Program-made: the position numbers and the translations under genes
Source of the DNA: Patescibacteria group bacterium
Lineage (GTDB): Bacteria; Patescibacteriota; Patescibacteriia; UBA9570; JAHJKD01
Direction of reading: 5' to 3'
Length of the DNA: 64,000 nucleotides
NCBI GenBank assembly: GCA_043798935.1
Contig: JAZDOC010000017.1
Span: 64,381 to 128,380, forward strand
Shown here: one piece after another, positions 1 through 64,000 of the stretch
Layout of the letters: every line of letters starts with the position of its first letter
Numbering within the stretch: position 1 is the first letter of the stretch
Notes under the pieces: model-generated
Databases searched by the model: none
What the model saw: the letters and a program-made list of their open reading frames with translations, nothing else
What the model was told of the DNA's origin: nothing

Positions 1-2
1 AA

Positions 3-1430
3 GGTTTAGATGATTTATTAGCATCAAATCCAGATACTGCTTTGATAGTACCGGATAATTTTTCTGATAGATTCAATAATATGCAACGAATATTTAGAAG
101 CGAGAAACAATTAAGACAAGCACCGCCAGAACAAGCTGAAAAAAGAGAAAGAACAAAAATTATTCAAGCCGAGCCCTTCAAAGTGGGTGAAAAAAGATAT
201 GTTAAAATAAAGGATCGTATATTTGATATTACAAGAGGTGCACTATCTATACCGGCTGATGTCGATGGTACGTTAGATTTAAGAAAATTGCATCGTCAGA
301 TTAGCGAGTTATACATTGGTGCCAGTAGGGCTGACAGTTTGCTTTTACCTGAAGGTGTAACCGACATTTATTTACCATCTATCAAATCTTTAGACGGATT
401 AAGTTTACCTAAACGTATATTTGAATTTGATTTCGATGAACCACTAAGTCCTGATGTGCGCATATTCGTACGGCCTGATATTGAAAAAAGCCATATCCAA
501 GCTTATGTGCATGCTTTAGAAAAAGATCGCGGTCATGTTATGGTTGGTCAAATTGGCGATCCTTCCAATCGGGGAGAAATAACATGGACAGACGCAGAAA
601 ACGATCATCCATATGTTCAGCCCAAAACAATTACCGGTGAAGATTTATATAAAAGATTTTTTTCTCAGACTTGGCAGCGAGCTTTTAGGCCACGGGAAGA
701 ACAGGCTACGGGCTCAGCGCCTGCAGAATATAGAGATGTTTTAACGGCCATGGTTTATGAAAAAGTTCGTTCCGGTTGCGGTTATTGGAGTGATTGTTTG
801 CCGGCTGAATTGGCTAGAAAAATTTATGTTGATTTAGTGAACCAAGTATTAGAATTTAAAAAAGGCTCTCCGGGTGCAGTATTTAAAAAACAAATGGACG
901 CTAAATCATTAAAAGATAAAACTTGGGAAGATGTAATAAAAGAGAGCATAAAAAAGCAAGGACGAAGAATTTTAGACACTGTTGATTATTTTCATGATAC
1001 TTTTTTAGATCCCCTTTTAATATCATTTCAAGAAGCTGGTGATGATGCTAATGAAGACCTAGAAGGAAGTTTTTTTCAGCACGACGAGGCTTTATTTGAA
1101 AGTTTTACACGAATGGTTGGAAATGAGTATGCCAATACCGTATATGATATTATTAATAAAACAGTAAAGGCAGATTATGGATTTTGGAATAATTTTGAAC
1201 CGTCGGCTACAGCGCGTAAAATTTTAAAAGATGTAATAGATAAAATAGATTTAGAGAAAACAAGAATGAAACAAGAGTCAAGTAAATTTAACGAGCAAAG
1301 ATGCTATGGACAAACGTTGTCGGAATTTATTATGGAACGAGAGTATGAACATAGTTCTTCGAAAAGAAAAAAGGCAATGAATGCAATAGAGGCTTTGGCA
1401 TCAATCCGACAAGCTGTGCAATCAAGCTAA
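3..1430 (+). CDS. Hypothetical protein, 5' end truncated by the window edge. The reading frame is open from nt 3; the ORF track starts at the first internal Met at 42.
   Basis: The same frame is open from nt 3 with no stop until 1430. I recognise no family motif. It is hydrophilic with no predicted TM segment. Confidence 0.5.
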   Translation, partial: GLDDLLASNPDTALIVPDNFSDRFNNMQRIFRSEKQLRQAPPEQAEKRERTKIIQAEPFKVGEKRYVKIKDRIFDITRGALSIPADVDGTLDLRKLHRQISELYIGASRADSLLLPEGVTDIYLPSIKSLDGLSLPKRIFEFDFDEPLSPDVRIFVRPDIEKSHIQAYVHALEKDRGHVMVGQIGDPSNRGEITWTDAENDHPYVQPKTITGEDLYKRFFSQTWQRAFRPREEQATGSAPAEYRDVLTAMVYEKVRSGCGYWSDCLPAELARKIYVDLVNQVLEFKKGSPGAVFKKQMDAKSLKDKTWEDVIKESIKKQGRRILDTVDYFHDTFLDPLLISFQEAGDDANEDLEGSFFQHDEALFESFTRMVGNEYANTVYDIINKTVKADYGFWNNFEPSATARKILKDVIDKIDLEKTRMKQESSKFNEQRCYGQTLSEFIMEREYEHSSSKRKKAMNAIEALASIRQAVQSS

Positions 1431-1780
1431 TTTTTAATTTTAATTTTAATTTTAATTTTTTATTAACGGTTAACCCGGTCAACTAACAAAACACTATTTA
1501 ATAAGGTGCGCAGAATCTGGCCTTGCCTAATAAAATCAAACTAGAAAATAATATAAGTATATGGATCAAAAAGATAAAATTCAACCAGAAAATACAGACA
1601 ATCAAATAGTCGAAGAAAAAAAGAATAATTCCAAAAAAGTAATTTTTTATCCCAGTATCGGTAATGTTGGTGGCCGGCTGGTTACTAAAAAAATAATTTC
1701 TGAACCGGAAAATTAGAAATTGAAAATTTAGTGAAAATTGTAAAATCAATAATTGAAAATTAAATAATAATAATAAATAT

Positions 1781-4700
1781 ATGACACCTTATGAAGATGA
1801 TAAAATAAAATCAAAGCCTACGCGAATACATGACAGTACTACAAAAGATGGCACTGAAAGAAGGTTTGGCCAAGCTGAACCAGTTCGACCACCGCTTCCT
1901 GAAACATTGCGACCAACTGCAGCCGCAGCCGCAGAGACTCTTGAACATGCCGCCGCCATAGCTGATGGAGTGCCTAAGGATGCTGGCATGTTTGCAATAC
2001 CGGAGGATTTAACTGAAAGCGAAGACGTTGATGATGGCCTTCTCTTTGAGACAACGTTTTTGTCGCCGAACGAAGCGAGGCCACTACAAGCAGGGGTGGC
2101 ATCACAAAGGGAACGGGAAGACGAACCTGCGACAGATCCAAATATTGAAGAGAAAGTAAATGAATCAGAAGAGACACAAGCAGACGCAGAACAACCAGTG
2201 GCAGAAAGAGCCAGAGATGCCCGCCAAGCTATTGGAGATAAATTAATAAAAGTACTTTCATTATTAGAAGGTGATAATTTAAATTCAGTAATTAGCCAGA
2301 TAGAACAAAATAAACCCGATTTTTGGGCTGGCCTTCATGGCCGCGGGCGTGAGGTTAAAGATAAATTAAAAAGATTCGGTGGCGCCAAGCGGATGATTAA
2401 AAATATTATAAGGCGTTTATATGAAACTGTAATAGAGCCACGAAACGAACCAAGTACAGATGCACACTTAAGTGTGATTAATATCAATTTGTTCGACGAT
2501 CAATCTATTATTGCGTTTACTGAGAAAATAACACAATTAGAAGAAGCATTAAATAGCTTAATCACTTCACCAACAAACACAGCCGAAGGCGGCGAATCGA
2601 CAACGGAACAATCGTCTGCCCAAATACCAGCAACAGTGGATTATACAGAAGTAATAGCGAAAATTTTAGACAGTGCAGGAACAATTCATGAAGCAGAGGA
2701 TTTTATTAAAAGAGAGAAATTTTATCGAGAGCAAGCGTTTGTTTATTTATATGATGGCAGGCATGATTCGAGAACAGGAACATGCTTTCATTCCAGTTGT
2801 AATTTTCGTACTGATATTAATTATGATGTCCGTGTTAGGGACTGGCATAATGCTGCACAGAGGGAAAGCCAGCATTGGTGTCTCTTTTCAAATTATGAAC
2901 TGCAAGCCTCAGACAACTATGATTATCGGCTGGAAGCATTTAATTTAAATAAATTATTTGAAGTTTACGGCCATGAGAAAATACATGCTTTAGCAGAGAG
3001 GATTTTCGATAGATTTCATAATTCAGCTAAATATTTTCATGACGGCCAGGAAGCGGCTGATCCTTTTTTACGATCTCCAGGCTGGGTTTACAAAGAGCTG
3101 GTTAAACATTTTGGTGAACTACAAACAAGCAAAAAGGCTGATCCAGCAACAGCTAGGGCCGATGAGCTTCCTAGCATTGAAGAATTATTTTCCGAACAAG
3201 TGCAACAGCAAATGGTTGACCGCGCTTTAGGACAGGAAGTTTATAATAGTAGAACACATTATGGATTGGATGCTGATTTGAAGAAATTAGAAGGTCATGA
3301 AAATTATACAGCTATATCTGCGCAATTTCGAGAAGCTAATGATGGTCAAGATATTAGTGCTCATGGGGTGATATTACAAGAATTAGGAAAGCTGGTCGGT
3401 GAAGCGTCGCAAGAGGTTTATATCGGTAAGCAACTTCAGGGTTTAATAGATTTTTTGCAAGACGATTATAAATTAACACGCTTAGCCCAGGCAATTGAAA
3501 AAAAAGCTAAGGGTGGTTTTTTGGGTCGATTTAATAAAAATCAAGCTAGAATTCTAGAAACTATTAAAAAAGAGGGTGGCGCCATGATCATGCTGCGAAA
3601 TTTGAAAAAGAGCCTGCTTGAAGTGCAAGAGAAAATGAAACAGTTGAACAGAGCTGAAACTAATGATTTTGCCGGCAACATTGCTGAATTAAAAAAGGCT
3701 ATTGGTGCCATGGATGCTTCAGATACAGAAATTAAAAAAAGCTTGATAGTAGTGGTTGACAATCTAGAATATTTGCAAACGTTAAACGAGAAAACCAAGA
3801 AACAAAAAGCCTTAGCTGAATTGCCGCCGGACAATCATAAATATTCGATTTCTGAAAGCCGGCTCCCATCTTCAGATAAAAAACCACCTGCTTTTGCAGT
3901 AAAAATGAGGGATTCATTGGATAGAAACATTAAGTGTTATTATGGTGAGGGTGGCGATCGAGAGCAGATCGGTATAGATTTTACTAGTCGAGCTAAGCAA
4001 TTAATTAAACAGTATGAAAAAACACAACCTAAAATAAAAGAGAATAGAATTGCTTTTGTGCAGAAGCGGAAAGAAAAAGCAAGTGATTTATATGACGCAA
4101 CTTACACACAGTTATTAGAAGAAGAAAATTCTTTAATGAGGGCAATTGATGGTCATTTTGCAGATATTACTTTTCAAACCGGATTGTATCACGCCGATCA
4201 TATGGGTTTAGTGATGAAACAAATGGAAAACAGCCAGCGGCGTTTGCAGGAAGTGCATCGTAAATGGCAGGCATTAGCTAAATTCGATATTGAATCACCA
4301 GAACCAGAACCAGACCAAGAAACAGATGAAGTAAAAAAAAGAGAAAGATTCGAGTCGTTATTTAAGCAAACAGTCGCTTCTCCGCTGGAAGGTGATAATG
4401 AAGACAGAAGAGATGTGGCAGAGGAATTAAGACGTATTGTTGTTGTAAGTCGCGAGCAGGCAGCCTATATTGCGCGAGAGAAAGATAAAATTTATGAACA
4501 AGAAAAAGCTGGCCGCTTAACTAGAGGGCAAGCTAAAAAGGCTATAGATTCTTTGGATCGTTCTGTTTTTACAACCATAGATTTAGAAATAAGATATAAA
4601 GATGTTTTAGAACGCGCATATAGCCATTTGCCGGCTGAAAAACGAAAGTGTGCTGTAGAGGCTGAAATGGCTTACTTAAAAGGCGTGATTCAACAAACAA

Positions 4701-5128
4701 ACAGCGACGTTGAACAAGAAATAATGAGCCAAAGCAAGATGTACCGTGCGAAAAAGAAGTTAGGCATAATATCAGGCGAAGTAGCTTCAGGAGCATGGCG
4801 GCTAGCCAAAAAGCCGTTTGGTTTTGCAGACCGCGTCATTGATGCCGGGCTTGTATCAGGTGGTGTAAAAGCTTGGGGCGTTAAAGAAGCGATAAAAAGA
4901 TCAGGCGCAAAGTTCGAAGATTCGGCTAGAAAAATGTTGAGCGAACAAGGGCCTGTTGTACAAGAAAAAATAGGCAACGCTCTCATTAAAGCAATTGATA
5001 GATTAGCAGAATATTTAAAAAGAAAACCAGCTGAAAATATTGGCAATGAGGAAGGGGCTGAGACTGAGCCATCAACAGAATCAGAGCAACCCAAAAATGA
5101 AGGAGATAATAGTGAACCGCAAGCATAA
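1781..5128 (+). CDS. Large hypothetical protein of 1115 aa, predicted cytoplasmic and coiled-coil rich, with an acidic/Pro-Ala-rich N-terminal region.
   Basis: Uninterrupted 3.3 kb ORF. It has no Walker motifs, no TM segments and no recognisable catalytic signature. The first ~400 nt are locally GC-rich. Confidence 0.55.
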   Translation: MTPYEDDKIKSKPTRIHDSTTKDGTERRFGQAEPVRPPLPETLRPTAAAAAETLEHAAAIADGVPKDAGMFAIPEDLTESEDVDDGLLFETTFLSPNEARPLQAGVASQREREDEPATDPNIEEKVNESEETQADAEQPVAERARDARQAIGDKLIKVLSLLEGDNLNSVISQIEQNKPDFWAGLHGRGREVKDKLKRFGGAKRMIKNIIRRLYETVIEPRNEPSTDAHLSVININLFDDQSIIAFTEKITQLEEALNSLITSPTNTAEGGESTTEQSSAQIPATVDYTEVIAKILDSAGTIHEAEDFIKREKFYREQAFVYLYDGRHDSRTGTCFHSSCNFRTDINYDVRVRDWHNAAQRESQHWCLFSNYELQASDNYDYRLEAFNLNKLFEVYGHEKIHALAERIFDRFHNSAKYFHDGQEAADPFLRSPGWVYKELVKHFGELQTSKKADPATARADELPSIEELFSEQVQQQMVDRALGQEVYNSRTHYGLDADLKKLEGHENYTAISAQFREANDGQDISAHGVILQELGKLVGEASQEVYIGKQLQGLIDFLQDDYKLTRLAQAIEKKAKGGFLGRFNKNQARILETIKKEGGAMIMLRNLKKSLLEVQEKMKQLNRAETNDFAGNIAELKKAIGAMDASDTEIKKSLIVVVDNLEYLQTLNEKTKKQKALAELPPDNHKYSISESRLPSSDKKPPAFAVKMRDSLDRNIKCYYGEGGDREQIGIDFTSRAKQLIKQYEKTQPKIKENRIAFVQKRKEKASDLYDATYTQLLEEENSLMRAIDGHFADITFQTGLYHADHMGLVMKQMENSQRRLQEVHRKWQALAKFDIESPEPEPDQETDEVKKRERFESLFKQTVASPLEGDNEDRRDVAEELRRIVVVSREQAAYIAREKDKIYEQEKAGRLTRGQAKKAIDSLDRSVFTTIDLEIRYKDVLERAYSHLPAEKRKCAVEAEMAYLKGVIQQTNSDVEQEIMSQSKMYRAKKKLGIISGEVASGAWRLAKKPFGFADRVIDAGLVSGGVKAWGVKEAIKRSGAKFEDSARKMLSEQGPVVQEKIGNALIKAIDRLAEYLKRKPAENIGNEEGAETEPSTESEQPKNEGDNSEPQA

Positions 5129-5201
5129 TATGTTATGACCTGGCTTGCCCAGGTCAGAAAAGTGTAAGAGATATCTTGTCTCTACAGATGCATACAACCG
5201 T

Positions 5202-5230
5202 TTGACACAAAAACTAGCTTATGTTATATT
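5202..5230 (+). promoter_or_regulatory. Sigma70-like promoter TTGACA-N17-TATATT upstream of rpsO.
   Basis: TTGACA lies at 5202-5207, followed by a 17-nt spacer and TATATT at 5225-5230. It sits ~95 nt upstream of the rpsO start, with an AAGGAAA Shine-Dalgarno before the ATG. Confidence 0.5.
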
Positions 5231-5324
5231 AGCTTTGCTTTTTTAATTAATAAAATAACTTCCATGCCTTGGCTTAGGGCCATGAAGCACGCTAAGGACT
5301 CGGGTATGGAACAAAAGGAAAACT

Positions 5325-5597
5325 ATGATTACGAAACAGCAAAAAGACAACATTATTAAGAAATTCGCCACCAAAAGTGGTGACACCGGTTCCCCGCAGG
5401 TGCAAGTAGCCTTATTAAGCTATGAAATCACCGAGCTTAGCCTGCACTTGCAAGCTCACAAAAAAGATCATTCTTCTCGCCGTGGTTTGCTTAAAAAAGT
5501 AGGCCAAAGACGTCGCTTATTACGCTATTTAAAGAAAGAAAATCTTGCCGAATACGAGAAATCAATCAAAGCTTTAAAGCTTAAAGACACTATATAA
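5325..5597 (+). CDS. rpsO: 30S ribosomal protein S15.
   Basis: 90 aa. It carries the conserved S15 core TGSPQVQVALLSYEITELSLHLQAHKKDHSSRRGLLKKVGQRRRLLRYL, and a Shine-Dalgarno AAGGAAA lies upstream. Confidence 0.95.
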   Translation: MITKQQKDNIIKKFATKSGDTGSPQVQVALLSYEITELSLHLQAHKKDHSSRRGLLKKVGQRRRLLRYLKKENLAEYEKSIKALKLKDTI

Positions 5598-5653
5598 TTA
5601 GTGTTTTTTAGTTATTATTATAATTTATTCTACTAAATTGGGTTGAATATTGA

Positions 5654-6259
5654 ATGTCGGGTAAAAAAAGCAACAATTCGAATAAAAAATCAGGCTTATA
5701 TGTAATATTGTTTATTGTTATGTTGGGCCTGATTTTTGTTTATTATTCAAAAAATACGTCGTCAGTTAATAATAATAATAATATTAATATAAATAGTGTT
5801 AATAATGTAAATGATACGCAAAGCAGTAATGAAAATAATGCAGGTAATGAAAATGTTAATAGTAGCGATAACCTAAAGGTTAATTCAAATGTAAATGTAG
5901 ATGCTGGCGGAGAGCCAATAGCGCGACCACAGCCAAACACTAATATTATTATCCGCGGATATGATAACATTAGAAAAACCGGTACGGGTGAAATAGAAAC
6001 ATTAGATTTAGGCGGTGGAAATACCATTAGTATTATGCCTCAAGAGCTAGAAGGTATGGTTCGGAGTAGTTTGGGAGCGATTAAAGAAGAGCATATTGTA
6101 GTAGCGGGCAAAGAAGCCGTCCGTTTAACTGGCGAGAGTGCTAAAGATGGATCGTCCGTGACCTTTGTTTTATTAAAAAATCAAGATAAGCTTTATCACT
6201 TTAAAGGTGCTGACGCTTTTATTGATAATTTAAATAATATAATAGAATTTAACAATTAA
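5654..6259 (+). CDS. Hypothetical membrane-anchored protein with an Asn/Ser-rich low-complexity linker, inserted between rpsO and pnp.
   Basis: It has an N-terminal TM helix (LYVILFIVMLGLIFVYY), an N-rich tract (NNNNNININSVNNVN) and a C-terminal globular region. No family is recognised. Confidence 0.5.
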   Translation: MSGKKSNNSNKKSGLYVILFIVMLGLIFVYYSKNTSSVNNNNNININSVNNVNDTQSSNENNAGNENVNSSDNLKVNSNVNVDAGGEPIARPQPNTNIIIRGYDNIRKTGTGEIETLDLGGGNTISIMPQELEGMVRSSLGAIKEEHIVVAGKEAVRLTGESAKDGSSVTFVLLKNQDKLYHFKGADAFIDNLNNIIEFNN

Positions 6260-6272
6260 TTAATTTTTTTAG

Positions 6273-6355
6273 CCCGCAGACATGTAGACTCTTGAAATTC
6301 AATGAGTCTGAAGTCTGCGGACTAGAAATCGGCGCTAAACTTTTAGCTCCGATCC
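6273..6355 (+). promoter_or_regulatory. Pair of leader hairpins immediately upstream of pnp, a candidate PNPase autoregulatory / RNase III-processing element.
   Basis: The first hairpin pairs cccgcagac (6273-6281) with gtctgcgg (6313-6320), plus an inner stem agactc (6286-6291) / gagtct (6304-6309) around a 12-nt loop. The second pairs atcggcgct with agctccgat (6328-6355, one mismatch) and ends 8 nt before the pnp ATG. Confidence 0.4.
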
Positions 6356-6362
6356 AAAAACT

Positions 6363-8528
6363 ATGAACCAACCAAAAAAATTCGAGCTCGAATGGGCTGG
6401 AAAAAAACTAATTATCGAAACCGGTCAATTAGCCGGTTTAGCGAACGGTTCTTGCAAAGTGCAATATGGCGACACTGTGGTGTTAGCCACGGCTTGCATG
6501 AGTGAAGAACCTCGCCCCGATGTCACTTATTTTCCATTACAAGTGGAATATAGGGAAAATTTATATGCGGCCGGTATTATTTCCGGTTCACGTTTTATAA
6601 AAAGAGAAGGTCGTCCATCCGACAAAGCCATCTTAACTTCGCGTATTATCGATCGATCAATCCGTCCTTTATTTGATGAAAAAGTAAGAAATGATATTCA
6701 AGTTGTTGTTTCTGTTTTATCGGCCGACGGAGAAAATGAGCCGGATGTGCCTGGTTTAATCGGTGCTGTTTGCGCATTGAATTTATCAGACATTCCATTT
6801 AACGATCCTTTAGCGGCTACAGCCATTGCTTTACAAGCTGATGGCCAGATGATTGTAAATCCAACTTTTAAAGAAAAAGAAAGCGCTAAAGCAAATTTTT
6901 TCATTTCCAATAATGGCGCCGATGTGGTAATGATTGAAACCGACGCCAAAGAAGCGCAAGAAGATGAAACATATAAGGCTATTGAATATGCGGTCGAAAA
7001 CACAAAACCGGTTTTAGAATTACTAAGCAAGATAAAAGCTGAAATTGGCAAACAAAAACGTGCTATTCAAGTGCAAGAATATGAACCCGAAGAAATTGCC
7101 AGAAGAGAAATGATCGATCAGAAAGTTCAAGCTTTTACCAAAGAAGCTTTTATTAGGTTTTATGGCATTACCGATAAACATGAACGCCGTCGCATGGAAA
7201 AGAAGCTAAAAGCCGAATTGAGATTGCAAATTCCCAAAGATGAAGAACCTCATGCTTTTGAACTGTTTGAAAAATTTATGGAAAAAGAATGTCGACGAGT
7301 AGTACTAGAAACCGGCAAACGCATTGACGGTCGCGATTTAGACGAAATTCGTCCGTTAAGCACAATCGTTGGCGTTTTGCCGCGAACTCATGGCAGTGCA
7401 GTTTTCGAGCGTGGCGAAACGCAAGTATTAAGCGTTGTCACATTAGGTTCTCCTGGTGATGAGCAAACTGTTGACGGCATGGAAGGCGAAGGCAAGAAAC
7501 GCTATATGCATCATTATAATTTTCCTGGTTTCAGCGTGGGTGAAACCTCTCCTTTTCGTGGCCCGGGTCGTCGTGAAATTGGTCATGGTGCTTTAGCTGA
7601 AAAAGCTTTAATTCCAGTATTGCCAACCAAGGATGAATTTCCTTATACTATTCGCGTCGTGAGCGAAGTTTTAGCCTCGAATGGTTCATCTTCTCAGGCA
7701 TCAGCTTGCGGTTCAACCATGGCTTTATTAGACGCTGGCGTACCGATTAAAAAATTAGTCGCCGGTATTGCTATTGGCTTGATTACCGATGACACCGACA
7801 GAAATATTTTTAAAGTTTTAACTGATATACAAGGCGTCGAAGATCATGCTGGTGATATGGATTTTAAAGTTGCCGGTACCAGAGATGGCGTTACAGCCGT
7901 GCAATTAGACATTAAACTAGGCGGAATCAGTTTAATAGTGGTAAAAGAGGCTTTACAAAAAGCAAAAGTTGCTCGCATGCAGATATTAGATGTTATGCAG
8001 GCAGTTTTAACCGAACCCAGAAAGGAATTATCGCCTTATGCGCCACGCATTAAACAAATTAAAATTAATCCCGACAAAATTCGCGATTTAATTGGCCCAG
8101 GTGGTAAAGTAATTAATGAAATTATTGATGCGACCGGTGTGGCCATAGATATTGAAGATGACGGAAGCGTATTTGTAACTTCGGTTTCAGCCGAAGGCAT
8201 GAAAGCCGCTTTAGAGCGCATTAATGGTATCACCAAAGATGTCGAAGTGGGTGAGATTTATGAAGGCGAAATTGTAAAAATCGTCCAAGACAGAAACACC
8301 GGAGCCGATATTGGTGCGATCGTGCAATTAACGGCCGGCCACGATGGCATGGTGCATATTTCCCAAATTGCTATGGAAAGAGTCAATAAAATTCAAGATT
8401 ATGTAAAATTAGGCGAAAAGATTAAAGTAAAAGTAATGAAAGTTGATAAAGAAAAAGGTCGAATAGAATTATCTCGTAAAGTTTTATTAAATCAAGCAGG
8501 CAGTTCCGAGTCAAAAAAAGATTTTTAA
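6363..8528 (+). CDS. pnp: Polynucleotide phosphorylase (polyribonucleotide nucleotidyltransferase).
   Basis: 721 aa. It has tandem RNase PH-like core domains (RIDGRDLDEIRPL, HGSAVFERGETQVL) plus C-terminal KH- and S1-like segments, and lies downstream of rpsO as in the conserved operon. Confidence 0.95.
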   Translation: MNQPKKFELEWAGKKLIIETGQLAGLANGSCKVQYGDTVVLATACMSEEPRPDVTYFPLQVEYRENLYAAGIISGSRFIKREGRPSDKAILTSRIIDRSIRPLFDEKVRNDIQVVVSVLSADGENEPDVPGLIGAVCALNLSDIPFNDPLAATAIALQADGQMIVNPTFKEKESAKANFFISNNGADVVMIETDAKEAQEDETYKAIEYAVENTKPVLELLSKIKAEIGKQKRAIQVQEYEPEEIARREMIDQKVQAFTKEAFIRFYGITDKHERRRMEKKLKAELRLQIPKDEEPHAFELFEKFMEKECRRVVLETGKRIDGRDLDEIRPLSTIVGVLPRTHGSAVFERGETQVLSVVTLGSPGDEQTVDGMEGEGKKRYMHHYNFPGFSVGETSPFRGPGRREIGHGALAEKALIPVLPTKDEFPYTIRVVSEVLASNGSSSQASACGSTMALLDAGVPIKKLVAGIAIGLITDDTDRNIFKVLTDIQGVEDHAGDMDFKVAGTRDGVTAVQLDIKLGGISLIVVKEALQKAKVARMQILDVMQAVLTEPRKELSPYAPRIKQIKINPDKIRDLIGPGGKVINEIIDATGVAIDIEDDGSVFVTSVSAEGMKAALERINGITKDVEVGEIYEGEIVKIVQDRNTGADIGAIVQLTAGHDGMVHISQIAMERVNKIQDYVKLGEKIKVKVMKVDKEKGRIELSRKVLLNQAGSSESKKDF

Positions 8529-8547
8529 TAATTAATTTTTTATAGTT

Positions 8548-9105
8548 ATGGGAAAATTATTTGTTATTACCGGGCCTTCTGGTGCCGGCAAAGATAGCGT
8601 TATTTATAAAGCTAAAGAATTAGGCTTAAATTTTTCTCAGGTGGTTACTACCAGCACTCGCGAAATAAGAAATGGCGAATCCGAAGGACACCCTTATTAT
8701 TTTATTACACGCGAGAATTTTCAAAAGAAAATCGACGGCAGCCAAATGATTGAATGGGCCGAGGTTTATGGCAACATGTATGGCAGCAGTAAGGAAGAAG
8801 TAGAAAGCAAAATGCAAAATGAGCCGGTTGTGGTAGTTAAAGTAGACCCACAAGGTGCCAGAACTTTCAAAAAAATGGTACCGGAATGCATTACTTTGTT
8901 TATTATGCCGCCTTCTTATGAGTATTTGGAAAAAAGGTTGATTAATCGTGAAACCGATACCAAAGAGGTTATTAAACAGCGCTTAGAAACAGCTCGTAAA
9001 GAATTGGAAAATCTGCTTGACTGGGATTATTTGGTAGTAAATGAAGAAGGAAAGTTAAAAGAAGCTGCTTTGGAAGTTAAAGAAATTGTTGAAAACAATA
9101 TTTAG
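8548..9105 (+). CDS. gmk: Guanylate kinase.
   Basis: 185 aa. It has the P-loop GPSGAGKDSV and the GMP-binding region TTSTREIRNGESEGHPYYFI. Confidence 0.9.
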   Translation: MGKLFVITGPSGAGKDSVIYKAKELGLNFSQVVTTSTREIRNGESEGHPYYFITRENFQKKIDGSQMIEWAEVYGNMYGSSKEEVESKMQNEPVVVVKVDPQGARTFKKMVPECITLFIMPPSYEYLEKRLINRETDTKEVIKQRLETARKELENLLDWDYLVVNEEGKLKEAALEVKEIVENNI

Positions 9106-9115
9106 ATTTTTTAGG

Positions 9116-9186
9116 CCCTGAATTTATTCAGGGTACTAGAAAATAATATGCACGGCCCCGAATTTATTCGGGGCTTATATTTTTTG
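9116..9186 (+). terminator. Tandem near-duplicate hairpins downstream of gmk; the second has a T-run, giving a rho-independent terminator.
   Basis: The first is ccctgaa-ttta-ttcaggg (9116-9133). The second is gccccgaa-ttta-ttcggggc (9155-9174) followed by ttatattttttg (9175-9186). Confidence 0.7.
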
Positions 9187-9212
9187 TGGATAACTTGTTC
9201 ACATGTGGATAA
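9185..9212 (-). promoter_or_regulatory. Two perfect DnaA boxes (TTATCCACA on the minus strand) in direct repeat.
   Basis: tgtggataa occurs at 9185-9193 and again at 9204-9212, 10 bp apart, immediately followed by a ~100 bp AT-rich tract. Confidence 0.5.
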
Positions 9213-9285
9213 GTTATAAATTATAATAATACATAGTTATTAACACATTTTTTGGCTAATGTAAGATAAATTTTATAACATATTA

Positions 9286-9314
9286 TTGACGTAGTGTCAT
9301 ATATCTGATATATT
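9286..9314 (+). promoter_or_regulatory. Sigma70-like promoter TTGACG-N17-TATATT.
   Basis: TTGACG lies at 9286-9291, followed by a 17-nt spacer and TATATT at 9309-9314. No protein ORF follows on this strand before the terminator at 9649-9682. Confidence 0.45.
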
Positions 9315-9321
9315 TAATATA

Positions 9322-9682
9322 GTACATTTACAAAAGGCAGTGGAGAGAGAAGTGGAGTTAAATAATTAAACACACTTTTTTCTCTGCTGTATGGTATATC
9401 CAGGAAAAAAACAAAAATAAAAACACCTCAACGCCAGCCCTCATTATATATTCTCTTACGAGAATCAGAGGGACAGCGGTATAGCAGAGTATCCCATCGC
9501 TGGGATGACCTATCACTCCTGGTAAATAGGCAGAAAGCACCTTAGTTTTTGAGCAGAAATTCTTTGCATCTTCCCCTCAGGGGAATGTACAAAGTCAGCT
9601 TAAAAGCTTGGGGGCGCACAGAACGTCCATTATCTCTTTCCTTAGTGAAGAGGGGGCGCTCATAGCGCCCCCTCTTTTTTTT
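9322..9682 (+). ncRNA. Candidate structured non-coding RNA of ~360 nt, family unknown, bounded by a promoter and a strong intrinsic terminator.
   Basis: There is no ORF of 60 aa or more on this strand. The local GC is higher than the flanks. Several perfect short hairpins are present: attctc-ttac-gagaat (9450-9465), atccca-tcgc-tgggat (9491-9506) and ttcccc-tca-ggggaa (9571-9585). The 3' end is a 12-bp GC-rich stem plus T8. Confidence 0.25.
9649..9682 (+). terminator. Strong rho-independent terminator.
   Basis: agagggggcgct (9649-9660) pairs with agcgccccctct across a cat loop, followed by tttttttt (9675-9682). Confidence 0.8.
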
Positions 9683-9731
9683 ATAAAAATTTTGCTATAA
9701 TAACTGTATAATAATTAATAATTATAAATTT

Positions 9732-10103
9732 ATGGACCAAAAAACATTAGACATTTTAAAAAAACAGCTACTGGCCGAAAAAGATAGCGTTATTGAAGAA
9801 TTAAGCTTAATATCAAAGCCGGATGCCGGGGATCATGTGGTTGGTGATTTTAATCCGCAAATGCCCGATTACGGCGATGATACCGGCGACGATCCGGAAA
9901 GTTCACCGGCTGAAGTGGAAGATTATCAATTAAATATTAATGCTACTTCAAAACTGGAAGCAAAATTAAACGATATCAATACGGTTTTGGAAAAAATAGA
10001 AAATAATGAATATGGAATTTGTGATGTTTGCGGTGGTAGCATTGCCGAAAATCGATTACAAGCCAACCCATCAGCATTAACCTGCGTAAAGTGCAGTGAA
10101 TAA
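9732..10103 (+). CDS. DksA/TraR-family C4 zinc-finger protein.
   Basis: 123 aa. The C-terminal motif CDVCGGSIAENRLQANPSALTCVKCSE is Cys-X2-Cys-X17-Cys-X2-Cys, and the N-terminus is acidic/coiled-coil as in the TraR/DksA family. Confidence 0.65.
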   Translation: MDQKTLDILKKQLLAEKDSVIEELSLISKPDAGDHVVGDFNPQMPDYGDDTGDDPESSPAEVEDYQLNINATSKLEAKLNDINTVLEKIENNEYGICDVCGGSIAENRLQANPSALTCVKCSE

Positions 10104-10572
10104 AATAAAATTATCAGCTCGAGATTTATGTTTAATAATTATTTTGATTGTGGCTTTTGCATTAGATAGAGCTGCTAAAATGTTTTTCATTAATTCGGAT
10201 AAATCGTGGATAATAATAAAAAAAATATTAACCCTGGAATTACATAATAATTCCGGCATTGCTTTTGGTATAATATTTAACTTGAACATATATTATATTC
10301 TTTTTGCCATAATTTTTATTTTTTTAATTTATTTATTAGTTCAGTATTATTTGGCTAATAATTATTTTTTAGTTGTTTGTTTAAGTTTTATTATTATTGG
10401 GGCATATTCTAATTTGTTGGATCGAATTCGGTTTGGCGCCGTGATTGATTTTATTAATGTCGAATTTTGGTCGATTTTTAATTTTGCTGATTGCTATATT
10501 GTGCTTTCGGTAATTGCCTGGTTAATATATTTATTTAAATATGACCGCCAAAAGATTTCAGAAAAAAGTTGA
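10096..10572 (+). CDS. lspA: Lipoprotein signal peptidase (signal peptidase II).
   Basis: 158 aa with 4 TM helices. It has the conserved NSGIAFGI and RFGAVIDFINV...FNFADCYI motifs. It overlaps the previous gene by 8 nt. Confidence 0.8.
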   Translation: MNKIKLSARDLCLIIILIVAFALDRAAKMFFINSDKSWIIIKKILTLELHNNSGIAFGIIFNLNIYYILFAIIFIFLIYLLVQYYLANNYFLVVCLSFIIIGAYSNLLDRIRFGAVIDFINVEFWSIFNFADCYIVLSVIAWLIYLFKYDRQKISEKS

Positions 10573-10864
10573 AGATTTTGTTTGCGAATATTGCCAAACA
10601 AAAGTTAAAGGCACAGGATATACTGATCATTGCCATTATTGTTTATGCTCGAAGCACGTGGATATAAATCCGGGTGATCGTCAAGCCGACTGCGGTGGTA
10701 AAATGGTAATTGTTCACATTGAATTTATTCATAGCAAATATGCATTACATTATAAATGCCAAAAATGTGGGTTTGAAAAACGCAATAAATTGCAGGCCGA
10801 AGACAATATGGATAAATTAATCAGTATTCAACAGGAAATTAACGACGCTATTGTCAAAAAATAG
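10541..10864 (+). CDS. RNHCP-domain zinc-ribbon protein.
   Basis: 107 aa. It has Cys/His clusters (CEYCQTK, HCHYC, CGGK, CQKCGF) typical of the RNHCP family. It overlaps the lspA 3' end. Confidence 0.5.
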   Translation: MTAKRFQKKVEDFVCEYCQTKVKGTGYTDHCHYCLCSKHVDINPGDRQADCGGKMVIVHIEFIHSKYALHYKCQKCGFEKRNKLQAEDNMDKLISIQQEINDAIVKK

Positions 10865-10937
10865 TTCATAGTTTAAAATGTTCGTTAGATTGGGCGCCCT
10901 CCTACTGCAGAGAGAGCGTTTTTTATTTACTAAATTT

Positions 10938-12446
10938 ATGATGAAAAAGATTTTAACCGCGGCCGTAGTTGGCTTGCAGTGTTTGCCCGTAGAAGTGGAA
11001 GCTGATATTGCTCATGGTTTTCCAAATTTTTGTATTGTTGGTCTACCCGACACAGCCGTGCAAGAAGCTAAAGAACGAGTACGTTCGGCCGTGAAAAATG
11101 TCGGGCATTATTTCCCCGAATTTCGCGTAACCATTAATTTAGCGCCGGCTGATATTAAAAAAGAAGGGCCAGGCTTTGATTTGCCCATAGCCTTAGCCGT
11201 TCTGTTAGCCGATGGTCAAATAAAACATATTGATGAAAAATATATGTTTATTGGAGAATTGTCTTTGCACGGTGAAGTACGAGCTGTGGCCGGTATATTA
11301 GCCGCTGCCATGATGGCTAAAGAACGAAAAATCAAAACGCTTTTTGTGCCCAGCGATAATGCACCCGAAGCTGCTTTAATTGATGAATTGGAAGTTATCC
11401 CAGTGGAAAGTTTGTTGCAGTTATTAAATCATTTAAACGGCACAAAGAAAATTGCACCTTATTGTGGCGTCGAGATTAAATGCTTAAGCCATAATTTTAA
11501 AGAAAGTTTAGACATGGCATTTATTAAAGGTCAAGAAACAGCTAAACGCGCTTTAGAAATTGCCGCGGCCGGAGCACATAATATTTTATTAAGCGGGCCT
11601 CCGGGTTCGGGAAAAACACTTTTATCTAAAACCATGGTGTCTATAATGCCCATGGTTACTCATGAAGAAATGTTAGAAACCACTCGCATTTATAGTGTGG
11701 CTGGTTTATTATCTAAAAAACAACCATTAATAAATTTTCGTCCCTTTCGTGCTCCTCATCATAGTGCCTCGGCACCGTCAATTGTTGGCGGTGGGCGCAT
11801 ACCTAAGCCGGGTGAGATATCGCTAGCTCATCGAGGAGTATTATTTTTAGATGAGTTTCCGGAATTTCCGCGAATTGTGCTTGAGGCTCTGCGTCAACCG
11901 CTAGAGGAGGGAATTATTCATGTTAGTCGGGTCCAAGGAACGGTTTGTTATCCGGCGAATTTTATTTTAGTAGCTTCGATGAATCCTTGTCCGTGCGGAT
12001 ATAAAGGTGACCAACAAAAAGAATGTACTTGTTCACCGCTTCAGATAATTAATTATCAAAAAAAGATCTCGGGCCCAATATTAGATCGTATTGATCTGCA
12101 TGTAAATGTTCCACGGATAAAATTTTCAAAATTAGCTGATAATAAAAACGCCGAAGCTTCAGCTATAATTCAAAAACGTGTAGAAAAAGCTCGCTTAATT
12201 CAAAAACAAAGGTTTGCAGGAAAAAAAATTTTAGTAAATTCGGAAATGGGCAATCGTGAAGTGCAAGAATATTGCATTTTGAATAAAGAGAGTTTAGAAC
12301 TATTAAAACAAGCAGTCACCAAGCTTAATTTATCTCCGCGCGCGTATTTTAGAATTTTAAAATTAGCGCGTACCATTGCCGATTTAGATGAAAATAATCA
12401 TATTGAAACTCAGCACGTGGCTGAAGCTTTACAATATAGGGGGTGA
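10938..12446 (+). CDS. comM: YifB/ComM-family Mg-chelatase-like AAA+ ATPase, a competence-associated protein.
   Basis: It has the Lon-like N-domain (FCIVGLPDTAVQEAKERV), Walker A LLSGPPGSGKTLL, Walker B VLFLDEFPEF and a C-terminal ChlI-like region. I place the start at MMKKIL (10938) rather than at the upstream ORF-track Met at 10878. Confidence 0.85.
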   Translation: MMKKILTAAVVGLQCLPVEVEADIAHGFPNFCIVGLPDTAVQEAKERVRSAVKNVGHYFPEFRVTINLAPADIKKEGPGFDLPIALAVLLADGQIKHIDEKYMFIGELSLHGEVRAVAGILAAAMMAKERKIKTLFVPSDNAPEAALIDELEVIPVESLLQLLNHLNGTKKIAPYCGVEIKCLSHNFKESLDMAFIKGQETAKRALEIAAAGAHNILLSGPPGSGKTLLSKTMVSIMPMVTHEEMLETTRIYSVAGLLSKKQPLINFRPFRAPHHSASAPSIVGGGRIPKPGEISLAHRGVLFLDEFPEFPRIVLEALRQPLEEGIIHVSRVQGTVCYPANFILVASMNPCPCGYKGDQQKECTCSPLQIINYQKKISGPILDRIDLHVNVPRIKFSKLADNKNAEASAIIQKRVEKARLIQKQRFAGKKILVNSEMGNREVQEYCILNKESLELLKQAVTKLNLSPRAYFRILKLARTIADLDENNHIETQHVAEALQYRG

Positions 12447-12509
12447 GGAAAAAGAGAAGCAAAGTCGGGGGGGCATATCGATTGAAGGAGCGAATATATG
12501 TATTCGCAC

Positions 12510-13145
12510 CTACAACACTATCACTACATATTCTCCTTTGGGAGTAGAGATATTTATTTCACTGGCAATACCACGGTAGAAAGTTTCATAAATTTTAGTA
12601 AGTTCTTTGGCCACAACAACCTTAGTTTGGCCGAGTTCTTTTAAAAGTTTATTAATGCGATGGCAAGATTCATAAAGTATAACCGGCTTATCTTCATTAA
12701 TAATATTTTTTAAAAAGGTTTGCCTACCTTTTTTATTAGGCGGAAAACCATAAAAAGCGAATTTGGAAAAGTTAAGTCCGCTGGCTTGCAGAGCACATAT
12801 TGCGGCACACGGACCAGGAAGCGGCACAACTTTAATATTATTTTTTATTGCTTCAGAAATTAAAATTTGTCCCGGATCAGATATTCCGGGTGTGCCAGCA
12901 TCAGACACCAGAGCTATGTCTTTACCCTGTTTTAATAGATCAATTAAATAATCAATTTTCGTTAACTTAGAATGTTGATGATATGAAATTAATGGTTTAG
13001 AAATTTCATATTTTTGTAATAATTTAGCGGTTTGTCGGGTGTCTTCACAGGCAATAATATCAGCGGTTTTTAAGCACTCAACTGCTCGATAAGTAATATC
13101 TTTTAGATTGCCAATTGGAGTGGCAATAACATATAAAATATCCAT
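12510..13145 (-). CDS. rsmI: 16S rRNA (cytidine1402-2'-O)-methyltransferase, tetrapyrrole-methylase fold.
   Basis: 211 aa. It starts LYVIATPIGNLKDITYRAVECLKTADIIACEDTRQTAKLL and carries the GTPGISDPG motif. Confidence 0.9.
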   Translation of the reverse strand: MDILYVIATPIGNLKDITYRAVECLKTADIIACEDTRQTAKLLQKYEISKPLISYHQHSKLTKIDYLIDLLKQGKDIALVSDAGTPGISDPGQILISEAIKNNIKVVPLPGPCAAICALQASGLNFSKFAFYGFPPNKKGRQTFLKNIINEDKPVILYESCHRINKLLKELGQTKVVVAKELTKIYETFYRGIASEINISTPKGEYVVIVL

Positions 13146-13215
13146 TTACTTATTGTTATAATTAATATATACTTAATATAGACTAAAAATAAATAACTAA
13201 CAACTATTATTCATT

Positions 13216-13602
13216 ATGGCAGACAACAAAACTAAAGTATTAATCGTTGAAGATGATAAATTTCTAGCGGAATTAATCTCTACTAAATTAGATAAAGAAG
13301 GCTTCGACATCGTATTGGCTAATGACGGCGAAAGCGGTGTTTCTAAAACCAGAGAAGAATTACCAGAAATAATATTATTAGATATCATGTTGCCAGGTAT
13401 GGATGGTTTTGAAGTACTCGAAAATTTAAAAAAAGATTTAAGCGAAAAAGTTAGAAAAATTCCAGTAATAATATTATCTAATTTTGGCCAAGAAGAAAAA
13501 GTAGAAAGAGGTTTAGCCTTAGGAGCAGTAGATTATCTTGTAAAAGCCAACTTTACTACCAGCGAAATTGTAGGCAAGATTAAAGAAACATTAGGTCAAT
13601 AA
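13216..13602 (+). CDS. Single-domain response regulator (CheY-like receiver only).
   Basis: 128 aa. It has VLIVEDD, the phospho-acceptor context ILLDIMLPGMDGFEVL and a conserved K in VDYLVKANF. There is no output domain. Confidence 0.8.
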   Translation: MADNKTKVLIVEDDKFLAELISTKLDKEGFDIVLANDGESGVSKTREELPEIILLDIMLPGMDGFEVLENLKKDLSEKVRKIPVIILSNFGQEEKVERGLALGAVDYLVKANFTTSEIVGKIKETLGQ

Positions 13603-13620
13603 ACAATATCAAAAAAATAA

Positions 13621-13651
13621 AAAAACCCCAGGTTTTATACCCGGGGTTTTT
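13621..13651. terminator. Bidirectional intrinsic terminator between convergent genes.
   Basis: aaaaacccc (13621-13629) pairs with ggggttttt (13643-13651) around a 13-nt loop. The A-run and T-run on either side allow termination on both strands. Confidence 0.6.
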
Positions 13652-13664
13652 AGTTAAATAAATT

Positions 13665-14927
13665 TTATAACCAATTCCAAGGATTTTGTTTGGCTCCATT
13701 TTTAATTACCTCAAAGTGCAAATGAGGGCCGGTTGACCAACCAGTAGAGCCTTCCCAACCAATTTGCTGACCCCGGGAAACACTCTGACCATTAGATATT
13801 GAAAAACTAGAGAAATGACCATATAAAGTTTGTAAGCCATTGCCATGATTAATGGTAATATAATTACCATAACCATTGCTTTTGTTTGGAATTACAGTGG
13901 CCACTCCTGATTCGGCCGCATAAATAGGTTTTCCTAAACCACAATTAATATCAATGGCAATATGACCCCAACGGACGCCTTGGCTAATACGACGGCAAGA
14001 TGATGGCCAGTTTAAAGTTCCGGCAGTTACACTGGAGCCGCTACCTGGGGTATATAAACTACCGCTTGAAGATGATCCATGGCCTGAAGAAGGCGTGGAA
14101 ACTGGTTTTGGTGTTGGAGGAGTATATGGCTCACCATCTACTACTAAAATTTCTTGACCGACCGGAATTAATCCATTATCACCTATATTATTAATATCTT
14201 TAGTGGCTTGTTTATCGCCTTTATGTTGAGAAACTATTCTATCAAAAGTATCACCTGAGACTACTTTATGAATAATGCCATTTTTAGGAAGTATTTTTAA
14301 TGTATCACCAACTTTGCTGACGCTTTTAGAATTTAATCCGTTTTCCCACAAAATAGTATTTAATGACAAATCATATTTTTCAGCAATTGTGCTTAGGGTA
14401 TCGCCCTCTTGAATTTCATATTCAATAATTTTAACTCTTTTCTTTGAAACTACATTTTCGAGTAATGCGGCCGAGGCCAGGGTTGATCCTTCATCTAACA
14501 AAATAACACTATCCTCAACATCTATTTTTTCACTTATTTCTGGGATATTAGCGATTACTAATCCATTTGTATCTACATAATTTTTTACTCTTTTACTTTT
14601 ATTCAAATCGGCTTTTACCACTTCCTCTTCTTCACTGCCCAAGTCTAAGCCTAATTTACTTTGAGCGATTTTATATAAATTACTTTTTTTAGCTACATTG
14701 TCTTGGCGTACGTCATTAGCCGAAAGAACATTCGTGCTGGTCACACATAAGGCAATGATCACAATAATCACATTAACTGTATGGCGGTTGTATGCTAAAA
14801 AGCCTAATTTATTTCTAAAAAAGACTGATTTATTAAGACGAGTAGTTATTTTTAAGTATATTTTATAGATTTCAATGACCAATGGTTTTACTGTAAATTT
14901 CCAGATTCCAGAAAATGGTTTAGCCAC
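13665..14927 (-). CDS. LysM-domain M23-family peptidoglycan endopeptidase.
   Basis: It has an N-terminal TM helix and two LysM repeats (DTLSTIAEKYDLSLNTILWEN and DTFDRIVSQH). The M23 motifs are HIAIDI, GYGNYITINHGNGLQTLYGH and GSTGWSTGPHLHFEV. Confidence 0.85.
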   Translation of the reverse strand: MAKPFSGIWKFTVKPLVIEIYKIYLKITTRLNKSVFFRNKLGFLAYNRHTVNVIIVIIALCVTSTNVLSANDVRQDNVAKKSNLYKIAQSKLGLDLGSEEEEVVKADLNKSKRVKNYVDTNGLVIANIPEISEKIDVEDSVILLDEGSTLASAALLENVVSKKRVKIIEYEIQEGDTLSTIAEKYDLSLNTILWENGLNSKSVSKVGDTLKILPKNGIIHKVVSGDTFDRIVSQHKGDKQATKDINNIGDNGLIPVGQEILVVDGEPYTPPTPKPVSTPSSGHGSSSSGSLYTPGSGSSVTAGTLNWPSSCRRISQGVRWGHIAIDINCGLGKPIYAAESGVATVIPNKSNGYGNYITINHGNGLQTLYGHFSSFSISNGQSVSRGQQIGWEGSTGWSTGPHLHFEVIKNGAKQNPWNWL

Positions 14928-15276
14928 TAATAAAACAAAAATTTTTATAAAACGAGCTACAATTTTTAATAATTTTATAAAAGAAAGACTGCATTTTAGT
15001 AATAATTTTGTAAATTGAGTACTAATATGGTTGATCCTTGTTAATAATAGATCGCGCTATTCTTATTTTATAACAGTTTTCTGCTAAGATTAGCTAAAAA
15101 TATTATATTAATGCTTATTAATAGTGCCTCTTTAAATTAGGCAACCAGAACAGCGTATCATGATGAATATACTCAGTCAATGATTTCATCCCCAGTAGGC
15201 CTATTTTTAGGCTAATTTAAGCCATTTTTATTTATTTATTTCCTAATATTAGGTAAGTATTTATTTTTTATATATA

Positions 15277-15308
15277 TTGAAGGCGCGAATACGTATTCGC
15301 GCCTTCAA
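15277..15308. repeat. Perfect 32-bp palindrome (REP-like hairpin) ttgaaggcgcgaatac|gtattcgcgccttcaa.
   Basis: It is self-complementary over 32 bp. A second copy of the core aaggcgcgaatacgtattcgcgccttcaa lies at 15825-15853 inside the downstream RAYT ORF. Confidence 0.85.
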
Positions 15309-15397
15309 TATATATTCACGCGCTCATTTTCATCTTCAATATATATTCACGCGCTCATTTTCATCTTCAATATATATTCACGCGCTCATTTTTCGCG
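15305..15397. repeat. Tandem direct repeat of 3 x 31 bp (tcaatatatattcacgcgctcattttcatct).
   Basis: Three consecutive copies start at 15305, 15336 and 15367. The last is degenerate at its 3' end. The array immediately abuts the REP palindrome. Confidence 0.85.
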
Positions 15398-15475
15398 TTC
15401 TGTTTTTTTAATTAATATAAAAGTTTTAATTATTTATAAATTTATGCTATTTTATTATATAGAGGGCGTTTCTAA

Positions 15476-16042
15476 TTGCAGGTAACGCTTTTTATGTTTC
15501 AAAAAAAATTGCATCACAATTCGCAACCGCGGATTTATGGTCGAAATAAAATTTATTTTTTAACAACCATTACATATCAGAGGTATTCATATTTTGATAA
15601 TGATGTTTTTTGTAATATTTTATGGAATGACATTTTTTATACAAAAAAATTAAAACAATTTCATATATTTGCCTTTGTAATTATCAATAATCATTTGCAT
15701 ATAATAGTGCAACCGTATGGGAGATATAATATTTCCGAGATTATGCAATCATTAAAAATGAATTCATCTCATAATATTAATAAAATAACAAGACAATATT
15801 TTAATAAGCGTATTAATGATAGGAAAGGCGCGAATACGTATTCGCGCCTTCAATTTTCTATAAAAGCAATGAAATTTAGATGGCAACATTCTTTTTATGA
15901 TCACATCATACGTGATCGGAAGGATTTATTGAATCATGTAAATTATATAAAGGATAATCCCTTAAAACATAACTTAATTAAATCAAATGAAAAATATACA
16001 TGGATTTTTATTAATCTAGACAAATTCGTGAAAATTTTATAA
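15476..16042 (+). mobile_element. REP-associated tyrosine transposase (RAYT, IS200/IS605 TnpA-like, Y1 HUH family).
   Basis: 188 aa. It has the HUH motif NHLHIIV and the C-terminal RAYT signature RWQHSFYDHIIRDRKDLLNHVNYIKDNPLKH, with the catalytic Tyr in the YIxxNP context. The cognate palindrome lies upstream and internally. Confidence 0.7.
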
Positions 16043-16054
16043 GATTACGGGAGT

Positions 16055-18466
16055 ATGAGCAAATATCAACCTAAAAAAATAGAATCTAAATGGCAAAAAT
16101 ACTGGCAAGATCATAAATCTTTTTTGGCCGACGACAATTCATCTAAACCAAAATATTATTGTTTGGATATGTTTCCTTATCCATCGGCTCATGGTCTTCA
16201 TGTTGGTCACCCCGAAGGCTATACGGCTACCGATATCATCTCACGCTATAAAAGAATGCAAGGTTTTAATGTTATGCATCCCATGGGTTGGGACGCTTTT
16301 GGCTTGCCGGCCGAAAATTTTGCAATTAAAACCGGAGTCCATCCTAAAAAAACCACCACCGATGCCATTAAAACATTCACTAAACAAATAAAATCTTTAG
16401 GTTTCAGCTACGACTGGGATAGAGAAATAAACACTTCTTCATCAGAATATTATAAATGGACGCAATGGATATTCTTACAATTATATAAAAATGGGTTGGC
16501 GTACAAAAAGAAAGCGTCTGTGAATTGGTGCGAAAGTTGTAAAACAGTTTTGGCTAATGAACAAGTTGCCAATGGAAAATGTGAGCGTTGTCAAAATGAT
16601 GTTATTCAAAAAGATTTAGAGCAATGGTTTTTTAAAACTACTAATTACGCAGAAAGATTGTTAAACGATTTAGAAAATCTTGATTGGCCCGAACCAATTA
16701 AGTTAATGCAGAAAAATTGGATTGGAAAATCTGAGGGATCAGAAATAAAATTTTCAATTTTAGATTCCCAATTTTCAATTAATGTTTTTACTACTCGGGC
16801 CGACACTCTTTATGGCGCTACTTATATGGTGCTAGCGCCCGAACATGAATTAGTTGAAAAATTAAAGGGTCAAATAACTAACTTCACAGAGGTTGAAAAA
16901 TATATTAAACAAGCGCGTGCCAAATCTGATTTACAAAGAACTGAATTACAAAAAGAAAAAACCGGTGTTTGTTTGCAAGGTATTTTAGCTGTAAATCCGG
17001 CTAATAAAAAATCCATTCCAGTGTATATAGCTGATTATGTTTTAGCTTCTTATGGTACCGGAGCCATCATGGCTGTTCCGGCACATGATGAACGCGACTG
17101 GGATTTTGCTAAAAAATATAATATAGAAATAATTAAAATTATTGATAATAATCAGATAGATGAAAAAGTTTATTGTGGCGAAGGTAAACTAATTAATAGT
17201 GCCGAGTTCAATAATATTAATTGGCAATCAGCGAAAAAGAAAATCACGGAAAAAGTTGGTGGGAAAATTACGATTAATTATAAATTGCGCGATTGGCTTA
17301 TTTCTCGACAACGTTATTGGGGTGCGCCGATTCCAATTATTTATTGCGAGAAGTGCGGTGCGGTGGCAGTTCCCGAAGAGCAATTACCGGTTGTGCTTCC
17401 CGAAGATGTAGATTTCAAACCCACTGGCGAATCACCACTCAAATATTCGAAAACTTTTCATGAAGTTTCTTGCCCCAGTTGTGGTGCCACCACGGGCGTG
17501 CGTCGAGAAAACGATACCATGGATACTTTTGTGTGCTCATCTTGGTATTATCTTAGATATTGCGATCCTAAAAACAGTGAAGCGTTTGCCGATAATGATA
17601 AATTAAAAAAATGGCTACCGGTTGATCTTTATGTGGGCGGGGCCGAGCATGCCTGTATGCATTTAATTTACGCCCGCTTCTTTTACAAAGTTTTAAAAGA
17701 TTTAGGTTATATTAATATCGAAGAAAAAATTGATCATAATGAACCATTTTCAAAATTGAAGAATCAGGGAATGATTCTGGGCGAAGATCATCAAAAAATG
17801 TCGAAATCTCGCGGAAATGTAATAAATCCAGACGATGTAGTAAATGAATATGGTGCCGACACCTTGCGTTTATACGAAATGTTTATGGGCGCTTTTGAAG
17901 ATGTGAAACCATGGGACACTAATAGCATAAAAGGAGTGTTTCGTTTTTTAGATAGAGTTTGGAATTTTTATAACATTAATTTTGAAACCGAAACAAACAG
18001 TCGGGAGGTCGATATCATTACTAACCAAACAATTAAAAAAGTAAGTGAAGATTTAGAAAATTTTAAATTTAATACGGCTTTATCGCAGCTAATGATTTGT
18101 TTAAATAAATATTTTGCCGATTTGCCGAATCAATCTAATGCCAAACAGTTTATTAAATTACTTTATCCTTTTGCGCCACACATAGCCAGTGAAATTGCCG
18201 AGCGCTTTTTTTCGGCCGACGCTGATTTCTTTAATTCATGGCCGGAATATAATCCGGCATTTATTATTAACGACAATGTAGAAATTATTATTCAAATAAA
18301 CGGTAAGGTGCGCGATAAATTAATTGTCCCAGCTGGTGATAGCGAGAACCAGAAAAAAATTGAACAGCTGGCTTTAAGCAGTGTAAAAGTAAAGAGTTTT
18401 TTAAATGGGCAGAAACCAAAAAAAATTATTTTTATTAAAGGAAAATTAATGAGTCTTGTGGTCTGA
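16055..18466 (+). CDS. leuS: Leucyl-tRNA synthetase.
   Basis: 803 aa. It has the HIGH-type motif HVGHPEGYTATD, the KMSKS motif KMSKSRGN and class I editing/anticodon-binding architecture. A GGGAG Shine-Dalgarno lies upstream. Confidence 0.95.
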   Translation: MSKYQPKKIESKWQKYWQDHKSFLADDNSSKPKYYCLDMFPYPSAHGLHVGHPEGYTATDIISRYKRMQGFNVMHPMGWDAFGLPAENFAIKTGVHPKKTTTDAIKTFTKQIKSLGFSYDWDREINTSSSEYYKWTQWIFLQLYKNGLAYKKKASVNWCESCKTVLANEQVANGKCERCQNDVIQKDLEQWFFKTTNYAERLLNDLENLDWPEPIKLMQKNWIGKSEGSEIKFSILDSQFSINVFTTRADTLYGATYMVLAPEHELVEKLKGQITNFTEVEKYIKQARAKSDLQRTELQKEKTGVCLQGILAVNPANKKSIPVYIADYVLASYGTGAIMAVPAHDERDWDFAKKYNIEIIKIIDNNQIDEKVYCGEGKLINSAEFNNINWQSAKKKITEKVGGKITINYKLRDWLISRQRYWGAPIPIIYCEKCGAVAVPEEQLPVVLPEDVDFKPTGESPLKYSKTFHEVSCPSCGATTGVRRENDTMDTFVCSSWYYLRYCDPKNSEAFADNDKLKKWLPVDLYVGGAEHACMHLIYARFFYKVLKDLGYINIEEKIDHNEPFSKLKNQGMILGEDHQKMSKSRGNVINPDDVVNEYGADTLRLYEMFMGAFEDVKPWDTNSIKGVFRFLDRVWNFYNINFETETNSREVDIITNQTIKKVSEDLENFKFNTALSQLMICLNKYFADLPNQSNAKQFIKLLYPFAPHIASEIAERFFSADADFFNSWPEYNPAFIINDNVEIIIQINGKVRDKLIVPAGDSENQKKIEQLALSSVKVKSFLNGQKPKKIIFIKGKLMSLVV

Positions 18467-18483
18467 TATTTAATAAAAAAAGG

Positions 18484-18509
18484 CCCCCTAAATTTATTGG
18501 GGTTTTTTT
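18484..18509 (+). terminator. Intrinsic terminator after leuS.
   Basis: cccc-taaatttatt-gggg is followed by ttttttt (18503-18509). Confidence 0.55.
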
Positions 18510-18548
18510 ATTTAAAGAAATAATCGATTTATATGATATACTATATTA

Positions 18549-19118
18549 ATGCAAAAACAAATTGATCAAGCCGTGGGAATATTAAAACAAGGCGGTATTG
18601 TAATTTATCCCACAGACACGGCTTATGCGATTGGTTGCAAATTTAAAAATCGAACTGGGATTAACAAAATTCTTAGAATTAAAAAAAGAAAAGATAAAAA
18701 GTTTACTTTAATCGCATCTTCTTTATATCAAGTTGAAAAATTTTTTAAATTAAATTCTTGTCAGAGAAAAATTGCTAAAAAATATTGGCCCGGTCCGGTT
18801 TCTATTGTAGTTAGTAATAATTTTTCTGTTAGAGTTCCTAAAAATAATATTGCCCGACAATTAGCCAAAAGCGCCGGAGAGCCGATTATTGCCACCAGTT
18901 TAAACATTTCTGGCGAGGCGACTATATATAATTTAGAAAAAATTCAATATACGGCATTACAAAAAAAAATAAATCATGAACAAATAGAAATTGTTGATAG
19001 CGGGTCATTGACAAAACGAAAACCGTCGGCTATTATACAATGTTTTACAAACAATAAAATAAAAATATTACGCCATGGACCGATCCACATCTCGGCCGAG
19101 CAGTTCTTCACCAAGTGA
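18549..19118 (+). CDS. tsaC: L-threonylcarbamoyladenylate synthase (YrdC/TsaC/Sua5 family).
   Basis: 189 aa. It has the YrdC N-terminal signature GGIVIYPTDTAYAIGC. Confidence 0.85.
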   Translation: MQKQIDQAVGILKQGGIVIYPTDTAYAIGCKFKNRTGINKILRIKKRKDKKFTLIASSLYQVEKFFKLNSCQRKIAKKYWPGPVSIVVSNNFSVRVPKNNIARQLAKSAGEPIIATSLNISGEATIYNLEKIQYTALQKKINHEQIEIVDSGSLTKRKPSAIIQCFTNNKIKILRHGPIHISAEQFFTK

Positions 19119-19122
19119 AGAA

Positions 19123-19935
19123 ATGCAACGGCTAAAATATCTTTTAAATAAATATAAAATTAAACCGCGTCGCGAGAGTGGTCAGAATTTTTTAGTTAAT
19201 GATCAAATTGCGAAAAAGATCATTACAGCAGCTGAAGTTAATAAAGAAGATATAATTTTAGAAATCGGTTCCGGTTTAGGAGCTATGACGCCTTATTTAT
19301 GTGCGGTGGCTAAAAAAGTTATTACTGTAGAACAAGATCGAAATTTTATTCCGATTTTAAATCAATTAAAACCAGTTTGTCCAAATTTAGAAATAATAAA
19401 TAGTGATATTTTTAAAGTTAATTTAGAAAAAAACAATATTTTAAATGGTAAATTTAAAATAGTAGCTAATTTACCTTATAATATCACCTCATTAATATTC
19501 CGGTATTTTTTAGAGCATGGTCCCAGGCCATCTGTAATGAGCGTGCTTGTTCAGAAGGAAGTGGCCGAGAGGATCGTGGCTAAACCTGGCCAGTTAAGCA
19601 AGCTGGCCATATCGGTTCAGTTGTTCGGTGAGCCAAAAATTGTTCAAATTGTTCCAAAAAAAGATTTTTTTCCTGAACCCAAAATAGATTCGGCTATTTT
19701 ATTAATAAATAATATATGTTTACCAAGTAATATTTACGACATTAAGAAGTTTTTTAGAATAATAAATATTGGTTTTTCCAGTAAACGTAAAACTTTAGCT
19801 AATAATTTGTCAGTTGGATTGAAATTAGATAAAAAAGAAGCCATTTCACTGCTTCAGAAAAGCAATATTAATGTAAATTGTCGGGCGCAAGAGCTTAGTT
19901 TAGAACAATGGGGTATTATTGTTGACCGTGTATGA
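19123..19935 (+). CDS. rsmA: 16S rRNA (adenine1518/1519-N6)-dimethyltransferase.
   Basis: It has the KsgA motifs RRESGQNFLVNDQIAKKI, the SAM-binding EIGSGLGAMT and NLPYNITS. I place the start at MQRLKYL (19123), downstream of the ORF-track Met at 19075. Confidence 0.9.
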   Translation: MQRLKYLLNKYKIKPRRESGQNFLVNDQIAKKIITAAEVNKEDIILEIGSGLGAMTPYLCAVAKKVITVEQDRNFIPILNQLKPVCPNLEIINSDIFKVNLEKNNILNGKFKIVANLPYNITSLIFRYFLEHGPRPSVMSVLVQKEVAERIVAKPGQLSKLAISVQLFGEPKIVQIVPKKDFFPEPKIDSAILLINNICLPSNIYDIKKFFRIINIGFSSKRKTLANNLSVGLKLDKKEAISLLQKSNINVNCRAQELSLEQWGIIVDRV

Positions 19936-19980
19936 TTAAATGTGATATAATAAATTAGTCTTTATTAGCTTATTTAATGA

Positions 19981-20760
19981 ATGTCAGACATTAAACAAAT
20001 ACAAAAAAACAAACGCATCCAAAGGCAGATTATTGGAATTTTTGTGGTAGTTGGTTTAGCAGTTTTAATACTTGGTTTTTTAAATTTAAGAAGTAATTTA
20101 AAAAAGCCGTTTATAAGCTATTATACCAATTACAATAAACTTACTGATGAACAAGAACAAACCGATGCGCTTTTAGCCCTCCGCGCCAAAGATTCTGATG
20201 GCGATGGATTGACCGATTACGATGAGTTATATCAATATAAAACAAGTCCTTATATAGCAGATTCTGATTCTGATGGCTACGACGATAATACTGAAATTAG
20301 CAGCGGATATGACCCAAATTGCCCAAAAGGGCAAGATTGCAAGCGTTTAATTGATGAAACTAGCACTAATACAAACTCGGCCTCAACCAATACAGATACC
20401 AGTGAAGAGCTAACCCCTGAACATTTAAGGCAAGTATTAATTGCTAATGGAGTTTCTCAAGCAGATTTAGACTTATTAGACGACGCTACTTTAATGGAAT
20501 ACTACCAAGAGGCTATTAATGAATCCAACCAAGATGTTGAGCAGAAATACAGCGAAAATACTAATGAAACAGATCCGAATGCAGAATTATTAAATACTAA
20601 TCAGTCGACTAATAACACAGCGAGCGTGGGAAGTCTGCAAAATTTATCGGCCGATGATTTAAGAAAATTATTAATAAACACCGGCGATTTCAGTGAAGCA
20701 GACTTAGCTACCATTGATGACGATCAATTAATGAGTATTTATCAAGAATCAATAAAATAA
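19981..20760 (+). CDS. Membrane-anchored protein with Ca-binding TSP3/dockerin-like Asp repeats and an internal ~40-aa duplicated helical motif.
   Basis: It has an N-terminal TM helix (IIGIFVVVGLAVLILGFL) and the Asp repeats DSDGDGLTDYDE and DSDSDGYDDNTE. A duplicated segment reads LTPEHLRQVLIANGVSQADLDLLDDATLMEYYQEAI and LSADDLRKLLINTGDFSEADLATIDDDQLMSIYQESI. Confidence 0.55.
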   Translation: MSDIKQIQKNKRIQRQIIGIFVVVGLAVLILGFLNLRSNLKKPFISYYTNYNKLTDEQEQTDALLALRAKDSDGDGLTDYDELYQYKTSPYIADSDSDGYDDNTEISSGYDPNCPKGQDCKRLIDETSTNTNSASTNTDTSEELTPEHLRQVLIANGVSQADLDLLDDATLMEYYQEAINESNQDVEQKYSENTNETDPNAELLNTNQSTNNTASVGSLQNLSADDLRKLLINTGDFSEADLATIDDDQLMSIYQESIK

Positions 20761-20771
20761 ATTTTTATATT

Positions 20772-23700
20772 ATGCCAACTCTACTCAAACATAAAAAAAT
20801 AATTATCAGCTTATTATTAATTAGTACGGTTTTATTAAGTATATCCGGCATTTTTTATCCAAAAACTACTTATGCATTTCCAGCTGAAATCACTACTCAA
20901 GGTCCGGATTGGCAGATAAAAAATATTAAAGAAGTTATTTTAAAAAAGCTTCAAGACATTGGTTATGGTATGTACAGAAATGCCATGAATGCTTTTTTGG
21001 GCCGAGCTGCCTATGATTTAGCCACTGCTATTGCGACTGGAGGAACCGGGCAACAACCATTAATGTTTACGGAAACACCCGGTGCTTATGTTCGAGATTT
21101 AGCTGATGCAGCTGCCGGAGCCGCTATTGAAACTTTTGCCACTGACCTTGGTTTTGATGCGGCCGCTATATGCCACCCCACTAACCCAGAATTTAAAATT
21201 AAACTTGGTCTCGACTTGGAAGGATTGTTTGGTGGGGAAAGCTATTATAAACCGGTTTGTACTTTTTCCGAGTTTCAGGATAATTGGAATGATTTTTTTC
21301 AGGATCCAGAATTTGATAAATTTGTTTCAGCCCAATGGGATCCCAAAGTAAACCCGCTTGGGCAGGCACTTTCTGCAATTGATTATGTCCAAGCTCAATA
21401 CGATGACGCTACAAAACAAGCTGAACTTGAAAGATTAGTGAGTGGCAGTTTTAAAGACTTGAAAGATCTTGGAGGACACATTACTTCGCCTGGGTCGTTA
21501 ATAGAAAAGCAATGGGGAATTACTCAAGAAACTAGTTTTGAGGGTTTAAAATCTTTAGGTTCACCACTAGCCGATGCAGCTAATATTTTTTCAAATACTT
21601 TGTTTACTAAGTTATCTAAGCGAGTTCAGCAAGGCTTGGTTTCTATAACCAGCTTAAATTTATCCAGTTTAATAGCCGGCTCATCAGGCGGTACAACTTC
21701 AGGCATTAAGGCCGCGCAAGCTACTTACACTTCCTTTAATCAGCCTAATTTTGTGACTACCGGCAGCTATGATGTACTGGCAGATTTAGCGATTTGTCCT
21801 GAAGCCAGCGCAAGCACTTCTGAAAATTGCGTTATCGGTTCTACCATGCAAACCGCTATTGAAAATAAGTGGACTGTTAATGAATTCGTGGATTATTTAT
21901 CAGAAGTACAAGGAAATTCGGAATTTAGGTTTTCTCAAGATAATATTGGCAGTCCGGAAGAAGGCATTACTTATCGTGGAATATTAGTTTTGAAAAAATA
22001 TCGCATTGTTCCGGTTGGCTGGCAATTAGCCGCTGAATTTATTCGAAGCGAGAAAACAACTCAGGAGCCAACATTAAAACAATTAATGGATTGTTATGAT
22101 GCTTGCGGTGCTGAAGGGTCGCAAGGTGAGTGTCAATATATATTGGAAAACACTACTTATTCGCCGTTTTGTAAATTAGTTGATCCGTCTTGGGTATTAA
22201 AAGCACCGGAATATTATTGTGAACGTGAAGCACCGGGCTCGAGCATTGTGTATGATGAATTTTACGATACGGATGGCATGTCGCAAACTCAAGAAACCAG
22301 AACTATTGGTCGGGCTCAAGAATGTGTGGACGAACGTGGCTGTATTCAGGAACAAGTGGAAAATATTTGTACAGCTTATGGCTATTGTTCAGCTGAAAAA
22401 AGAATTTATCGTAGCGACGGCGACGTGTGCGATGCGGCTTATGCATCGTGCCAGTCTTTTGAAGTTAAAGAAGAAGGTGATGTGCTCGAAGGGCAAACTG
22501 TTTCTTATTTAAAATACGATTTAAATTACGGCGATTGCGCTACTGATCCGGGATGTAAATGGTATTGCTTGGCGCAAGATGCCGGGGGCTCTTATATATG
22601 TAAAGATCAAGACACTGTTTATAATGTTTGCGACAATTCTGACAGCACTTATTACACGGCTGAGAGTTGTACTTGCGAAACGCAAGAAAGTTGCTGGGTA
22701 AATGCCGGATCCGGTTCAGAAGATGATAGATACCGAACTTGCAGTTTAGGTTATTGTGCTGAAGACTCAACCATAAATTTAAAATCAGACTGCGATGCCA
22801 TTAGCGGCACGTGGGTAGGAAGCGGTGCCACTTGTAATTTAGGTGATAATTGCGGTGAAACAAGCCCGTATTATAGCCATACTAATGAGCAGTGTTATTG
22901 TTCGGTTCAAAATTCTTGCGACATCTATGTTGATACCGACGGCGATGGATACACTAGTGGTTCAACCAGTTCTTGTATATATACATACGATAGCGGTGAA
23001 GCAATTAATTGCTCGTTAAGCGCTGATTGTTCAGCCGATAATGAAACTTATTCATCACAGGGTTATTGTAAAGCCTATGATGCCGGGGATAATACTTGTA
23101 TTGTTCAATCCGGTGCAGGCAGTTGTATCAATGATTTAGGAAATACTTGTACTTTTGGGTATTGCGTTAACGATGATGGCGGATATGAAAGCGACGGCAT
23201 GTTAGATTGCGCTGATGATGGGTTTACTTGGCTTACAACAGCTTGCACTAGCGATATAGCCGATGTTCCTGATGCCAGCGGTATCAATAAATATTGTACT
23301 TGCAATTTAGGTGATGCTGATATCTGCGAGGTATCTGAAGGTGGCTATTCATGCACTACCGATAGTGGTACCAAACAAATATTAGGCACCGAAGAAGAAG
23401 CTGATATTGTTCCCGACGCACCGGATTTAGTTTATAATGTTTCAATTAATTTAGATCATAATGCAGCTGAATGCGATAGTGAAAATGCAGGCTGTAATTT
23501 ATATTATAGGGTTTTATCTGATACGAACCTACTATATAACGCAACTTTCCAGACAATTTATACGGCTGGTGGCGATGAAGTTGACGATGAGTTTGATAAT
23601 CAAGATCGTTTTGGTTTCTATGCTATTACCGGGCAAGGTTGTTTAATAGACGACGCTACCGCTGGTGGATGTATCGGTTGGCAGCAGCACGGAGTAAGCG

Positions 23701-26700
23701 CTTACGCCATTAGCGGTAATGGTGATACGTATAATCATCCAGACATCATAAATACTTATGGGCAATCCATAATATTACCGGCCGATACTACTGGCACTGG
23801 CTATATTTCCAACACCATTGATACCGGTTATGAGTTAGCTGATAGAACTTTCATTTTTGCATATAGTGGTGCCAGCGATTCTTCAGCCACGCCAAAATTT
23901 GCTGTTGGCTCGGCTGATGGTTCATACTCTATAACTATTCCCACTTCCATTTCCAGCGACGAAACAGCTGATTACGATTATTATAATGAAGACGGTTCGA
24001 TTATTTCTTATAGCACTACATATCAAGATTATTATTACACCTTTACTTTCCCGAATAGCGTTACCGATACTGCTATTACGGTTTATATTTATGCGTCGAC
24101 TGAAGCTGACGTTTCAATCGATGTAGCGCAATTAACTGAAGCTTCCTCATGGAACGGTAGTTATGCCGGTTATGGAGAAAATAATGCTACATATTTATAT
24201 GGGCAAAATGTTGAATGTGAAGCCGAAGATATCGGTTGTAAATTGTATACTCCGCTAGATCAAGATGATGCCACAGCTATTCCGGCGCAAATTACCAATC
24301 CTTATTCCACGGTTTGCGGATCAGGCAGTGATTTTTCAAACATTAATTGTAATCAATGTAATAACATCGATACTGAGCTTGGCCAAGAAGATTATTATGT
24401 GGGTTGTGATTTTTATCAGGAAATGCCGCTTACAAATAATTTCCCGGTTGCATCAGATCCAACCAGTTGGACGCTTTCTGACGTTACCGAGCGGTTAGCT
24501 GTAGCTCAGCGTACCGGTTATTATTGTGCCGATACCACTATTTCTTGTTTTCCTGGCGATCCAGACGGCTATTGCGCTTCACCGCTTGATTGTGTAAATA
24601 ATGTTTCCTTAATTCCAGATACTGGCTTGTCTTGTTCGGCCAGCGCGGTTGGTTGCGAGGAATATACCAACCTCGATACTGTATCTAGTGGTGGCGAAGG
24701 ATTAGAATATTATTCTTTCATTAAACAGTGTGTTAAAGATACCGACGATAATGCTTATACATTTCATACTTGGGAAGGCTCGGATACTGATGGCTATGCC
24801 ATGGTTCTTTATAATCTTAAAGCTTCTAACATTGAAGAAGATGGCAGTGTTTGTACAGACGGCATTTGCCCGCCTTGCACGCATTTAGATCCTGAAGTCG
24901 AAGATCCTAATGCCGAATGTCTAGACAGCACCGATCCAACTTCTTTATATTATGTTGAAGATTGTACAGCCGTATATGGCACAGATCCTGATTGTGTTAA
25001 ATTATATGATGATGAATTAAATACTTATTACCGTTATGCTTCTCAAACCGTTACTGTTTCCGCCGACTGCTTAGCACTTAGAAACACTTTAGATCAACGA
25101 GTTTATTATTCCATGTTAGATGAAAGCACGACTTGTTCGGCCGCTGATGCCGGGTGCCGAGAATATCAGGGTAGCGACAGCGGAGCAGTTGAACAGATTG
25201 TTAATGAAGTTTACGATGAAAATTCTACGGATAATTGGACTGGTGCAATTTCCACTTCCAATGAATCATTATTTACCGACGATTATTCACTTCGCTTAGA
25301 TAGCGGCACTCCCGATGACGATCCATCCTTAGACGCTACAACAGCTAATACCATTACTTACAATTTATATACAACCACTACTGGTTCAGACGGCGAAACT
25401 GTTTATTATTCCGATGTGGATGCGGGCGCTACTTATATTGCTACTTTCTGGGCCAAGGGTGATGGTGCCTTAAACATTAGTTTGAATGGTGCCAGTTTAT
25501 CCGATACTTATTACTTCACAGAAACTGGTTCAGAATTAGGAAGCGCAACATCTACTGATCGCGATATCGCAATTTCCGATAGCTGGACATATTATATTCT
25601 TGGCCCCATAAATTTGCCGGCTGGTGAAGATACCGACGACGCAGCTTTAGTACTAAATTATACTGGTAGCACTTCTAGTTCAGCCGGATACATCGATAAC
25701 GTAGTGATCGAGAAAAACAGCAGTCAATATTTAGTCAAAGGCAGTTTTGACTCTTGTTACGATTATGAAGGTTGCCGACGTTATCGTGATAATGATAGAG
25801 ACACAAATTATCTAAAATCATTCAAAAGGCTTTGCGAAGATTCAGCCGTGAATTGTGAAGCCATGTTTAACACTTCCAATTCTACCAACGAATTTACCGA
25901 AATTTTCTTAACCACTAATGAATATTCAACTGATGATGTAGTCGTGCCTTATGATCAAATTCAACCGGTAATTTATAATAGTGATGAAACTTGTTCATCG
26001 ACAAATAAGGGATGCACAGCCGTAGCACTTCCAGATATTAATGAACAAACCGGATTAATAAGCTCATTAGATACGGTTTATCGTGTATTAGACCCAGATA
26101 AATACAGCGTCAGTTTATGTGAAGACCCGCATTTACAATGCAAAGAATATTATTCTGACTATGATGGTACAGTATATTTTAAAGATCCAGGAGACAGAAC
26201 TTGTGATTATAAAACCTACACCAATTCCGATGGTGCCAGTGTTTATGGATGGTTTATAAAAGATTCTGAAGCCACCAGTCCGAATTGCCCGAAAATGTAT
26301 GAATACGACGATCCGTCTCAACCAATGGGTTCGGTTTGTAATAGCAATAGCTTAACTAAAACCGGCGATAAATGTAATAACGATTATGATTGCTACCCAG
26401 ATGGCTGGTACAGTGGCATGCCCACACCGCGTTGTATTTCTCGAGTTGAAGATGATATTGATCAAGATGCTGCCAATGGCTACAGTTTAGACAGAAACAA
26501 AAATTTCGGTTGGGTTGGAACTTGTGATGAACAAAATAGTGGTTGTAGTGAATATATTGATCCTAACAGTCCGAATATTGAAGAAGCTATAAGGAATAGT
26601 GGTTTTGAAAATAATGTTAAAAATAACGTGACTGGTATTTATTATACCGGCGGTGGAACCGAGGAAGATTTGCCGGATTATTGGACGCCGGTTGATAATG

Positions 26701-29700
26701 GTGAGCCGGATGAAGAAACCACAATTACTACTTCTACCATTACCCCAACTTCATATACCGTTTCAGCTTTATCATCTGTAATCGAGCGCACTATTTCAGC
26801 CAGTTCGCCATCTACCGGAACACCTCGAAGCGGTGGTGAATTACCGGGACGGGGTGAAATTGTTGGCCCATCTTCTACCAGCACTGATTACGATATTGTT
26901 TTTGTTATTGATAATAGTGCGGGCTTAGAATTTTATGATAATGACCTTGATGATGGTGATGGTTCTTATAGCGACTTCATGGATGAAGACGATGTTGGTT
27001 GCCTGCCCCAAGGTTATGGTGCTACTTGTGAGAGTTATTCAGACATGGAAACATATATTCAAAATTTAGCCGATACTGTAACTGGTTTTTCGAGTGAATT
27101 AGACTCTAACGGTTTGACATATAAAATGGCCGTGGTTAAAGCTAGTAATCCGAGTGATGACTGGAGACCAGAAGTAGTTCAAGACATGACGAGCAGTGTT
27201 TCTGATGTGGTTAATACCATTACAGATTTAGGAAATAATGTTAGCGGTCATGAGGAACATATTTATGAAGCACTGAATTATTCTCGAGGAACTTATGTTG
27301 AAAGTGGTTATAGATTTAGCATTAGTTATGACACAGGCGCTACCAGAATAGTAATACTTTTAACTGATGCATATCCAAGTAGCGATACTCCTTCTAGTTT
27401 AGGTGATAGTTATACTAATAGTCATGGAACAAGCGGTGTTTCTTGGGATAGTTTTGATGAACGTCCTTTAAAAGAGGATATTGGAACAGGCTATACTTTA
27501 TATGCAATAGTTTCAAGTAATGATAGAACAGTTGATTATGCTTCAACTTATTATAATCCTTCGGGTGAAGCCACAACAATACTATATACTGGCACTGTTT
27601 ATGCTAATGAACCGGCTTATGACGCAATCGCATCATATACGGGCGGAGCGATTTATGAAATAGATACGGCTGATTATAATACAATTTTTTCCAGTATTAC
27701 TGATAGTATAATGGCCGATCGGGACACTGATGGCGATGGCATAGATATCGATGACGATGCTTGTTCAACTGAAGACGCATCTAGTTGTGATATCGATAGT
27801 GATGGATGTCTTGATGATGAAGATGGTGATGGTGTAAGTGATTGCGTTGATGAATGTTTAGGTTCAGACGCCAGCGATTACGATACCGACAGCAATGGCT
27901 GTATCGACGACACCGACGATGATGGCATTTTAGATGATGCGGACACAGATATCGACGCCGACGGCATAGAGGAAAGAGATTTAGATGAAGATTGGAGCTC
28001 CACTACCGATGGCGCTGAAGGAACAGCCGAGTGCTTCCAGCGCGATGAAAATAGATTTAAAGACGGCACTAATAGTTTAATGATGACCGGCGATTGTGCC
28101 ATAGTGAGCGATTATGTACCAATCGAAAGAAACAAACTTTATACACTAGAAGCATATTTCAGTATTGAAGAATATGGTCAATATGAAGGCGAAGATGATG
28201 ATAAATACCAGGATGTAAGCATTGGTGCATATTTTGTTAAATATAATGAAGACAGAAACACTTGGGAATACGTGGAAGCAACTGATGCTCAAACATATTT
28301 TGTGGCTGATAATTTAACTGTCACCCCGACCGACTATGAACAATCTGATGATTTTTCAACCGATACATCTGACCAGGATCTTTATAGCAAATGGTTGAAA
28401 GTGTCTGGTAATATCGGCATAGGATCAGACGTAGAAATCCCTGAAGATGCGGAGTTTGTTAGAATATATCTGGAAGCTAAAAATCATGGTGATGTATTAT
28501 CGCCTTGGTTCGATAAAAATGTTTGGTTTGATAGTGTAAGCTTTAAAGAGAATGATAAATATTTCATGATCGACAGCACTGTTGACGGCACTGATGAAAG
28601 AGAAGCTACTGATGAGGTGCACACTTGTATTGATCAAGACACTGAAGAAGAGGCAGTCACTTCCGATGGTGGGTGCGTAGCATTTAGAGACGCATTAAAA
28701 GATTCACAGTATTATGTACAATTTGTGACCGATGGTACATGCAATAGTTGTTCTATTACCCCAAACAGTGATTCTTGTCGGGGCGTAATTGACGCTTGCG
28801 ATACTAATGCCATATTAAAAGTTCAGAAAGATCGTGTTTGCGATGAATGGGTGGCTTGCGAGACTGCAGAAATTATTGAAGATAGCAGTGGCAGTTCAAA
28901 ATATACCTGTTTCAGTTTACAGCCGTGTAATAAAATTAACGATGAAGGTAAATGTATTTCCTGGGTGCCAAAACCGGTTTATGAGGATTTGGATACCCAA
29001 ACTGATATAACTTATTATACTGCCGCCGGCGATACAGACCAACTATATGCCATGCAAAATTTAACCGGTTATGTTAAGGCCGGTTTAACCTGGAGCGATT
29101 ATAAAATGTGTAATGGTGGTATTAATGCTGGTAATTATTGCACTTCTAATGATGACTGCTTAGATGTTGGAACATGTGAAAGCGAAGTTATTGATTTACC
29201 GGACGAAGATGGAGGTTTGGGTATGGATATTATACAATTTGTCTGTCTCGGTGGTTCGAAAAACGGTGAAGATTGTGCCAGCTCTTCTGCCTTTGGTCTT
29301 AGTGGTGATGATTCGCTTTGCGAAGGCGACTGGGATGGCGCATGTAACTTACCACTAATCGTTGAAGGTTATTATCCTTACGGTTGGATGTATGAAGCCG
29401 GAGAAGCCGGGTCTGAATACGGCGTTGAACTTATAGAATATAATAATTTTGAAAATTTATATTGTGCTGGCAATAAAATTAAAAATAGGATTCCTTGTAT
29501 AAGTAACAGCTATGAATCTGAAATCGGTAGTCATTGTTGGTCGGCTAATTTAGAAGTATATCAGAGCGACGAAGATCCTAATAATGATCCAGTTGAAGGA
29601 ACTTCAGGTGAAGATAATAAGTCAGCAGATTATTATTGTGCTAATTCAACTGAATGGAGTGAATTCCCTTTCAGCCAGCCGGCTGAATATACCGAAACCG

Positions 29701-32700
29701 GATGGTCTGGTTATATTGGTAATGAAAAAGTACAAGTGAAACAATATGATAATCAATATGGTGATAATGAGAGTATAGACATTAATAATGTGCTTAAAGC
29801 ATCGGGCGCCATGACTTCTGCTGGCGAAAACATCGGGTTAAAATATGATTTAAGCACAAATATTCAAAATAATGGATATTATGCCTTGTCTTTTAAAGGT
29901 CTTTATACTAGCAATTATTATAACGCCAATTCTGACAAACCAAGTTCAATTAGCGTGGGTTTGCGACATAATAACATAGTCACCGACGGCACTGATACTG
30001 AAACGCAAAATATTGATTGGTTTATTCAGGGTGCGGGCATGGCCGATGTGGTGTTTGTAATCGACAGTTCAAGTTCAATGAGCGGTTATATGGCTGGTGT
30101 AAAAACTGCGGCTACTGATTTAGCATCTCAGCTTCAAGCAGTCGGCATTGGCGCTAAATTTGCCATTGTTGATATGGACTATTTATCTTCATCATTATCT
30201 GGTCCTTATGAAAGGGGACAGGAATACAACAATGTTAATACATTAGATCTTGATTTAACAGATAATTTAAGCACATTTGGTAATTATATAGATACTTACA
30301 TTCAAGCAGCGCAAGCCCAAGTTGATCCTTTTGCTGCTGTTCAACAAGTAATAAACAACGATTTAACTTTAGTAGATCCTCTTGGCCCGCTTGATAGTTC
30401 AGAAATATCATACCGCGACGCATCGGAAAAAATAATTATTGTAGTTACTGATACTTATGATGAATATGTGGAGTATGATAGTCGCGATACCTCAAGTTAT
30501 GCTGGTGCTTATGATTTAGAAAACAATATTCCTTATGATGGTTATTATGCCGACTTCTTAAATAGTTCCGGATTTACCGTTTATACTATCACTACGCCAA
30601 CCATGTATAATTATGGCGATTATAATGATCTAGCTTCTTATTCTGGCGGTGCAGTTTATGATACGCTTTCTACTACAACGGCCAACTGGACTGCTACAAT
30701 TCTAGACATTTCTGATCGCATTATTGCCAATGCTGATGTATTCCAATTTTCGCAGAGCTTAGATAGCTTCGCTTTCGGACCAATTAAAGTAGTTGAAAAA
30801 AATCCTTGCACTGATAGCGATTGCGACCCGGTTGAAAATGTAGCTTCAGGTGAACTCGTCACATCAGACTTAATCTTTGTTAGCAATGACGGTATGTCGT
30901 TTGAAATTGACGACGTTTTTTTACTACCGGTGCTTGAAGTAAATAAAAATTTAAACCCGATTAGCCGATCTTGCCGAGCCTACGCTAAAGATGGAGATAA
31001 AGAGTGTGTTTATACTGAACCAAATGGCGTACAGCACAAAGGTTGGAGAGGATATTGTCTTGAAGCTGACCCGGAAAATAGTAGCCGTTGTATTACTTGG
31101 TGGCCGCTTGATGTAATTGCGGGCGAATCTACCATGTACACGCGTGAACGTGGCGGGTATAGTGGTCGATCCAATGTTTATATGTGTTTAGCCGCTAAAG
31201 GTTATGAACGCCCTGGTTTTTGTAGTGGCACTGATGTTGAGGGAAATGATTATGATAATTTAGCTCCTGGCGATGGTGTATTATGCCAACCAGGAAGTTG
31301 GGATGATACAATGGGTCGAAGTAACACATGTGGTGCTGGTGGTTTAAGCAGATGTTTTTATGGCGCTGAAGATGTAATTTCTGAAGAGTATAGCCGTGAT
31401 GGAGGTTTTGTATGTGATGTTTTATTAGCCGCAATGATTTTTGAGTGCGGAGAGAGTTATTTAATAACTGGCGGTTTAACAATTTCGGCTAATCCTTTAT
31501 GTACAGCGGCAATTACAGCTTATTCTCTAGAGTGTTTAGCCGGCTCTGGAGGAGATAATATAGACAATACTTATACAGAAAAATTTATTCATGATCCCGG
31601 TATCTGCCAAGTACAAGATGATGATGATTTACAAACAGATTGTGGAGCATACCCTTCAGAAAATACCTGGGTATGTTCTACCGATACTATTACCAATCAA
31701 GATGAGTGTGAAGAAAGCGGTGCAACATGGAGCTTGGCAAATATTAATGTCTTCGACAGTAATATAACTTATACTGGCAAATGTATTTATTATAATAATT
31801 ATGAGGACTATGGAGATGATCAAGATTTATCTGCCACACATACTTATTGTTTTTATGATGGAAATGAAGACGGTATTACTGAAATTAGAAGCACCTTTGA
31901 TTGTAATAGCGACAGTGTATGTCAAATTAGCCCTACTGTTACTGGCAAGCAGTGCGCACCCATGCAATGTGTGGGCACGAATTCTACACCATGCAGTCCG
32001 GCTTCCTGTGATGACCGATATGGTGCGTTGGTATTAAAGGGTTTACAAGCAGTTGCTAATACTCTTGATCCGTCAGGTTATACTGCTCAAGTACTTCCCG
32101 GTCTATTAACACATAATTGTGAACCAGAAGAAGCTTGCGGACAGCCGACCACTTTGCATAATAATACTAACAATTACGGTTTAGTGACTCGCAGTTGGCA
32201 GATGTATGATCCGTATCATATAAATTTAAGTGAGAAAAACTATGGTGTTATTTCCAAATTAGAAGCTAATGTGGCCGAAAAAAATATTAATATTAGTGAA
32301 ATCGAAAGTATCGATATTTTCTTGGGTGATGCCGGTAAAGGTAGCGGTGGTGATGAAGAAGCATTATTCTGGGGGCAAGGCGGTAGCGATAGTGATGGAC
32401 CTTTTAAGGATGACAATGGCACTATTACAATTACTGATTTAGCGGCGGGTTCAATTCCCGAAGAAGGCGCTGATGGTAGTAGCGACGGCCCGTGGTCGCA
32501 TTGTATGGGTGTTGACCAAGGTTCAATTGAAGGTGCAGGTTGTTGGTGGTGGGGTCAGTACGATAGCCGTGGAAAAGCCGATAAAGTTGGCGTTTATACC
32601 TCTGATGGAAATCCGATTAACGACGACAGTACTTATGATTTAGTATATGTCTGGGGTTGGAGTGATTTCATGAAGCATGATAGTGGCTGTAATGGTACCG

Positions 32701-34400
32701 GTACCGATCCTGATCAGCCGGACGAGTATTTTCAAACTATGAATAGCGATGGAAATAATAAGTATTTCTTAGATAGTAAGTGTATGGACAATGCCATTGC
32801 TTATGTAATGAATGGTGGTAAAGGCGGCACTACTAGCAGTGGTAATAACCCGTGGAATTATGTTGGTGGCGCTTTAGAAGATTTAAGTGAGGATGGCAAT
32901 GATGCTGTTGGTTTCGAGAGACCTGGTGGATGGGAAGGTTTCGGAAATGAAGATGGTAGCAATACTCATCATGGTGGAGCAATTTACAGTATTTGGTTGG
33001 ATTTTGATGGTGATGGATTCTTAAAAGATATTTATACCATGGTTTATGATGGCGCTGATGGCATTGATGATAGTATTTATGGAGTAGAAATTACGCGTGA
33101 TGCCATGATTTCCATGAAATATAATTTACGCGAAACTTGTGCTTTGGTTGCACCAGTAGTTAGCCCCAGCGGTGATAATTATGCCTGGGCCAACCGTGCC
33201 AGTTGTTTAGGTGCTACTAATTACGATAATGTTGGTTTTTATTGCGATGATACTACCGAGCCTTGGGGTTCAATCGCGCCCATGGACGGATCCATTAATG
33301 CATCTTGGGATAGTATTGATGAATATGATGATACCACAACTAATCCATATAAAATGACAGCTTATGGCCAACAACCGTTTTTCTTCTACGATTCTAAGGA
33401 TAAGGGAGTTGTCACAGCCGGCAAGCCTTATTCATGTATCGGCCAATGTGAAAATAGTTATTGCCAAGGAGATAAATCTTACAATGGTGAGCCTTGCGAC
33501 AGCGCTAATGATTGCGGTGATGGTTTTTGCGTGGGCGCCGGCACGGATATAAACGATAATATCAGTGGCATTGGTTTATATCCGGAAAGCGCGAGCGGTG
33601 ATGATTATAATACTTATCATTTTACAAGTTATGCTGATCAGCTGGATTATGTGGCTGACAATGCACAGAATAAATTAAATAAGTTATTTGCTGATACAAT
33701 GGGGCCGGCTTATTATGTAGATTATGCACCACTTGATGAAATATACGGTATTTATCATCAAGACGCAGATAATGCTTTTTGGGACAAACAATCATTTATA
33801 GACATGCCTGAATGCGTGGGCGACCGCGATACTTCAACCATTAGCGCATCAGCTCTTGATTATTGCGGTGTGCGCCCAACAATTTCTGATATTTATCTAG
33901 ATGGCCACAGCGCTAATACATTAACCGCGACCGGTGTGTCTTACTACTCAATTTATAAAGGCCAAGCCGTAAAGCTTACTTTTAATTCCTCGGCCGATGT
34001 TGAACAAATACCCGTGCATAAAGTAATGATCGATTGGGGTGACGGTCGGGTGACGAACCAAACCTGGGACGCTTTGCCGGGCGAACATGTTTATACACAC
34101 GCTTATGGTTGCGGTCCAGAATATGCCAACTTTATGTATTCGTATAAACCGGGTGAGGCATGCTATTATAAAGGGGCGATCACAATTACCGATAATTGGA
34201 ACTGGTGTTCGGGTGCCACTAAAACCGGCACTTGCAGTGATAACACTTATAAATTCGAGCGCACTTGCAGGGCCGCTAGCGAAACCTGGACCGAAGACGA
34301 CAGCGATTACAGATTCTTTGAAGAAGATGGATCAGACATTATGGCCAATTGCGGCAGTCTGGATTATTTCCCCATGATTATTAAAGTCACTGAAGAATAA
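20772..34400 (+). CDS. Giant 4542-aa secreted/surface Cys-rich protein. It has two von Willebrand factor A domains, a thrombospondin type-3-like Ca-binding repeat block and a C-terminal PKD-like motif.
   Basis: It is a single uninterrupted 13.6 kb ORF with an N-terminal signal/TM (IIISLLLISTVLLSISGIFYPKTTYA). The vWA MIDAS motifs are DIVFVIDNSAG (nt 26892) and DVVFVIDSSSSMSG (nt 30045). The TSP3-like block DRDTDGDGIDIDDDACS...DSDGCLDDEDGDGVSDCVDEC...DTDSNGCIDDTDDDGILDDADTDIDADG spans nt ~27718-27990. The PKD-like motif is IDWGDGRVTNQTWDALPGEHVYTHAYG (nt ~34029). Cysteines are very abundant. Confidence 0.8.
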   Translation: MPTLLKHKKIIISLLLISTVLLSISGIFYPKTTYAFPAEITTQGPDWQIKNIKEVILKKLQDIGYGMYRNAMNAFLGRAAYDLATAIATGGTGQQPLMFTETPGAYVRDLADAAAGAAIETFATDLGFDAAAICHPTNPEFKIKLGLDLEGLFGGESYYKPVCTFSEFQDNWNDFFQDPEFDKFVSAQWDPKVNPLGQALSAIDYVQAQYDDATKQAELERLVSGSFKDLKDLGGHITSPGSLIEKQWGITQETSFEGLKSLGSPLADAANIFSNTLFTKLSKRVQQGLVSITSLNLSSLIAGSSGGTTSGIKAAQATYTSFNQPNFVTTGSYDVLADLAICPEASASTSENCVIGSTMQTAIENKWTVNEFVDYLSEVQGNSEFRFSQDNIGSPEEGITYRGILVLKKYRIVPVGWQLAAEFIRSEKTTQEPTLKQLMDCYDACGAEGSQGECQYILENTTYSPFCKLVDPSWVLKAPEYYCEREAPGSSIVYDEFYDTDGMSQTQETRTIGRAQECVDERGCIQEQVENICTAYGYCSAEKRIYRSDGDVCDAAYASCQSFEVKEEGDVLEGQTVSYLKYDLNYGDCATDPGCKWYCLAQDAGGSYICKDQDTVYNVCDNSDSTYYTAESCTCETQESCWVNAGSGSEDDRYRTCSLGYCAEDSTINLKSDCDAISGTWVGSGATCNLGDNCGETSPYYSHTNEQCYCSVQNSCDIYVDTDGDGYTSGSTSSCIYTYDSGEAINCSLSADCSADNETYSSQGYCKAYDAGDNTCIVQSGAGSCINDLGNTCTFGYCVNDDGGYESDGMLDCADDGFTWLTTACTSDIADVPDASGINKYCTCNLGDADICEVSEGGYSCTTDSGTKQILGTEEEADIVPDAPDLVYNVSINLDHNAAECDSENAGCNLYYRVLSDTNLLYNATFQTIYTAGGDEVDDEFDNQDRFGFYAITGQGCLIDDATAGGCIGWQQHGVSAYAISGNGDTYNHPDIINTYGQSIILPADTTGTGYISNTIDTGYELADRTFIFAYSGASDSSATPKFAVGSADGSYSITIPTSISSDETADYDYYNEDGSIISYSTTYQDYYYTFTFPNSVTDTAITVYIYASTEADVSIDVAQLTEASSWNGSYAGYGENNATYLYGQNVECEAEDIGCKLYTPLDQDDATAIPAQITNPYSTVCGSGSDFSNINCNQCNNIDTELGQEDYYVGCDFYQEMPLTNNFPVASDPTSWTLSDVTERLAVAQRTGYYCADTTISCFPGDPDGYCASPLDCVNNVSLIPDTGLSCSASAVGCEEYTNLDTVSSGGEGLEYYSFIKQCVKDTDDNAYTFHTWEGSDTDGYAMVLYNLKASNIEEDGSVCTDGICPPCTHLDPEVEDPNAECLDSTDPTSLYYVEDCTAVYGTDPDCVKLYDDELNTYYRYASQTVTVSADCLALRNTLDQRVYYSMLDESTTCSAADAGCREYQGSDSGAVEQIVNEVYDENSTDNWTGAISTSNESLFTDDYSLRLDSGTPDDDPSLDATTANTITYNLYTTTTGSDGETVYYSDVDAGATYIATFWAKGDGALNISLNGASLSDTYYFTETGSELGSATSTDRDIAISDSWTYYILGPINLPAGEDTDDAALVLNYTGSTSSSAGYIDNVVIEKNSSQYLVKGSFDSCYDYEGCRRYRDNDRDTNYLKSFKRLCEDSAVNCEAMFNTSNSTNEFTEIFLTTNEYSTDDVVVPYDQIQPVIYNSDETCSSTNKGCTAVALPDINEQTGLISSLDTVYRVLDPDKYSVSLCEDPHLQCKEYYSDYDGTVYFKDPGDRTCDYKTYTNSDGASVYGWFIKDSEATSPNCPKMYEYDDPSQPMGSVCNSNSLTKTGDKCNNDYDCYPDGWYSGMPTPRCISRVEDDIDQDAANGYSLDRNKNFGWVGTCDEQNSGCSEYIDPNSPNIEEAIRNSGFENNVKNNVTGIYYTGGGTEEDLPDYWTPVDNGEPDEETTITTSTITPTSYTVSALSSVIERTISASSPSTGTPRSGGELPGRGEIVGPSSTSTDYDIVFVIDNSAGLEFYDNDLDDGDGSYSDFMDEDDVGCLPQGYGATCESYSDMETYIQNLADTVTGFSSELDSNGLTYKMAVVKASNPSDDWRPEVVQDMTSSVSDVVNTITDLGNNVSGHEEHIYEALNYSRGTYVESGYRFSISYDTGATRIVILLTDAYPSSDTPSSLGDSYTNSHGTSGVSWDSFDERPLKEDIGTGYTLYAIVSSNDRTVDYASTYYNPSGEATTILYTGTVYANEPAYDAIASYTGGAIYEIDTADYNTIFSSITDSIMADRDTDGDGIDIDDDACSTEDASSCDIDSDGCLDDEDGDGVSDCVDECLGSDASDYDTDSNGCIDDTDDDGILDDADTDIDADGIEERDLDEDWSSTTDGAEGTAECFQRDENRFKDGTNSLMMTGDCAIVSDYVPIERNKLYTLEAYFSIEEYGQYEGEDDDKYQDVSIGAYFVKYNEDRNTWEYVEATDAQTYFVADNLTVTPTDYEQSDDFSTDTSDQDLYSKWLKVSGNIGIGSDVEIPEDAEFVRIYLEAKNHGDVLSPWFDKNVWFDSVSFKENDKYFMIDSTVDGTDEREATDEVHTCIDQDTEEEAVTSDGGCVAFRDALKDSQYYVQFVTDGTCNSCSITPNSDSCRGVIDACDTNAILKVQKDRVCDEWVACETAEIIEDSSGSSKYTCFSLQPCNKINDEGKCISWVPKPVYEDLDTQTDITYYTAAGDTDQLYAMQNLTGYVKAGLTWSDYKMCNGGINAGNYCTSNDDCLDVGTCESEVIDLPDEDGGLGMDIIQFVCLGGSKNGEDCASSSAFGLSGDDSLCEGDWDGACNLPLIVEGYYPYGWMYEAGEAGSEYGVELIEYNNFENLYCAGNKIKNRIPCISNSYESEIGSHCWSANLEVYQSDEDPNNDPVEGTSGEDNKSADYYCANSTEWSEFPFSQPAEYTETGWSGYIGNEKVQVKQYDNQYGDNESIDINNVLKASGAMTSAGENIGLKYDLSTNIQNNGYYALSFKGLYTSNYYNANSDKPSSISVGLRHNNIVTDGTDTETQNIDWFIQGAGMADVVFVIDSSSSMSGYMAGVKTAATDLASQLQAVGIGAKFAIVDMDYLSSSLSGPYERGQEYNNVNTLDLDLTDNLSTFGNYIDTYIQAAQAQVDPFAAVQQVINNDLTLVDPLGPLDSSEISYRDASEKIIIVVTDTYDEYVEYDSRDTSSYAGAYDLENNIPYDGYYADFLNSSGFTVYTITTPTMYNYGDYNDLASYSGGAVYDTLSTTTANWTATILDISDRIIANADVFQFSQSLDSFAFGPIKVVEKNPCTDSDCDPVENVASGELVTSDLIFVSNDGMSFEIDDVFLLPVLEVNKNLNPISRSCRAYAKDGDKECVYTEPNGVQHKGWRGYCLEADPENSSRCITWWPLDVIAGESTMYTRERGGYSGRSNVYMCLAAKGYERPGFCSGTDVEGNDYDNLAPGDGVLCQPGSWDDTMGRSNTCGAGGLSRCFYGAEDVISEEYSRDGGFVCDVLLAAMIFECGESYLITGGLTISANPLCTAAITAYSLECLAGSGGDNIDNTYTEKFIHDPGICQVQDDDDLQTDCGAYPSENTWVCSTDTITNQDECEESGATWSLANINVFDSNITYTGKCIYYNNYEDYGDDQDLSATHTYCFYDGNEDGITEIRSTFDCNSDSVCQISPTVTGKQCAPMQCVGTNSTPCSPASCDDRYGALVLKGLQAVANTLDPSGYTAQVLPGLLTHNCEPEEACGQPTTLHNNTNNYGLVTRSWQMYDPYHINLSEKNYGVISKLEANVAEKNINISEIESIDIFLGDAGKGSGGDEEALFWGQGGSDSDGPFKDDNGTITITDLAAGSIPEEGADGSSDGPWSHCMGVDQGSIEGAGCWWWGQYDSRGKADKVGVYTSDGNPINDDSTYDLVYVWGWSDFMKHDSGCNGTGTDPDQPDEYFQTMNSDGNNKYFLDSKCMDNAIAYVMNGGKGGTTSSGNNPWNYVGGALEDLSEDGNDAVGFERPGGWEGFGNEDGSNTHHGGAIYSIWLDFDGDGFLKDIYTMVYDGADGIDDSIYGVEITRDAMISMKYNLRETCALVAPVVSPSGDNYAWANRASCLGATNYDNVGFYCDDTTEPWGSIAPMDGSINASWDSIDEYDDTTTNPYKMTAYGQQPFFFYDSKDKGVVTAGKPYSCIGQCENSYCQGDKSYNGEPCDSANDCGDGFCVGAGTDINDNISGIGLYPESASGDDYNTYHFTSYADQLDYVADNAQNKLNKLFADTMGPAYYVDYAPLDEIYGIYHQDADNAFWDKQSFIDMPECVGDRDTSTISASALDYCGVRPTISDIYLDGHSANTLTATGVSYYSIYKGQAVKLTFNSSADVEQIPVHKVMIDWGDGRVTNQTWDALPGEHVYTHAYGCGPEYANFMYSYKPGEACYYKGAITITDNWNWCSGATKTGTCSDNTYKFERTCRAASETWTEDDSDYRFFEEDGSDIMANCGSLDYFPMIIKVTEE

Positions 34401-34409
34401 AATTTTTAT

Positions 34410-37157
34410 ATGAGAAATTTTTTAGCCAAATTAAAAAAAATATTTATTACAAAGCCGATTTATGCCTTATTCGCTGTTTCTATTATTAGCATCGGCTTAA
34501 TTTTTCCCATATCATCATGGGCTCTGGATCCGGTTGCTTGGGTGGCTGATAGCATAACAGTTGATTTGGCTCGAATTTTAGTTTGGCTGATGTACATGCT
34601 TTTTATTTTTATTGCTGGCCAGCTCGGAACTTGGCTTACTGGCATGATGGTGTGGGCTTCCGGGTTTACGGGTTTTACAAATATCAGCGTGGTCACTGAA
34701 ACTTGGATGGTGGTTAGAGATTTATGTAATCTGCTTTTTATTGTCATGTTATTAATCATTGCATTTGCTACCATACTGCAGATTGAATCCTACTCATACA
34801 AAAAATTACTGCCAAAATTAATAATTGTGGTATTACTTATAAATTTCAGCCAGATGATTTGCGGTCTTGCGGTAGACGCGGCCCAGGTGGTAATGCTTAC
34901 TTTTGTAAATGCTTATAGCGGAGCCGCTAAACAAGGTTTTTATCAATTATTCCAGCTAAAAGATCTAGTAGATTTAGGATGGGATAAAGAAATAGATGCC
35001 GTCAGTACAGTTGCCGGCGCAAATGGCAAGAAAAATTGGCAGAACATGGATTATTTGCTAGCCGTATTTGCTTCGGGCGTAATGCTTACGCTAATCTGCG
35101 TAATCATGATAACAATATTTTTAACTTTAGTTGCCAGAATCGTCTTTATTTGGACGCTTACTATATTGTCTCCATTAGCTTTTGTCGCTTCAATTCTTCC
35201 TATTACTCAAAAATATTATCAGCGTTGGCTGTCTATGTTTGGTCGGTATATTGCGGTTGGTCCACTGCTGGCTTTTTTTGTCTGGTTGGCTTTATTTGTT
35301 GTGGTTAAAGCTGGGGATAGCGGTATATCTAGTCAACTAACTATACCTGGCTCCGGGCTTGTGGACGGTCCTAGTAACCTGACTGTAACTAAAGCGCTTG
35401 AGCCGGATGTTTTTATTAATTTTACCATTGGCTGCATGATGCTAATGATTGGCATTAAACTCGCGCAGGAAATGTCCTCGGAAATTAGCGGCATGGTCAG
35501 TAAAATTGCCGACATGCCGAAAAATGCCGCCAAGTGGTATGCCACCCGGCCGTATGCTTTGGGTAGATGGGGTGTTGGAAAAGCTTGGGGCGGTGTCAAA
35601 AAAGAAGCATTGGCTCGGGCCTCTTTATTGAATTCTCAAATATATGCTAAAACCGGTATTCAACTCAATCCGGCAAAGCGTTTGGAAGGAAAGCTTCGCG
35701 AAATAAACGAGGAAACACACTTAAATGAAGTAAAAGGCGAAATAGGTGGATTAGATCATATTGGAAGAGGCGAAGGCATCAGAGGATGGGCGGGTGCGCC
35801 CGGTTCGTTTTGGCGTTATTCTGGTCCGTTAAAAATGTGGGGGCAAAAAGGCGATCAAAAAATGCAAGAAAAATTAGCTGTTAGAAAAAAAGAACTAGAA
35901 GAAAGTGAAAATTATAAAAAAAATGTTCAAAGCGCAGCTGACGCAAGAGATAGAGTGGTTAATGGACAAGAACCAGTTAAAACAACGGCTCAAAATAATC
36001 TGGAAACACTAGACAGAAAAGCACAGTTAAAAGCAATGATGGATAGCATGAAAAAACTCGATGGCAATATAGATCAAGAAAAAATTATTGGTGCTATTAA
36101 AAGTCTTGGTTTACAGGACTTATATATGAATGGCAATGCATTGAAAGATGACTTTTTATCTGATTTAGAGAATGTTGATACTGAAAGAGAAGAGCAAAGA
36201 ACAAGCATAAGAACTGCTGATGCAGAAATCGGAAAAGCTCATGAACAATACGAAAAGGCTATTGAAGCAGCCAAACCGCAAGAGTTAAAAGATATTAATA
36301 AACAGATGGAAGGACTTTCCTTTGTATTTGATCCACGTAAAATGAAATTGTTGCAAGAGCATACTACTAAAATGTCTGATGGTTATAAAACTATAAATGA
36401 TGGTGAAATAGTTGATATGTATCGTAGTTTAGTGAGAATGGGAAAACATAATGAAGCATTGGCCTTATATTATCATGCTGCTAAAGTGGGCCATGGTAAC
36501 GAAATATTGAAAGCAGAAAAATTGCCTGTTAACGGCGAAGGCTTAGACAAAATGGAAAAAAAGTTTAAAGATGCTGGTTTAGGTGAGCAATATGTAAGAA
36601 GTGTAATGAATATGGCTAGCCAAGCCGCTGAACATAACGGCCATAATGCAATTGCCAGATGGTATACTAGTGAACATGGCCAAATAAAGCGCATCAGCCA
36701 GGAAGAGCACGATTTAATTACTGCAATTGAAGCTAGTAAAGAAGGCATTAGAACCAACTTGAGCAATGGTAATCATATGCGTTGGGGCGAGTATGATGGT
36801 CAAAAGAATTGGTCAATGCAAAATGCAATGTTGCATATGTTAATTCGCGGCGTAGATAAAAATGTAGCTCATAGTATTGAACATGGTCATACGGTTATTG
36901 GAACAAATTTAGTTCATTCATTACGTAAAGAAATGGTAGAAACTGCCGCATTAATTGGTGCGGCAGAAAAAGAAGGCAATGGCCACGTTGTTAAAATTTT
37001 AACTGATATTATAGGAGCCGATAAACTTGCGCAAGTTAGGTCCACTCAGGGTGAAAAAATTGGACAATTAGTCCAAAGTAAGTTAGCAGCTGTTCATAGA
37101 ATAGATCATAGAATAACCCCAGACTCCTCGCATAGGTTTGGCGTTGGCATATCCTAG
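34410..37157 (+). CDS. Polytopic membrane protein of 915 aa, a candidate VirB6/TrbL-like T4SS channel component with a long hydrophilic coiled-coil C-terminal domain.
   Basis: About 8 predicted TM helices lie in the first ~350 aa, followed by ~550 aa that are hydrophilic and coiled-coil rich. The gene starts 10 nt after the giant gene. The assignment rests on topology, not sequence. Confidence 0.45.
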   Translation: MRNFLAKLKKIFITKPIYALFAVSIISIGLIFPISSWALDPVAWVADSITVDLARILVWLMYMLFIFIAGQLGTWLTGMMVWASGFTGFTNISVVTETWMVVRDLCNLLFIVMLLIIAFATILQIESYSYKKLLPKLIIVVLLINFSQMICGLAVDAAQVVMLTFVNAYSGAAKQGFYQLFQLKDLVDLGWDKEIDAVSTVAGANGKKNWQNMDYLLAVFASGVMLTLICVIMITIFLTLVARIVFIWTLTILSPLAFVASILPITQKYYQRWLSMFGRYIAVGPLLAFFVWLALFVVVKAGDSGISSQLTIPGSGLVDGPSNLTVTKALEPDVFINFTIGCMMLMIGIKLAQEMSSEISGMVSKIADMPKNAAKWYATRPYALGRWGVGKAWGGVKKEALARASLLNSQIYAKTGIQLNPAKRLEGKLREINEETHLNEVKGEIGGLDHIGRGEGIRGWAGAPGSFWRYSGPLKMWGQKGDQKMQEKLAVRKKELEESENYKKNVQSAADARDRVVNGQEPVKTTAQNNLETLDRKAQLKAMMDSMKKLDGNIDQEKIIGAIKSLGLQDLYMNGNALKDDFLSDLENVDTEREEQRTSIRTADAEIGKAHEQYEKAIEAAKPQELKDINKQMEGLSFVFDPRKMKLLQEHTTKMSDGYKTINDGEIVDMYRSLVRMGKHNEALALYYHAAKVGHGNEILKAEKLPVNGEGLDKMEKKFKDAGLGEQYVRSVMNMASQAAEHNGHNAIARWYTSEHGQIKRISQEEHDLITAIEASKEGIRTNLSNGNHMRWGEYDGQKNWSMQNAMLHMLIRGVDKNVAHSIEHGHTVIGTNLVHSLRKEMVETAALIGAAEKEGNGHVVKILTDIIGADKLAQVRSTQGEKIGQLVQSKLAAVHRIDHRITPDSSHRFGVGIS

Positions 37158-37174
37158 AATTAATATAAATTTTT

Positions 37175-39046
37175 ATGGCATATTATAATCAACAATATAA
37201 AGATGTAGATTTAACCAGTAGTGAACAAGTACGTAAATATTTACGCGATAATGAAACTTACCTTAAAGAAATGGATGCGGCCATGTGCTTGCAGGCTGAT
37301 ATTTTTTTAAACCGTTATTTTAAAGAGAAGCCAAATTTTGAAAAAGAATATCCGCATGAATATGCTAGCTTAAATGAATTTATAATAGATTGTCGATGGG
37401 TTTCATTGCCGGCAATTAATCAAAAAGAGGTGCTGGATTTATTTACTAATAATATTAATAGCGCTTGGAGTTTGTTTGCTCGATACGATTTTTATATCGA
37501 GGATACAGATTTTTTGGATCAAAAAAGATTGATCGAAAAAAATTTAATGAATTTTATTTCCGGTATTTTTAGTTTTAAAGACCAAGATGCTTTTAAAAAT
37601 AAACTGCAAGACGCTTTGCGTCAGAGTGAACAATTAATTACTATCGAGCCGATTATAGATGGACAATTAAGAATAAAACCAACTTTGGCTCATTGGTTCG
37701 ATCTTTATTTTGAAGCCGTAGGCGTCGGAGCGGCCAATCAATTAAAGATTGCGCAGTTTTATGCCAAAGACAAAAATTTTCAAAAATTATCAGATTCGGA
37801 AAAAGCGAAAATGAAAATGATTTTTCATATTTATAATCAAATGCGTTTTTCCTCGCAAGATTTTATTCATGCGCCCATCAAAGAATATATGGTGAACGAT
37901 GAGGGTGTAATAGGTGTTTGGGAAAACGGCGTTTTTACGCCTTTTCCGTTTGTAGATAATAAACCTAAAAAAATTAATAAAAATCAAGACGATATGTACA
38001 ATGGAGTCCCATCATATAAACCAACCAATGAACCGTTAAGCGTCACCAAAGATATTTTTGGCGATGTCGACGCCAAAGAAATTGAAGATCATAGCCATTC
38101 CGGTTTGCGCAAACAAGCGCCGGTTGATAAAGACGCAATTATTAAATCTATTAAAGAGCAATTTCATCTAACTTTTTCCAGTTCTGAATCCGAAACCAGA
38201 TTTAATAATTTAACCGCCACCTTCGTTCTTGGCATTAGAGACGCCATGGAATATAAAGCCATGCTTACTCGTCCGGCCGATGTGGGTGGGCTTGATTATC
38301 GAATTGAAACAGCCGAAGCCATTACCGATGCCATTAAAAAATTATTAGGCGATAGCTTGCCTCAATCTGCCAGTTCGGTTGCTATGCCCCAGATAACTCC
38401 GACAGTTAAATCAGCGCCAACACCAGAACCAGCCCCTACGCGTCCTTCAATGCCAGCAATGCCCGCATTAACTCCATCATTAGAGCCCGATAAAAAGCCA
38501 CAGCTAAATTTAGCACAGGCTCAGGCCATGATGGATCAAGCCAAACAAATTGCCGCCACCATGAAAAAACCAGAGCCTGTTCAAGTAGAGACAGAGAAAA
38601 AAACTGAAGCCCCGATTGCTAAGCCGGTTTTAGAAACCAGTCAGGCCATACCGCAAGTGCGTCGCTTGGAAACCAATAAACCAATTGTTCAAGATATTAA
38701 AAAGCCCATTGTTAAACCAGTGCTCATGGGTCCGCAGGAAGAACTTGGAACTTTAGATCTTTCCAAATTTAGAAAATTAGCAGAAAATTCCGTGGAAGCA
38801 GCAGAAAAGATTAAGCATAAAATTGAATTATTAGAAGAACAATCTTTTGTTAGTAAATCGCAAGGGATTTTAGCTTTTAAAAATTCACCGCTTAACGCAA
38901 TTTACTTGCGTATCGGAAACACCAGTATCGATGAAGGGCGCTCGGTGCAAGAAGTAATTAATTCAATGACTGTGGCCGGTGAAAAAGTTTTAACCATGGA
39001 AGAGTTCGACGCCATTGCCGACTTAAATAAAAAAATAAGATATTAG
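37175..39046 (+). CDS. Hypothetical soluble protein of 623 aa with a Pro-rich linker.
   Basis: It has no TM segment and no NTPase motifs. A PTPEPAPTRPSMPAMPALTPS linker separates two domains. It sits in the T4SS-like operon. Confidence 0.5.
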   Translation: MAYYNQQYKDVDLTSSEQVRKYLRDNETYLKEMDAAMCLQADIFLNRYFKEKPNFEKEYPHEYASLNEFIIDCRWVSLPAINQKEVLDLFTNNINSAWSLFARYDFYIEDTDFLDQKRLIEKNLMNFISGIFSFKDQDAFKNKLQDALRQSEQLITIEPIIDGQLRIKPTLAHWFDLYFEAVGVGAANQLKIAQFYAKDKNFQKLSDSEKAKMKMIFHIYNQMRFSSQDFIHAPIKEYMVNDEGVIGVWENGVFTPFPFVDNKPKKINKNQDDMYNGVPSYKPTNEPLSVTKDIFGDVDAKEIEDHSHSGLRKQAPVDKDAIIKSIKEQFHLTFSSSESETRFNNLTATFVLGIRDAMEYKAMLTRPADVGGLDYRIETAEAITDAIKKLLGDSLPQSASSVAMPQITPTVKSAPTPEPAPTRPSMPAMPALTPSLEPDKKPQLNLAQAQAMMDQAKQIAATMKKPEPVQVETEKKTEAPIAKPVLETSQAIPQVRRLETNKPIVQDIKKPIVKPVLMGPQEELGTLDLSKFRKLAENSVEAAEKIKHKIELLEEQSFVSKSQGILAFKNSPLNAIYLRIGNTSIDEGRSVQEVINSMTVAGEKVLTMEEFDAIADLNKKIRY

Positions 39047-39055
39047 ATCTATTGT

Positions 39056-39523
39056 ATGCAAATGAATTTTGTGGTGCCACAATTTATTGAGGTCGAGAGT
39101 AAAGTAATCGGTCCTATTTCGATTCGTCAATTTATTATTTTATTGGTCACGGCCGGTTTTCTGTGGCTCTTTTGGACCATTCTAACATTTTGGTTTGCGG
39201 CTATTGTCGATATATTCTGTTTGGCCGTGGGCGGTACTTTTGCTTTTGTAAAAATCAACAGCCAACCTTTTCATATTTTTGCTTTGTGTTATGTGCAAAC
39301 CATGCGGTCGCCAGCTTTAAAAGTTTGGCAACGCGAACGTAATTTCATACTTAAAAAAATAGAGAAAAAAGCTAAACCCACAGTTGCGCCGGCTTACAAA
39401 GCGGTTCCAACACAATCGCGCCTAACTGAATTATCGCTTCTAGTCGATACAGGCGGTGTTTATAAGCCTGAGGAATTGCAAGATCAAGTTCAACAAAAAT
39501 TAAATTCACAATCTAACAAATAA
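39056..39523 (+). CDS. PrgI/VirB3-like small membrane protein.
   Basis: 155 aa with two TM helices, followed by the FAFVKINSQPFHIFALCYV motif that resembles the Gram-positive T4SS PrgI family. It sits directly upstream of VirB4, as in prgI-prgJ. Confidence 0.5.
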   Translation: MQMNFVVPQFIEVESKVIGPISIRQFIILLVTAGFLWLFWTILTFWFAAIVDIFCLAVGGTFAFVKINSQPFHIFALCYVQTMRSPALKVWQRERNFILKKIEKKAKPTVAPAYKAVPTQSRLTELSLLVDTGGVYKPEELQDQVQQKLNSQSNK

Positions 39524-39527
39524 AAAA

Positions 39528-40223
39528 ATGTCTTCGTCAGCTAAAACAGAAATGCAACATAAAACAAAACAAATTCCTTCAACGCAAAAATATTTACCAA
39601 TTGCGGAGATTAAAGACGACCTCGTGGTTTTAAAAGATGGCACCTTGCGCCAGGTGTTGATGGTGTCTTCCATTAACTTTGCTTTAAAAAACGAAGATGA
39701 ACAGCAGGCTATTATTAATGGCTATGTTCAGTTTTTAAATACTTTAGATTATCCCATTGAAATTGTTATTCAATCGCGTAATTTAAACATTGATGCTTAT
39801 ATCAATAAATTAAAAAAACTCGCTAAAGTGCAAACCAACGAACTGCTGAAAATTCAAACCATCGAGTATACCAATTATATTCAACAAATGGTAGAATTAT
39901 CTCAGATCATGGAAAAAAGATTTTTTATTGTTGTACCGTATTCGCCATATTCCAATAAACCAAAAAGTTTCTGGACTCGATTGCAAGAAGTTTTATCTCC
40001 CGGCAGCGTAATTAAATTAAATGAAGAAAAATTTAATAAGTTTAAAGAAGAATTAATTCGTCGTACTTCCATTGTGGCCAGCGGATTAACTTCAATTGGT
40101 TTAAAAGTCGCTCCGCTTGATACCCAGGGTTTAATAGAATTGTATTACCAAGCTTATAATCCGTCGCGGGGCAAGCCAAAAATTCTACCCGATATTAATC
40201 AATTGAAAATAGAAGAAAAATAA
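39528..40223 (+). CDS. VirB4/PrgJ-family T4SS ATPase, N-terminal domain fragment (split gene).
   Basis: 231 aa. The segment DDLVVLKDGTLRQVLMVSSINFALKNEDEQQAIINGYVQFLNTLDYPIEIVIQSRN matches the conserved N-terminus of Gram-positive VirB4 homologs. Its stop TAA (40221-40223) overlaps the next ATG (40223-40225). Confidence 0.65.
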   Translation: MSSSAKTEMQHKTKQIPSTQKYLPIAEIKDDLVVLKDGTLRQVLMVSSINFALKNEDEQQAIINGYVQFLNTLDYPIEIVIQSRNLNIDAYINKLKKLAKVQTNELLKIQTIEYTNYIQQMVELSQIMEKRFFIVVPYSPYSNKPKSFWTRLQEVLSPGSVIKLNEEKFNKFKEELIRRTSIVASGLTSIGLKVAPLDTQGLIELYYQAYNPSRGKPKILPDINQLKIEEK

Positions 40224-42118
40224 TGATTGATTTAAGAGATTCAAAACTACAAGCTCAGAAAAAATTACCGCTGGTCGATGAATCAACCAAAGAACAGCGC
40301 GAACAAGCCCGAGCCCGACAAATAGCCAAAGATCAAGAGGCTAAAGATTTAATTACCGCCAAAAACATTTATGAAAGTGGCGTCACTTACGTATTAGATT
40401 TAATTTCACCGGCCGCTTTAAAAGCCGAACCGCGTTATATAGATTTAGGCGGTAAATATTGCTCTACCATGTTTGTGGTTTCTTACCCGCGTCATATTAA
40501 TGTTGGCTGGTTTGCGCCCATCATTAATTTGAATTTATCGCTCGACATTGCCATGTATTTTTATCCGGTGAAATCAAACATTATTTTAAAACAATTGCGC
40601 AATAAAGTTGGTTCGCTGGAAGCTGAATTAATTTCTGATTCGGAAAAAAGAGCACCGCGTGATCCGGTTAAAGAAACCGCTTTGCGCGATATCGAAGGTT
40701 TGCGCGATAGTTTAACCCAGGGAACCGAAAAGTTTTTTCAATTCGCTTTGTACATTACAATTTATGCGGACGAAAAAAAAGAGCTGGAAGATTTAATGGA
40801 AAAAATGGATTCCATGTTTGGCTCGAAATTAGTGACGGCTAAACGTATTTTTTATCAGGCCGAACAAGGTTTTAATTCCACCCTCCCTTTAGGCATCGAT
40901 GAAATTCAAGTTTATTTCAACATGAATTCTTCACCGTGCGCTTCATCCTTTCCGTTTATTTCTTCGGAATTAACATCAGATAACGGTATTTTATACGGCG
41001 TTAATCGTCATAATAATAGTTTAATATTATTCGATCGTTTCAGTTTACAAAATGCCAACTCTGTGGTTTTCGCTACTTCGGGCGCCGGTAAAAGTTATAC
41101 CATTAAATTGGAAGTTTTGCGTAGTTTGATGATGGGAACCGATGTTATTATTATCGATCCGGAAAATGAATACAAGCATTTAGCCGACGCTGTTGGCGGA
41201 ACTTATATTAATATCTCTTTAAACTCGGATGCTAAAATTAACCCGTTTGATTTACCGCGTCCGGTTGGTGGCGCCGATAAACCGGCCGATATTATTAGAA
41301 CAGCCGTAATTACTTTAAAAGGTTTATTGCGTTTGATGCTGGGAAAAATTAGTGATGCCGAAGATTCTATTATGGACAGAGCTTTGATTGAAACTTACGC
41401 TAAAAAAGATATTACGGCTGATACGGATTTAAGCTTAGGCGTGGAACCGCCAATCATGGCCGACTTTCAGAATATTTTGGAAGGTTTTGAAGGAACGGAA
41501 AATTTAGTTATCAGGTTAAAGAAATTTACCGAGGGTACTTTTTCCGGATTATTCAACAGTCCCACAAACATTGATATGAAAAATCAGCTAGTCACTTTTT
41601 CCGTGCGTGATCTGGAAGACGAATTAAGACCAATCGCTGTTTACAATATTGTCACTTATATTTGGAACGTTGTACGCTCTAAATTAAAACAACGCATGTT
41701 GATTATCGATGAAGCTTGGTGGCTAATGCAGAGCGAAGACAGCGCTAAATTTATTTTTGCCTTGGTAAAACGTTGCCGAAAGTATTATCTGGGTGTCACT
41801 ACAATTACTCAAGACGTAAACGACTTTTTACTTTCTCCTTATGGCAGAGCAATTGTTACCAATTCGGCCATGCAGATTTTATTAAAACAGTCGCCGGCCG
41901 CGATCGACAACATCGCCAAAGTATTTATGTTAACCGAAGGCGAGAAATATTTATTGCTAGAGGGTAATGTGGGCGAAGGCATATTCTTTGCAGGCGAACG
42001 GCACGTAGCCATTAAAGTTGTGGCCTCGCAAACCGAAGATCAAATTGTCACATCCGACCCGCGGCAATTACTGGAAATTGAAGAGTCTAAAAAGGAATTC
42101 GCGGCTCAAAATTCTTAA
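40223..42118 (+). CDS. VirB4/TrbE/PrgJ-family type IV secretion ATPase, C-terminal ATPase portion.
   Basis: 631 aa. It has Walker A VVFATSGAGKSYTI and the VirB4-typical Walker B MLIIDEAWWLM (DEAW), plus C-terminal conserved blocks. Confidence 0.85.
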   Translation: MIDLRDSKLQAQKKLPLVDESTKEQREQARARQIAKDQEAKDLITAKNIYESGVTYVLDLISPAALKAEPRYIDLGGKYCSTMFVVSYPRHINVGWFAPIINLNLSLDIAMYFYPVKSNIILKQLRNKVGSLEAELISDSEKRAPRDPVKETALRDIEGLRDSLTQGTEKFFQFALYITIYADEKKELEDLMEKMDSMFGSKLVTAKRIFYQAEQGFNSTLPLGIDEIQVYFNMNSSPCASSFPFISSELTSDNGILYGVNRHNNSLILFDRFSLQNANSVVFATSGAGKSYTIKLEVLRSLMMGTDVIIIDPENEYKHLADAVGGTYINISLNSDAKINPFDLPRPVGGADKPADIIRTAVITLKGLLRLMLGKISDAEDSIMDRALIETYAKKDITADTDLSLGVEPPIMADFQNILEGFEGTENLVIRLKKFTEGTFSGLFNSPTNIDMKNQLVTFSVRDLEDELRPIAVYNIVTYIWNVVRSKLKQRMLIIDEAWWLMQSEDSAKFIFALVKRCRKYYLGVTTITQDVNDFLLSPYGRAIVTNSAMQILLKQSPAAIDNIAKVFMLTEGEKYLLLEGNVGEGIFFAGERHVAIKVVASQTEDQIVTSDPRQLLEIEESKKEFAAQNS

Positions 42119-42141
42119 ATTCAATCATTAATATAATTTAT

Positions 42142-42774
42142 ATGTTTGCCCAAAAAAAATTCATTATAATCGTCACCGCTCTTTTAGCATTATTATTCAT
42201 TGGCTTTGGTGTAATTTTCTATATTTATCAAAATCATCAAACTGAAATTAAACCAGAAAACAGCAATACCAATATAGCTGTTAATAACACTAATAATCAA
42301 ATCGATAATCAGGGGAATATTATTATTGATGAAACAAATAACAATGCCAACAGCGCGTCGCCGGCTGAAAGCGAAACATTTGTGGCTACCCAAGCTAATC
42401 AAACAAATGCCATTTTAAAGCTGGCTAAAAATTTTGCTGAGCGCTTTGGAACATATTCCAACGAGAATAATTACGATAACATCAGAAATTTAAAAAATAT
42501 TTCCAGCACTGAAATGCAAGCCTGGCTGGAAACTTTAATTGATAATAATAGCAAGAAGCCAAATGAAGCGTTTAGTGCTGTGACCACTAAAGCTTTAACA
42601 GTTGATTTATTAAGTTTTGATGTTGGATCAAATATCGCCGAAGTAATGGTAAGCACTAGCCGTAGTGAAGAAGCAGAATTTTCCACTGAAAAGAAAACAT
42701 ACACTCAAAAAATAAAAATTGAAATAATCCAGGAAAATAATTCTTGGAAAATAAATCGCGCTTATTGGCAATAA
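42142..42774 (+). CDS. Bitopic membrane protein, possibly VirB8/TcpC-like (NTF2-like C-terminal domain). Speculative.
   Basis: It has an N-terminal TM (FIIIVTALLALLFIGFGVIFYIY), an N-rich linker and a ~120-aa alpha/beta C-terminal domain. Confidence 0.35.
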   Translation: MFAQKKFIIIVTALLALLFIGFGVIFYIYQNHQTEIKPENSNTNIAVNNTNNQIDNQGNIIIDETNNNANSASPAESETFVATQANQTNAILKLAKNFAERFGTYSNENNYDNIRNLKNISSTEMQAWLETLIDNNSKKPNEAFSAVTTKALTVDLLSFDVGSNIAEVMVSTSRSEEAEFSTEKKTYTQKIKIEIIQENNSWKINRAYWQ

Positions 42775-42782
42775 TTAAAATT

Positions 42783-43085
42783 ATGCCACAAACCATAAAT
42801 GATCAAAAAAACGAAATTGCTCAAACTTTATCGTTTATTTTAGAAAAAGCACCGGATTTAATATTGAAAAATGATCCGGATGTATTAAAATTTAATTTTG
42901 AAAAAGCCGTGCAAAAAGCCACTCAACTTTATTATTTAAATTTGTATCAAGTAAAAAATGTTGAAGTTGATGAACACATTAAAAAAGCCACTGAAGAAGA
43001 TATTATTAAGCAATATCAAGCCATGCTAGCTAATTTAATGATTACTTTTAAACAGGTGGAAGTTGAAAAAAAGCTTGAAAATTAA
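42783..43085 (+). CDS. Small hypothetical cytoplasmic protein.
   Basis: About 100 aa starting at MPQTIN, right after the upstream stop. The ORF track extends it to 42744, overlapping the previous gene. Confidence 0.4.
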   Translation: MPQTINDQKNEIAQTLSFILEKAPDLILKNDPDVLKFNFEKAVQKATQLYYLNLYQVKNVEVDEHIKKATEEDIIKQYQAMLANLMITFKQVEVEKKLEN

Positions 43086-43202
43086 TATAGCCCCGGGCTT
43101 TATGCTCGTGGGCGGTGAGAAAGAAACATCAATATTAATGCCAGTCCACGCCCATAAAAGGCGGGGCTAAAAAATTATAAAAATTGCAAAAAATAAATAA
43201 TC

Positions 43203-44471
43203 ATGAATAATCCAAGCTCACAAAATTTACAATCAGAAATGGGAGAGCAAATAAAAGATGCTGTTAAAAGTAATCCTAATTTAAGTGTGGGCGAGGCGAT
43301 TAGCGACTTGTGTCAGCATCCAAAATTTCAAAAATTATTATCAGATTCCGTCATGGCTTTACCGCTTCAATATATTGATGCTGATACATCAGCCGATGTA
43401 AAACGAGCCGGTGCTATGAAAGCCATGGTAGCCACCGCCGTTATGGCTGATGCTGTAGTTCAAGCGCAAAAAGAGCAAGAAATGCAGGATATAGCCTTAG
43501 AAGCTTTAATGGCTCATTTAATGTTGAATGGTTTAAATCCTGAACAAGCTGAAAGTTATGCCCGAAACGCCATGGGTCATCCGGCTACGGATTCTGCACC
43601 CGAGGAAGATCAGAAAGCAGATGAGCATGGTCAAAAACAAGCTCAAGATGCTCAAGCCGTCGCTTCAGATGCCGAAGGCGATGGAGAACAACCAGATGGC
43701 GAAACAGGTGAAGGCGAACCAGACACTCCCCAAGAAACCGTTGAGCCTGGCAAAGAAGATGAAGCCGCCAGAAAATTACAGGACGAAAAAAATAAAGATG
43801 CTCAAAAAAAAGAGGGTGAGCAAGAAGACGGAGATAAAAAAGAAGGCGAAAACCCTGAAGGTGAGGGAAAAGAAGACAAACAACCCGGCCAAGAAGCTGG
43901 TGAGGAACCAGGTGAAGACCAAACCGCTTCACCCGAACAAGAAACGGCCGAGCCGGAAGAATCAGAGGATCAGAATGCTGAGAATCAAGAAGGGGATGAA
44001 GGCCAAGAAGGTGAAAATCAAGGTGCGTCGCCGGAAGAACAATCTCCGGAAGGAGAGTCCCCGGAGGCTAAACCAGAAGAAGAGGCTGACAAAGGCCGTG
44101 AATTAGCTGAAGATAAAAAGGAAGATGAAGATAAAGAAAGTAATATTCCAAGTAAAGATGAATTAGCAAAAGCCGTTAATAAAATAAAAAAAGAAACCGA
44201 ATCAGCTCTAATTGAAGCGTTTCTCAGTGGCCTGCCTGAAAGTTTATTGTTGTTATTAATACCTTTTGTTCCGCCCATAAATATTCCTTTGGGAATTTTA
44301 GCAATTAAGTTTGGTTTTGATGGAAAAATAGATTTTGATATGCCATTGTTAGGAAAAATTAAATTGATGGATTTTGATGCGTTAGAACGTGCAATTATGA
44401 TCTCGTTTGGAGTGGCTTGTTTTTTGGAATATATCATTGGATTTGTATTGTTGCTTTATTTTTTTAATTAA
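43203..44471 (+). CDS. Extremely acidic, low-complexity (E/D/G/K/Q-rich) protein with a C-terminal membrane anchor.
   Basis: 422 aa. Residues ~120-330 are almost entirely E/D/K/G/Q/P repeats (EGDGEQPDGETGEGEPD...). The C-terminal ~80 aa carry two hydrophobic helices (LLLLLIPFVPPINIPLGILAIKF, ISFGVACFLEYIIGFVLLLYFF). The lysine-rich and other ORF-track entries overlapping this gene are out-of-frame low-complexity artefacts. Confidence 0.5.
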   Translation: MNNPSSQNLQSEMGEQIKDAVKSNPNLSVGEAISDLCQHPKFQKLLSDSVMALPLQYIDADTSADVKRAGAMKAMVATAVMADAVVQAQKEQEMQDIALEALMAHLMLNGLNPEQAESYARNAMGHPATDSAPEEDQKADEHGQKQAQDAQAVASDAEGDGEQPDGETGEGEPDTPQETVEPGKEDEAARKLQDEKNKDAQKKEGEQEDGDKKEGENPEGEGKEDKQPGQEAGEEPGEDQTASPEQETAEPEESEDQNAENQEGDEGQEGENQGASPEEQSPEGESPEAKPEEEADKGRELAEDKKEDEDKESNIPSKDELAKAVNKIKKETESALIEAFLSGLPESLLLLLIPFVPPINIPLGILAIKFGFDGKIDFDMPLLGKIKLMDFDALERAIMISFGVACFLEYIIGFVLLLYFFN

Positions 44472-44513
44472 GCTTAAAAGTAATTTGCTGAACGTCATAA
44501 AATATGGTATAGT

Positions 44514-45896
44514 ATGAACATGCTTTTAGCGAAAAATAAACATTTATTCATTAGGTTTCTAACAGCGCCTATTTTTTTAATTATACTAAATTTTATTCCG
44601 AAAAGTGCACAAGCTGAAGGCGAAAAGCAATATGTAAAAAATATTGGTTATTTATTAGAAGTTCCTATTCCTACAATATCCAGCGGTGGTGTTTCGCTCG
44701 TAAATAATATTGTTGAATATGTTCAACTGATTTATGAAGTGAGTATCTCTATAATTGCGCCATTAGCAGTAGTGGCTATTATCTATGGCGGTGTTAGAAT
44801 TGCCTCTTCAGCCGGAAATGAACAGTCTATTACATCTGGTAAACAAGTAATTATTTCAGCTATTATTGGTTTATTAATACCATTATTAAGCTATAGCGGT
44901 TTAAAATTAATAAATTCTCAATTAGTTGATTTGCAGAATATACAGGTTGAGAAAATAGTTTACGAACCCGATACAGAACCAATTTATACTTTACCGGATT
45001 GCGGTCGTGATTCACGTTTTGAAGATTGCAAAGATACACTTTGCGGGGAAACTTGTTTTAACGAAGAATTAGGCTTAAGTTGTCGCGGTGAAAAAGCAAA
45101 TTCGGCTAACGCTACGGCAAGTTGTTCAGGAAACATGACAGTTATTGGGTCAGGCCCTGGTCAGTGCGAGTGTTACCCATACGCTACAAGCATAACCGAG
45201 GGAAAAATAAAATATAAGATGCAGAGTGCAGATTGCGTCGATCCGGCAATAATAGCAGTTCAAACTTATGATAAATTATATAAAGACAGAAAAGATCGTG
45301 AATTTATGGTGAATGCAATGACTGCGCTTTCCATTTGTGGTAATAATTTTGAACCTTTCTACAAACAAAGCGATATCATGGCAATTGACGAATATGTTGA
45401 TCTTGTATTTGGCTGGTCACATATGGAATTAATGAATAATATGCTAAATCGAAATATGGCAGCGTCTACTTTGTTTTATATTACTTTAAATAAATCATGG
45501 CATTCTCAAACTAACCATGTATATAGTGATCTTTTTGGATTTTGCGCACAAAGGAACAATTATGTTTTTAAAAGTCATAGCCAGTTAGAAACAACAACAA
45601 ATTGTGAATTTAATCTAAATTGCGGAATTCATCCTAGTTATAACGATGCTAGTGATATTTTTGGTTTATTTTGTATGCCTAACGATTGGTCTCAGCTTTT
45701 ACTTAACGGACACGAATATAAAGCTAAAGACATGTCGTCTTTTAATGCTAGCCAGTTTAAAAAAGCACTTTTTTGGGGTGAATATTTGGTCGGTAAATAT
45801 TATAACGGTACTGCTACAAGTTATGATAATGAGTTTATCATGACTCAAGAAATTGCCAATAAATTGGATAATAATCAATACGAAAGTTTTCACTAA
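44514..45896 (+). CDS. VirB2/TrbC pilin-like N-terminal domain fused to a ~300-aa Cys-rich C-terminal domain.
   Basis: It has a signal peptide and two hydrophobic helices separated by a short loop (IAPLAVVAIIYGGVRIASSAGNEQSITSGKQVIISAIIGLLIPLL). It is paralogous to residues ~60-150 of the 47910-49301 protein. The C-terminal domain has about 14 Cys and no recognised motif. Confidence 0.5.
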   Translation: MNMLLAKNKHLFIRFLTAPIFLIILNFIPKSAQAEGEKQYVKNIGYLLEVPIPTISSGGVSLVNNIVEYVQLIYEVSISIIAPLAVVAIIYGGVRIASSAGNEQSITSGKQVIISAIIGLLIPLLSYSGLKLINSQLVDLQNIQVEKIVYEPDTEPIYTLPDCGRDSRFEDCKDTLCGETCFNEELGLSCRGEKANSANATASCSGNMTVIGSGPGQCECYPYATSITEGKIKYKMQSADCVDPAIIAVQTYDKLYKDRKDREFMVNAMTALSICGNNFEPFYKQSDIMAIDEYVDLVFGWSHMELMNNMLNRNMAASTLFYITLNKSWHSQTNHVYSDLFGFCAQRNNYVFKSHSQLETTTNCEFNLNCGIHPSYNDASDIFGLFCMPNDWSQLLLNGHEYKAKDMSSFNASQFKKALFWGEYLVGKYYNGTATSYDNEFIMTQEIANKLDNNQYESFH

Positions 45897-45900
45897 AATT

Positions 45901-47136
45901 ATGCAACTAACAGATTTACAAAAGAAAATATTATACTCAGCTCTATTAATAATAGTGGCAATTGGCATGGCGATTATTATTTATATAGTGTTTTTTAAAG
46001 CGCCTAAAGAAGAATTAATTAATGTAAATGGCGAGCTTGTGCCTGAAAGCATATTTCCGGAAATAAACGCTAATGTTAATCAGGATATTGATGTTAGTAA
46101 TACTAATGCTTTTAATGGCGTGCCCACAATCGATTCGGTAGCGCGTGGATCCAACACTTTAACCGACACATTAACCGATGAAAGTGCCTCTGATATGACG
46201 CTTTCAGCCAATGGCAAGGACGTCCAATATTACAACAGCGAAGACGGAAAGTTTTACCGCATCAACGAGCTGGGTGAAAAAATTGCCATGAGCGATGAAA
46301 TTTTTAAGGGTGTAAATAATGTCACTTGGTCTAACAGCAGCCAATCCGCTGTATTAGAGTTTGATGATGATTATAATTTATTTTACGATTTTGAAAAAAA
46401 GAAGCAATATACTGTTCCTAAAGAAATGGAACAATTTACCTTCTCACCGACTGATGACCAGATTGGTTTTAAATATATGGCCATCGATAAAGAAGATCGC
46501 TGGTTGGGGGTAATGGATCCGGACGGTTCAAATCCTCGGGGCTTGGAAAAACTTGGCGATAATGCCGATAAAATTGAAGTAAATTGGTCGCCATCCGGAA
46601 AAGCCGTTGGAACTTTTAATGAATATATCGACGGTAATCGTCAGCGTGTAATTCCGATTGGTCTAAATAGCGAGAATTTTAAACAAATGACGGTTGAAGG
46701 CAGAGGTTTTGAATATGCTTGGTCGCCAACCGGAAAACAAATGCTTTATAATGTTTTTGGTTCATATTCAGATTATCAGCCGACTTTATGGATAGTTGAT
46801 GCTGAAGGTGAACAAATCGGCGAGAATCGCACGGCTTTAGAAATGAACACGTGGGTAGACAAATGTACTTTTTCTAGCAAAACTCAGCTTTATTGCGCTG
46901 TACCGCAAACCTTGCCGACCGGTGCCGGCTATGCGCGTGATGTGGCTGACAATATTCCGGATAATATTTATAAAATAGATTTAGCAACCGGTAAAAAAGA
47001 ACTAATGGCTATTCCCATTAATGCTTTTGGTACCGAACAGTATACCATTAATAATATGCAGGTCTCTGATGACGGTGCTACTTTGTTTTTTACTGATGTT
47101 CAACAAAACAATATTCATAAATTAAAATTAAAATAA
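45901..47136 (+). CDS. Membrane-anchored beta-propeller protein (TolB/PD40-like repeats).
   Basis: It has an N-terminal TM (LYSALLIIVAIGMAIIIYIVFF) and repeated WSPSGK/WSPTGK PD40-like motifs. I place the start at MQLTDL (45901); the ORF track begins at 45853. Confidence 0.5.
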   Translation: MQLTDLQKKILYSALLIIVAIGMAIIIYIVFFKAPKEELINVNGELVPESIFPEINANVNQDIDVSNTNAFNGVPTIDSVARGSNTLTDTLTDESASDMTLSANGKDVQYYNSEDGKFYRINELGEKIAMSDEIFKGVNNVTWSNSSQSAVLEFDDDYNLFYDFEKKKQYTVPKEMEQFTFSPTDDQIGFKYMAIDKEDRWLGVMDPDGSNPRGLEKLGDNADKIEVNWSPSGKAVGTFNEYIDGNRQRVIPIGLNSENFKQMTVEGRGFEYAWSPTGKQMLYNVFGSYSDYQPTLWIVDAEGEQIGENRTALEMNTWVDKCTFSSKTQLYCAVPQTLPTGAGYARDVADNIPDNIYKIDLATGKKELMAIPINAFGTEQYTINNMQVSDDGATLFFTDVQQNNIHKLKLK

Positions 47137-47137
47137 C

Positions 47138-47917
47138 ATGAAAAAAAACAATTTCCATTTATCAGATACTACAGTTTTAATTATTGTTGCTGTAATTGGT
47201 TTATTACTGCTTGTATTTTTTTTATTATTTGGATCAGCACTTGTTCAAGGCATCTTTGCTTTACCGGTTGAAAGTAATAATACCAATACTAATGCATCAC
47301 AAATTGCCAGCTCTACTAATAACGGCGGTTTGGAATTAGGCTATGATCCATTGATTACTATGGTGCCGGAAGATCTCCAGACGCTTGGCAAAAACAGCAA
47401 AGTGTTCATCTCCGATGTTGATCCTTATCTGGGTTCGTCGCAGGCTAAAGCCGTGGTGGTTGTATGGTCGCGCTTCGATAACGAGCAAGCCAAGGAAAGT
47501 GCTGATATTCTTAAGCAAATTTCTAATGAATATGGCGATAAAATTGTAATTATATGGAAAGATTTTATTAATCCTGATAATAATAACGAAATTGGCTATT
47601 CGGCTGCGCTGGCCGCTCATTGTGCTAATGAGCAAGATTTGTTTTGGCCGTATCATGATTTATTATTCGATAATTATGATCATTTAGACGCAAATACTAT
47701 AAGCGAATTAGCGACCACGGTTAATCTAGATATGAATATTTTTAATGAATGTATCGACAATCAATCTACTAAAGCGATTGTTGAAAGCAACTATTATCGC
47801 GGCCTTAGCGCCGGCATTACTAATGCGCCGGCAGTGTTTGTAAATGATGCCATGATAGACGATGCTCTTAATATTGATACTCTTAAAAATGCAATTAATG
47901 ATAAAATAAATGAATAA
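47138..47917 (+). CDS. DsbA-like thioredoxin-fold protein lacking the CxxC active site (predicted catalytically inactive).
   Basis: It has an N-terminal TM and retains the DsbA-family motif AAHCANEQDLFWPYHDLLF. Where the family places the CPxC active site it has VVVWSRFDNEQ, and the protein contains no CxxC. Confidence 0.55.
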   Translation: MKKNNFHLSDTTVLIIVAVIGLLLLVFFLLFGSALVQGIFALPVESNNTNTNASQIASSTNNGGLELGYDPLITMVPEDLQTLGKNSKVFISDVDPYLGSSQAKAVVVVWSRFDNEQAKESADILKQISNEYGDKIVIIWKDFINPDNNNEIGYSAALAAHCANEQDLFWPYHDLLFDNYDHLDANTISELATTVNLDMNIFNECIDNQSTKAIVESNYYRGLSAGITNAPAVFVNDAMIDDALNIDTLKNAINDKINE

Positions 47918-49301
47918 TAAAAAAATAATATCATATTTTTTTGCGCTATATTTTGTAATCAGCGCCTTTATCCCCCTTATTTCTTTAGCCGGGTCCGCAA
48001 CAGCAACAACCCCAACAGCTGCAAAGAGCACGGTACCAGCCGCTTGCACGGATTTTGCGGATAAGGAAGTGGAATGGACTCAGCAAGAAGATATCATGTA
48101 TTTTTTAGAAGTCCCATTATTTGGCAAGCTTTATGTCACTAATTGGAACGATTATCTGGAAACCGTTTATAATTTTTCCATTACTTTAATTCCTATTTTT
48201 TCTTTAGCCGCTATGTTTTACGGCGGTTTTCGCTGGGCCGCATCGGCCGGCAATGAGCAAGCTATTACTAGTGCTAAAAATGTAATTACTTCAGCTATTA
48301 TTGGATTATTAATTGCTTTACTAGGCTATGGTATGGCTGGGCGCATAAATTCGGCATTAGTAGATAATCACGATGTTAGAATATATAAAATTCCAATTGC
48401 CAATCCTTATGATAGTAGCTGTGAACTTCCGCCGGAAAGTAGAGTTGATCTGGCTATTAGTGCAGTAGCGCCTCATCAATTTGCTTCTTCAACTATTAGC
48501 TCTGGTGGATGTCCAAATCTTAAAGTAGCTATCGAAAAAGCTTTGGTTAATTTAAGTGCACTGGCAGTTACAAAAGGCGCGCCTATTGTATTGAGTGGAT
48601 CGGGTTGGCGTTCAGCTGAAAGGCAATGGTATTTCTTTGCCTGTTATTGCAATGCTCAAATTACCGGTGAATGTAAAAGCGGTGCATGCAATGGATGTCA
48701 ATATTGTGAATCTAATAATTGTAATTTAGCGTCTAAGCCGTGTGATGGCGATTCATCTCGGCATCCGCGCGGTTTAGCCGTAGATGTTAAAATTGTTGGA
48801 ACAATTTTAGAAGGGCATGGCACAACCGGTTATAATTGTCTTAGAGGAAGCCATCCAACCGATAAAAGTTTTGGTTTTTCGCTAAGTGGAAAAGATAAAG
48901 CAATTTGGGATGCATTAAAACCAGAAGAACAAAAATCCCTATGTGAGTGGCAAAAAGACTTAAAAGAAGCCATGACTGGCGGTCCGGGAACGCCTTATGA
49001 CACTAACCCTACCGGTTTAAAAGGAATAAAGTCAGAGTGGTGGCATTTTCAATTATCATCGACAACGGCTTGTTTCGAACTCGGTACTTATGGGCTATCT
49101 TGTCCTTGCAAAGATTCAGCTCCTACAAATTGTCCAACCGGCCAACATGCAGTATGTAAGTTGAAAGATAACTCGTATTCTCAAAGCGAAGGTTGGCAAT
49201 GTATGGATTCTTCAATTGGAAGTGAGAAGAAAACAATAACAAAAATGATTAGCGGCAATGGTGTCGCCACTCTTTATAATTTTAGCTGCATAGTAAATTA
49301 G
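47910..49301 (+). CDS. VirB2/TrbC pilin-like N-terminal domain fused to a Cys-rich linker and a LAS-family (M15/VanY-like) zinc peptidase domain.
   Basis: The N-terminal segment YFLEVPLF...AAMFYGGFRWAASAGNEQAITSAKNVITSAIIGLLIALLGYG is paralogous to the 44514 gene. The C-terminal domain has SRHPRGLAVDV (SxHxxGxAxD, nt ~48753) and SEWWHFQ (ExxH, nt ~49030), the zinc-ligand signatures of D-Ala-D-Ala carboxypeptidase / LAS peptidases. Confidence 0.55.
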   Translation: MNNKKIISYFFALYFVISAFIPLISLAGSATATTPTAAKSTVPAACTDFADKEVEWTQQEDIMYFLEVPLFGKLYVTNWNDYLETVYNFSITLIPIFSLAAMFYGGFRWAASAGNEQAITSAKNVITSAIIGLLIALLGYGMAGRINSALVDNHDVRIYKIPIANPYDSSCELPPESRVDLAISAVAPHQFASSTISSGGCPNLKVAIEKALVNLSALAVTKGAPIVLSGSGWRSAERQWYFFACYCNAQITGECKSGACNGCQYCESNNCNLASKPCDGDSSRHPRGLAVDVKIVGTILEGHGTTGYNCLRGSHPTDKSFGFSLSGKDKAIWDALKPEEQKSLCEWQKDLKEAMTGGPGTPYDTNPTGLKGIKSEWWHFQLSSTTACFELGTYGLSCPCKDSAPTNCPTGQHAVCKLKDNSYSQSEGWQCMDSSIGSEKKTITKMISGNGVATLYNFSCIVN

Positions 49302-49328
49302 AATAATCAATAAAAGTTTCTATTAAAA

Positions 49329-51341
49329 TTACTCTAAATGAATAGTTTTAATAAAGTTATTCAGCTTAATTTGTACTAATGGAAATTTAGATATATCATC
49401 AATAATCTCTTCAGCGGCTTGTTTGGCTGAGGAGATTAATTTATGGTCAGCAAGGTTGGCGACTTTTAAGGTGCTGATAAAGCCTGATTGTTCTTTTCCA
49501 TAAACATCGCCCGGGCCGCGAAGATTAAGATCATATTCAGCTAATTTAAAGCCGTCATTGCTCTTAACCAAAGCGTTTAAGCGTTTAATAGTGTTAGCAG
49601 TTTTAGAAGATGTAAAAAGCAGACAATAAGATTGTCTATCACCGCGCCCCACACGTCCGCGAAATTGGTGGAGCTGAGCCAGGCCGAAACGGTCCGCGTC
49701 TTCAATCATCATGATCGTGGCATTTTTAATATCCACGCCGACTTCTACTACTGAAGTGGCGACGAGAATGTCTATTTTTTTATTTTGAAAATTTTCCATG
49801 ATTAATTCTTTATCCCGCGGTTTGAGCTTGCCGTGAAGCTTGGCGATTTTATATTCACTGAATATTTCTTGTTTTAATCTTTCATATTCTTGTTCAACCG
49901 ATTTTACGCCCAGCTTATCGGATTCATTGACTAGCGGGCAAATTACAAAAACTTGTTCACCACTAGCGATTTTCTTTTTTATAAAATTATAGGCGTCAGC
50001 GCGTTTAGATTCATTAACTAAGCGAGTAATAATTTTTTTTCGCCCCTTAGGCATTTCATTAATAATAGATAACCCCAAGTCGCCATAAACAGCGAGGGCC
50101 AGGGTGCGGGGGATGGGGGTAGCGGTCATCGAAAGCAGATGCAATGTAGTATGTGGGTCGCCAGATTTGTCTTGCAGGGCTTTTCTTTGGGCCACGCCAA
50201 AACGATGCTGTTCATCCACTACGGCTAAAGCCAGATTATTAAATTTAATTTTTTGTTGAATTAAAGCGTGCGTGCCCACAATAATTTTGCGGTCGGAAGA
50301 TATTTTTTTATGGTGGCGCGTAACAAGTGCAACGTTTTCAGCACCGAATAGTTTTTTTAGATTTTCATAATGTTGGGTGGCCAAAATCTCTGTCGGTGCC
50401 ATTAATAAAGACTCATAACCGCTAAGCGATGCATTATACATGGCGATGGCCGCTACTATGGTTTTACCAGAGCCCACATCTCCTTCAAGTAGCCGATTCA
50501 TGGGTTTAATGCCGGCCATGTCTTTAATAATCTGCCAAGCGCATTTTTTTTGCGCTACAGTTAGTTGAAAAGGTAATTTTTGAACAAACTCGCGCATTTT
50601 GAGTTCAGAAAAAGGAACATTAATGGCCTGTCGTTCATTTAAATCGCGTTTATTTTTTAAGTTGTAAAGAATAATAGTTAAGAGCTCATCAAAACCTAAG
50701 CGCCTTTTAGCTTGTTCTAAGCTTGCCCAAGAATCCGGAAAATGAATTTGTTTGAGCGCCTTTGATAATGGTAAAAGTTTATATTGAGAAATAATATCAT
50801 TTGGCAGCCAATCTATAACCAGCGATGTTGAGGGAGTAATTTGACTCATCAAAAAACTAACCTGTTTTTGAGTAATACCCTCGGTTAACGAATAGATAGG
50901 AACAATGCGGGCAGTATGAGCGGTTTCTATTTTAACTTTTTCATAAATCGGATTGTTAAAATGACAGCCGTATTGGTTGGCTACAGTTTTTCCGGATAAA
51001 AAAATTTCGTCGCCGGCTTTTAATACTTTAGCTGTAAATGGTTGGTTAAACCAGATGGCTTTTATGGAACCGGTTTGGTCGCGGATCACAGCTTCGGTCA
51101 GAGTCATGCGTCGTTTCCAGCTGCGCCGTGCTTTAATCAGTTCAATCTGTCCGCGTACGGTTGTCTGCTGGCCCGGAATTAAATTTTCTATGTCGCAGAT
51201 TTCCGAAAAATCTTCATAGCGGTGAGGGAAATAAAAAACAAGATCAAGCGTGGTCGCTAGATCTAATTTACGAAGTCGTTTATCTAGCATGCGCCCGACG
51301 CGATTTAAAGAAGCTAGAGGTTGAATAAACGTGTTGTTCAT
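49329..51341 (-). CDS. recG: ATP-dependent DNA helicase RecG.
   Basis: 670 aa. It has an N-terminal wedge/OB domain, helicase motif I DVGSGKTIVAAIAM and further motifs ATQHYENL, DEQHRFGV and QLHQFRGRVGRG. Confidence 0.9.
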   Translation of the reverse strand: MNNTFIQPLASLNRVGRMLDKRLRKLDLATTLDLVFYFPHRYEDFSEICDIENLIPGQQTTVRGQIELIKARRSWKRRMTLTEAVIRDQTGSIKAIWFNQPFTAKVLKAGDEIFLSGKTVANQYGCHFNNPIYEKVKIETAHTARIVPIYSLTEGITQKQVSFLMSQITPSTSLVIDWLPNDIISQYKLLPLSKALKQIHFPDSWASLEQAKRRLGFDELLTIILYNLKNKRDLNERQAINVPFSELKMREFVQKLPFQLTVAQKKCAWQIIKDMAGIKPMNRLLEGDVGSGKTIVAAIAMYNASLSGYESLLMAPTEILATQHYENLKKLFGAENVALVTRHHKKISSDRKIIVGTHALIQQKIKFNNLALAVVDEQHRFGVAQRKALQDKSGDPHTTLHLLSMTATPIPRTLALAVYGDLGLSIINEMPKGRKKIITRLVNESKRADAYNFIKKKIASGEQVFVICPLVNESDKLGVKSVEQEYERLKQEIFSEYKIAKLHGKLKPRDKELIMENFQNKKIDILVATSVVEVGVDIKNATIMMIEDADRFGLAQLHQFRGRVGRGDRQSYCLLFTSSKTANTIKRLNALVKSNDGFKLAEYDLNLRGPGDVYGKEQSGFISTLKVANLADHKLISSAKQAAEEIIDDISKFPLVQIKLNNFIKTIHLE

Positions 51342-51417
51342 TGGTGCCCTCGGCAGGAATTGAACCTACGACCTTTCCGACCGCAACGGAACGCTCTATC
51401 CACTGAGCTACGAAGGC
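51342..51417 (-). tRNA. tRNA-Arg, anticodon GCG by manual fold; CCA encoded.
   Basis: The sense sequence is GCCTTCGTAGCTCAGTGGATAGAGCGTTCCGTTGCGGTCGGAAAGGTCGTAGGTTCAATTCCTGCCGAGGGCACCA. It gives a clean cloverleaf with 7-bp acceptor, D, anticodon (TTCCG/CGGAA, loop TTGCGGT) and T (GGTTCAATTCC) arms. It lies 1 nt from the recG start codon. Confidence 0.8.
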
Positions 51418-51422
51418 AAAAC

Positions 51423-51923
51423 TTAGATTTTCATTATTCTTCCAAGTTGGTCGCTGGGAGAAATATATTTTTCTTGCAAATCTTCCTTAATATATTTTAG
51501 CAATGCTTTTCTGATATACACCGGATTCATTTTAATAAGCGGAATTGAAAGTTCGGGTTTTATTTTGCTATCAATATGAAAATAAAGATTTTTAACATAA
51601 GGCGGTTCATAAATAATCCAGAAACGCTCGATATTTTTATAAGGAATAAATTTTTCTTCGAGTATTATGCCATCTTCGGCAATATAGAAATTCAATAAAT
51701 TGGGGTGTCGTTTTTCGTGAATGGTAATGATAGCTGTGAGGATAATTATAATAACCGCAAAAAGAAAATTACTTACCCAAAGTGCATAAGTAAATAACCC
51801 TAAGCCACCAACAATAAACACAACATACCACCAAACAGATTTGGCATAGTGTTCATGTTCGGGGATTTGCCATTGAGCTAATATTTTACCAAAAGTATTA
51901 TTATTTTCCATGTTATTACGCAT
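51423..51923 (-). CDS. Hypothetical membrane protein.
   Basis: 166 aa with two predicted TM helices near the N-terminus. No family motif recognised. Confidence 0.45.
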   Translation of the reverse strand: MRNNMENNNTFGKILAQWQIPEHEHYAKSVWWYVVFIVGGLGLFTYALWVSNFLFAVIIIILTAIITIHEKRHPNLLNFYIAEDGIILEEKFIPYKNIERFWIIYEPPYVKNLYFHIDSKIKPELSIPLIKMNPVYIRKALLKYIKEDLQEKYISPSDQLGRIMKI

Positions 51924-51984
51924 TAATTTTTATTACTCCCAGTATATCATTTTGTTTGATTTTTTTCAATTTATTCGTGTGATT

Positions 51985-52653
51985 TCAGGGGAGATTTTCG
52001 GTTAGCTTGCTGGTTTCTAAACCTCGGGTAAAGACATTAAAATCATTTTTAAAAGCTTTTTGCGCAATATGGTAAATGCCATAAGTGATAAAAAAGGCTG
52101 AGAAAACGTCGATCGAATAGTGTAAATGACCTAAAATAACCGTAATCGCGGCTAAAATTGATGAAGTCAAGAAAATAATTTTTAAATATTTATTTTTCCA
52201 AAATAGTAATGCTAATAAAAATGGCAGGCCCGTGTGTCCGGAAAAAAATAGATCTGCACCTGAAGTGATATATTTTAAGTGATCTAAATCAGGAATTATA
52301 TGGTCCGGATAAGGAGCGAGATGTGTCATGCTTACAAAAATTGAACGAACACAAATAAATAAAGCCACACTTTTTAAAGTAAAGGGGATAGTAGCCGGTT
52401 CAGCTAAAAGTAGAATTGTAACAAAAATAATAAAAAATAACACACCTTCACTGAATATTAAATCCAAATTTACAACCGGTAAATTTTGAAGCAATATATC
52501 GGTAGTAGCGTTTCCCGCGCGTGCGGTTGAGTAGAGAACCGCACCATAATTTATAAAAAAACTAATTGCAAAAAAAATTAAACTCATAATTACCGATAAT
52601 AAAAAAGAACGGTCGTCCCATAATAGTTTGTGTTTGGTAATTAAGCGTTTCAT
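51985..52653 (-). CDS. PAP2-superfamily membrane phosphatase (candidate lipid/undecaprenyl-pyrophosphate phosphatase).
   Basis: 222 aa and polytopic. It has PAP2-like motifs FFSGHTG (PSGH) and HLHYSIDV (SRx5Hx3D-like). Confidence 0.55.
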   Translation of the reverse strand: MKRLITKHKLLWDDRSFLLSVIMSLIFFAISFFINYGAVLYSTARAGNATTDILLQNLPVVNLDLIFSEGVLFFIIFVTILLLAEPATIPFTLKSVALFICVRSIFVSMTHLAPYPDHIIPDLDHLKYITSGADLFFSGHTGLPFLLALLFWKNKYLKIIFLTSSILAAITVILGHLHYSIDVFSAFFITYGIYHIAQKAFKNDFNVFTRGLETSKLTENLP

Positions 52654-52675
52654 GGTTTGGAGCTAATTAATAAAA

Positions 52676-54082
52676 TTAAAGATGTTTGAATTTATGTTCG
52701 TGAAAATATTCGGACGGCGAAAAACTATCATTAAAAAAATATTTGGCATTGGCCGTTAATTCATAAAGTTCGTTTCTAACAAAAACTTTCGGTTCAGGCT
52801 TAGAAGCTATAATTGAGCTGAAAATTACTAGTAATAAAACGCTGGCCGTAAAACAAACAGCTATTATTCTTTTACTTGGCGTCCAGGTGGGAATATAATT
52901 TGAATTTTTTTGATGTTCTTTAATAACGCGATCGTAGATTGATTCAAAAGCTTGCAGGGTTTTATTAATGGCATGTGTCTGAATAATTTCTAGGCTTTTT
53001 TCTTGCATGCTTCTTTTTAAAGTATCATTTGAAAGAATTTTTATAATATGATTAGCTATCATTTCACTATTGCCGTCGTCAAACAAATAGCCGTTTTCAC
53101 CATCATGGACCAGTTCGGGCAAAGCCATGGCGTTAACAGCCACTACCGGCAAACCCGAAGCCAAAGCTTCCATGGTTACAATGCTTTGTAATTCGGCCAC
53201 GCCGGCGATTACAAACACGTCTCCCACATGATAGACATTTTCCAGATCAACATCAGGAATAAAACCCGTAAAGGTCACTGATTCACCAATATTTAATTTT
53301 TGGGTTAAATTTTCGAGTTTAGGTCTTTCTTTGCCTAAACCGGCTAAAACCAAATGGGCGTTTATTTGTTTTAAAATTATCGGTAATGATTGGATAATGG
53401 TTTCCACTCTTTTTTCTTTATCTAAGCGTCCCACATAGAGAATTATTTTTTTATTCGTGGGTATGTGATAGCGCTCCTTAAGATATAAGCCGTCGTTAGT
53501 GGGTTTAAATTTATTTAAATTAATACCGCAGGAAAGTGGCAGAATTTCTTTCTCATAACCGGCTTTTTTTAATAAGTTAGCCGCTGTTATAGTGGGGGTG
53601 GTAACATAATCGAGCTGATTAAAAACTTTAATGCATTGTTTCCAGCCGATTTTAATTAAAAGTTTTTCAATAGCTATTGGCATGTGAAAATAATGAACTA
53701 AATTTTCGGGCATGAAATGATTAGTGCCGATAATCGGAATATCTAATTTTTTTGCCATGGCTGTAACCGCTTTACCGATTATAAAATGATTCTGAATATG
53801 AATAATATCCGGAGAAATTTTTTCCACCAGTTTATTTATAGTTCTTTTAGAAATAATCAGTGGCGATATTCTAAATTTTTCATAGACTGGCAAGTGAATA
53901 GAATGGACGCCGTAAACTTTAACCCCTTTATCAATAGTAATGGTGTTTTGCATTGATAAAGACGGGCATATTACCGATACGTCGTGGCCTCTTTGCGCTA
54001 AATCATTGGCTAAGCGGTATGTAAAATACGCCGCCCCATTAACATTAGGGTGATAAATATCGGTGGCAATAAGTATTTTCAT
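52676..54082 (-). CDS. GT4-family glycosyltransferase with a C-terminal transmembrane extension.
   Basis: Its GT-B fold N-terminus is MKILIATDIYHPNVNGAAYFTYRLANDLAQRGHDVSV. It has the EX7E-region motif EALASGLPVV, and a C-terminal TM helix AVCFTASVLLLVIFSSIIA. Confidence 0.8.
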   Translation of the reverse strand: MKILIATDIYHPNVNGAAYFTYRLANDLAQRGHDVSVICPSLSMQNTITIDKGVKVYGVHSIHLPVYEKFRISPLIISKRTINKLVEKISPDIIHIQNHFIIGKAVTAMAKKLDIPIIGTNHFMPENLVHYFHMPIAIEKLLIKIGWKQCIKVFNQLDYVTTPTITAANLLKKAGYEKEILPLSCGINLNKFKPTNDGLYLKERYHIPTNKKIILYVGRLDKEKRVETIIQSLPIILKQINAHLVLAGLGKERPKLENLTQKLNIGESVTFTGFIPDVDLENVYHVGDVFVIAGVAELQSIVTMEALASGLPVVAVNAMALPELVHDGENGYLFDDGNSEMIANHIIKILSNDTLKRSMQEKSLEIIQTHAINKTLQAFESIYDRVIKEHQKNSNYIPTWTPSKRIIAVCFTASVLLLVIFSSIIASKPEPKVFVRNELYELTANAKYFFNDSFSPSEYFHEHKFKHL

Positions 54083-54094
54083 ATAAATGATTTT

Positions 54095-54682
54095 TTATTT
54101 TTCTTCAGCGTATTTTTGGCTGATTTTTTTAATGATGAAATAAATAATAATCAACATTATGGCCAGCGTACCCATTATAACAGATGTAAAATTAAGGTAT
54201 TCGCCGAGCTGTATATAAGCTTGGCCAAAATAATAACCAATTAATATAAAGAAAAATGATTTAAAAACTGTGGGCACAAAAGCATAAAAAATAAATTTTT
54301 GATAAGGAACTTTGGCCATACCGGCGGCTATCAAAAATGGCATTTCCAAAGAATAAGCGAGTTTTCCTAGAATAATTGTTTTGGCACTATGCTTGCCAAA
54401 ATGATGCTCGAGTTTGATTATTTTTTCAGCATGCAAACCGATATACTTTCCCCAGCGTTCTATAAAGCTAATTCTACCCCAGCGACCGAGCATGTAAGAA
54501 ACTGAATCGCCCGTAAGATCGCCCACAACTACAACGCAGTAAGTTATAAATAAATTTAAAAAGTTCATGGAAGCCAGCCACCCGGCAATAACCGTAATGA
54601 CTGGTCCTTCGACTACAACAATAGGAAATAGAAAAAAGTATTTATAAGCAGTTAGCAAAATAATGATTCTAGAAAATGACAT
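54095..54682 (-). CDS. DedA/TVP38-family membrane protein.
   Basis: 195 aa. It has the DedA motif VVEGPVITVIAGWLAS and a polytopic membrane topology. Confidence 0.75.
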   Translation of the reverse strand: MSFSRIIILLTAYKYFFLFPIVVVEGPVITVIAGWLASMNFLNLFITYCVVVVGDLTGDSVSYMLGRWGRISFIERWGKYIGLHAEKIIKLEHHFGKHSAKTIILGKLAYSLEMPFLIAAGMAKVPYQKFIFYAFVPTVFKSFFFILIGYYFGQAYIQLGEYLNFTSVIMGTLAIMLIIIYFIIKKISQKYAEEK

Positions 54683-54711
54683 AATAGTCTACGTTGCACA
54701 TGTTCTGAAAA

Positions 54712-54803
54712 ATGGCGGAAGGGGCGAGATTCGAACTCGCGGGACTCTTTTGGAGTCCAACGGTTTTCAAGACCGTCGCATTCAACCGCTCTGCCACCCT
54801 TCC
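54712..54803 (-). tRNA. tRNA-Ser (anticodon TGA), long variable arm; CCA encoded.
   Basis: The sense sequence is GGAAGGGTGGCAGAGCGGTTGAATGCGACGGTCTTGAAAACCGTTGGACTCCAAAAGAGTCCCGCGAGTTCGAATCTCGCCCCTTCCGCCA. The anticodon loop is CTTGAAA, the variable arm is the hairpin GGACTC/GAGTCC, and the T loop is TTCGAAT. Confidence 0.85.
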
Positions 54804-54848
54804 AAATTTTCAAAAGCCAGACAAAGCTTTCGCTCCGAAAAACGAAGG

Positions 54849-54935
54849 CGGAGAGGAAGGGATTCGAACCCTTGGAACCCGTAAAGGCTCAACATCTTAG
54901 CAGGATGCTGCTTTCAACCGCTCAGCCACCTCTCC
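54849..54935 (-). tRNA. tRNA-Ser (anticodon GCT), long variable arm.
   Basis: The sense sequence is GGAGAGGTGGCTGAGCGGTTGAAAGCAGCATCCTGCTAAGATGTTGAGCCTTTACGGGTTCCAAGGGTTCGAATCCCTTCCTCTCCG. The anticodon loop is CTGCTAA. The 3' end is CC plus a non-A base, so CCA is not fully encoded. Confidence 0.85.
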
Positions 54936-54997
54936 ATATTGGTGATATTTCAAAATATCACCTGATTAATATATCAGTTTACGAAAGATTAGTCAAT

Positions 54998-55636
54998 CTA
55001 CCCCTTGGCAACCGTAGCAGCCCAAATTTCCGCTATTTGGAGGGGTTTTAAAGCCTGAATAACCTGATTAATAGTATTTCCGGTTGTATATACATCATCA
55101 ATAATTAACACTCTTTTTCCAACTAATGATAAATTTGGATTAATTATACTAAAAGCCTGCTTAGTATTGGCAAACCGCTCGGCTTCGCTTAATTTAGCCT
55201 GAGCGTGCGTATATTTTTGACGATAAACAATATCGGTTCGAAGCTGGCCAACTTTAGCCATAGCCAGTTTAGTAGCAATGAGCTCGGCCTGATTAAACCC
55301 CCGTTCCCGTAAGCGCTTTCTATGTAAAGGCACGGGAATAATATAATCAAACTTTTCATGGATAACCGATATCAATTCAACGGCTAATATATCGGCGATT
55401 TCTTGGCTATAACCGTATTTATATTGATGAATTATTTTTTGGATAATTTTATTGGCATACGGCGCCAAGTAAAATAAACCGGCTAGATCGCTATTTTTCG
55501 GAAAATAGATTTTTTGCGGTTGAAGCATTTGTTGTTTGCATTTTTCACACAACCAAACATCGTAAACGTTTTCACAGTTTACACATTGAATCGGAAATAA
55601 TAAATCCTTAAGCCAATTAATTATTTGTTTTATCAT
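54998..55636 (-). CDS. comFC: ComF-family protein (ComFC-like: double zinc ribbon plus phosphoribosyltransferase fold).
   Basis: 212 aa. It has the N-terminal zinc ribbon CVNCENVYDVWLCEKCKQQ and the PRTase motif VLIIDDVYTTGNT. Confidence 0.8.
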   Translation of the reverse strand: MIKQIINWLKDLLFPIQCVNCENVYDVWLCEKCKQQMLQPQKIYFPKNSDLAGLFYLAPYANKIIQKIIHQYKYGYSQEIADILAVELISVIHEKFDYIIPVPLHRKRLRERGFNQAELIATKLAMAKVGQLRTDIVYRQKYTHAQAKLSEAERFANTKQAFSIINPNLSLVGKRVLIIDDVYTTGNTINQVIQALKPLQIAEIWAATVAKG

Positions 55637-55848
55637 AATGTAATATTATTTATTTTCTTACCGCCCACGGGCACTTTTTTTAACGCCCACGGGCATGAAG
55701 CCCGGAGCTATTTTTTAATTAATTTAGCCCCGCCCTTTACCTGCCCGCAATGCCATGCGTGGCAGGCGGGTGGGCGTGGGCGAGGAATGAACAAAAAAAC
55801 AACCCTCTCAAAAAAGAAGAGGGTCGCCTTGGATAACAGGTTATATGT

Positions 55849-58326
55849 TTATCGGGAAAAAGTCAATTTTTTGTTTTGATAGCCGATTTTAATGCTTTGA
55901 TTGGGTTTTAAATCGTCAGACAATATTTTTTCCGCTAATTGGTTTTCGATTAATTCTTGGATATTTTTACGAATGGCTCGGGCACCTTGCTCGGGGCTGA
56001 AACTTAGTTCGGCCAAGTATTTATAAACCAAGTTAGTGATCGATAATTTTATTTGCTTTTCTTTTAATCGATTTTGGAGTTCATTCATTTCAAGTTTTGC
56101 AATAGCGATAAGATCATTTAAAGTTAGCGGTTTAAAGACAATTGTTTTGTCGATCCGGTTTAAAAATTCCGGGCGGAATGTTTCTTTCAATTTTTTAAGA
56201 GCATGATTTTTCACTTCTTCATAAGCCGGGTTGTCTTTGTTTGCGGTTTCGCCAAAACCAATTTTAGCTTGTTGCTCAAACTCTTTTAAGCCCACATTAG
56301 ATGTCATTATAATAATGGCGTTTTTAAAATTGATTTGCCGGCCAGTGGCATCGGCTAATTGTCCATCTTCAAGTATTTGGAGTAATAAATTAAAAACATC
56401 GGGGTGCGCTTTTTCTATTTCATCAAACAGCACCACTGAATAGGGGTGTCTTTTTACCTGGTCGGTTAATTTCGCACCGTCTTTATAACCAATGTATCCG
56501 GCTGGCGCGCCGATCAATTTGGAGATATTAAACTTTTCTGAAAATTCCGACATGTCTATTCTAATCAGAGATTTTTTTTCACCGAATAATATTTTAGCCA
56601 ACTGTTTAGCCAGCTCGGTTTTACCCACGCCGGATGGGCCTAAAAATATAAATGAACCGGTTGGCCTGGTAGGGGAGGTTAAACCGGCGCGGGCACGGCG
56701 GATAAATTCGGAAATGGTTTTAGTGGCTTCCACTTGGCCGATAATACGCGCATTAAGTAGCTCATTTAAATGAAGGAGTTGGTTTTTTTCTTCAGCTACC
56801 AGTTCGCCAATGGGGATGCCGGTGATTTTAGAAATAATTTGGGCAATGTTTTTTTTGTCGATACTGCCGATAAATTTTTGTGGCCTGGAGTTTCGAGCTT
56901 GGCGGATTTTATTTATTTTTTCTCTGATTATTTCTTCCTGTTGTTTAACGGCTAAAGCCTGATCGAATTTTTCCTGCCTAACCATGGTTAATTTTTTTTG
57001 GCTGATGTCATCGAGCTCATGCTCCAAATTTCGAAGTGCCAAGTTTTCCGGATCAATGGGTTGGCTCACCTTGGTGCCGGCGGCCGCTTCATCAATTAAA
57101 TCTATGGCCTTGTCCGGCAAGAATTTATCTTGAATATAGCGCGTGGAAAATTTTACGGCCGCTAAGATAGCGTCGGCGGTTATATGAATATTATGGTAAT
57201 CTTCGTAATTTTTTTTGATGCCGGTAATAATTTGAATGGTCTCTTTTTCACTGGCTTCTTCCACAATAATAGGCCTAAAACGTCGCTCCAAAGCCGCATC
57301 AGATTCAATGTGCTTTTGATATTCATTTAAAGTGGTTGCCCCGATACAGCGAATATTACCTTTAGCCAAGCCGGGTTTTAAAATGTTAGCCGCGTCCATG
57401 GTACCGCCACCGGTTCCACCCGCGCCCGCGCCTATTAAAGTATGGATTTCATCAATAAACAATATTATTTTTTTATTTTTTTCCAGCTCATCAATAATTT
57501 GTTTGAAGCGCGATTCAAATTCACCGCGGTACATTGTTCCGGCTACTACTAGTCCTAAATCCAGCCGATATATTTGTTTGTCTAAAAGAATATCGGGCAC
57601 ATTTTTTTCCACAATTCTTTTAGCCAGCCCCTCGACGATAGCGGTTTTCCCAACGCCGGCTTCACCAATTAAAACCGGATTATTTTTTGTGCGGCGCGAC
57701 AAAACATGAATAACACGCTCAATTTCTTGGTCGCGTCCGATAACTGGATCAATTTTGCTTTGTGCGTTTTCAGCGCAAAGATTGGTCGCAAAAAATTCCA
57801 GTGCCGATGGACTAGCTTTATGTTCCGGGTCTAAAGCGCTCTCAGATTGCTCGTCGCCAAACACGGCCGCGATATCATTAAAGCGCCCGTTATTTTTTAA
57901 AATTTGTAAAATTTGCCGCGATAGCGATTCAACATTAATTTTATGTGCGATAAATAATTGTTTTAAATAGTTATCCGGATTTTGCAGTAAGGCCATTAAT
58001 AAATGTTCAGTGCCGATATAAACGTGATGATGGTTAAAAGCAACCAGGGCGGCTCTTTCAATGCTTTGGGTTGTAAGTGGCGACAATGGCGGAAAAGACG
58101 CGTTCAAGCTAACTTCTAAATTAACCAGAGATTGTTTTAAAATATCGGGCGTAATATTTGTTTTTCTAATTACTTCGGCCGCAATTGAACCTTTTTGTTC
58201 AGCCAGACCGATAAAAAGATGAATCGGCAGAACTTGTCGGTTTTTGTACTTCCAGGATAGATTAATGGCCCGGGCTAATGAATTTTTTAAATTTGAAGTG
58301 AATTTATTTAGAATGTCGAGCGGCAT
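55849..58326 (-). CDS. clpC: Clp/Hsp100 AAA+ chaperone-ATPase, ClpC-like (two AAA modules, short middle linker).
   Basis: 825 aa. It has Clp_N repeats, AAA1 Walker [16 protein letters not shown] with the sensor [23 protein letters not shown], and AAA2 [15 protein letters not shown]. The middle domain is shorter than in ClpB. Confidence 0.85.
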
Positions 58327-58329
58327 GAT

Positions 58330-59118
58330 TTATGTGTTTTTCTGTTTAAGGTTATTATATAAAACATAAGCGTAAATGGTAGTAATTGGCAGAGATAAAA
58401 TTATAGCAATCGGGTCGCCGTAGTTAGGGATAAATTTTAATAAAAAAGAAACAGTATAAATTACAGAATATAAAATGGCTAAGCGGATTAATATTGGCCA
58501 AAAATAATGTTTGCTTAAACGGAAACTTTTACGGATGGCCGACCAAGCGTCAGCTGATTGATCCACTATAAAATATGGAGCGAATAATAAAAATACCGAC
58601 ATTAACATATACGACAGTGTGGTAATATAAGATAAAAATGGAAAGATAGCATTTACCCACTCGGCGTTTATCAGGCCTAAAAGCGCAGTTAAAACTGTAA
58701 TAATAATATAATCAGCCAGAGTAACGATGCCGGCAATTAAAATAGTAAGCAAAGCTAAAATAATAAACGTTCCAAAAAATTCTAGTGATTGATAGATAAG
58801 GCGTGATATTTTTATATCAGCTTGCTTGATAGTTAATAATATCAAAGAGATAGTGCCCCAAAATTCAGCTATGATGATTATTAATAACGCAATGATTAAA
58901 AAATACACAAATCCGGATGAGGCATTAAAAAGCTCGGCCGGGTTATCTAGAAAAGAAGCCGAGAAGACGAACGATCCAAAAATTGCCCAACCAAAAGCAT
59001 AAATAATAAAAATTGGCACCGCGCTTACCAATATGAATTTGATAAAGTGATGAATTAATATTTTCCAAGCTTCATACCAGGTATCGGTGACGCTTAGCAT
59101 TTCGTAATGTTTTGACAT
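58330..59118 (-). CDS. Hypothetical polytopic membrane protein.
   Basis: 262 aa with about 6 predicted TM helices. No motif recognised. Confidence 0.45.
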   Translation of the reverse strand: MSKHYEMLSVTDTWYEAWKILIHHFIKFILVSAVPIFIIYAFGWAIFGSFVFSASFLDNPAELFNASSGFVYFLIIALLIIIIAEFWGTISLILLTIKQADIKISRLIYQSLEFFGTFIILALLTILIAGIVTLADYIIITVLTALLGLINAEWVNAIFPFLSYITTLSYMLMSVFLLFAPYFIVDQSADAWSAIRKSFRLSKHYFWPILIRLAILYSVIYTVSFLLKFIPNYGDPIAIILSLPITTIYAYVLYNNLKQKNT

Positions 59119-59174
59119 AGTAATCTATTATTAGAAATTATTATTAATAATGTTAAATTATTTTGAAACGCGCG

Positions 59175-60071
59175 TTAGGCTATCTCTCTTAATTTGGCGA
59201 TACGTTCATCGATTGGTGGGTGAGTGGAAAACATGTTTCCAAAAAAACTTTTTTGTGCGAAAGGACTGGAGATATACAAGTGAGCCGTAGCTTTATTAGC
59301 GTGTGTTAACGGGGTGGCTTGAGTTTTAATTTTTTCTAATGCTCTGGCTAAACCCTCAGGATAGCGTGTTAAAAGTACGGCTGATCCGTCAGCTAAAAAT
59401 TCACGTTTTCTGGAGATTGCCAGTTGCACAATTTTAGCTAAAACAGGGGAGAGAATGGCAAAAACTGCGCCGATTAATAAAAATACCAGCTGAATACCGC
59501 CGCCACCGCGATTATTAGAGCGATGTCCACCAAAAAAACTAAATCGAAACATCCAGTTTGCAAGTAGAGTAATAAAGCTCACGCAAATTATCACCAACAT
59601 CATCAGCCTAATGTCGTAGTTTTTAATGTGCGATAATTCATGGGCGAGAACGCCTTCTAATTCTTCATTTTCTAAATTATCAATGGCACCCTGAGTGATA
59701 GCAACAGATGAATGTTCGGGGTCGCGGCCGGTGGCAAAAGCGTTGATGGCCGGGTCGGGGATGATATAAATTTTTGGCATAGACAAGCCGGCCGCAATAC
59801 ATAAATTTTCTACCAAATTATAAACATAAGAATTCTGTTCTTTATTAATCGGGCCTTTGGCGCCGGCTGTAAAAAGCGCTAGTTTATCGCCGGCGTAATA
59901 GCCGAATAACGAAGAGGCCGTTGCTATTAACACAGCCATTATTAAGCCTACCCAGCCTTGTTCGATAGTGTAAGAAAATATAAAACCCAATATTAAAATA
60001 AACACAATAAATAAGCTCATTAATAGAATAGTGCGACGTTTATTTGAAGCTATTTGGTTGTAGACGTTCAT
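59175..60071 (-). CDS. htpX: Zinc metalloprotease HtpX (M48 family).
   Basis: 298 aa. It has N-terminal TM helices and the HELSH zinc motif (HELSHIKNYD). Confidence 0.9.
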   Translation of the reverse strand: MNVYNQIASNKRRTILLMSLFIVFILILGFIFSYTIEQGWVGLIMAVLIATASSLFGYYAGDKLALFTAGAKGPINKEQNSYVYNLVENLCIAAGLSMPKIYIIPDPAINAFATGRDPEHSSVAITQGAIDNLENEELEGVLAHELSHIKNYDIRLMMLVIICVSFITLLANWMFRFSFFGGHRSNNRGGGGIQLVFLLIGAVFAILSPVLAKIVQLAISRKREFLADGSAVLLTRYPEGLARALEKIKTQATPLTHANKATAHLYISSPFAQKSFFGNMFSTHPPIDERIAKLREIA

Positions 60072-60155
60072 GTTTAATTAATATTGAGTTTAAATTGAAA
60101 AGGCGAATTTAATAGCAATATTTTTATAGCAAAATTTAGAATTATACAGATATTC

Positions 60156-60728
60156 TTAGAATTTTACAGTTACATTTTCACGCTCACTAGCATCGGCTAC
60201 TTCGTAAAAAGCGCGTTTAGCAAAGCCTAGCATGTTAGCAATTAAATTGTTTGGGAATACTTGAATTTTAATGTTGAAGTCACGAACCACGCCGTTGTAG
60301 AAGCGGCGGGAAGCTTGGATTTTGTTTTCCGTGTCGGAAAGCTCGTCTTGAAGCTTGGCGAAGTTGGTATTGGCTTTTAAATCCGGGTAATTTTCCGCTA
60401 CGGCAAACATGCTTTTTAAAGCGCCCATTAAATTGTTTTCGGCTTTGGCCATTTCTTCCGGCGCCTTGGCGTTCATGGCCGCACTGCGGGCAATGGCGAT
60501 GTTTTCTAATACTTGTTTTTCATGTGAAGCATAGCCTTTAACGGTTTCGATTAAATTGGGGATTAAGTCGTGGCGGCGTTTAAGTTGAATGTCGATATCG
60601 CTCCAGCCTTCATCTACTTGGTTTTTAAGTTTGATTAAACCGTTGTAAACGGCGATTAACCACATAGCAATAGCTACGATAGCTACTAAAATGACGATCA
60701 ATCCAATTCCTAAAATAGAAATTATCAT
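60156..60728 (-). CDS. lemA: LemA-family protein.
   Basis: 190 aa. It has an N-terminal TM and the LemA signature YNGLIKLKNQVDEGWSDIDIQLKRRHDLIPNLIETVKGY. Confidence 0.85.
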   Translation of the reverse strand: MIISILGIGLIVILVAIVAIAMWLIAVYNGLIKLKNQVDEGWSDIDIQLKRRHDLIPNLIETVKGYASHEKQVLENIAIARSAAMNAKAPEEMAKAENNLMGALKSMFAVAENYPDLKANTNFAKLQDELSDTENKIQASRRFYNGVVRDFNIKIQVFPNNLIANMLGFAKRAFYEVADASERENVTVKF

Positions 60729-60761
60729 ATTTTTTATTATTAATTATTTATATTATTTAAA

Positions 60762-61271
60762 TTATTCGTTAATAAATAAATTGACCTGGTTGCAGTAAAA
60801 CTGTGTTTGATTCAGAATGTTTTCCGTGGCTAAAGCGTATATATAATCGCCGGTTTTTAAATCTGAAAGCGTAATTGCGATATTTTCATTGGTATTTAAG
60901 TTTATTTTGCCATATTGGGTTTTATCGTCTATTTGAACAACAAAATTTTGGCCGGCATTTTCTTTTTCAGCCATTAAGCCGTTAATGATTATTTTGTCGG
61001 CTTGGATTTCCGAAATAACGCCTTCGCGGCGATAAATTTTTGTGATTGACGGTTCAACGGAATCAGTATTTATAGCAGTGTTTGTATTTGGGTTGGCAGC
61101 GGATTGATCTGCATTAATAACAGTAGCACTAGCTGGTGATAGATGAGAATTATCTTTAGCATATAAATAGCCATATCCGGTAATGCCACCAATAATAAAA
61201 CCAACAATAATGCCACCAATAAAAATGAAAACATTAATGCTTACCACTGTGAAAATTTTGTTTGTTGACAT
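60762..61271 (-). CDS. Hypothetical membrane-anchored protein.
   Basis: 169 aa with an N-terminal TM (IFTVVSINVFIFIGGIIVGFIIGGI). No motif recognised. Confidence 0.45.
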   Translation of the reverse strand: MSTNKIFTVVSINVFIFIGGIIVGFIIGGITGYGYLYAKDNSHLSPASATVINADQSAANPNTNTAINTDSVEPSITKIYRREGVISEIQADKIIINGLMAEKENAGQNFVVQIDDKTQYGKINLNTNENIAITLSDLKTGDYIYALATENILNQTQFYCNQVNLFINE

Positions 61272-61357
61272 TGCTTATGCGAAATGTTAAAATTTTAATA
61301 TAAAAACTGTTTTTGTCTTGTATATTATATAATTATTCGTAAGCTTTTGTCAAAAAT

Positions 61358-63565
61358 ATGTTTTCACGATGGAAATTAATTTTACTAGTAATAATGGTCG
61401 GTGTTTTTATTTTTGTAAAAGCGCCTATTGATGCTGAAACTTGGCAAGAACCAACTAGTGGTTGTTCTCCGGCTTCTGATCCGTCTTCGTGCAACATTTC
61501 CGCACCCCTGAACACATCTATAGATAATCAAACCAAAGACGGCTCGCTTTCTATTGGCGGTGATTTATCTACTAGTGGCAATTTAACTGTTACTGGCAAT
61601 GCTAGTGCTAGTCTATTAACAGCTTCTACATATGTATATACTCCAAAAGTAACCGGTAACGGTGTTCTTATTTTAAATTCTACTTCTGGAATAGTTAATT
61701 TTGGTAGTGGCTCCGGTGCTACAATTAGATCTGTAGGAAGTTTCACAGCCAAAGAAAACGTAACAGCTGAAAAAAATCTTACTGTTCAGGGAAGGTTAAC
61801 CGCTCAGGGAAGTTTAATAATTCCTAACGTTACCTCACCATTAGCTACAGCCTTAAATGGCTCTATTATCAATGATAGCGGAACCTTTAAAATATATGAT
61901 TCCGGAACTTGGAAAACCATGTTACTAGAGCCGGAAGTGTGGGTTAATGAAGCCGGCGGGGATACGATAACTTTAGCGGCCGCTTCTACGGCTGTAAACG
62001 CTTTAGCCATAAACAATTTAAAAAGTGGTGCTACTGGTTTAGATATTACGCAAACACTGGGTAGTAATCCGGGGATTTCAGTTACAAACACTAGTACTGA
62101 TGTAAATGCTCTTGGTGTAAAAATAGATAATAGTAAAGGTATTGGTTTAGATGTTGATACTCAAGGTACCTTGGCTGTACACGCCTGCAATGATGGTAAT
62201 AATTGCGTAGATTTAGGCACTAATCAAAATGCTGGGGAGTTTCATGGGTATGTTACAAGTGATAACCTAATAACAGCCGACGGTTTTTTAGCAACTAATA
62301 TGAAATATTCTTCGCAGAATTCTTTTTCCAGAAATGTAGTTTATCAGACTGATAGAATTGGTTTTGCAAGATCAAGTGTTTTAAGATATCACTCTATTAA
62401 CGCCATGGTCTGGGATGGAAGCTATATGTATTTAGCCGGTAATGAGCTAGGTAGTGATTATAGAATATTAAAAACACGCGGTGGCGCCGAGCCAGAATAT
62501 ATTCACGATTATGAGCCAACCGCTTTAATATCATTTATTCCGGAAGATGGAGTGGTTATAGCAGATTACATAGTTTCAGTAGATAGTGGTAATTATTATC
62601 CTGGCAATTGTACGGTTGGAATTGTTGATAAAGAAGATTTTACTGATAATACTGTTTTTTTAACAGGTCAATTAGGATGCTATCATATTATTTCTGATGG
62701 GCAATATGCCATAGTGCCGGTTGAAAACACAAAAAAAATTTATTTTATTAATCCAAATAGTTCAGCAATTCCTGGTAGCATTGATATTTCAACAAATTGT
62801 TCAGTACCAAAAGATGTAGTATTTGATGGAAATGATTTGTGGATTACGTGTGAAAATCCAGGCGCTGGTAAAATAATAAGATTAGATTATTCATGCACAA
62901 CTTCTACTACTGTTTCATGTAGCGGAACTCAGACTGTTTATGACGACCTAGTCGGTCCAAATTTGATATTTTTTGATGGAAATTATTTATGGGTAACATA
63001 TAATAATCCAAGTGTGGGCGCGAAAACATTGCGCAAACTAGATTTTAACAATATTGGCCACTCCACCAGTCTGCAAGAAAAACTTTTTTATACCAGTAGC
63101 GATGTGGGTGTTAATACTTTAGATATTGAATTTGACGGCAGTAATATATGGTTGGCTAATGGTGCGACCGAGGAATTAAATATTGTGCCGGCAGCTGGTG
63201 GAGTAGTAAGTAAAATTAAATCCTTTAATGATACCACGGGGACGCCCGGTACAACTTCAGATAAGCCGAAAAGATTAGCTTTTGATGGCACTAATATTTG
63301 GATGACTTATATAGATGCTGATTACAGAACCACCGGAGAATATGGATTAAAAATGTTTAGCACTGGTAATGGTAGTTTTGGTAACGATAGTCAAAGGCAT
63401 TTTAGAGGAATTATTATGTCTACCGATGATAACCAAAAAACCGTTTGTTTATATATTGATTTTGATCCGTTTGCCACAACCCCACCAAAATATCGTACAG
63501 CCATAGCTATTAATGATCCAGCCGATCCAACATATACGAATTATAAAAATTATTGTGGGTATTAA
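61358..63565 (+). CDS. Secreted/membrane-anchored beta-propeller-like repeat protein.
   Basis: 735 aa with an N-terminal signal/TM. At least four spaced repeats share the motif FDGxNxW (VVFDGNDLWITC, IFFDGNYLWVTY, IEFDGSNIWLAN, LAFDGTNIWMTY). Confidence 0.55.
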   Translation: MFSRWKLILLVIMVGVFIFVKAPIDAETWQEPTSGCSPASDPSSCNISAPLNTSIDNQTKDGSLSIGGDLSTSGNLTVTGNASASLLTASTYVYTPKVTGNGVLILNSTSGIVNFGSGSGATIRSVGSFTAKENVTAEKNLTVQGRLTAQGSLIIPNVTSPLATALNGSIINDSGTFKIYDSGTWKTMLLEPEVWVNEAGGDTITLAAASTAVNALAINNLKSGATGLDITQTLGSNPGISVTNTSTDVNALGVKIDNSKGIGLDVDTQGTLAVHACNDGNNCVDLGTNQNAGEFHGYVTSDNLITADGFLATNMKYSSQNSFSRNVVYQTDRIGFARSSVLRYHSINAMVWDGSYMYLAGNELGSDYRILKTRGGAEPEYIHDYEPTALISFIPEDGVVIADYIVSVDSGNYYPGNCTVGIVDKEDFTDNTVFLTGQLGCYHIISDGQYAIVPVENTKKIYFINPNSSAIPGSIDISTNCSVPKDVVFDGNDLWITCENPGAGKIIRLDYSCTTSTTVSCSGTQTVYDDLVGPNLIFFDGNYLWVTYNNPSVGAKTLRKLDFNNIGHSTSLQEKLFYTSSDVGVNTLDIEFDGSNIWLANGATEELNIVPAAGGVVSKIKSFNDTTGTPGTTSDKPKRLAFDGTNIWMTYIDADYRTTGEYGLKMFSTGNGSFGNDSQRHFRGIIMSTDDNQKTVCLYIDFDPFATTPPKYRTAIAINDPADPTYTNYKNYCGY

Positions 63566-63594
63566 AAAAGTTAGATAATATTTTGAATTTCAGA

Positions 63595-63619
63595 CCTCGA
63601 ATTAATTCGGGGTTTTTTT
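63595..63619 (+). terminator. Intrinsic terminator.
   Basis: cctcgaatt/aattcgggg stem followed by ttttttt (63613-63619). Confidence 0.55.
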
Positions 63620-63814
63620 AATAAAACATAAACAAAAAACATGCATAATAAATGTATGCATCTTGTCCACATATGAACCTTGACAAAGAGGCTAAAATGT
63701 CTTTTTATTAAGGTAGTAAACGGTTTAAGTAAACATTTCTTGAGCAGTAAAAATAATATAAAAAATAAGTTTTATTTAATAACAAAAATAAATAATTTTT
63801 TTAACTACAAATAT

Positions 63815-64000
63815 ATGGCAATTAGCAAAATTAAATTAGGGGGATTAACAATTGTTGCAACCATGCTTTTTATCTTACCTTTACATACATCAGCCACGGT
63901 TAAATTCGGCAGTGTTAAGGTAGTGAAAACCGAAAAGCCGGCAGTACAAACTACTGTGGCTAAACCGGCAAACACAACTCAGCCCGCAGCTAAGGCCGAT
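63815..64000 (+). CDS. Secreted hypothetical protein, 3' end truncated by the window edge.
   Basis: It starts MAISKIKLGGLTIVATMLFILPLHTSA, a signal peptide, and the frame runs open to the end of the window. Confidence 0.4.
   Translation, partial: MAISKIKLGGLTIVATMLFILPLHTSATVKFGSVKVVKTEKPAVQTTVAKPANTTQPAAKAD

Follow-up and report, generated by a model that had tools for sequence, protein, structure and literature searches.

The VirB4 motor of a chromosomal type IV secretion locus in Patescibacteria is very probably encoded by two adjacent genes

The division of VirB4 between two genes in the type IV secretion systems (T4SS) of Patescibacteria (CPR) is already known from the work of Quinonero-Coronel et al. 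(2025, Microb Genom; PMC12102498). No T4SS component was found there more often in Patescibacteria than TrsD, and 1,664 of its 2,272 homologues adjoin virB4. The protein was described as remotely homologous to the N-terminus of VirB4 and as essential in Ca. S. epibionticum ML1, and a cultivated relative was reported to require its T4SS to grow epibiotically. No function was given to TrsD, and the TrsD homologues of Gracilibacteria do not adjoin virB4. For the homology of TrsD and VirB4 the authors cite the 2014 paper of Guglielmini, from whose main text the name 'TrsD' is absent, so that the claim in the literature rests on PMC12102498. Structural work has shown VirB3 to wrap the N-terminal domain (NTD) of VirB4 (residues 15–400) and, in R388, to be bound by six 'central' VirB4 subunits only (PMC9259494).

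Comparable gene arrangements are found on plasmids. The staphylococcal conjugative plasmids pSK41 and pGO1, of the pGO1 subclass of MPF_FATA, encode a VirB3-like protein, a 227-aa TrsD and a 672-aa ATPase in succession (TrsC–TrsD–TrsE, equivalent to TraC–TraD–TraE), whilst in Paenibacillus pSC2 PrgI is followed by proteins of 332 aa and 641 aa. Single-chain forms are represented among Gram-positive systems by the CD1110 family and by PrgJ of pCF10, a protein of 796 aa encoded directly after the PrgI gene, and elsewhere by the 823-aa TrwK/VirB4 of R388, which belongs to a diderm system and for which structures have been solved (PDB 7O41, 8RTB).

The locus described here (Table 1) shows no substantive difference from the Patescibacteria TrsD–VirB4 pairs. 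It comes from the same phylum, its Patescibacteria VirB4 and TrsD homologues are adjacent, and the order VirB3/PrgI, TrsD-like protein, VirB4 is the same. It is chromosomal, with housekeeping genes for LeuRS, KsgA, PNPase, RecG and a Clp ATPase on its flanks, and, as in most of the published clusters, Pfam searches detected neither a relaxase nor a VirD4 domain within the window, that is, the whole 64-kb stretch of DNA analysed. The VirB3-like PrgI gene ends 4 nt before ORF1 and places ORF2 in a T4SS setting. A first-pass annotation had recognised two ORFs totalling 862 aa that meet in a 1-nt stop/start overlap, and both the ORF list and the sequence bear this out.

Table 1. Positions and assignments of the features of the two-gene virB4 locus
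Feature	Coordinates	Strand	Assignment and evidence
PrgI-family (VirB3-like) small membrane protein, 155 aa	39056..39523	+	Pfam PF12666 PrgI, 8.8e-8, 33 bits against a cutoff of 27
ORF1, 231 aa, ATG start	39528..40223	+	ORF list; TrsD-like soluble protein, first half of the VirB4 NTD
TAATG junction	40221..40225	+	ORF1 stop TAA 40221-40223, ORF2 start ATG 40223-40225, 1-nt overlap
ORF2, 631 aa, ATG start	40223..42118	+	ORF list; second half of the VirB4 NTD plus ATPase domain
ORF2 aa 1-47, charged, poorly conserved N-terminal tail	40223..40363	+	First ~37 columns of the family consensus nearly all 'x'
ORF2 aa ~48-249, second half of the VirB4 NTD	40364..40969	+	hhalign to PrgJ, NCBIfam CD1110, weak TraC_F_IV
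ORF2 aa ~250-631, VirB4 RecA-like ATPase domain	40970..42118	+	4AG5, TrwK, P-loop_TraG, Walker motifs

The assignment of ORF2 as the motor is secure. Residues 250–610 match the C-terminal domain of VirB4 from T. pseudethanolicus (4AG5) at an E-value of 1e-50, Pfam P-loop_TraG is matched at 1.1e-29, and the region equivalent to TrwK 446–735 is aligned at 2e-5. The protein scores 353.5 bits against the NCBIfam profile for CD1110-family VirB4, above the family cutoff of 325. Walker A reads ATSGAGKS (aa 284–291, 41072–41095) and Walker B reads LIIDE (aa 493–497, 41699–41713), the latter inside the matched string LIIDEAW (41699–41719); A284-x4-G289-K290-S291 and I495-D496-E497 are invariant in 56 homologues. 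The ATPase domain first proposed for the 631-aa ORF is thus present, but it is preceded by the second half of the NTD, residues ~48–250, part of which also gives a weak match to Pfam TraC_F_IV (ORF2 aa 124–223 on profile positions 274–373 of 375). The ORF2 polypeptide does not hold a complete NTD, and the missing part is supplied by ORF1. An AF2 model of ORF2 reached a pLDDT of 58, from a shallow alignment of sequences 70–86% identical, and was left out of the fold search.

ORF1 is more divergent. It resembles the TrsD/TraD family in being a soluble protein of ~200–230 aa encoded between a VirB3-like gene and an N-terminally short VirB4, yet it scores only 27 bits against the 200-bit cutoff of the NCBIfam TrsD/TraD model NF041427 (E 3.4e-6), and on sequence grounds it is a distant relative of that family, outside the curated subfamily. 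The NCBIfam Mbov_0397 VirB4 profile is matched at 7e-11 (positions 96–265 of 894) and the CD1110 VirB4 profile at 1.8e-6 (positions 2–119 of 752). Similarity to any single characterised VirB4 is weak at the sequence level: a comparison of the ORF1 profile with PrgJ alone falls short of significance (E 0.14), although the aligned segment lies at the expected N-terminal position; neither the single sequence nor a 120-sequence profile matched any PDB chain up to E = 10; and no match was found in a local copy of Pfam. A precomputed assignment of ORF1 to PF26593 is given in the protein database. An AF2 model with a pLDDT of 80 was searched against the PDB with Foldseek, and the top 14 matches were all TrwK/VirB4, with probabilities of 0.92–1.0 (E 2e-3 to 4e-2, TM 0.28–0.46, matched TrwK residues not reported); the next matches were unrelated and did not exceed 0.30. 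Identity of ORF1 to TrwK is ~10–13%. The folded core spans aa ~20–215, and the last ~16 aa are variable and of low confidence. The most conserved columns of the family lie in the motif KDGTLRQVLMVSSINFALKNEDEQQAI (ORF1 residues 36–62, nt 39633–39713), in which D37, N50, F51, L53, K54, E58 and Q59 are invariant across 120 homologues. The proposal that the 231-aa ORF matches the N-terminal domain of VirB4 therefore stands as to homology, which the NCBIfam profiles, the fused relatives and the fold all confirm, and has to be narrowed to the first half of that domain.

Taken side by side, the two pieces cover successive, non-overlapping stretches of single-chain VirB4 profiles in the same order. 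On the CD1110 profile ORF1 20–135 occupies positions 2–119 and ORF2 41–597 occupies 172–734 of 752; on the Mbov_0397 profile ORF1 11–172 occupies 96–265 and ORF2 5–608 occupies 258–892. In an alignment to full-length VirB4, suggested as a check in the first-pass annotation, hhalign places ORF2 59–593 on PrgJ 226–774 (probability 99.7). The first ~225 residues of a single-chain VirB4 are therefore absent from ORF2 and at this locus form a separate protein. Furthermore, ORF2 residue 275/279 corresponds to TrwK 446, which leaves ~215 NTD residues missing, the size of the ORF1 core. Relatives in which the two parts are fused keep the same order. The rare 898-aa protein P0213, present on 4 contigs, resembles ORF1 over 13–231 and ORF2 over 321–890, with a P/A-rich linker (232–320) between them, and a 1344-aa CDS on a Rubrobacter plasmid carries both pieces in a single frame. 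By these alignments the break lies in the middle of the NTD and not at the NTD/ATPase boundary. The ORF2 tail does not align to P0213, where the equivalent region is the P/A-rich linker, and it is the remnant of an inter-module linker; the break site itself is a variable linker, probably disordered. The pSK41 pair is broken at a similar point, since ORF2 residue 58 corresponds to residue 35 of TrsE and the two break points are thus equal within ~30 residues. Sequence similarity between the two systems is low (TrsD and ORF1, 31% over 75 aa, aligned over aa 25–97; TrsE and ORF2, 24%), and pSK41, by contrast, is conjugative and carries both a relaxase and a VirD4.

Two abutting ORFs whose combined length is that of one VirB4 could in principle mark a gene recently broken by a nonsense or frameshift mutation, a pseudogene in the making, but a comparison of related loci leaves this a negligible probability. 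In 79 of 79 evaluable loci, drawn from independent assemblies of many projects and with ORF1 identities of 48–67%, ORF1 has its stop and ORF2 its own separate ATG at the same place in the protein, whilst the stop codons, spacers and frames differ from one locus to another. The ORF2 frame relative to ORF1 is spread evenly over 0, +1 and +2 (22/28/29 loci), and the two genes are separated by −29 to +474 nt (median 9 nt). Both ORFs are full length and highly conserved. Among 2141 homologues of ORF1 the best 120 are all of 218–252 aa, the best 120 homologues of ORF2 are all of 613–693 aa, and a fused form occurs only once among the best 150 ORF1 representatives at 50% identity. In almost every related locus the gene immediately before the ORF1 homologue encodes a PrgI homologue. 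The whole lineage carries the split as a fixed trait, of which the present locus is an ordinary example.

The same comparison bears on a sequencing or assembly error as the source of the frame change at 40221–40225. An A5 run at 40216–40220 directly precedes the ORF1 stop, and homopolymer-type A runs are error-prone in some sequencing chemistries. However, the independent assemblies share the two-gene structure, the NCBI record, a MAG entry labelled 'Patescibacteria group bacterium', likewise has these two separate proteins (MFH0819055.1 and MFH0819056.1), and removal of one base would yield no canonical protein, because the residues on either side belong to the variable linker. The chance of such an error is therefore minimal. 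Of the three explanations originally offered, an authentic two-piece VirB4 is the sole survivor; recent mutation and misassembly are both excluded by the independently different junctions of the 79 loci and by the uniform lengths of the homologues.

A further possibility is recoding, in which a programmed −1 frameshift or stop read-through would yield a fused 862-aa VirB4 besides the two separate proteins. The junction reads GAAGAAAAATAATGATTG; ORF2 lies in the −1 frame relative to ORF1, from 40199 onwards that frame is free of stop codons, and there is an A-rich tract just before the ORF1 stop. Against this, ORF1 contains no X XXY YYZ heptamer in its frame, no stable RNA structure was found at or downstream of the junction (fold z = 0.37), and the even distribution of frames together with spacers of up to 474 nt in the relatives means that there is no conserved recoding signal. 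Recoding is thus very improbable.

Translational coupling was also proposed for the pair. The overlap is real, but it recurs in just one of the 79 related loci (L067). Coupling is accordingly not a conserved feature of the system, in which the spacer is short in the majority of relatives and runs to hundreds of bases in others, and TAATG is just one local variant of tight gene packing. No plus-strand terminator was found at the junction, and promoter-like matches within the operon are about as frequent as expected by chance (47 observed, 41.5 ± 6.9 expected). Every gene of the operon lacks a recognisable Shine–Dalgarno sequence, so the sequence cannot tell whether translation of ORF2 needs termination–reinitiation at TAATG.

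Together this evidence makes it very probable that the VirB4 motor of the chromosomal Patescibacteria T4SS consists of two separate, co-transcribed genes, ORF1 providing the first half of the NTD and ORF2 the second half and the ATPase, with the break in a variable linker. We infer the physical reassembly, the docking of VirB3 on ORF1 and the stoichiometry of the complex along the following lines. Non-covalent association of the two polypeptides would restore the whole NTD of VirB4; the PrgI/VirB3-like membrane protein encoded upstream would bind this rebuilt domain and tether the ATPase oligomer to the membrane; and ATP hydrolysis by ORF2 would then drive assembly of the T4SS or transport.

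ORF1 may instead descend from the VirB4 N-terminus and now act as a separate accessory or adaptor, for example a sub-stoichiometric, regulatory or substrate-related one, rather than rebuilding the NTD at 1:1. ORF1 diverges faster than ORF2 (48–67% identity against mostly 55–81% at the same loci, a few short-contig partial matches of ORF2 falling as low as 37%), a difference suggesting that it may have acquired a partly independent role. Many ORF1 homologues carry long disordered C-terminal tails of 100–200 aa, and the widest spacers indicate that expression of the two genes can be uncoupled. TrsD has no assigned function and lies apart from virB4 in Gracilibacteria (PMC12102498), and the restriction of VirB3 to the central VirB4 subunits of R388 makes an unequal stoichiometry conceivable. 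Nevertheless, the region supplied by ORF1 is missing from ORF2, fused forms keep both parts in canonical order, and the two genes usually lie next to each other with little space between them, all of which make an accessory role improbable. A related proposal, by analogy, is that the separation of the VirB3-docking half from the motor is functional and not neutral, the TrsD-like piece being loaded on a subset of the ATPases, as the R388 parallel would suggest, or being regulated or exchanged. Such a functional split seems unlikely. If it were true, the disordered tails of the homologues could recruit partners, and the TrsD-like protein would be a dissociable assembly or regulatory subunit of an essential Patescibacteria T4SS.

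Retaining the reading of a two-gene motor, what is added to PMC12102498 is the complementarity of the two pieces and the location of the break point, both drawn from alignments. The TrsD-like protein would thus be more than a remote homologue: it would supply the N-terminal half of the NTD that ORF2 lacks. For CPR and pGO1/pIP501-type systems, structural and genetic work should therefore co-express both proteins, ideally with PrgI. The gain is mainly one of annotation: the products deposited as 'hypothetical protein' (231 aa) and 'DUF87 domain-containing protein' (631 aa) together make up the VirB4 motor of a T4SS, and this reading should keep automated pipelines from calling the pair a broken gene. 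Elsewhere in the window, the ORF at 44514–45896 has a weak T4SS pilin-like N-terminus (2.1e-5, under the cutoff).

VirB4 is encoded here by two adjacent genes, ORF1, a TrsD-like protein, and ORF2, a VirB4-type ATPase. Their coordinates and junction sequence, GAAGAAAAATAATGATTG, agree with the first-pass annotation, the TAA at 40221-40223 overlapping the ATG at 40223-40225. ORF2 carries the VirB4 ATPase domain, as had been proposed, at residues ~250-610. It matches 4AG5 (E 1e-50) and TrwK 446-735 (2e-5) in the PDB, P-loop_TraG in Pfam (1e-29) and the CD1110-family VirB4 model of NCBIfam (353.5 bits, exceeding the cutoff of 325), and its Walker A (residues 284-291) and Walker B (493-497) motifs are invariant.

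Searches of the local Pfam copy and, by sequence, of the PDB gave no match for ORF1. In NCBIfam, residues 11-172 match an N-terminal stretch of Mbov_0397, the Mycoplasma ICE VirB4 model (profile 96-265 of 894, 7e-11) and residues 20-135 the N-terminus of CD1110 (profile 2-119 of 752, 1.8e-6), with a TrsD/TraD match (3.4e-6) well under that model's cutoff. The motif singled out earlier, residues 36-62, falls where conservation across the family is highest. An AlphaFold2 model built from an alignment of 120 homologues (mean pLDDT 80) has a folded core at residues ~20-215, and all of its 14 best Foldseek matches in the PDB are R388 TrwK/VirB4 chains (probability 0.92-1.0, E 2e-3 to 4e-2, TM-score 0.28-0.46); those ranked below are unrelated (probability ≤0.30). 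The profile and fold matches thus identify ORF1 as a VirB4 N-terminal module, as first suggested, albeit of distant similarity.

ORF2 covers profile positions 172-734 of CD1110 and 258-892 of Mbov_0397, in both models exactly the portion downstream of that covered by ORF1. PrgJ of pCF10, a single chain of 796 aa encoded immediately after PrgI, is matched over residues 226-774 by a profile built from ORF2 homologues (probability 99.7). TrwK residue 446 corresponds to ORF2 residue ~275-279 and the TrwK N-terminal domain (NTD) spans residues 15-400 (PMC9259494), so that just ~230 NTD residues lie in ORF2. The ~200-residue core of ORF1 supplies the NTD portion missing from ORF2, and the ORFs are complementary pieces rather than a duplicate plus a complete VirB4. 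Fused relatives confirm the order of the parts. In P0213, an 898-aa protein found on four contigs, the segment aligning with ORF1 is residues 13-231 and that aligning with ORF2 is 321-890, joined by a Pro/Ala-rich low-complexity linker (232-320), whilst a Rubrobacter plasmid carries both parts in one frame of a single 1344-aa CDS, with a gap of about 60 residues. The last ~16 residues of ORF1 are variable and of low model confidence, ORF2 shows no conservation over its first ~37-47 residues, and ORF1 homologues of 300-443 aa have long P/A/Q/T-rich tails; the split point is therefore a flexible linker in mid-NTD, all folded residues being retained.

Three explanations had been offered for the split: an authentic two-piece VirB4, a recent nonsense mutation or an assembly error. 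The best 120 homologues of ORF1 (53-100% identity) are all 218-252 aa and the best 120 of ORF2 all 613-693 aa, with one fused form among the best 150 ORF1 representatives (50% clustering). Of 86 related loci fetched, 6 from genomes and 80 from metagenomes, 79 were evaluable. Every one of the 79 has a separate stop codon closing the ORF1 homologue (61 TAA, 13 TAG, 5 TGA) and an ATG opening the ORF2 homologue. The intervening gap ranges from -29 to +474 nt (median 9; overlap in 6 loci, 0-10 nt in 40, >50 nt in 15), and ORF2 lies in relative frame 0, +1 or +2 in 22, 28 and 29 loci. The separate stops and starts with differing gaps and frames exclude a recent nonsense mutation, and the recurrent two-gene structure with uniform homologue lengths excludes an assembly error. 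Conserved programmed frameshifting is likewise excluded by the varied frames and gaps; at the window junction no in-frame slippery heptamer or terminator was found, and RNA structure is unremarkable (z = 0.37). The two-piece VirB4 is thus authentic, and the split is an old, fixed, lineage-wide feature.

The proposed translational coupling fared less well. The TAATG overlap is real and could couple translation here, but such coupling can be neither demonstrated nor regarded as conserved, since only one other related locus, L067, shares the overlap and no Shine-Dalgarno sequence is recognisable within 25 nt upstream of six operon starts (34410, 37175, 39056, 39528, 40223 and 42142), whose leaders are all A/T-rich. 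In several relatives (L016, L033, L049, L072, L078 and L090) a repeat-rich or palindromic spacer of 70-330 nt follows the ORF1 homologue, and in L056 the spacer (3703-4176) is a 474-nt insert of coding-like appearance. Insertions can therefore be accommodated at the junction, and in such loci ORF2 must be translated independently. Locus L002 (CAZHYJ010000012.1; 55% identity to ORF1, 69% to ORF2) is a typical CPR PrgI-TrsD-VirB4 locus from a MAG labelled 'uncultured Gammaproteobacteria bacterium', probably a binning error.

The central VirB4 subunits of R388 have VirB3 wrapped around their NTD (PMC9259494). On this model, and in view of the conserved gene order PrgI-ORF1-ORF2, ORF1 and ORF2 would reassemble one VirB4 NTD, which PrgI, a VirB3-like membrane protein, would tether to the membrane, the ORF2 ATPase then powering the T4SS machine. 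The main rival, that the TrsD-like piece now acts with some independence, as an adaptor or a regulatory subunit, seems improbable, though its faster divergence (48-67% identity against mostly 55-81% for ORF2 in the same loci), disordered tails and occasional separation from virB4 are compatible with such a role.

The two-gene arrangement has counterparts in known systems. Staphylococcal pSK41 has the same gene order, with trsC (VirB3-like), trsD (227 aa) and trsE (672 aa); TrsE residue 35 aligns with ORF2 residue 58, placing the split at the same point. Paenibacillus pSC2 encodes PrgI followed by 332- and 641-aa proteins, and in a Clostridium sporogenes plasmid the protein encoded after PrgI is a 257-aa 'TraC family protein'. 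Quinonero-Coronel et al. 2025 (PMC12102498) reported 2,272 TrsD homologues, 1,664 of them virB4-associated, TrsD being otherwise confined to the pGO1 subclass of MPF_FATA; no function was assigned, and for Ca. S. epibionticum ML1 they list TrsD as essential. The lineage-wide TrsD-VirB4 arrangement is therefore already described; added here are the explicit complementarity of the pieces, the location and character of the break point, and the junction statistics.

Features of the T4SS locus and its surroundings (window coordinates)
Feature	Position	Strand	Remarks
Upstream flank			PNPase, ComM-like ATPase, LeuRS, Sua5, KsgA
IS200-like Y1 transposase ORF	15476-16042	+	1e-8; immediately upstream of leuS
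Operon-like block	~19981-49301	+	includes PrgI, ORF1, ORF2, several small or low-complexity ORFs
Giant ORF	20772-34400	+	4542 aa; ends 9 nt before 915-aa ORF, directly upstream of T4SS genes
915-aa ORF	34410-37157	+	N-terminal half hydrophobic, multi-pass-looking
623-aa ORF	37175-39046	+	before PrgI
ORF1	39528-40223	+	231 aa
ORF2	40223-42118	+	631 aa
422-aa protein	43203-44471	+	very acidic E/D/G/K/Q low-complexity centre, hydrophobic C-terminus
460-aa protein	44514-45896	+	N-terminal ~60-125 aa weakly T4SS-pilin-like
DsbA-like thioredoxin	within 47138-49301	+	3.9e-18
463-aa ORF	within 47138-49301	+	weak VanY peptidase match, 9.8e-4
Downstream flank			RecG, tRNAs, Clp ATPase

The T4SS locus is chromosomal, and the 64-kb window yielded neither a relaxase nor a VirD4 domain. 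The sole domain match of the giant ORF is a VWA domain (residues ~3092-3292, 3.8e-8); within the secretion locus, its product may serve as a surface component or adhesin. The 915- and 623-aa ORFs match nothing in Pfam or NCBIfam; by their position before PrgI they are candidates for the VirB6-like channel protein and a further T4SS component. The N-terminus of the 460-aa protein scores just under the cutoff for T4SS_pilin (PF18895, 2.1e-5) and matches a Mycoplasma ICE pilin-like model (5e-3), which fits the VirB2-like pilins reportedly present in CPR T4SS loci. The thioredoxin and the 463-aa ORF, possibly a cell-wall hydrolase in place of VirB1, end the plus-strand block. ORFs on both strands overlapping the 422-aa protein (43558-44106, 43585-43932 and 44018-44437) look like artefacts of repetitive composition. 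ORF1 and ORF2 correspond exactly to NCBI proteins MFH0819055.1 (hypothetical) and MFH0819056.1 (DUF87) of a Patescibacteria MAG.

Follow-up and report, generated by a model that had tools for sequence, protein, structure and literature searches.

We found that an ultrasmall (Patescibacteria) bacterium encodes two proteins, p1 and p2, in which one common pilin-like hairpin module is fused to two different Cys-rich C-terminal payloads, downstream of genes of a type IV secretion system (T4SS). With modest confidence, we suggest that they are modular surface proteins of a chromosomal conjugation-type (MPF-FATA-like) T4SS, in which the hairpin anchors or docks outer payloads that degrade the cell wall.

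Gene setting of the two fusions

All coordinates are positions in the window, that is, the whole 64-kb stretch of DNA that was analysed. Both predicted open reading frames are present exactly, and they lie on the same strand as, and downstream of, the PrgI, TrsD-like and VirB4 genes. The features are as follows.

34410..37157, +, polytopic 915-aa membrane protein, candidate VirB6-like; multiple hydrophobic segments in the translation
39056..39523, +, PrgI (VirB3-like) family protein; PF12666 E 9e-8, 33 bits (cutoff 27)
39528..40223, +, TrsD-like protein or split N-terminal VirB4 domain; NF045975 E 7e-11 and NF041427 E 3e-6, both below cutoff
40223..42118, +, VirB4-like ATPase, the T4SS signature protein; NF045971 (CD1110-family VirB4) E 2e-105, 353 bits (cutoff 325); PF19044 E 1e-29
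42142..42774, +, conserved protein of 210 aa with one TM segment, encoded after VirB4 and ahead of the cassette
43203..44471, +, acidic low-complexity protein with C-terminal TM segments (from the translation), directly upstream of p1
44514..45896, +, p1, 460 aa; PF18895 E 2e-5; named 'pilin' by NCBI with precomputed PF18895.6; predicted signal peptide aa 1-34 (...SAQA/EG), T4SS_pilin-like hairpin aa ~41-150, Cys-rich module aa ~151-285, unique C-terminal region aa ~286-460
44634..44963, +, p1 pilin-like module; family profile A7 E 2e-33
44964..45368, +, p1 Cys-rich module, in common with a few relatives (phmmer)
45369..45893, +, p1 C-terminal region without detectable relatives
45901..47136, +, membrane-anchored PD40/beta-propeller protein, conserved cassette member (by homology)
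47138..47917, +, membrane-anchored DsbA-like thioredoxin-fold protein without CxxC; PF13462 E 4e-18
47910..49301, +, p2, 463 aa; predicted signal peptide, short N-terminal segment with Cys46, pilin-like hairpin aa ~59-163, putative LAS/M15 zinc peptidase domain aa ~185-385, Cys-rich tail aa 386-463
48084..48398, +, p2 pilin-like module; PF18895 E 5e-3; family profile A7 E 2e-36; local HMM envelope 59-163
48462..49064, +, p2 putative LAS/M15 peptidase domain; invariant residues and LAS fold

The 915-aa protein had no match in a Pfam scan; its location and its analogy to SEML1_0011/0013 make it a candidate VirB6-like component. By visual comparison of the translations, the 210-aa protein has lookalikes in the same position at L002:158-772 and L003:6044-6664, and the acidic protein has one at L003:6960-8333. 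The VirB4 gene (end at 42118) is followed on the same strand by p1 (start at 44514), an order that is found likewise in L003 and L002. The p1 and p2 genes form the distal edge of the cluster and adjoin recG. A separate M23+LysM peptidase is encoded elsewhere in the window.

The stop of the DsbA-like gene overlaps the start of p2, and the whole cassette (a pilin fused to a variable payload, PD40 propeller, CxxC-less DsbA-like protein, pilin-M15, then recG) was found again in another contig; its position adjoining recG is conserved in L002 and in L003+L001. The PD40 protein is 44% identical to L002:1817-3094 (E 5e-128), and its homolog at L003:8396-9637 matches PD40 at E 2e-6. The DsbA-like protein, which is 29% identical to L002:3097-3831, reads ...WSRFDNEQAKE at the expected CPxC position, and its L002 counterpart also lacks CxxC.

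A shared pilin-like module

The original prediction described two paralogous N-terminal domains, each a signal peptide followed by two hydrophobic helices with a short polar loop, that carry completely different Cys-rich extensions of about 300 aa, and our comparisons agree with it on each of these points. In BLASTP, p1 32-148 and p2 50-161 share 54/117 identities (46%, E 3e-24), and no other segment matched significantly (best E 1.1); both the N-terminal paralogy and the unrelatedness of the C-termini are thus real. Hydropathy shows an N-terminal signal-like segment and two hydrophobic helices (69-100 and 106-134 in p1; 85-107 and 118-147 in p2). The AlphaFold models place a helix-loop-helix at 66-98/103-133 in p1, with pLDDT >90, and at 79-111/116-146 in p2. 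The p1 module begins with a beta-hairpin ('YLLEVP...') and continues with helix 66-98, the loop SSAGNEQSITSGK and helix 103-133. Within the window, p1 and p2 are the only pilin-domain ORFs, the third-best ORF matching the family profile at E 0.046.

As single sequences, p1 and p2 score 24.9 and 17.3 bits against PF18895 (T4SS_pilin), where the gathering cutoff is 26.6, and NF045849 ('pilin-like conjugal transfer protein') matches them weakly. PF18895 was found at E<=1e-3 in 108 of the 117 relatives (best E 4e-11), and on this family-level evidence from sequence the hairpin can be assigned to the Patescibacterial T4SS_pilin family. The proposed VirB2/TrbC-type identity stood in part. The PF18895 family, the NCBI name and the VirB4/PrgI/TrsD locus agree with it, but direct profile similarity to VirB2/TrbC is weak. 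When a 26-sequence profile of the module was compared by hhalign with eight annotated VirB2/TrbC proteins, the alignment was colinear over the helix-loop-helix, with P 0.0054 and a probability of 6.7% (reversed control, P 0.047). PF04956 (TrbC/VirB2, MPF-T type) matched 2 of the 117 relatives, with a best E of 1e-4, and P0099 at E 0.019. A Foldseek search of the module for pilin structures gave nothing at E<=1e-3; the conjugation pilin 8dfu of A. pernix came at E 2.7 with TM(target) 0.62, a helical hairpin being a non-specific fold. A profile search against PDB sequences found no pilin match.

Payloads and their recurrence

By its catalytic residues, p2 carries a putative LAS/M15 zinc peptidase that looks active. 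Seven residues are invariant, namely R234, Q239, H285, D292, E376, W378 and H379 (codons at 48609, 48624, 48762, 48783, 49035, 49041 and 49044, respectively). R234, H285, D292, E376 and H379 are invariant in 16 pilin-M15 fusions and align to SSHSRGSAID and EWWH of VanX. They give the M15/LAS signature of zinc ligands (H-x6-D and the H of E-x2-H), catalytic Glu and substrate-binding Arg, and the domain was found to have the LAS fold. The single sequence scores below the Pfam gathering thresholds (VanY, 19.4 bits vs 25; Peptidase_M15, 13.3 vs 27); the profile of the pilin-M15 family reaches VanX at E 6e-8.

The payload of p1 is of another kind. Its Cys-rich module, with the pattern LPxC...C..T.CG.TC...G..C.G, had no match in Pfam, NCBIfam or PHROG, and phmmer related it to P0040 (E 6e-7) and P0099 (E 3e-5). 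p1 is 34% identical to its positional ortholog L002:769-1809 through residue 219, and our searches detected no relatives of aa ~286-460; the comparison of this region with SLT_3-type payloads by hhalign also found nothing. The AF2 model of p1 has pLDDT >90 for residues 40-130 and <50 for 200-400. An SLT or lysozyme domain matched neither p1 nor p2, and is carried by the relatives P0004 and L001:37-930. In our reading, the p1 payload is a distinct Cys-rich domain in the slot that holds a lysozyme-like (SLT_3) payload in a sister genome.

The cysteines are confined largely to the payloads. The 14 of p1 all fall at or beyond residue 163; of the 20 in p2, Cys46 stands ahead of the hairpin and the other 19 at or beyond residue 171. 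The hairpins have none. The Cys content is 3.0% in p1 and 4.3% in p2. Their neighbours have less: VirB4, the TrsD-like protein, the candidate VirB6-like protein and the PD40 protein 0-0.5%, PrgI 1.3% and the DsbA-like protein 0.8%. Among the relatives, 95 of 117 have an even Cys count (binomial p 5e-12), and the median Cys content of the payloads is 6%. Together with the logic of the topology, the even counts support the earlier suggestion that the C-terminal domains are extracytoplasmic, probably with disulfides. The DsbA-like neighbour lacks CxxC and therefore gives no support to disulfide formation at this locus.

The fusion recurs. Our family census covered the closest 148 database representatives, of which 111 have one pilin domain plus at least 150 aa and 27 are tandem "poly-pilins", with two to eight domains in the family. 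The payloads on the same module are mostly SLT (38), SLT_3 (6), M15/VanY (about 16), NlpC/P60 (1) and GDSL (2). In the sister genome, two pilin modules that are 90% identical carry different payloads, one SLT_3-like and one M15. The anchor-plus-payload reading therefore holds, with M15/LAS in p2 and SLT, M15, NlpC/P60 and GDSL on the same module in relatives. Fusion had been called atypical for T4SS pilins, which is right against the described pilins; within its own pilin subfamily, however, fusion is the rule. The pilin-payload design is common among public sequences, and we found no discussion of it in the literature searched.

Possible roles and comparison with known systems

In the explanation that we favour, p1 and p2 would be exported by Sec and lose their signal peptides. 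The VirB2-like (T4SS_pilin) hairpin would then enter the membrane with its short AGNEQ...K loop in the cytoplasm and both ends outside, and would act as a common anchor and docking module that keeps the C-terminal payload, rich in disulfides, on the cell exterior at the T4SS. The p2 peptidase would cut peptidoglycan stem peptides (as a D-Ala-D-Ala, L,D-carboxypeptidase or endopeptidase type), and may open the bacterium's own wall for assembly of the machine, the host wall at the contact site, or both. As a wall-cutting LAS peptidase, p2 would be, we propose, the fused counterpart of the Gram-positive VirB1-like hydrolases and of the 'Hedgehog/DD-peptidase' of Southlakia epibionticum.

It is possible, although we consider it rather improbable, that the fusions are true pilins, extracted by VirB4 and polymerised alone or as minor or tip subunits, so that the pilus shows wall-degrading enzymes that drill the host wall. 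The hairpin is predicted to expose both its ends to the outside, with the payloads C-terminal, the same family contains the tandem poly-pilins, and F pili display peptides that are fused to the C-terminus of F-pilin. In S. epibionticum, pilin arrays are essential (PMC10633639), and the VirB2-like PrgF was proposed to form pili in Gram-positive T4SSs (bioRxiv 10.64898/2025.12.18.695078). However, neither the window nor L001-L003 yielded a small stand-alone pilin that could make up most of a filament, and a 33-kDa domain on each subunit would be expected to crowd a VirB2-type helical filament. On the same tentative footing, Patescibacteria at large may possess an 'armed' T4SS pilus, with VirB2-like subunits fused to hydrolases (M15, SLT, NlpC/P60), lipases or binding domains, or concatenated as poly-pilins, and built into the filament or its tip, as a conduit that bores enzymatically through the host wall. 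If this is true, the epibiont would adapt to different hosts by exchanging payloads while the pilin module stays the same.

Somewhat less probable still, in our opinion, is that the hairpin is a plain two-TM anchor, that p1 and p2 are ordinary peptidoglycan-remodelling or surface proteins, and that they adjoin the T4SS by chance, the genome being compact. Some LAS peptidases, LdcB and VanY among them, have housekeeping roles in the wall, the genes are at the cluster edge beside recG, the M23+LysM peptidase shows that wall enzymes are scattered, and the link to VirB2 is statistically weak. However, the module matches a family defined on T4SS pilins, three independent contigs have the same cassette 3' of VirB4, all its genes share one strand with the DsbA-like stop overlapping the p2 start, and S. 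epibionticum has essential M15 and lysozyme proteins that are linked to its T4SS. It is quite unlikely that p1 and p2 are antibacterial effectors which the T4SS delivers into or onto the host bacterium, like the X-Tfe peptidoglycan hydrolases of Xanthomonas, with the pilin-like region as a recognition or translocation element. In favour of this, the payloads (SLT, M15, NlpC/P60, GDSL lipase) are of the kinds found in toxin repertoires used between bacteria, they differ from protein to protein while the module stays constant, and effector delivery by the Patescibacterial T4SS has been speculated (PMC11665869). Against it, the predicted Sec signal peptides and two strongly hydrophobic helices suit a protein that inserts into the membrane better than one recruited from the cytoplasm by a coupling protein; the scanned ORFs of the window included no VirD4-type coupling protein, and no immunity gene is evident.

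The reading of p1 and p2 as surface proteins anchored or docked at the T4SS can be compared with several known systems. Modular type IV pilins with bulky C-terminal modules, such as PilB and PilC of Streptococcus sanguinis, likewise join a polymerisable pilin to a functional module, but their filament is unrelated (T4P, not T4SS) and their payloads are adhesin modules, not wall hydrolases. The VirB2-like pilins of Patescibacteria (PF18895; SEML1_0014-0019 of S. epibionticum) share with p1 and p2 the signal peptide, the two-helix hairpin and the PF18895 match. They also occur as more than one paralog in the same kind of VirB4/PrgI/TrsD locus without an obvious relaxase or coupling protein (PMC12102498). 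In contrast, SEML1_0014-0019 stand alone with 104-185 aa, whereas p1 and p2 have 460 and 463 aa with Cys-rich payloads of about 300 aa, and the present subfamily adds an N-terminal 'Y-x-LE-x-P-x-G' beta-hairpin and an 'INPxLV' tail. A recent search for Gram-positive VirB2-like proteins was limited to 50-150 aa (bioRxiv 10.64898/2025.12.18.695078), and by that design would have missed the fused class.

With VanX, VanY, LdcB and the phage L-Ala-D-Glu endolysins (MEROPS M15, LAS fold), p2 has the Arg, H-x6-D, E-x2-H and fold in common; it differs from them in its several Cys-rich insertions, its Cys-rich tail and its pilin-hairpin tether. Two essential genes of S. epibionticum flank VirB4: SEML1_0006, with two lysozyme-like domains and a Cys proteinase, and SEML1_0007, with a C-terminal Hedgehog/DD-peptidase (PMC10633639 supplement). 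By domain description, LAS and lysozyme-like domains thus lie beside VirB4 in a Patescibacterial T4SS locus, as here, but SEML1_0007 has 1113 aa with its LAS domain at 951-1105 and no pilin module reported, whereas p2 has one.

In the single species that can be manipulated genetically, epibiotic growth requires the T4SS (PMC10633639), whose role in Saccharibacteria a 2024 perspective described as completely unknown (PMC11665869). In the VirB1-like hydrolases (PrgK of pCF10, TraG of pIP501, CwlT of ICEBs1, TcpG), an N-terminal membrane anchor and one or more extracytoplasmic peptidoglycan-hydrolase domains are encoded in the T4SS operon, a design that p2 shares and p1 does not, having no recognisable hydrolase domain. 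The p2 anchor is a pilin-family hairpin instead of a single TM helix, its peptidase is LAS/M15 and not CHAP or NlpC/P60, and neither p1 nor p2 has a lytic transglycosylase or muramidase domain. The Gram-positive proteins typically combine a glycosidase with a peptidase (PMC12102498), a pair that is split in the sister genome into pilin-SLT_3 and pilin-M15. In the main survey of the system, most genomes with VirB2-like pilins had no recognisable VirB1 hydrolase (PMC12102498). Pilin modules that carry wall hydrolases would be a concrete answer to this gap, and with defined enzymes, catalytic residues and a conserved four-gene cassette they would make it possible to test how ultrasmall epibionts get through two cell walls.

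Gene order and the shared N-terminal module

The window is part of the chromosome in a metagenome-assembled genome from the Patescibacteria (CPR), and its locus is a chromosomal MPF-FATA-like type IV secretion system (T4SS), as reported for Patescibacteria (PMC12102498). A same-strand gene run (20772-49301) ends with the second of the two proteins studied here, p2, and the flanks consist of housekeeping genes such as those for PNPase, guanylate kinase, LeuRS and RsmA. An IS200-like Y1 transposase (15476-16042, +) and a LysM+M23 peptidase (13665-14927, -) lie upstream of the cluster.

Genes of the T4SS run, in listed order
20772-34400, +, Cys-rich giant of 4542 aa with a VWA domain
second in order, 915-aa polytopic membrane protein
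next, 623-aa protein
next, PrgI (PF12666 above cutoff)
next, TrsD-like protein
next, VirB4 (NF045971, 353 bits against a cutoff of 325)
next, two small membrane proteins
directly before p1, acidic protein with C-terminal TM segments
44514-45896, +, p1
45901-47136, +, TM-anchored PD40/TolB-like beta-propeller protein
47138-47917, +, DsbA-like protein
47910-49301, +, p2
after p2, opposite strand, RecG

Besides its VWA domain, the giant protein carries 170 Cys (3.7%) and many Asp-rich repeats. The listed TTG start of the propeller gene (45853) overlaps p1; a start at the ATG of position 45901 agrees better with the homologs.

NCBI names p1 (460 aa) 'pilin' and p2 (463 aa) 'hypothetical protein'. 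The original prediction described them as paralogs with pilin-like N-terminal domains fused to different Cys-rich C-terminal domains; this observation held in every particular, and its reading of the feature was also correct. Pairwise alignment gave 46% identity over the N-terminal 117 residues (E 3e-24) and left the rest of the two proteins unaligned. Both have a signal-peptide-like start (p1 ...IPKSAQA/EGEK; p2 ...ISLAGSATA/TT), a short beta-hairpin Y-x-LEVP... and two long hydrophobic helices connected by the loop S/AAGNEQxITSxK. No other ORF of the 64-kb window has this module.

Family assignment and predicted membrane topology

The sole Pfam match of p1 was PF18895 (T4SS_pilin; E 2e-5), which p2 matched weakly (E 5e-3), both just under the gathering score; NCBIfam gave weak matches to a mycoplasma ICE 'pilin-like conjugal transfer protein'. 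An exhaustive profile search found thousands of relatives, and among 117 single-module relatives PF18895 was matched by 108 (best E 4e-11) and TrbC/VirB2 (PF04956) also by two. Judged from these profile matches, the module appears to be a member of the Patescibacterial T4SS_pilin family, an assignment that is solid at family level. A direct profile comparison with VirB2/TrbC was only suggestive. For this we used eight annotated VirB2/TrbC genes from MPF-T plasmids, collected through a tblastn probe with a 100% match to annotated virB2; hhalign aligned the module colinearly over the helix-loop-helix (P 0.0054, probability 6.7%; reversed control P 0.047). Foldseek returned nothing informative on the module, as expected for a helical hairpin, and PDB sequence searches with the pilin profile and with p2 alone gave no match. 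Because SEML1_0018 and SEML1_0019 of Southlakia epibionticum match both Pfam models (Wang et al., PMC10633639), we treat the presumed deeper tie to VirB2 as inherited from the T4SS_pilin family.

After signal cleavage the N-terminus would be outside, with helix 1 running inward and helix 2 outward, so that the payload (the region C-terminal to the hairpin module) would be extracytoplasmic; an uncleaved signal peptide would give three spans and leave the payload on the same side. The Cys pattern independently backs this placement. The hairpin contains none of the 14 Cys of p1 or the 20 of p2. Across the family the hairpin is almost Cys-free, against a median of 6% Cys in the payloads, and 95 of 117 proteins have an even number of Cys past residue 25 (binomial p 5e-12). 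The hairpin of p2 and of its closest relatives is preceded by a lone Cys (C46 in p2) and followed by an odd number of them, which suggests a disulfide joining both external ends. The DsbA-like neighbour was dropped as support for disulfide formation, since it has FDNEQ in place of CxxC. It is a conserved, apparently redox-dead thioredoxin-fold membrane protein between two Cys-rich secreted proteins, and its homolog (3097-3831) on the 5.7-kb contig CAYMXY010000079.1 (L002) likewise has no CxxC.

Payloads and their variety among relatives

The C-terminus of p2 is, by its residue pattern and profile matches, a predicted LAS/M15 zinc peptidase. An alignment of 16 pilin-M15 fusions shows no variation at R234, Q239, H285, D292, E376, W378 or H379. 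These positions correspond to residues known from VanX and VanY: the Arg that binds substrate, the zinc ligands of H-x6-D, and the catalytic base and ligand of E-x2-H. The profile of this family matched VanX (1r44, E 6e-8) and also VanY, VanXY, LdcB and the Ply500 L-Ala-D-Glu peptidase. In p1, the first ~135 payload residues form a Cys-rich module that only a few proteins share, among them P0040 (E 6e-7), P0099 (E 3e-5) and the protein at the orthologous position in L002 (34% identity). Homolog, Pfam and PHROGs searches detected no relative of the last ~175 residues, and PHROGs had no match for either payload. Word-indexed homolog searches gave only two matches for each of three queries: p1 and p2 at full length, and the p1 C-terminal profile. 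The p1 payload is in effect an orphan. Its AF2 model had pLDDT < 50, so a fold search on it would be without meaning, and a degenerate SLT_3/lysozyme-like domain was rejected (hhalign probability 0.4%).

The exhaustive-search profile (397 positions) included the SLT part of the database protein P0004; its 48,824 matches contained SLT-only proteins, the best 150 were enriched for SLT fusions, and matches were re-scored with a pilin-only HMM. Among the 148 representatives nearest the module, 118 had one pilin module and 27 had 2-8 in tandem. At least 150 aa lay beyond the module in 111 of the 118 (median 210 aa). A Pfam scan of 117 proteins, mostly drawn from these representatives, identified SLT (38, a count inflated by the SLT segment of the search profile), SLT_3 (6), Peptidase_M15/VanY/M15_4 (~16), GDSL lipase (2) and NlpC/P60 (1); many payloads had no Pfam family. 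The tandem 'poly-pilins' include P0027, P0015, P0012, P0039 and P0095; some of the group have a further tail of 130-320 aa, and no description of them was found in the literature searched.

Independent contigs share the gene order and databases contain over 100 relatives, which rules out an assembly or gene-fusion artefact; the architecture is a real feature. L002 has, in order, pilin-Cys-rich, PD40 propeller, CxxC-less DsbA-like (29% identity), pilin-M15 and recG. Its propeller, at 44% identity, is better conserved than any other cassette member. This contig is labelled 'uncultured Gammaproteobacteria bacterium'; it is gene-for-gene syntenic with the window locus, clearly CPR, and probably mis-binned. 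In the sister MAG JBAZVM01, VirB4 ... PD40 propeller is followed, after a contig break, by pilin-SLT_3-like, pilin-M15, radA and recG; the break falls within the repeated pilin module (L003 10001-10177). Its adjacent fusions (L001 37-930 and ~935-2158) have 90% identical pilin modules and unrelated payloads (SLT_3-like and M15), which we read as direct evidence of payload exchange or module homogenisation and which suggests a recent duplication or gene conversion. No stand-alone small pilin was present in the window or in the available sequence of L001, L002 and L003.

Proposed role and comparison with known systems

The fusions are unmentioned in a survey of Patescibacterial T4SSs (PMC12102498), the S. 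epibionticum study (PMC10633639), a 2025 T4SS review and a 2025 PrgF preprint (bioRxiv 10.64898/2025.12.18.695078), all of which treat VirB2-like proteins as small and stand-alone; the preprint's screen for Gram-positive VirB2-like PrgF limited candidates to 50-150 aa. Precomputed Pfam annotations already show the fusion (P0004, PF18895+PF01464), so the architecture is latent in databases and not unknown to them. What is new is the modular, enzyme-bearing form; T4SS pilins of Patescibacteria were already known, as were wall hydrolases associated with T4SSs. The finding bears on both T4SS and CPR biology.

We suggest that the shared pilin module would anchor these proteins in the membrane and dock them at the T4SS, displaying disulfide-stabilised payloads on the cell surface. 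The modules may be minor or tip subunits of a pilus; a homopolymeric pilus seems unlikely, because fused subunits of 50 kDa would presumably be a steric obstacle to it. As a surface-displayed enzyme, p2 would supply the peptidase half of a wall-opening activity, and its target may be the bacterium's own wall or that of the host. In this role p2 would resemble the membrane-anchored VirB1-like enzymes PrgK, TraG and CwlT, which open the wall in Gram-positive T4SSs (PMC12102498), and the essential 'Hedgehog/DD-peptidase' protein of S. epibionticum, which together with an essential lysozyme-like protein adjoins VirB4 (PMC10633639).

Follow-up and report, generated by a model that had tools for sequence, protein, structure and literature searches.

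The gene at 47138..47917 on the + strand of the window (the whole stretch analysed here, 64,000 nucleotides of a Patescibacteria group bacterium) encodes a DsbA-type thioredoxin-fold protein that carries no CxxC, and within a single lineage of minute symbiotic bacteria it belongs to a T4SS gene cluster as a conserved part under selection. In our view the gene is probably the descendant of a T4SS-linked DsbA that has died as a catalyst and has been kept for a cysteine-free job, be it the binding and escort of other proteins, a structural adaptor function or both. The 259-aa product of this ORF (ATG start), hereafter pseudo-DsbA, is matched exactly by NCBI MFH0819062.1 (P0001), which is named 'thioredoxin domain-containing protein [Patescibacteria group bacterium]'. 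Pfam Thioredoxin_4 (PF13462) recognises it with 66.6 bits against a cut-off of 23.2 (E=3.9e-18) over profile positions 5-165 of 165 and Pfam DSBA (PF01323) with 38.3 bits against a cut-off of 25.6 (E=1.5e-9); a third Pfam match, to a transporter, is weak (E<=1). The DsbA/BdbD-type domain, a thioredoxin fold into which a helical domain is inserted, occupies residues 95-255 (47420..47902, +). AlphaFold models residues 90-259 with pLDDT >90 and gives the topology b-b-a-b-[5 helices, 152-224]-b-b-a, and a Foldseek search with this model ranked BdbD (3eu3; E=1.4e-10, target-normalised TM-score 0.80) at the top, followed by ScsC, C. diphtheriae DsbA and Wolbachia alpha-DsbA1. B. subtilis BdbD 3eu3 is also the best solved relative by sequence (phmmer E=6e-6). 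The Pfam matches, the BdbD alignment, the AlphaFold model and Foldseek thus bear out the DsbA-family thioredoxin fold that a preliminary description had read from the letters alone.

Upstream of the fold, the protein begins with a Lys-rich N-terminus (MKKNN) that precedes a hydrophobic helix at residues about 10-42 (47165..47263, +; AlphaFold helix 10-39, pLDDT 85-95). This helix is probably a membrane anchor, and since the Lys-rich N-terminus stands ahead of it, the positive-inside rule would place the DsbA domain outside the cytoplasm. Between the helix and the fold lies the linear motif L-E-L-G-Y-D-P-L-I-T-M-V-P-E-D-L-Q (residues 65-81; 47330..47380, +), whose core D-P-L-x-T-x-V-P (columns D70, P71, L72, T74, V76 and P77) is invariant in the CxxC-less clade described below and has a pLDDT of 38-60 in both AlphaFold models, including the run with the deeper alignment.

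The alignment with DsbA and BdbD that the preliminary description had proposed as a check confirmed the position of the former active site, with N115-E-Q-A118 falling on C-P-S-C of BdbD. The pairwise alignment sets Y-K-C-P-S-C of BdbD, and the multiple alignments with canonical relatives set F-x-C-P-x-C, opposite F113-D-N115-E-Q-A118 (47474..47491, +), with N115 in place of the nucleophilic Cys and A118 in place of the second Cys. No CxxC occurs anywhere in the 259 residues of pseudo-DsbA, whose only two cysteines are C162 and C205. The DsbA cis-proline loop position is P231 (47828..47830, +), which aligns with T-P of BdbD, in a column that is Pro in all 170 alignable background domains.

The loss is a property of a whole clade. 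At least 20 CxxC-less orthologues, in three subclades, lack both catalytic cysteines, and in a neighbour-joining tree they are monophyletic, their successive sisters being the CxxC-bearing P0186 and then P0187-9. As background we assembled 171 related domains from 157 other loci, among which 158 have a CxxC, nine a TGA-xx-C and two a Cxx(A/S), the remainder being one full domain without both cysteines and one short fragment; outside the clade, double-Cys loss therefore amounts to about 1/170 related domains. A scan of genome contigs with the clade profile returned three useful Patescibacteria loci among 80, and the same scan of metagenome contigs returned canonical DsbAs only, among the matches listed (a generic helical-domain pattern). 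In a search of 1.84 billion representative proteins, those in which two to six DsbA-like stretches follow one another in tandem dominated the best 150 matches, and only P0094 and P0162 were new among these 150.

The nearest sisters, P0186 (= HLD22156.1) and P0187-P0189, keep the CxxC (motifs CEAC, CGFC, CEFC and CAVC) and are annotated in the databases only as 'thioredoxin domain-containing protein'. They share with pseudo-DsbA the N-terminal anchor, a related D-P-x-x-T motif in weaker form (e.g. EDPFVTVVPKG in P0186), the helical-domain Cys pair and a V-W-K-D-Y motif, but they retain the catalytic cysteines and the cis-proline and are presumably active oxidoreductases. P0186 lies in the identical slot, between a beta-propeller orthologue and a pilin-peptidase fusion. 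Locus L163 encodes, in this order, a beta-propeller orthologue (42% identity), a DsbA with CEAC, a T4SS_pilin+Peptidase_M15_4 fusion, RadA, RecG and ClpB, and the gene order at L165 is VirB4, p210 and a DsbA with CAVC. Because the nearest sisters keep the CxxC, one of them in the identical slot, the conversion of an active T4SS-linked DsbA into a pseudoenzyme appears, from these sequences, to have been a single event.

The preliminary description had placed the gene in an operon full of Cys-rich exported proteins, and this proved to hold for three of about 13 ORFs (encoding the 4542-aa, 460-aa and 463-aa proteins), the others having 0-4 Cys. What that description missed is that the operon is a Patescibacteria T4SS cluster, that the two remaining cysteines correspond to a known non-catalytic disulfide, and that the slot is filled by a CxxC-bearing orthologue in sister lineages. 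At the head of the same-strand array is the giant protein of 4542 aa with 170 Cys and a VWA domain (20772..34400, +; Pfam VWA E=3.8e-8), to which no result here ties pseudo-DsbA specifically. It is followed on the + strand by a PrgI/VirB3-like gene (39056..39523; Pfam PrgI E=8.8e-8), a 231-aa TraC-like/TrsD-like gene (39528..40223; orthologues annotated TraC-like), a VirB4-type ATPase gene (40223..42118; Pfam TraG P-loop E=1.1e-29) and, as assigned from Pfam T4SS_pilin (E=2.1e-5) and its orthologues, a T4SS-pilin fusion of 460 aa with 14 Cys (44514..45896). Directly upstream of pseudo-DsbA is a membrane-anchored probable PD40/TolB-like beta-propeller with two conserved Cys (45901..47136, +), as judged from sub-threshold Pfam matches to THOC3 beta-propeller, PD40, Peptidase_S9_N and SGL; according to its orthologues it starts at M17 (45901) of a mechanical ORF that begins at 45853. 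Directly downstream is a 463-aa protein with 20 Cys (47910..49301, +), in which weak Pfam matches to T4SS_pilin and VanY point to a T4SS-pilin-like membrane domain and a Cys-rich VanY-like peptidase domain, and whose orthologues carry VanY in L002 and Peptidase_M15_4 in L163. The start and stop codons of these three genes abut or overlap: the beta-propeller stop lies 1 nt ahead of the pseudo-DsbA ATG, and there is an 8-nt overlap between the pseudo-DsbA stop and the ATG of the downstream pilin fusion. The window, L001-L005, L166, L167 and L168 all keep strictly to the order beta-propeller, pseudo-DsbA, pilin fusion, with beta-propeller orthologues of 45-65% identity always directly upstream in the related loci, and the three-gene block is downstream of VirB3/VirB4 in every locus whose contig reaches far enough upstream. 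Pilin-fusion orthologues in the CxxC-less lineages are still Cys-rich, with 10-24 Cys. PDB sequence searches with both flanking proteins gave no match, and a promoter/terminator scan of 42000-51500 gave counts at chance level.

It is vanishingly unlikely that the absence of the CxxC is an artefact in which a frameshift, an error of sequencing, a miscalled gene or a selenocysteine encoded by TGA conceals the motif. Such a reading could draw on the nine related loci with TGA at the first Cys position and on the best NCBIfam match of pseudo-DsbA, the Rcas_1661 (seleno)lipoprotein family NF041057, but this match is confined to residues 135-255 and, with 62.6 bits, falls far under its cut-off of 190, and we rejected it. 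The codons at 47474..47491 read TTC GAT AAC GAG CAA GCC in an uninterrupted frame, and an in-frame TGA was sought among them and is absent (codon 115 is AAC), so a hidden selenocysteine is ruled out; frame or sequencing error is excluded as well, because the 20 orthologues, from independent assemblies, also lack the motif. Both a fold outside the DsbA family and a CxxC missed through such an error had thus been looked for, and neither was found, leaving the redox inactivity suggested in the preliminary description well supported, as far as fold and conserved CxxC loss can predict it. We likewise consider it very improbable that pseudo-DsbA is a functionless relic, retained merely through its translationally coupled operon. 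The catalytic residues are indeed gone, the old active-site region drifts among the subclades and one of these has lost the cis-proline, yet the full-length ORF is intact in 20/20 clade members over ~28-48% identity, 21 columns are invariant, those of the N-terminal motif among them, and the fold is modelled at the high pLDDT given above. Moreover, the gene is under purifying selection with a dN/dS of about 0.14 (0.137 for L001 vs L167; pN 0.106 and pS 0.78 for L005 vs L166).

Two further readings would give the protein a chemistry of its own, and the less probable of them, for which we see little prospect, is that it is still redox-active in a non-canonical way, through a C162/C205 centre or through cysteines that a bound partner contributes (for instance the beta-propeller with its CX9C or the 463-aa pilin fusion with its CxxCxxC). 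C162 (AAHCANEQ; 47621..47623, +), in the helical domain, and C205 (FNECID; 47750..47752, +) are invariant in all 20 members of the clade, and the neighbouring proteins do have conserved cysteines. However, the pair is also present in CxxC-bearing Patescibacteria and other relatives, and its place in the helical domain is separate from the N-terminus of helix alpha-1, the site of chemistry in thioredoxin folds. The pair also aligns with Cys97 and Cys146 of Wolbachia alpha-DsbA1 (3f4r), which form a second disulfide reported to be non-redox-active (PMC3839904) and are both replaced in the C97A/C146A mutant of PDB entry 3f4t. C162 and C205 thus probably form a structural disulfide of the helical domain. 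The other reading, unlikely in our judgement although it deserves more credit than a redox centre, is that the old fold has acquired a new thiol-free chemistry or binds a ligand, in the manner of the DsbA-like kappa-GST/HCCA isomerases or of a metal or small-molecule binder. In its favour, the replaced motif of subclade A is well conserved (W-S-(R/S)-F-D-N-x-x-A), which suggests that the old site has come under a new constraint, the structural neighbours include metal-related ScsC proteins, and Pfam DSBA also includes enzymes without a CxxC. Against it, the replacements vary by subclade (FDNxxA; FG(N/D)L...; FG(S/D)(F/W)...) and subclade C (P0162, P0184, P0185) has His in place of P231, so that no shared new catalytic constellation is visible. 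Furthermore, ScsC-type metal handling depends on a CxxC, and the tight linkage to T4SS structural genes argues for a part of a machine and not for an enzyme of metabolism. The same variation and loss of the cis-proline mean that the old substrate-binding site is not uniformly preserved, which, on sequence grounds, speaks for a scaffold rather than for the holding of peptides in the manner of a DsbA.

We therefore return to the favoured reading of a catalytically dead, retained DsbA descendant, for which gene order and analogy suggest a non-catalytic binding or scaffold role. The chaperone or structural partner of Cys-rich pilin fusions that had been proposed in the preliminary description would fit the gene order, the codon overlap, the purifying selection and the TraF precedent discussed below. 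We imagine that the ancestral DsbA acted on the pilin fusions during their emergence from the membrane, oxidising their Cys-rich ectodomains, and that, in the CxxC-less lineage, the disulfide chemistry would be done elsewhere, either by a housekeeping oxidase encoded outside the window or non-enzymatically. Six-frame translations of the window and of L001-L005 contain no second DsbA-like domain; no alternative oxidase was found in the 64-kb window or the flanks of the related loci, and no re-oxidising partner (DsbB, VKOR or equivalent) among the ORFs of the window. The retained T4SS-linked copy may then bind and escort the unfolded Cys-rich ectodomains of the pilin fusions, and/or it may act as a fixed structural adaptor in the extracellular T4SS apparatus. 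For the unfolded D-P-L-x-T-x-V-P motif we consider docking on a partner probable, the most economical candidate being the co-translated beta-propeller, and a structural C162-C205 disulfide in pseudo-DsbA would make the protein one of the substrates of disulfide formation instead of its catalyst. It is conceivable, though we would sooner expect otherwise, that pseudo-DsbA is a fixed subunit of the extracellular T4SS or pilus that is docked on the beta-propeller through this motif and holds the fast-evolving Cys-rich pilin fusions.

The closest functional analogue of pseudo-DsbA may be F-plasmid TraF, a protein from a different family. This thioredoxin-like T4SS protein has no CXXC, and its part in pilus extension does not depend on redox activity, whereas TraF of R27 is redox-active (PMC11315126), a pairing that parallels pseudo-DsbA and its CxxC-bearing sisters. 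Both TraF and pseudo-DsbA have a thioredoxin fold without a CXXC and a gene inside a T4SS cluster, TraF is exported, as pseudo-DsbA is predicted to be, and the F system likewise has Cys-rich extracytoplasmic components (22 Cys in TraN, 11 in TraU and six in TraH). Membership of the TraF family was rejected, as pseudo-DsbA has no Pfam TraF match at E<=1. The literature treats TraF as a putative DsbC homologue, whereas pseudo-DsbA is of the DsbA/BdbD type with the inserted helical domain; TraF is soluble and resides in the periplasm in a diderm F-type system, and pseudo-DsbA is probably membrane-anchored in a monoderm-type (MPF-FATA-like) Patescibacteria system. Also, the inactive TraF in F-like plasmids is reported never to occur without an active TrbB, while no active paralogue accompanies pseudo-DsbA in the cluster or the 64-kb window. 

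Thioredoxin folds without a CxxC are also found in the b and b' domains of the eukaryotic PDI family and in ERp29, where they serve substrate binding or escort and not catalysis, but these are unrelated in sequence, lack the DsbA-type helical insertion and act in the eukaryotic ER. BdbD, the closest solved structure, comes from a monoderm, is DsbA-like and membrane-associated and does its work outside the membrane (PMC2749146); unlike pseudo-DsbA it is an oxidising thiol:disulfide oxidoreductase with a CPSC active site, and it has neither the helical-domain Cys pair nor the N-terminal motif. Wolbachia alpha-DsbA1 resembles pseudo-DsbA residue for residue at its helical-domain Cys97-Cys146 pair, but it has kept the catalytic CxxC and has alpha-DsbB as its partner.

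Cultivated Saccharibacteria are reported to require T4SS genes for epibiotic growth, and beyond the VirB3/VirB4/VirB6 core the T4SS components of Patescibacteria are largely unassigned; the main text of the same survey has no thioredoxin, DsbA or disulfide component (PMC12102498), and our search for literature on DsbA or disulfide machinery in Patescibacteria/CPR found nothing on the topic. To some Patescibacteria T4SS clusters our results add a conserved accessory block, in which a probable beta-propeller and a DsbA-like protein accompany Cys-rich pilin fusions. This block amounts to a natural experiment, in which the same slot contains a presumably active enzyme in some lineages and, in another, a pseudoenzyme under selection, and comparing the two offers a direct handle on the catalytic versus the structural share of the job of a secretion-linked DsbA. 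It also parallels the role of TraF in F-type conjugation, which is still unexplained. If pseudo-DsbA is indeed the fixed subunit considered above, diderm F-type systems (with TraF) and monoderm-type Patescibacteria systems would independently have turned a secretion-linked disulfide enzyme into a scaffold, and the beta-propeller/DsbA-like/pilin-fusion trio would represent a module, so far undescribed, of a machine that is reportedly essential for epibiotic growth. For the CxxC-less clade, the database names 'DsbA family protein' and 'protein-disulfide isomerase' are functionally misleading.

The ORF at 47138..47917 (+ strand) encodes, from an ATG start, a 259-aa protein (pseudo-DsbA; P0001) that can be assigned by homology to the Thioredoxin_4/DsbA family, as residues 95-255 matched Pfam Thioredoxin_4 with 66.6 bits (cut-off 23.2; E=3.9e-18; profile positions 5-165 of 165) and Pfam DSBA matched with E=1.5e-9. 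The closest solved structure in a sequence search was B. subtilis BdbD (3eu3, E=6e-6). Two AlphaFold models, computed from input alignments of 11 and 28 sequences, both place an N-terminal helix at residues 10-39 and, with pLDDT >90 at residues 90-259, a DsbA topology in which two strands, helix alpha-1 and a third strand precede a five-helix insertion (152-224), with two more strands and a C-terminal helix after it. Foldseek against the PDB also ranked BdbD on top (E=1.4e-10; TM-score 0.80, normalised to the target); the next matches were ScsC, DsbA and TsdA of C. diphtheriae, and alpha-DsbA1 and alpha-DsbA2 of Wolbachia. The Pfam Thioredoxin_4 match, BdbD alignment, AlphaFold topology and Foldseek search thus bear out the DsbA-type thioredoxin fold proposed in the preliminary description, whose sequence details on this protein were all correct. 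An identical protein is deposited at NCBI (MFH0819062.1, on a contig of 129 kb) as 'thioredoxin domain-containing protein' of a Patescibacteria group bacterium.

Alignment with DsbA/BdbD locates the active-site position at F113-D-N-E-Q-A118, which falls on Y-K-C-P-S-C of BdbD in the 3eu3 alignment, while A230-P231 falls on the T-P of the BdbD cis-proline loop. The frame is uninterrupted through these codons (47474..47491: TTC GAT AAC GAG CAA GCC), and C162 and C205 are the only cysteines, with no CxxC. Protein and genome searches returned 19 further full-length orthologues (named members of the clade being P0002-P0005, P0094, P0162, P0176-P0185, P0176 being the gene of locus L005, and genes in loci L003 and L004), and both catalytic cysteines are absent from 20/20 members. 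Three subclades each carry a different replacement: W-S-(R/S)-F-D-N-x-x-A in subclade A, which includes the window protein, F-G/A-(N/D)-(L/I)-... in subclade B, and F-G-(S/D)-(F/W)-... in subclade C, in which the cis-proline is changed to His as well. The missing CxxC, as originally noted, therefore holds by alignment, intact frame and orthologues alike, and since pseudo-DsbA is without the family's defining catalytic feature, it should not be named a disulfide oxidoreductase or isomerase, the type of name that databases currently give these proteins.

To gauge the background rate, we built an alignment of 171 related domains drawn from 157 unrelated loci. CxxC was present in 158, TGA in frame in place of the first Cys (selenocysteine U-P-F-C) in nine and Cxx(A/S) in two; one was a short fragment not spanning the active site, and both cysteines were absent from one full domain. 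The proline column held Pro in 170/170 alignable domains. Between L001 and L167, the closest orthologue pair with DNA (92% amino-acid identity), dN/dS was 0.137, and a more distant pair gave pN = 0.106 against a saturated pS = 0.78, which indicates that pseudo-DsbA is kept by selection and is no pseudogene. The orthologues, the rarity in the background set and selection together rule out chance, sequence error or decay behind the CxxC loss.

Pseudo-DsbA is encoded within a long same-strand array (19981..49301) that is a Patescibacteria type IV secretion system (T4SS), a system related to monoderm conjugation systems (PMC12102498). In order, the array encodes a TSP3-repeat protein, a protein of 4542 aa (170 Cys, VWA domain), two proteins of 915 and 623 aa, PrgI/VirB3, a 231-aa protein with orthologues annotated as TraC-like, the VirB4-type ATPase and p210, a membrane protein of 210 aa. 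Next come a protein of 422 aa, a 460-aa T4SS_pilin fusion with 14 Cys, a membrane-anchored protein of 411-427 aa, pseudo-DsbA and, last, a 463-aa T4SS_pilin-VanY fusion with 20 Cys. The upstream stop lies 1 nt before the pseudo-DsbA ATG, and the downstream ATG and the pseudo-DsbA stop overlap by 8 nt; such overlapping or abutting junctions were seen repeatedly, for example in L003 (4213/4216 and 4983) and L005 (10001). A pilin fusion follows pseudo-DsbA in 8/8 related loci (L001-L005, L166, L167 and L168), the gene of the membrane-anchored protein precedes it in seven of the eight (the exception, L167, is a short contig starting 15 nt before the gene), and VirB4 and p210 are found upstream in every locus whose contig reaches that far. 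The description of this neighbourhood as an operon full of Cys-rich exported proteins holds for both immediate pilin-type neighbours, but is overstated because only three ORFs are Cys-rich. The 4542-aa ORF (20772-34400, +), at 3.7% cysteine and with an N-terminal hydrophobic segment, heads the T4SS-containing array; the analysis provided no supporting evidence for a specific link between this giant protein and pseudo-DsbA.

The protein encoded immediately upstream is a probable beta-propeller, with mutually consistent, sub-threshold Pfam matches to THOC3 beta-propeller, PD40, Peptidase_S9_N and SGL. Its mechanical ORF (45853-47136) opens with TTG at 45853, overlapping the gene before it; orthologue alignment places the true start at the ATG at 45901 (M17). 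Two cysteines in a CX9C arrangement (residues 338 and 348, numbered on the long ORF) are shared by 5/5 aligned sequences without exception (window, L001, L003-L005). In the flanking pilin fusions (44514-45896 and 47910-49301) the pilin-like membrane module is conserved and Cys-rich C-terminal domains are swapped between genomes, among them peptidase domains (VanY or M15), a lysozyme-like type ('GLFQINL') and others. The fusions of CxxC-less lineages contain 10-24 cysteines and evolve much faster than their neighbours: those of L001 (6839-8038) and L167 (773-1969) share 55% amino-acid identity versus 92% for pseudo-DsbA.

The profile search also recovered Patescibacteria proteins that match the clade in length and architecture and have an intact CxxC: P0186 (HLD22156.1; CEAC; L163:10001-10735), P0187 (CGFC; 208 aa, beginning downstream of the N-terminal hydrophobic segment), P0188 (CEFC) and P0189 (CAVC; L165:6733-7503), which are presumably active DsbAs. 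They share with the clade a related D-P-x-x-T motif, a V-W-K-D-Y strand and a helical-domain Cys pair, and three of the four, P0187 excepted, also share the hydrophobic segment. A neighbour-joining tree built on the domain groups the 20 CxxC-less sequences as one monophyletic clade, with P0186 as sister and P0187-9 as the next branches. The P0186 slot is identical to that of pseudo-DsbA: L163 encodes a beta-propeller orthologue (42% identical, full length), P0186 and a T4SS_pilin+Peptidase_M15_4 fusion, followed by RadA, RecG, a phosphoribosyltransferase and ClpB, the last three of which lie in the same order downstream in the window. In L165, P0189 directly follows VirB4 and p210. The tree and the shared slot indicate that a T4SS-linked, presumably active DsbA is ancestral in this part of Patescibacteria, and that both cysteines were lost once, in one lineage, which kept the protein. 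The replaced catalytic pair supports the earlier reading of a redox-inactive pseudo-DsbA, and the context of these sisters sharpens it. The sister dipeptides (CEAC, CAVC, CGFC, CEFC) are unusual relative to the common CPxC, and their redox properties may be atypical.

The two cysteines that pseudo-DsbA retains, C162 (AAHCANEQ) and C205 (FNECID), do not vary within the clade and occur in CxxC-bearing relatives too. They match, residue for residue, Cys97 and Cys146 of Wolbachia alpha-DsbA1 (3f4r; mutated in the C97A/C146A structure 3f4t), which pair within the helical domain as a second disulfide, reported not to be redox-active (PMC3839904). On this alignment we read C162-C205 as a putative structural disulfide, which would make pseudo-DsbA a client of oxidative folding and not a catalyst.

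The data establish the fold, the catalytic-pair loss, selection, a conserved T4SS-cluster position and descent from a CxxC-bearing orthologue; beyond a redox-dead, selected and T4SS-linked protein, we infer a mechanism in which the ancestral DsbA would have oxidised the Cys-rich pilin-fusion ectodomains. In the CxxC-less lineage catalysis would come from elsewhere, and the retained, non-catalytic copy may bind or escort these ectodomains and/or serve as a structural adaptor. The other ORFs of the 64-kb window include no DsbA, DsbB, VKOR, CcdA or MauE-type protein, and six-frame translations of the window and L001-L005 contain no further DsbA-like domain. We weight a possible scaffold or adaptor role somewhat above substrate-holding in the old groove, because the old active-site region varies among subclades and the cis-proline is lost in subclade C. 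A strongly conserved N-terminal motif, L-E-L-G-Y-D-P-L-(I/V)-T-x-V-P (D70, P71, L72, T74, V76 and P77 invariant), has no confident fold in either AlphaFold model (pLDDT 38-60), and thus would behave as expected for a docking peptide, for which the co-translated beta-propeller would be the most economical partner.

T4SS-cluster thioredoxin-fold pseudoenzymes are already known: F-plasmid TraF, the closest functional analogue, is likewise a thioredoxin-like T4SS protein without CXXC, and functions in pilus extension independently of redox activity. R27 TraF is redox-active, and Cys-rich envelope components are part of the F system as well (PMC11315126). Membership of the TraF family was rejected, as pseudo-DsbA has no Pfam TraF match. 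Unlike TraF, it is DsbA/BdbD-type, predicted to be membrane-anchored and part of a monoderm-type Patescibacteria system, and the resemblance is convergent. Inactive TraF is reported never to occur without active TrbB, whereas the pseudo-DsbA cluster is without an active copy. The main text of a recent Patescibacteria T4SS gene survey mentions neither thioredoxin, DsbA nor disulfide, and we found nothing relevant on disulfide machinery in Patescibacteria/CPR in the literature, nor, in the literature searched, a description of a DsbA-type, putatively membrane-anchored pseudoenzyme in a Patescibacteria T4SS whose presumably active orthologue occupies the same slot in sister lineages.

Elsewhere in the window, leuS is closely preceded by an IS200-like Y1 transposase (15476-16042, +; Pfam Y1_Tnp E=1e-8), from which it is about 4 kb to the beginning of the T4SS-containing array. 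Three large ORFs at 42-1430, 1781-5128 and 61358-63565 (462, 1115 and 735 aa) matched no Pfam family at E<=0.001; the product of 735 aa contains 12 Cys and a hydrophobic segment near its N-terminus. In L001, L002, L163, L165 and L168, the gene next to the DsbA-like gene or to the pilin fusion downstream of it encodes a RadA-like ATPase; at 49301-49329 of the window this gene is absent, and RecG (opposite strand) comes directly next.

Nine DsbA-like genes in related loci of other bacteria read TGA in frame at precisely the codon of the first active-site Cys ('FSDFQ*PFC'; L107:626-628, L038:3672-3674 and L083:4097-4099, and in L090, L084, L009, L021, L102 and L143). They apparently encode selenocysteine UxxC DsbA-like proteins, consistent with NCBIfam NF041057 (Rcas_1661 (seleno)lipoprotein family), and those loci that are labelled are Acidobacteria and Vicinamibacterales MAGs. 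Among the top matches to the clade profile in a large protein library were many proteins with two to six separate DsbA-like stretches; in one of 1196 aa (P0027) the first domain is without CxxC (FGGFQSRFTA) and later domains keep it, indicating that inactive DsbA domains are also found inside tandem arrays.

Follow-up and report, generated by a model that had tools for sequence, protein, structure and literature searches.

In an uncultured, ultra-small bacterium of the Patescibacteria group, an operon that codes for a T4SS ends in a gene whose product joins a VirB2-like pilin module to a predicted zinc-peptidase domain of the LAS fold, and the best-supported reading of this fusion protein is that of a candidate T4SS cell-wall hydrolase. 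More specifically, it is moderately probable that the protein is a T4SS-dedicated peptidoglycan peptidase which opens the producer's own wall. Nothing is out of the ordinary in the enzyme family itself; what makes the protein interesting is the fusion, together with its setting. In the window (that is, the whole 64-kb stretch of DNA that was analysed), the following features can be differentiated, the T4SS core genes (39056-42118) having been called from PF12666, PF19044 and NF041427:

39056-39523, + strand: PrgI/VirB3-like gene (PF12666/PF19044 set)
39528-40223, + strand: TrsD/TraC-like gene (NF041427 TrsD)
40223-42118, + strand: VirB4 ATPase gene, a core T4SS gene in the same operon
44514-45896, + strand: paralogous pilin fusion, 460 aa (PF18895, E 2e-5)
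47138-47917, + strand: membrane-anchored DsbA/Thioredoxin_4-like gene (PF13462, E 4e-18)
47910-49301, + strand: pilin-like/LAS (M15) peptidase fusion gene, 463 aa (ORF list)
47910-47990, + strand: Sec-type signal peptide, about aa 1-27 (KK, hydrophobic core, SLAG/SA; from hydropathy and model)
48087-48365, + strand: VirB2/T4SS_pilin-like module, aa ~60-152 (PF18895, NF045849, family HMM, model)
48420-49064, + strand: LAS/M15 zinc-peptidase domain, aa ~171-385, rich in cysteine, predicted location extracytoplasmic
48609-48626, + strand: R234-S-A-E-R-Q239, the R-S-x3-Q helix motif (invariance, alignment)
48756-48785, + strand: SRHPRGLAVD (SxHxxGxAxD), aa 283-292, with H285 and D292 as predicted zinc ligands
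49035-49046, + strand: EWWH (ExxH), aa 376-379, with E376 as predicted catalytic base and H379 as predicted third zinc ligand
49065-49298, + strand: cysteine-rich C-terminal tail, aa 386-463, 7 Cys (model pLDDT 35-45)

The fusion protein is a 100% match to V1898_03655, listed at NCBI as a MAG Patescibacteria hypothetical protein. Promoter and terminator scans around its gene gave scores no better than those of shuffled sequence.

The first-pass annotation had claimed that the C-terminal domain reproduces the zinc-ligand motifs of LAS metallopeptidases, namely SxHxxGxAxD and, about 95 aa downstream, ExxH. Both motifs were recovered: (i) S283-R-H285-P-R-G-L-A-V-D292 is encoded inside the reported interval 48750-49055; and (ii) E376-W-W-H379 follows, with 94 residues from H285 to H379. 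Across the six frames of the window (about 128,000 translated residues), SxHxxGxAxD and EWWH occur once each, both in the fusion ORF; the bare ExxH occurs 92 times in the same translation and, hence, is uninformative when taken alone. A third LAS motif, absent from that annotation, is G-W-R234-S-A-E-R-Q239, which corresponds to the R-S-x3-Q helix of VanY/LdcB. In the family alignment (26 sequences, the fusion protein included), R234, Q239, H285, A290, D292, E376, W378 and H379 are invariant (26/26), the sequences being otherwise 23-38% identical; since the catalytic residues are invariant in all these members, the motifs, judged from the alignment, are not chance occurrences. The profile alignment places H285, D292, E376 and H379 onto VanX H116, D123, E181 and H184, respectively, and R234 and Q239 line up with 'RSydyQ' of LdcB 4mph and with 'RtteKQ' of 5hnm. 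By analogy with VanX R71, R234 would be the transition-state/carboxylate-binding arginine, and the alignment to the VanX ligands, together with the predicted strands 290-296 and 376-382, suggests that H285, D292 and H379 converge on one metal site.

The family could be reached by means of an exhaustive HMMER search, which yielded 25 relatives, nearly all with the pilin plus peptidase architecture, while a word-indexed homologue search with the single sequence retrieved one relative (P0002). Comparison with the Peptidase_M15 and VanY profiles, which had been proposed as a check, gave a divided answer: the single protein falls under every curated Pfam/NCBIfam threshold (VanY, 19.4 bits for a cut-off of 25; Peptidase_M15, 13.3 bits for a cut-off of 27), but 19/26 members match Peptidase_M15 (best 7e-11) and 16/26 match VanY (Pfam). 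The family profile matches VanX 1r44 with an E value of 1e-10 and also LdcB, VanY, VanXY, Ply500 and LysB4. In the fusion protein, SLT, CHAP and NlpC domains gave no match in Pfam and NCBIfam at E up to 10, and phmmer of the single sequence against PDB chains returned chance matches only (6-phosphogluconolactonase and eIF5A). A locus search with a 6-sequence alignment, most of whose pattern matches were unrelated to the fusion, led to 7 confirmed loci: three of them carry the fusion (L003, L004 and L005) and the other 4 are VanX/DdpX-type genes of Proteobacteria.

As modelled, the peptidase domain has the LAS fold, with a central antiparallel sheet and helices on one face (domain-only model, pLDDT 79, pTM 0.81). 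The domain-only alignment and model were built after the hairpin had dominated the Foldseek search of the full-length model against the PDB, whose matches to histidine kinases and encapsulated ferritins were discarded as meaningless. With the domain model, Foldseek returned VanXYc as the only match (E 0.044, not significant). The protein has 20 cysteines, all of them after the signal peptide. A ferredoxin-like reading of C260-x2-C263-x2-C266-x4-C271 was dropped, since just two of the four cysteines (C266 and C271) are invariant and an extracytoplasmic location is predicted for the domain. Tail cysteines C388, C416 and C431 are kept in the closest relatives, and the length of the tail is highly variable among the 26 aligned members.

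The N-terminal part was also said to be pilin-like, and this description has been strengthened. After the signal peptide (helix 4-20 in the model, with a presumed cleavage site), the module consists of a short beta-hairpin and two hydrophobic helices, 79-111 and 116-146 (model pLDDT 75-91), with the connecting loop RWAASAGNEQAITSAKN; the hydropathy peaks of the protein, the first of them that of the signal peptide, are centred on aa 14-25, 94-98 and 127-138. The fusion protein alone matches PF18895 weakly (17.3 bits; cut-off 26.6), as it does NF045849. Nevertheless, PF18895 is matched by 24/26 family sequences (best E 4e-10), and the pilin module of the fusion protein scores 106 bits against the family HMM and is 46% identical to that of the paralogue at 44514-45896. 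Like VirB2/TrbC and the T4SS_pilin proteins of Patescibacteria (PF18895), the fusion protein combines a signal peptide, a two-helix hydrophobic hairpin, the AAGNE...AK loop signature and a nearby virB4. Classical pilins are small, with mature forms of about 70-120 aa. Unlike them, the fusion protein (463 aa) has a 310-aa extension of enzymatic type past the second helix and, hence, falls outside the hairpin-only small pilins. The Sec signal and the VirB2/T4SS_pilin-like hairpin would place the cysteine-rich peptidase domain outside the cell, a location to which the 20 cysteines behind the signal peptide and the coupled DsbA-like gene also point.

The fusion had been regarded as unusual, which can be maintained as far as its absence from the literature searched is concerned, where no such series of pilin-enzyme fusions is described, but not as far as its occurrence is concerned: at the level of 50% identity, Patescibacteria have no fewer than 24 representatives of it. 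The pilin module has 4,839 hits in all. Regarding other pilin-module proteins, PF18895 is present in 99/100 further matches, TrbC (PF04956) also being found in 7/100, and the enzymatic domains that they carry are SLT (10), SLT_3 (5), M23 (1), VanY (1) and M15_4 (1). Judged from domain content, the fusion belongs to a recurrent series of pilin-enzyme fusions in these bacteria, other Patescibacteria pilin modules bearing domains of the SLT, lysozyme-like or M23 kind.

The assignment to a T4SS context agrees with the gene order: on the same strand of the chromosome, the operon contains PrgI, TrsD, VirB4, the second pilin fusion, the DsbA-like gene and, as its last gene, the peptidase fusion. This order is kept in seven other loci (listed loci: L001, L004, L005, L011-L015). 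Since a single related lineage supplies all the syntenic loci (VirB4 is 74-85% identical among them, in contrast to 25-38% for the peptidase fusion), the conserved order is weak independent evidence for functional coupling. A predicted wall-hydrolase domain is, then, encoded inside a T4SS operon, as is the setting of the VirB1 class, and Pfam and NCBIfam searches of the operon brought up no further hydrolase domain. The DsbA-like gene, whose stop is overlapped by 8 nt by the ATG of the fusion gene, is translationally coupled to it, and stands directly before the peptidase gene in every locus that covers the upstream gene, except for L003/L010, which have a pilin gene instead. Its product has NEQA at the CxxC active site in this lineage; since CxxC is missing here and in five related loci, oxidation of the 20 cysteines by the upstream DsbA was rejected for this genome.

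According to the family HMM, the window contains only two pilin modules, those of the fusion gene and of its operon paralogue, and a stand-alone major pilin with which to build a pilus shaft was not seen within it. The 46% identity between both proteins is confined to the pilin module. The 310-aa C-terminal domain of the paralogue is unrelated to the peptidase and has no Pfam, NCBIfam or word-search match. The idea that the paralogue could be the matching glycosidase of a two-domain, PrgK-like pair was found to be unsupported: it has neither a domain match nor an alignment to the ES...GLFQ of the pilin-SLT relatives.

According to the favoured explanation, the fusion protein would be a bitopic surface enzyme, with Sec signal and hairpin in the cytoplasmic membrane and both ends outside, so that the disulphide-rich LAS zinc peptidase (MEROPS M15, VanX/VanY/LdcB-like) would lie in the cell-wall compartment. 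There, zinc would be held by H285, D292 and H379, E376 would act as the general base, and R234 would stabilise the substrate carboxylate or the transition state. The pilin module being what VirB4-type machines recognise, the enzyme would be recruited through it to the T4SS of the same operon; there, by cutting peptide stems or cross-links in peptidoglycan, the peptidase may make an opening in the producer's wall through which the apparatus or its pilus can pass. The protein would then take the place of the VirB1/PrgK hydrolase with a peptidase, and would be to the T4SS what TagX is to type VI secretion. In Patescibacteria, VirB1 homologues are mostly unassociated with VirB4, and other hydrolases may fill their role (PMC12102498).

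The explanation that competes best with this one, tentative as it is, directs the same enzyme at the host: the T4SS would extract the pilin module as it does VirB2, the protein would become a minor or tip subunit of a pilus, and the peptidase would cut the peptidoglycan of host or prey for uptake or effector delivery. In this operon, pilin modules do indeed occur only as fusions with large outer domains, the C-terminal tail varies, and the contrast in divergence between fusion and ATPase is that expected of proteins at a host interface; a protein exposed to the host would account for this faster evolution no less well than a housekeeping factor for assembly would. In addition, the T4SS and its pilin array are essential to Patescibacteria that grow as epibionts, and the proposal has been made that a pilus serves as a conduit to the host (PMC10633639, PMC12857230); bacteria-killing, T4SS-delivered peptidoglycan hydrolases are known in Xanthomonadales (PMC6536674). 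Nevertheless, a VirB2-type helical filament would hardly accommodate a 300-aa globular domain on every subunit, and for its shaft the window shows no separate major pilin; no immunity gene is evident; and a Sec signal plus membrane anchor is unlike known T4SS effectors. A bolder version, which must be regarded as doubtful, would make the VirB2-like pilin of many Patescibacteria a modular carrier, to whose outward-facing C-terminus interchangeable wall-degrading enzymes are fused (LAS/M15 in this operon; SLT, lysozyme-like or M23 in others). The T4SS would then extrude a pilus or stalk armed with an enzyme, by which the wall of the host bacterium is digested at the point of contact. If true, this version would account for the apparent lack of VirB1 and also for the essentiality of T4SS and pilins in epibiotic growth.

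Housekeeping trimming of the wall is an unlikely alternative, according to which the protein would be an LdcB/VanY-like carboxypeptidase or a VanX/DdpX-like D-Ala-D-Ala dipeptidase, with a pilin-derived anchor and T4SS neighbours by descent only. The closest solved relatives (VanX, LdcB, VanY) would agree with such a role, as would the 33-35% identity of residues 283-382 to VanX/DdpX-type genes of Helicobacter and Enterobacter, the pipeline names that some relatives already carry ('D-alanyl-D-alanine dipeptidase' or 'M15 family metallopeptidase') and the chromosomal locus, adjoined by RadA and RecG. But the anchor shares homology with the T4SS pilin family as well as with the same-operon paralogue, the fusion gene overlaps the preceding operon gene, and the attachment of the same anchor to SLT, lysozyme-like and M23 domains elsewhere in Patescibacteria points to wall breaching, not to precursor trimming. 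VanX itself has a closed pocket and acts as a dipeptidase, not as a wall cutter; since it is the best match in sequence and fold, the fusion peptidase may act on small substrates, which counts against the favoured explanation. Finally, a module with the LAS fold but no catalysis, comparable to the N-terminal domains of Hedgehog, might bind peptidoglycan or a host ligand and make the protein an adhesin; this is very improbable, since the invariance of the full catalytic set, E376 and R234 included, at such low overall identity argues for retained catalysis.

In the one species tested, the T4SS is essential for growth on the host (PMC10633639, PMC11665869, PMC12857230). VirB2-like pilins, unexpected for a monoderm system, have been noted in a survey of Patescibacteria (PMC12102498). 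The pilin-peptidase fusion connects those pilins with the position of VirB1 mostly away from VirB4: at least one conserved operon ends in a pilin module fused to a wall peptidase with a predicted intact catalytic set. It is thus a concrete, testable candidate for breaching the wall, own or host's, and could supply the wall-cutting enzyme that the T4SSs of Patescibacteria mostly appear to lack. It also suggests that counts of 'pilins' in this group include membrane-anchored or displayed enzymes.

Among known systems, VanX (PDB 1R44; PF01427; MEROPS M15D), a D-Ala-D-Ala dipeptidase, is the best match of the family profile. The LD- and DD-carboxypeptidases VanY/LdcB/DacB (PF02557; MEROPS M15B; PDB 4mph, 4jid, 4ox5, 5hnm, 5zhf) differ in that they have a single N-terminal anchor and no pilin hairpin, are not cysteine-rich and are encoded outside secretion-system operons. 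VirB1, PrgK, TraG (pIP501) and CwlT share the proposed job, as hydrolases inside a T4SS operon (PMC12102498), but they have SLT/lysozyme and CHAP/NlpC-P60 domains, none of them being a LAS metallopeptidase or fused to a pilin. Because of its LAS fold and the lack of SLT, CHAP or NlpC matches, the fusion protein would be at most an analogue of the VirB1 class, not a member. The Acinetobacter protein TagX has two transmembrane segments and a C-terminal LAS peptidase of the VanY superfamily; it is an L,D-endopeptidase, is essential for the T6SS and is needed for that apparatus to cross the producer's peptidoglycan (PMC5061870). Both proteins have two membrane segments followed by a C-terminal LAS peptidase that faces the wall, and both are encoded in a secretion cluster; at the level of the LAS fold, at which they are compared, TagX differs in belonging to the T6SS of diderms, in being PF13539/Ply500-like rather than VanX-like, and in having transmembrane segments that are not related to pilins. 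TagX set the precedent of a secretion machine with a LAS peptidase of its own; the fusion protein would extend this precedent from type VI to type IV.

The last gene of the T4SS operon encodes the pilin-M15 fusion; a metagenome-assembled genome from the Patescibacteria (Candidate Phyla Radiation) has the identical protein, annotated as hypothetical. The ORF list and a motif scan of this ORF give:

47910-49301, + strand, pilin-M15 fusion, 463 aa
48756-48785, + strand, SRHPRGLAVD
49035-49046, + strand, EWWH

The spacing from the H of SRHPRGLAVD to the H of EWWH is 94 residues. In all six frames of the 64-kb window, SxHxxGxAxD and EWWH occur once each; bare ExxH, with 92 occurrences, is uninformative by itself. 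From the positions, the spacing and the single occurrences, it follows that the first-pass annotation had both motifs and their coordinates right as written. A third LAS hallmark, GWR234SAERQ239, can be added to its list.

As judged from sequence and model, the C-terminal domain belongs to the LAS/M15 superfamily (VanX/VanY-type zinc peptidases), with which its motifs, family profile and fold all agree. A word-indexed homologue search with the target returned one relative; an exhaustive HMMER search retrieved 4,839 proteins at E <= 1e-3, the majority via the N-terminal module, and about two dozen matches covered both halves. The family alignment comprises 26 sequences (23-38% identity to the target) in which the LAS catalytic set and two cysteines are the sole invariant positions: R234, Q239, C266, C271, H285, A290, D292, E376, W378 and H379. 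The family profile matches the solved structures of VanX (E 1e-10) and also of LdcB, DacB, VanY, VanXY, Ply500 and LysB4. In the profile alignment, H285/D292/E376/H379 fall on VanX H116/D123/E181/H184; in VanX, H116, D123 and H184 bind the zinc and E181 is the general base. The invariant set and the VanX match bear out the LAS/M15 affiliation initially proposed. The Pfam matches expected alongside it were obtained at the family level only (Peptidase_M15 is passed by 19 of the 26 members, VanY by 16), and the target alone stays below the curated cut-offs, with 19.4 bits for VanY (cut-off 25, aa 204-296) and 13.3 bits for Peptidase_M15 (cut-off 27, aa 368-383). The NCBIfam DdpX dipeptidase model gives a 20-bit match at the same C-terminal motif. 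The best Foldseek match, VanXYc, is not significant (E 0.044), and convergence of H/D/H on one site in the target is predicted. In annotation pipelines some relatives appear as "M15 family metallopeptidase" or as "D-alanyl-D-alanine dipeptidase", and the target itself as "hypothetical".

The remainder of the protein shows the following features:

aa 1-27, Sec-like signal peptide (hydropathy, model)
aa 64-76, short beta-hairpin
aa 79-111 and 116-146, two long hydrophobic helices connected by RWAASAGNEQAITSAKN
aa 255-278 (nt ~48672-48743, + strand), cysteine cluster before the SxH motif (family alignment)

The N-terminal module is pilin-like, and the target is not the small, hairpin-only protein that a classical pilin is. 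Pfam T4SS_pilin matches the target weakly, 24 of its 26 relatives, and 99 of 100 further proteins with the module (TrbC/VirB2 matches 7 of these 100). A module HMM run over the whole window finds two genes only, the target and its paralogue, pilin fusion A, whose modules share 46% identity and whose C-terminal domains are unrelated. In VirB2/TraA both ends lie outside and the loop is cytoplasmic; hence, if this topology holds, the peptidase would be extracytoplasmic, which agrees with the 20 cysteines of the target. The family consensus directly before SxH is C-P-x-G-C-x-x-C-N-x-A-A-x-P-C, with C266 and C271 invariant; two extra cysteines are inserted in the target. The nearly conserved C255/C266/C271/C278, directly ahead of the metal motif, could pair into two disulphides or bind a structural metal. 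The cysteine-rich C-terminal tail (78 aa) has a pLDDT of about 40 in the target model.

Genes of the window (coordinates, strand, description)
13665-14927, -, LysM and Peptidase_M23 protein
15476-16042, +, IS200-like transposase
20772-34400, +, giant protein, 4,542 aa, with VWA at aa ~3092-3292
between the giant and PrgI/VirB3, +, unknowns of 915 aa and 623 aa
after the 623-aa unknown, +, PrgI/VirB3
39528-40223, +, TrsD/TraC-like, 231 aa, with matches to TrsD and to VirB4-like ATPases (N-terminal region)
directly downstream, +, VirB4, 631 aa
between VirB4 and pilin fusion A, +, three unknowns
44514-45896, +, pilin fusion A, 460 aa
45853-47136, +, 427-aa unknown; hydrophobic segment at the N-terminus, WSP(S/T)GK-like repeats
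47138-47917, +, DsbA/Thioredoxin_4-like

The same-strand series runs from the giant gene to the target, whose first 8 nt, from the ATG on, overlap the end of the DsbA-like gene; RecG follows on the opposite strand. The locus is chromosomal and is not itself an obvious mobile element. The LysM/M23 gene and the IS200-like transposase lie upstream of the T4SS region, among PNPase, LeuRS, KsgA and Sua5 housekeeping genes. The giant ORF, in which no domain beyond VWA was recognised, may be an adhesin. VirB4 is split, since a separate gene resembling TrsD and the VirB4 N-terminus lies directly upstream of it; split VirB4 has been reported for Patescibacteria. For the C-terminal domain of pilin fusion A (310 aa, cysteine-containing), Pfam, NCBIfam and the word search give no match, and C-terminal domains differ among the genes at this position in related loci.

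The same gene order is found in the related loci L001, L004 (Kerfeldbacteria), L005 and L011-L015. The 427-aa protein, with no family or PDB match, is present in every syntenic locus (38-57% identity), where its gene follows the first pilin fusion and precedes the DsbA-like one. Identity to the window is 74-85% for VirB4, 57-71% for TrsD, 26-41% for the DsbA-like protein and 25-38% for the pilin-M15 fusion. Rates thus differ strongly within one and the same operon, and the fusion, compared with VirB4, is one of the most rapidly evolving genes in it. The label of L005 (CAYMXY010000079.1, a 5.7-kb contig) assigns it to an uncultured Gammaproteobacteria MAG; it carries a Patescibacteria-type segment (pilin fusion, 427-aa protein, DsbA-like, pilin-M15, RecG) and is probably mis-binned.

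The DsbA-like gene lies directly ahead of the peptidase fusion except in L003 and L010. In other loci it is found at:

L001, 9247-10008
L002, 263-991
L004, ~9119-9808
L005, ~3136-3810
L011, 1579-2295
L013, 829-1563
L014, 7945-8796

The window copy has NEQA in place of the CxxC, and five related loci likewise lack this site; the two most divergent loci still have it (CEGC, CPAC). The gene product has the look of a pseudo-oxidoreductase that is conserved, anchored in the membrane and paired with a protein of 20 cysteines; a chaperone-like role of the CxxC-less form is a guess.

The operon matches the Patescibacteria T4SS of Quinonero-Coronel et al. (2025), who place VirB2-like pilins near virB4, find VirB1 homologues mostly without VirB4 association, allow for substitute hydrolases and mention no pilin-hydrolase fusions (PMC12102498). 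Among the 100 other pilin-module proteins, the attached domains are SLT (10), lysozyme-like SLT_3 (5), M23 (1), VanY (1) and M15_4 (1), and in several the hairpin is followed at once by ES...GLFQ transglycosylase motifs. Therefore, the joining of a pilin module to a wall hydrolase recurs in Patescibacteria, and the M15 version forms one branch of this architecture. The proteins with SLT or lysozyme-like domains (for instance, P0015, P0016, P0022, P0027, P0038 and P0043) are in effect VirB2-VirB1 fusions. Other polypeptides (P0007, P0009, P0010, P0108 and others) hold 6-7 tandem T4SS_pilin modules, P0007 showing six matched stretches in 552 aa (236 bits); here the pilins are linked covalently in one chain instead of being encoded by an array of individual genes. 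Both the enzyme fold and the anchor are known; what seems new is the way they are combined and the proposed role in the operon, neither of which is described in the literature searched.

The best explanation, which we hold to be reasonably probable, is a T4SS-docked, hairpin-anchored zinc peptidase that opens the producer's own wall. The protein would be exported by Sec and anchored by its hairpin, the pilin module would dock the peptidase to the T4SS, and cleavage of peptidoglycan peptides would open a passage for the apparatus. A rather unlikely alternative, yet the main one, is that the pilin module displays the enzyme on a pilus-like structure outside the cell, where it would attack a host wall: the fast divergence of the fusion, its variable tail and the absence of a bare pilin from the window speak for it, but steric crowding calls for caution. 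Less likely still is a housekeeping enzyme, a carboxypeptidase or dipeptidase that has borrowed its anchor; VanX is the nearest relative. A non-catalytic binding role is the least likely, because the catalytic set is invariant.

The T6SS cluster of Acinetobacter encodes the nearest functional parallel to the wall-opening role, TagX. This protein combines two transmembrane segments with a LAS domain of the VanY superfamily, secretion requires it, and biochemical work identified it as an L,D-endopeptidase (PMC5061870). Compared with VirB1 and PrgK, the target has no SLT or CHAP domain and, in consequence, is at most an analogue of them, not a family member.
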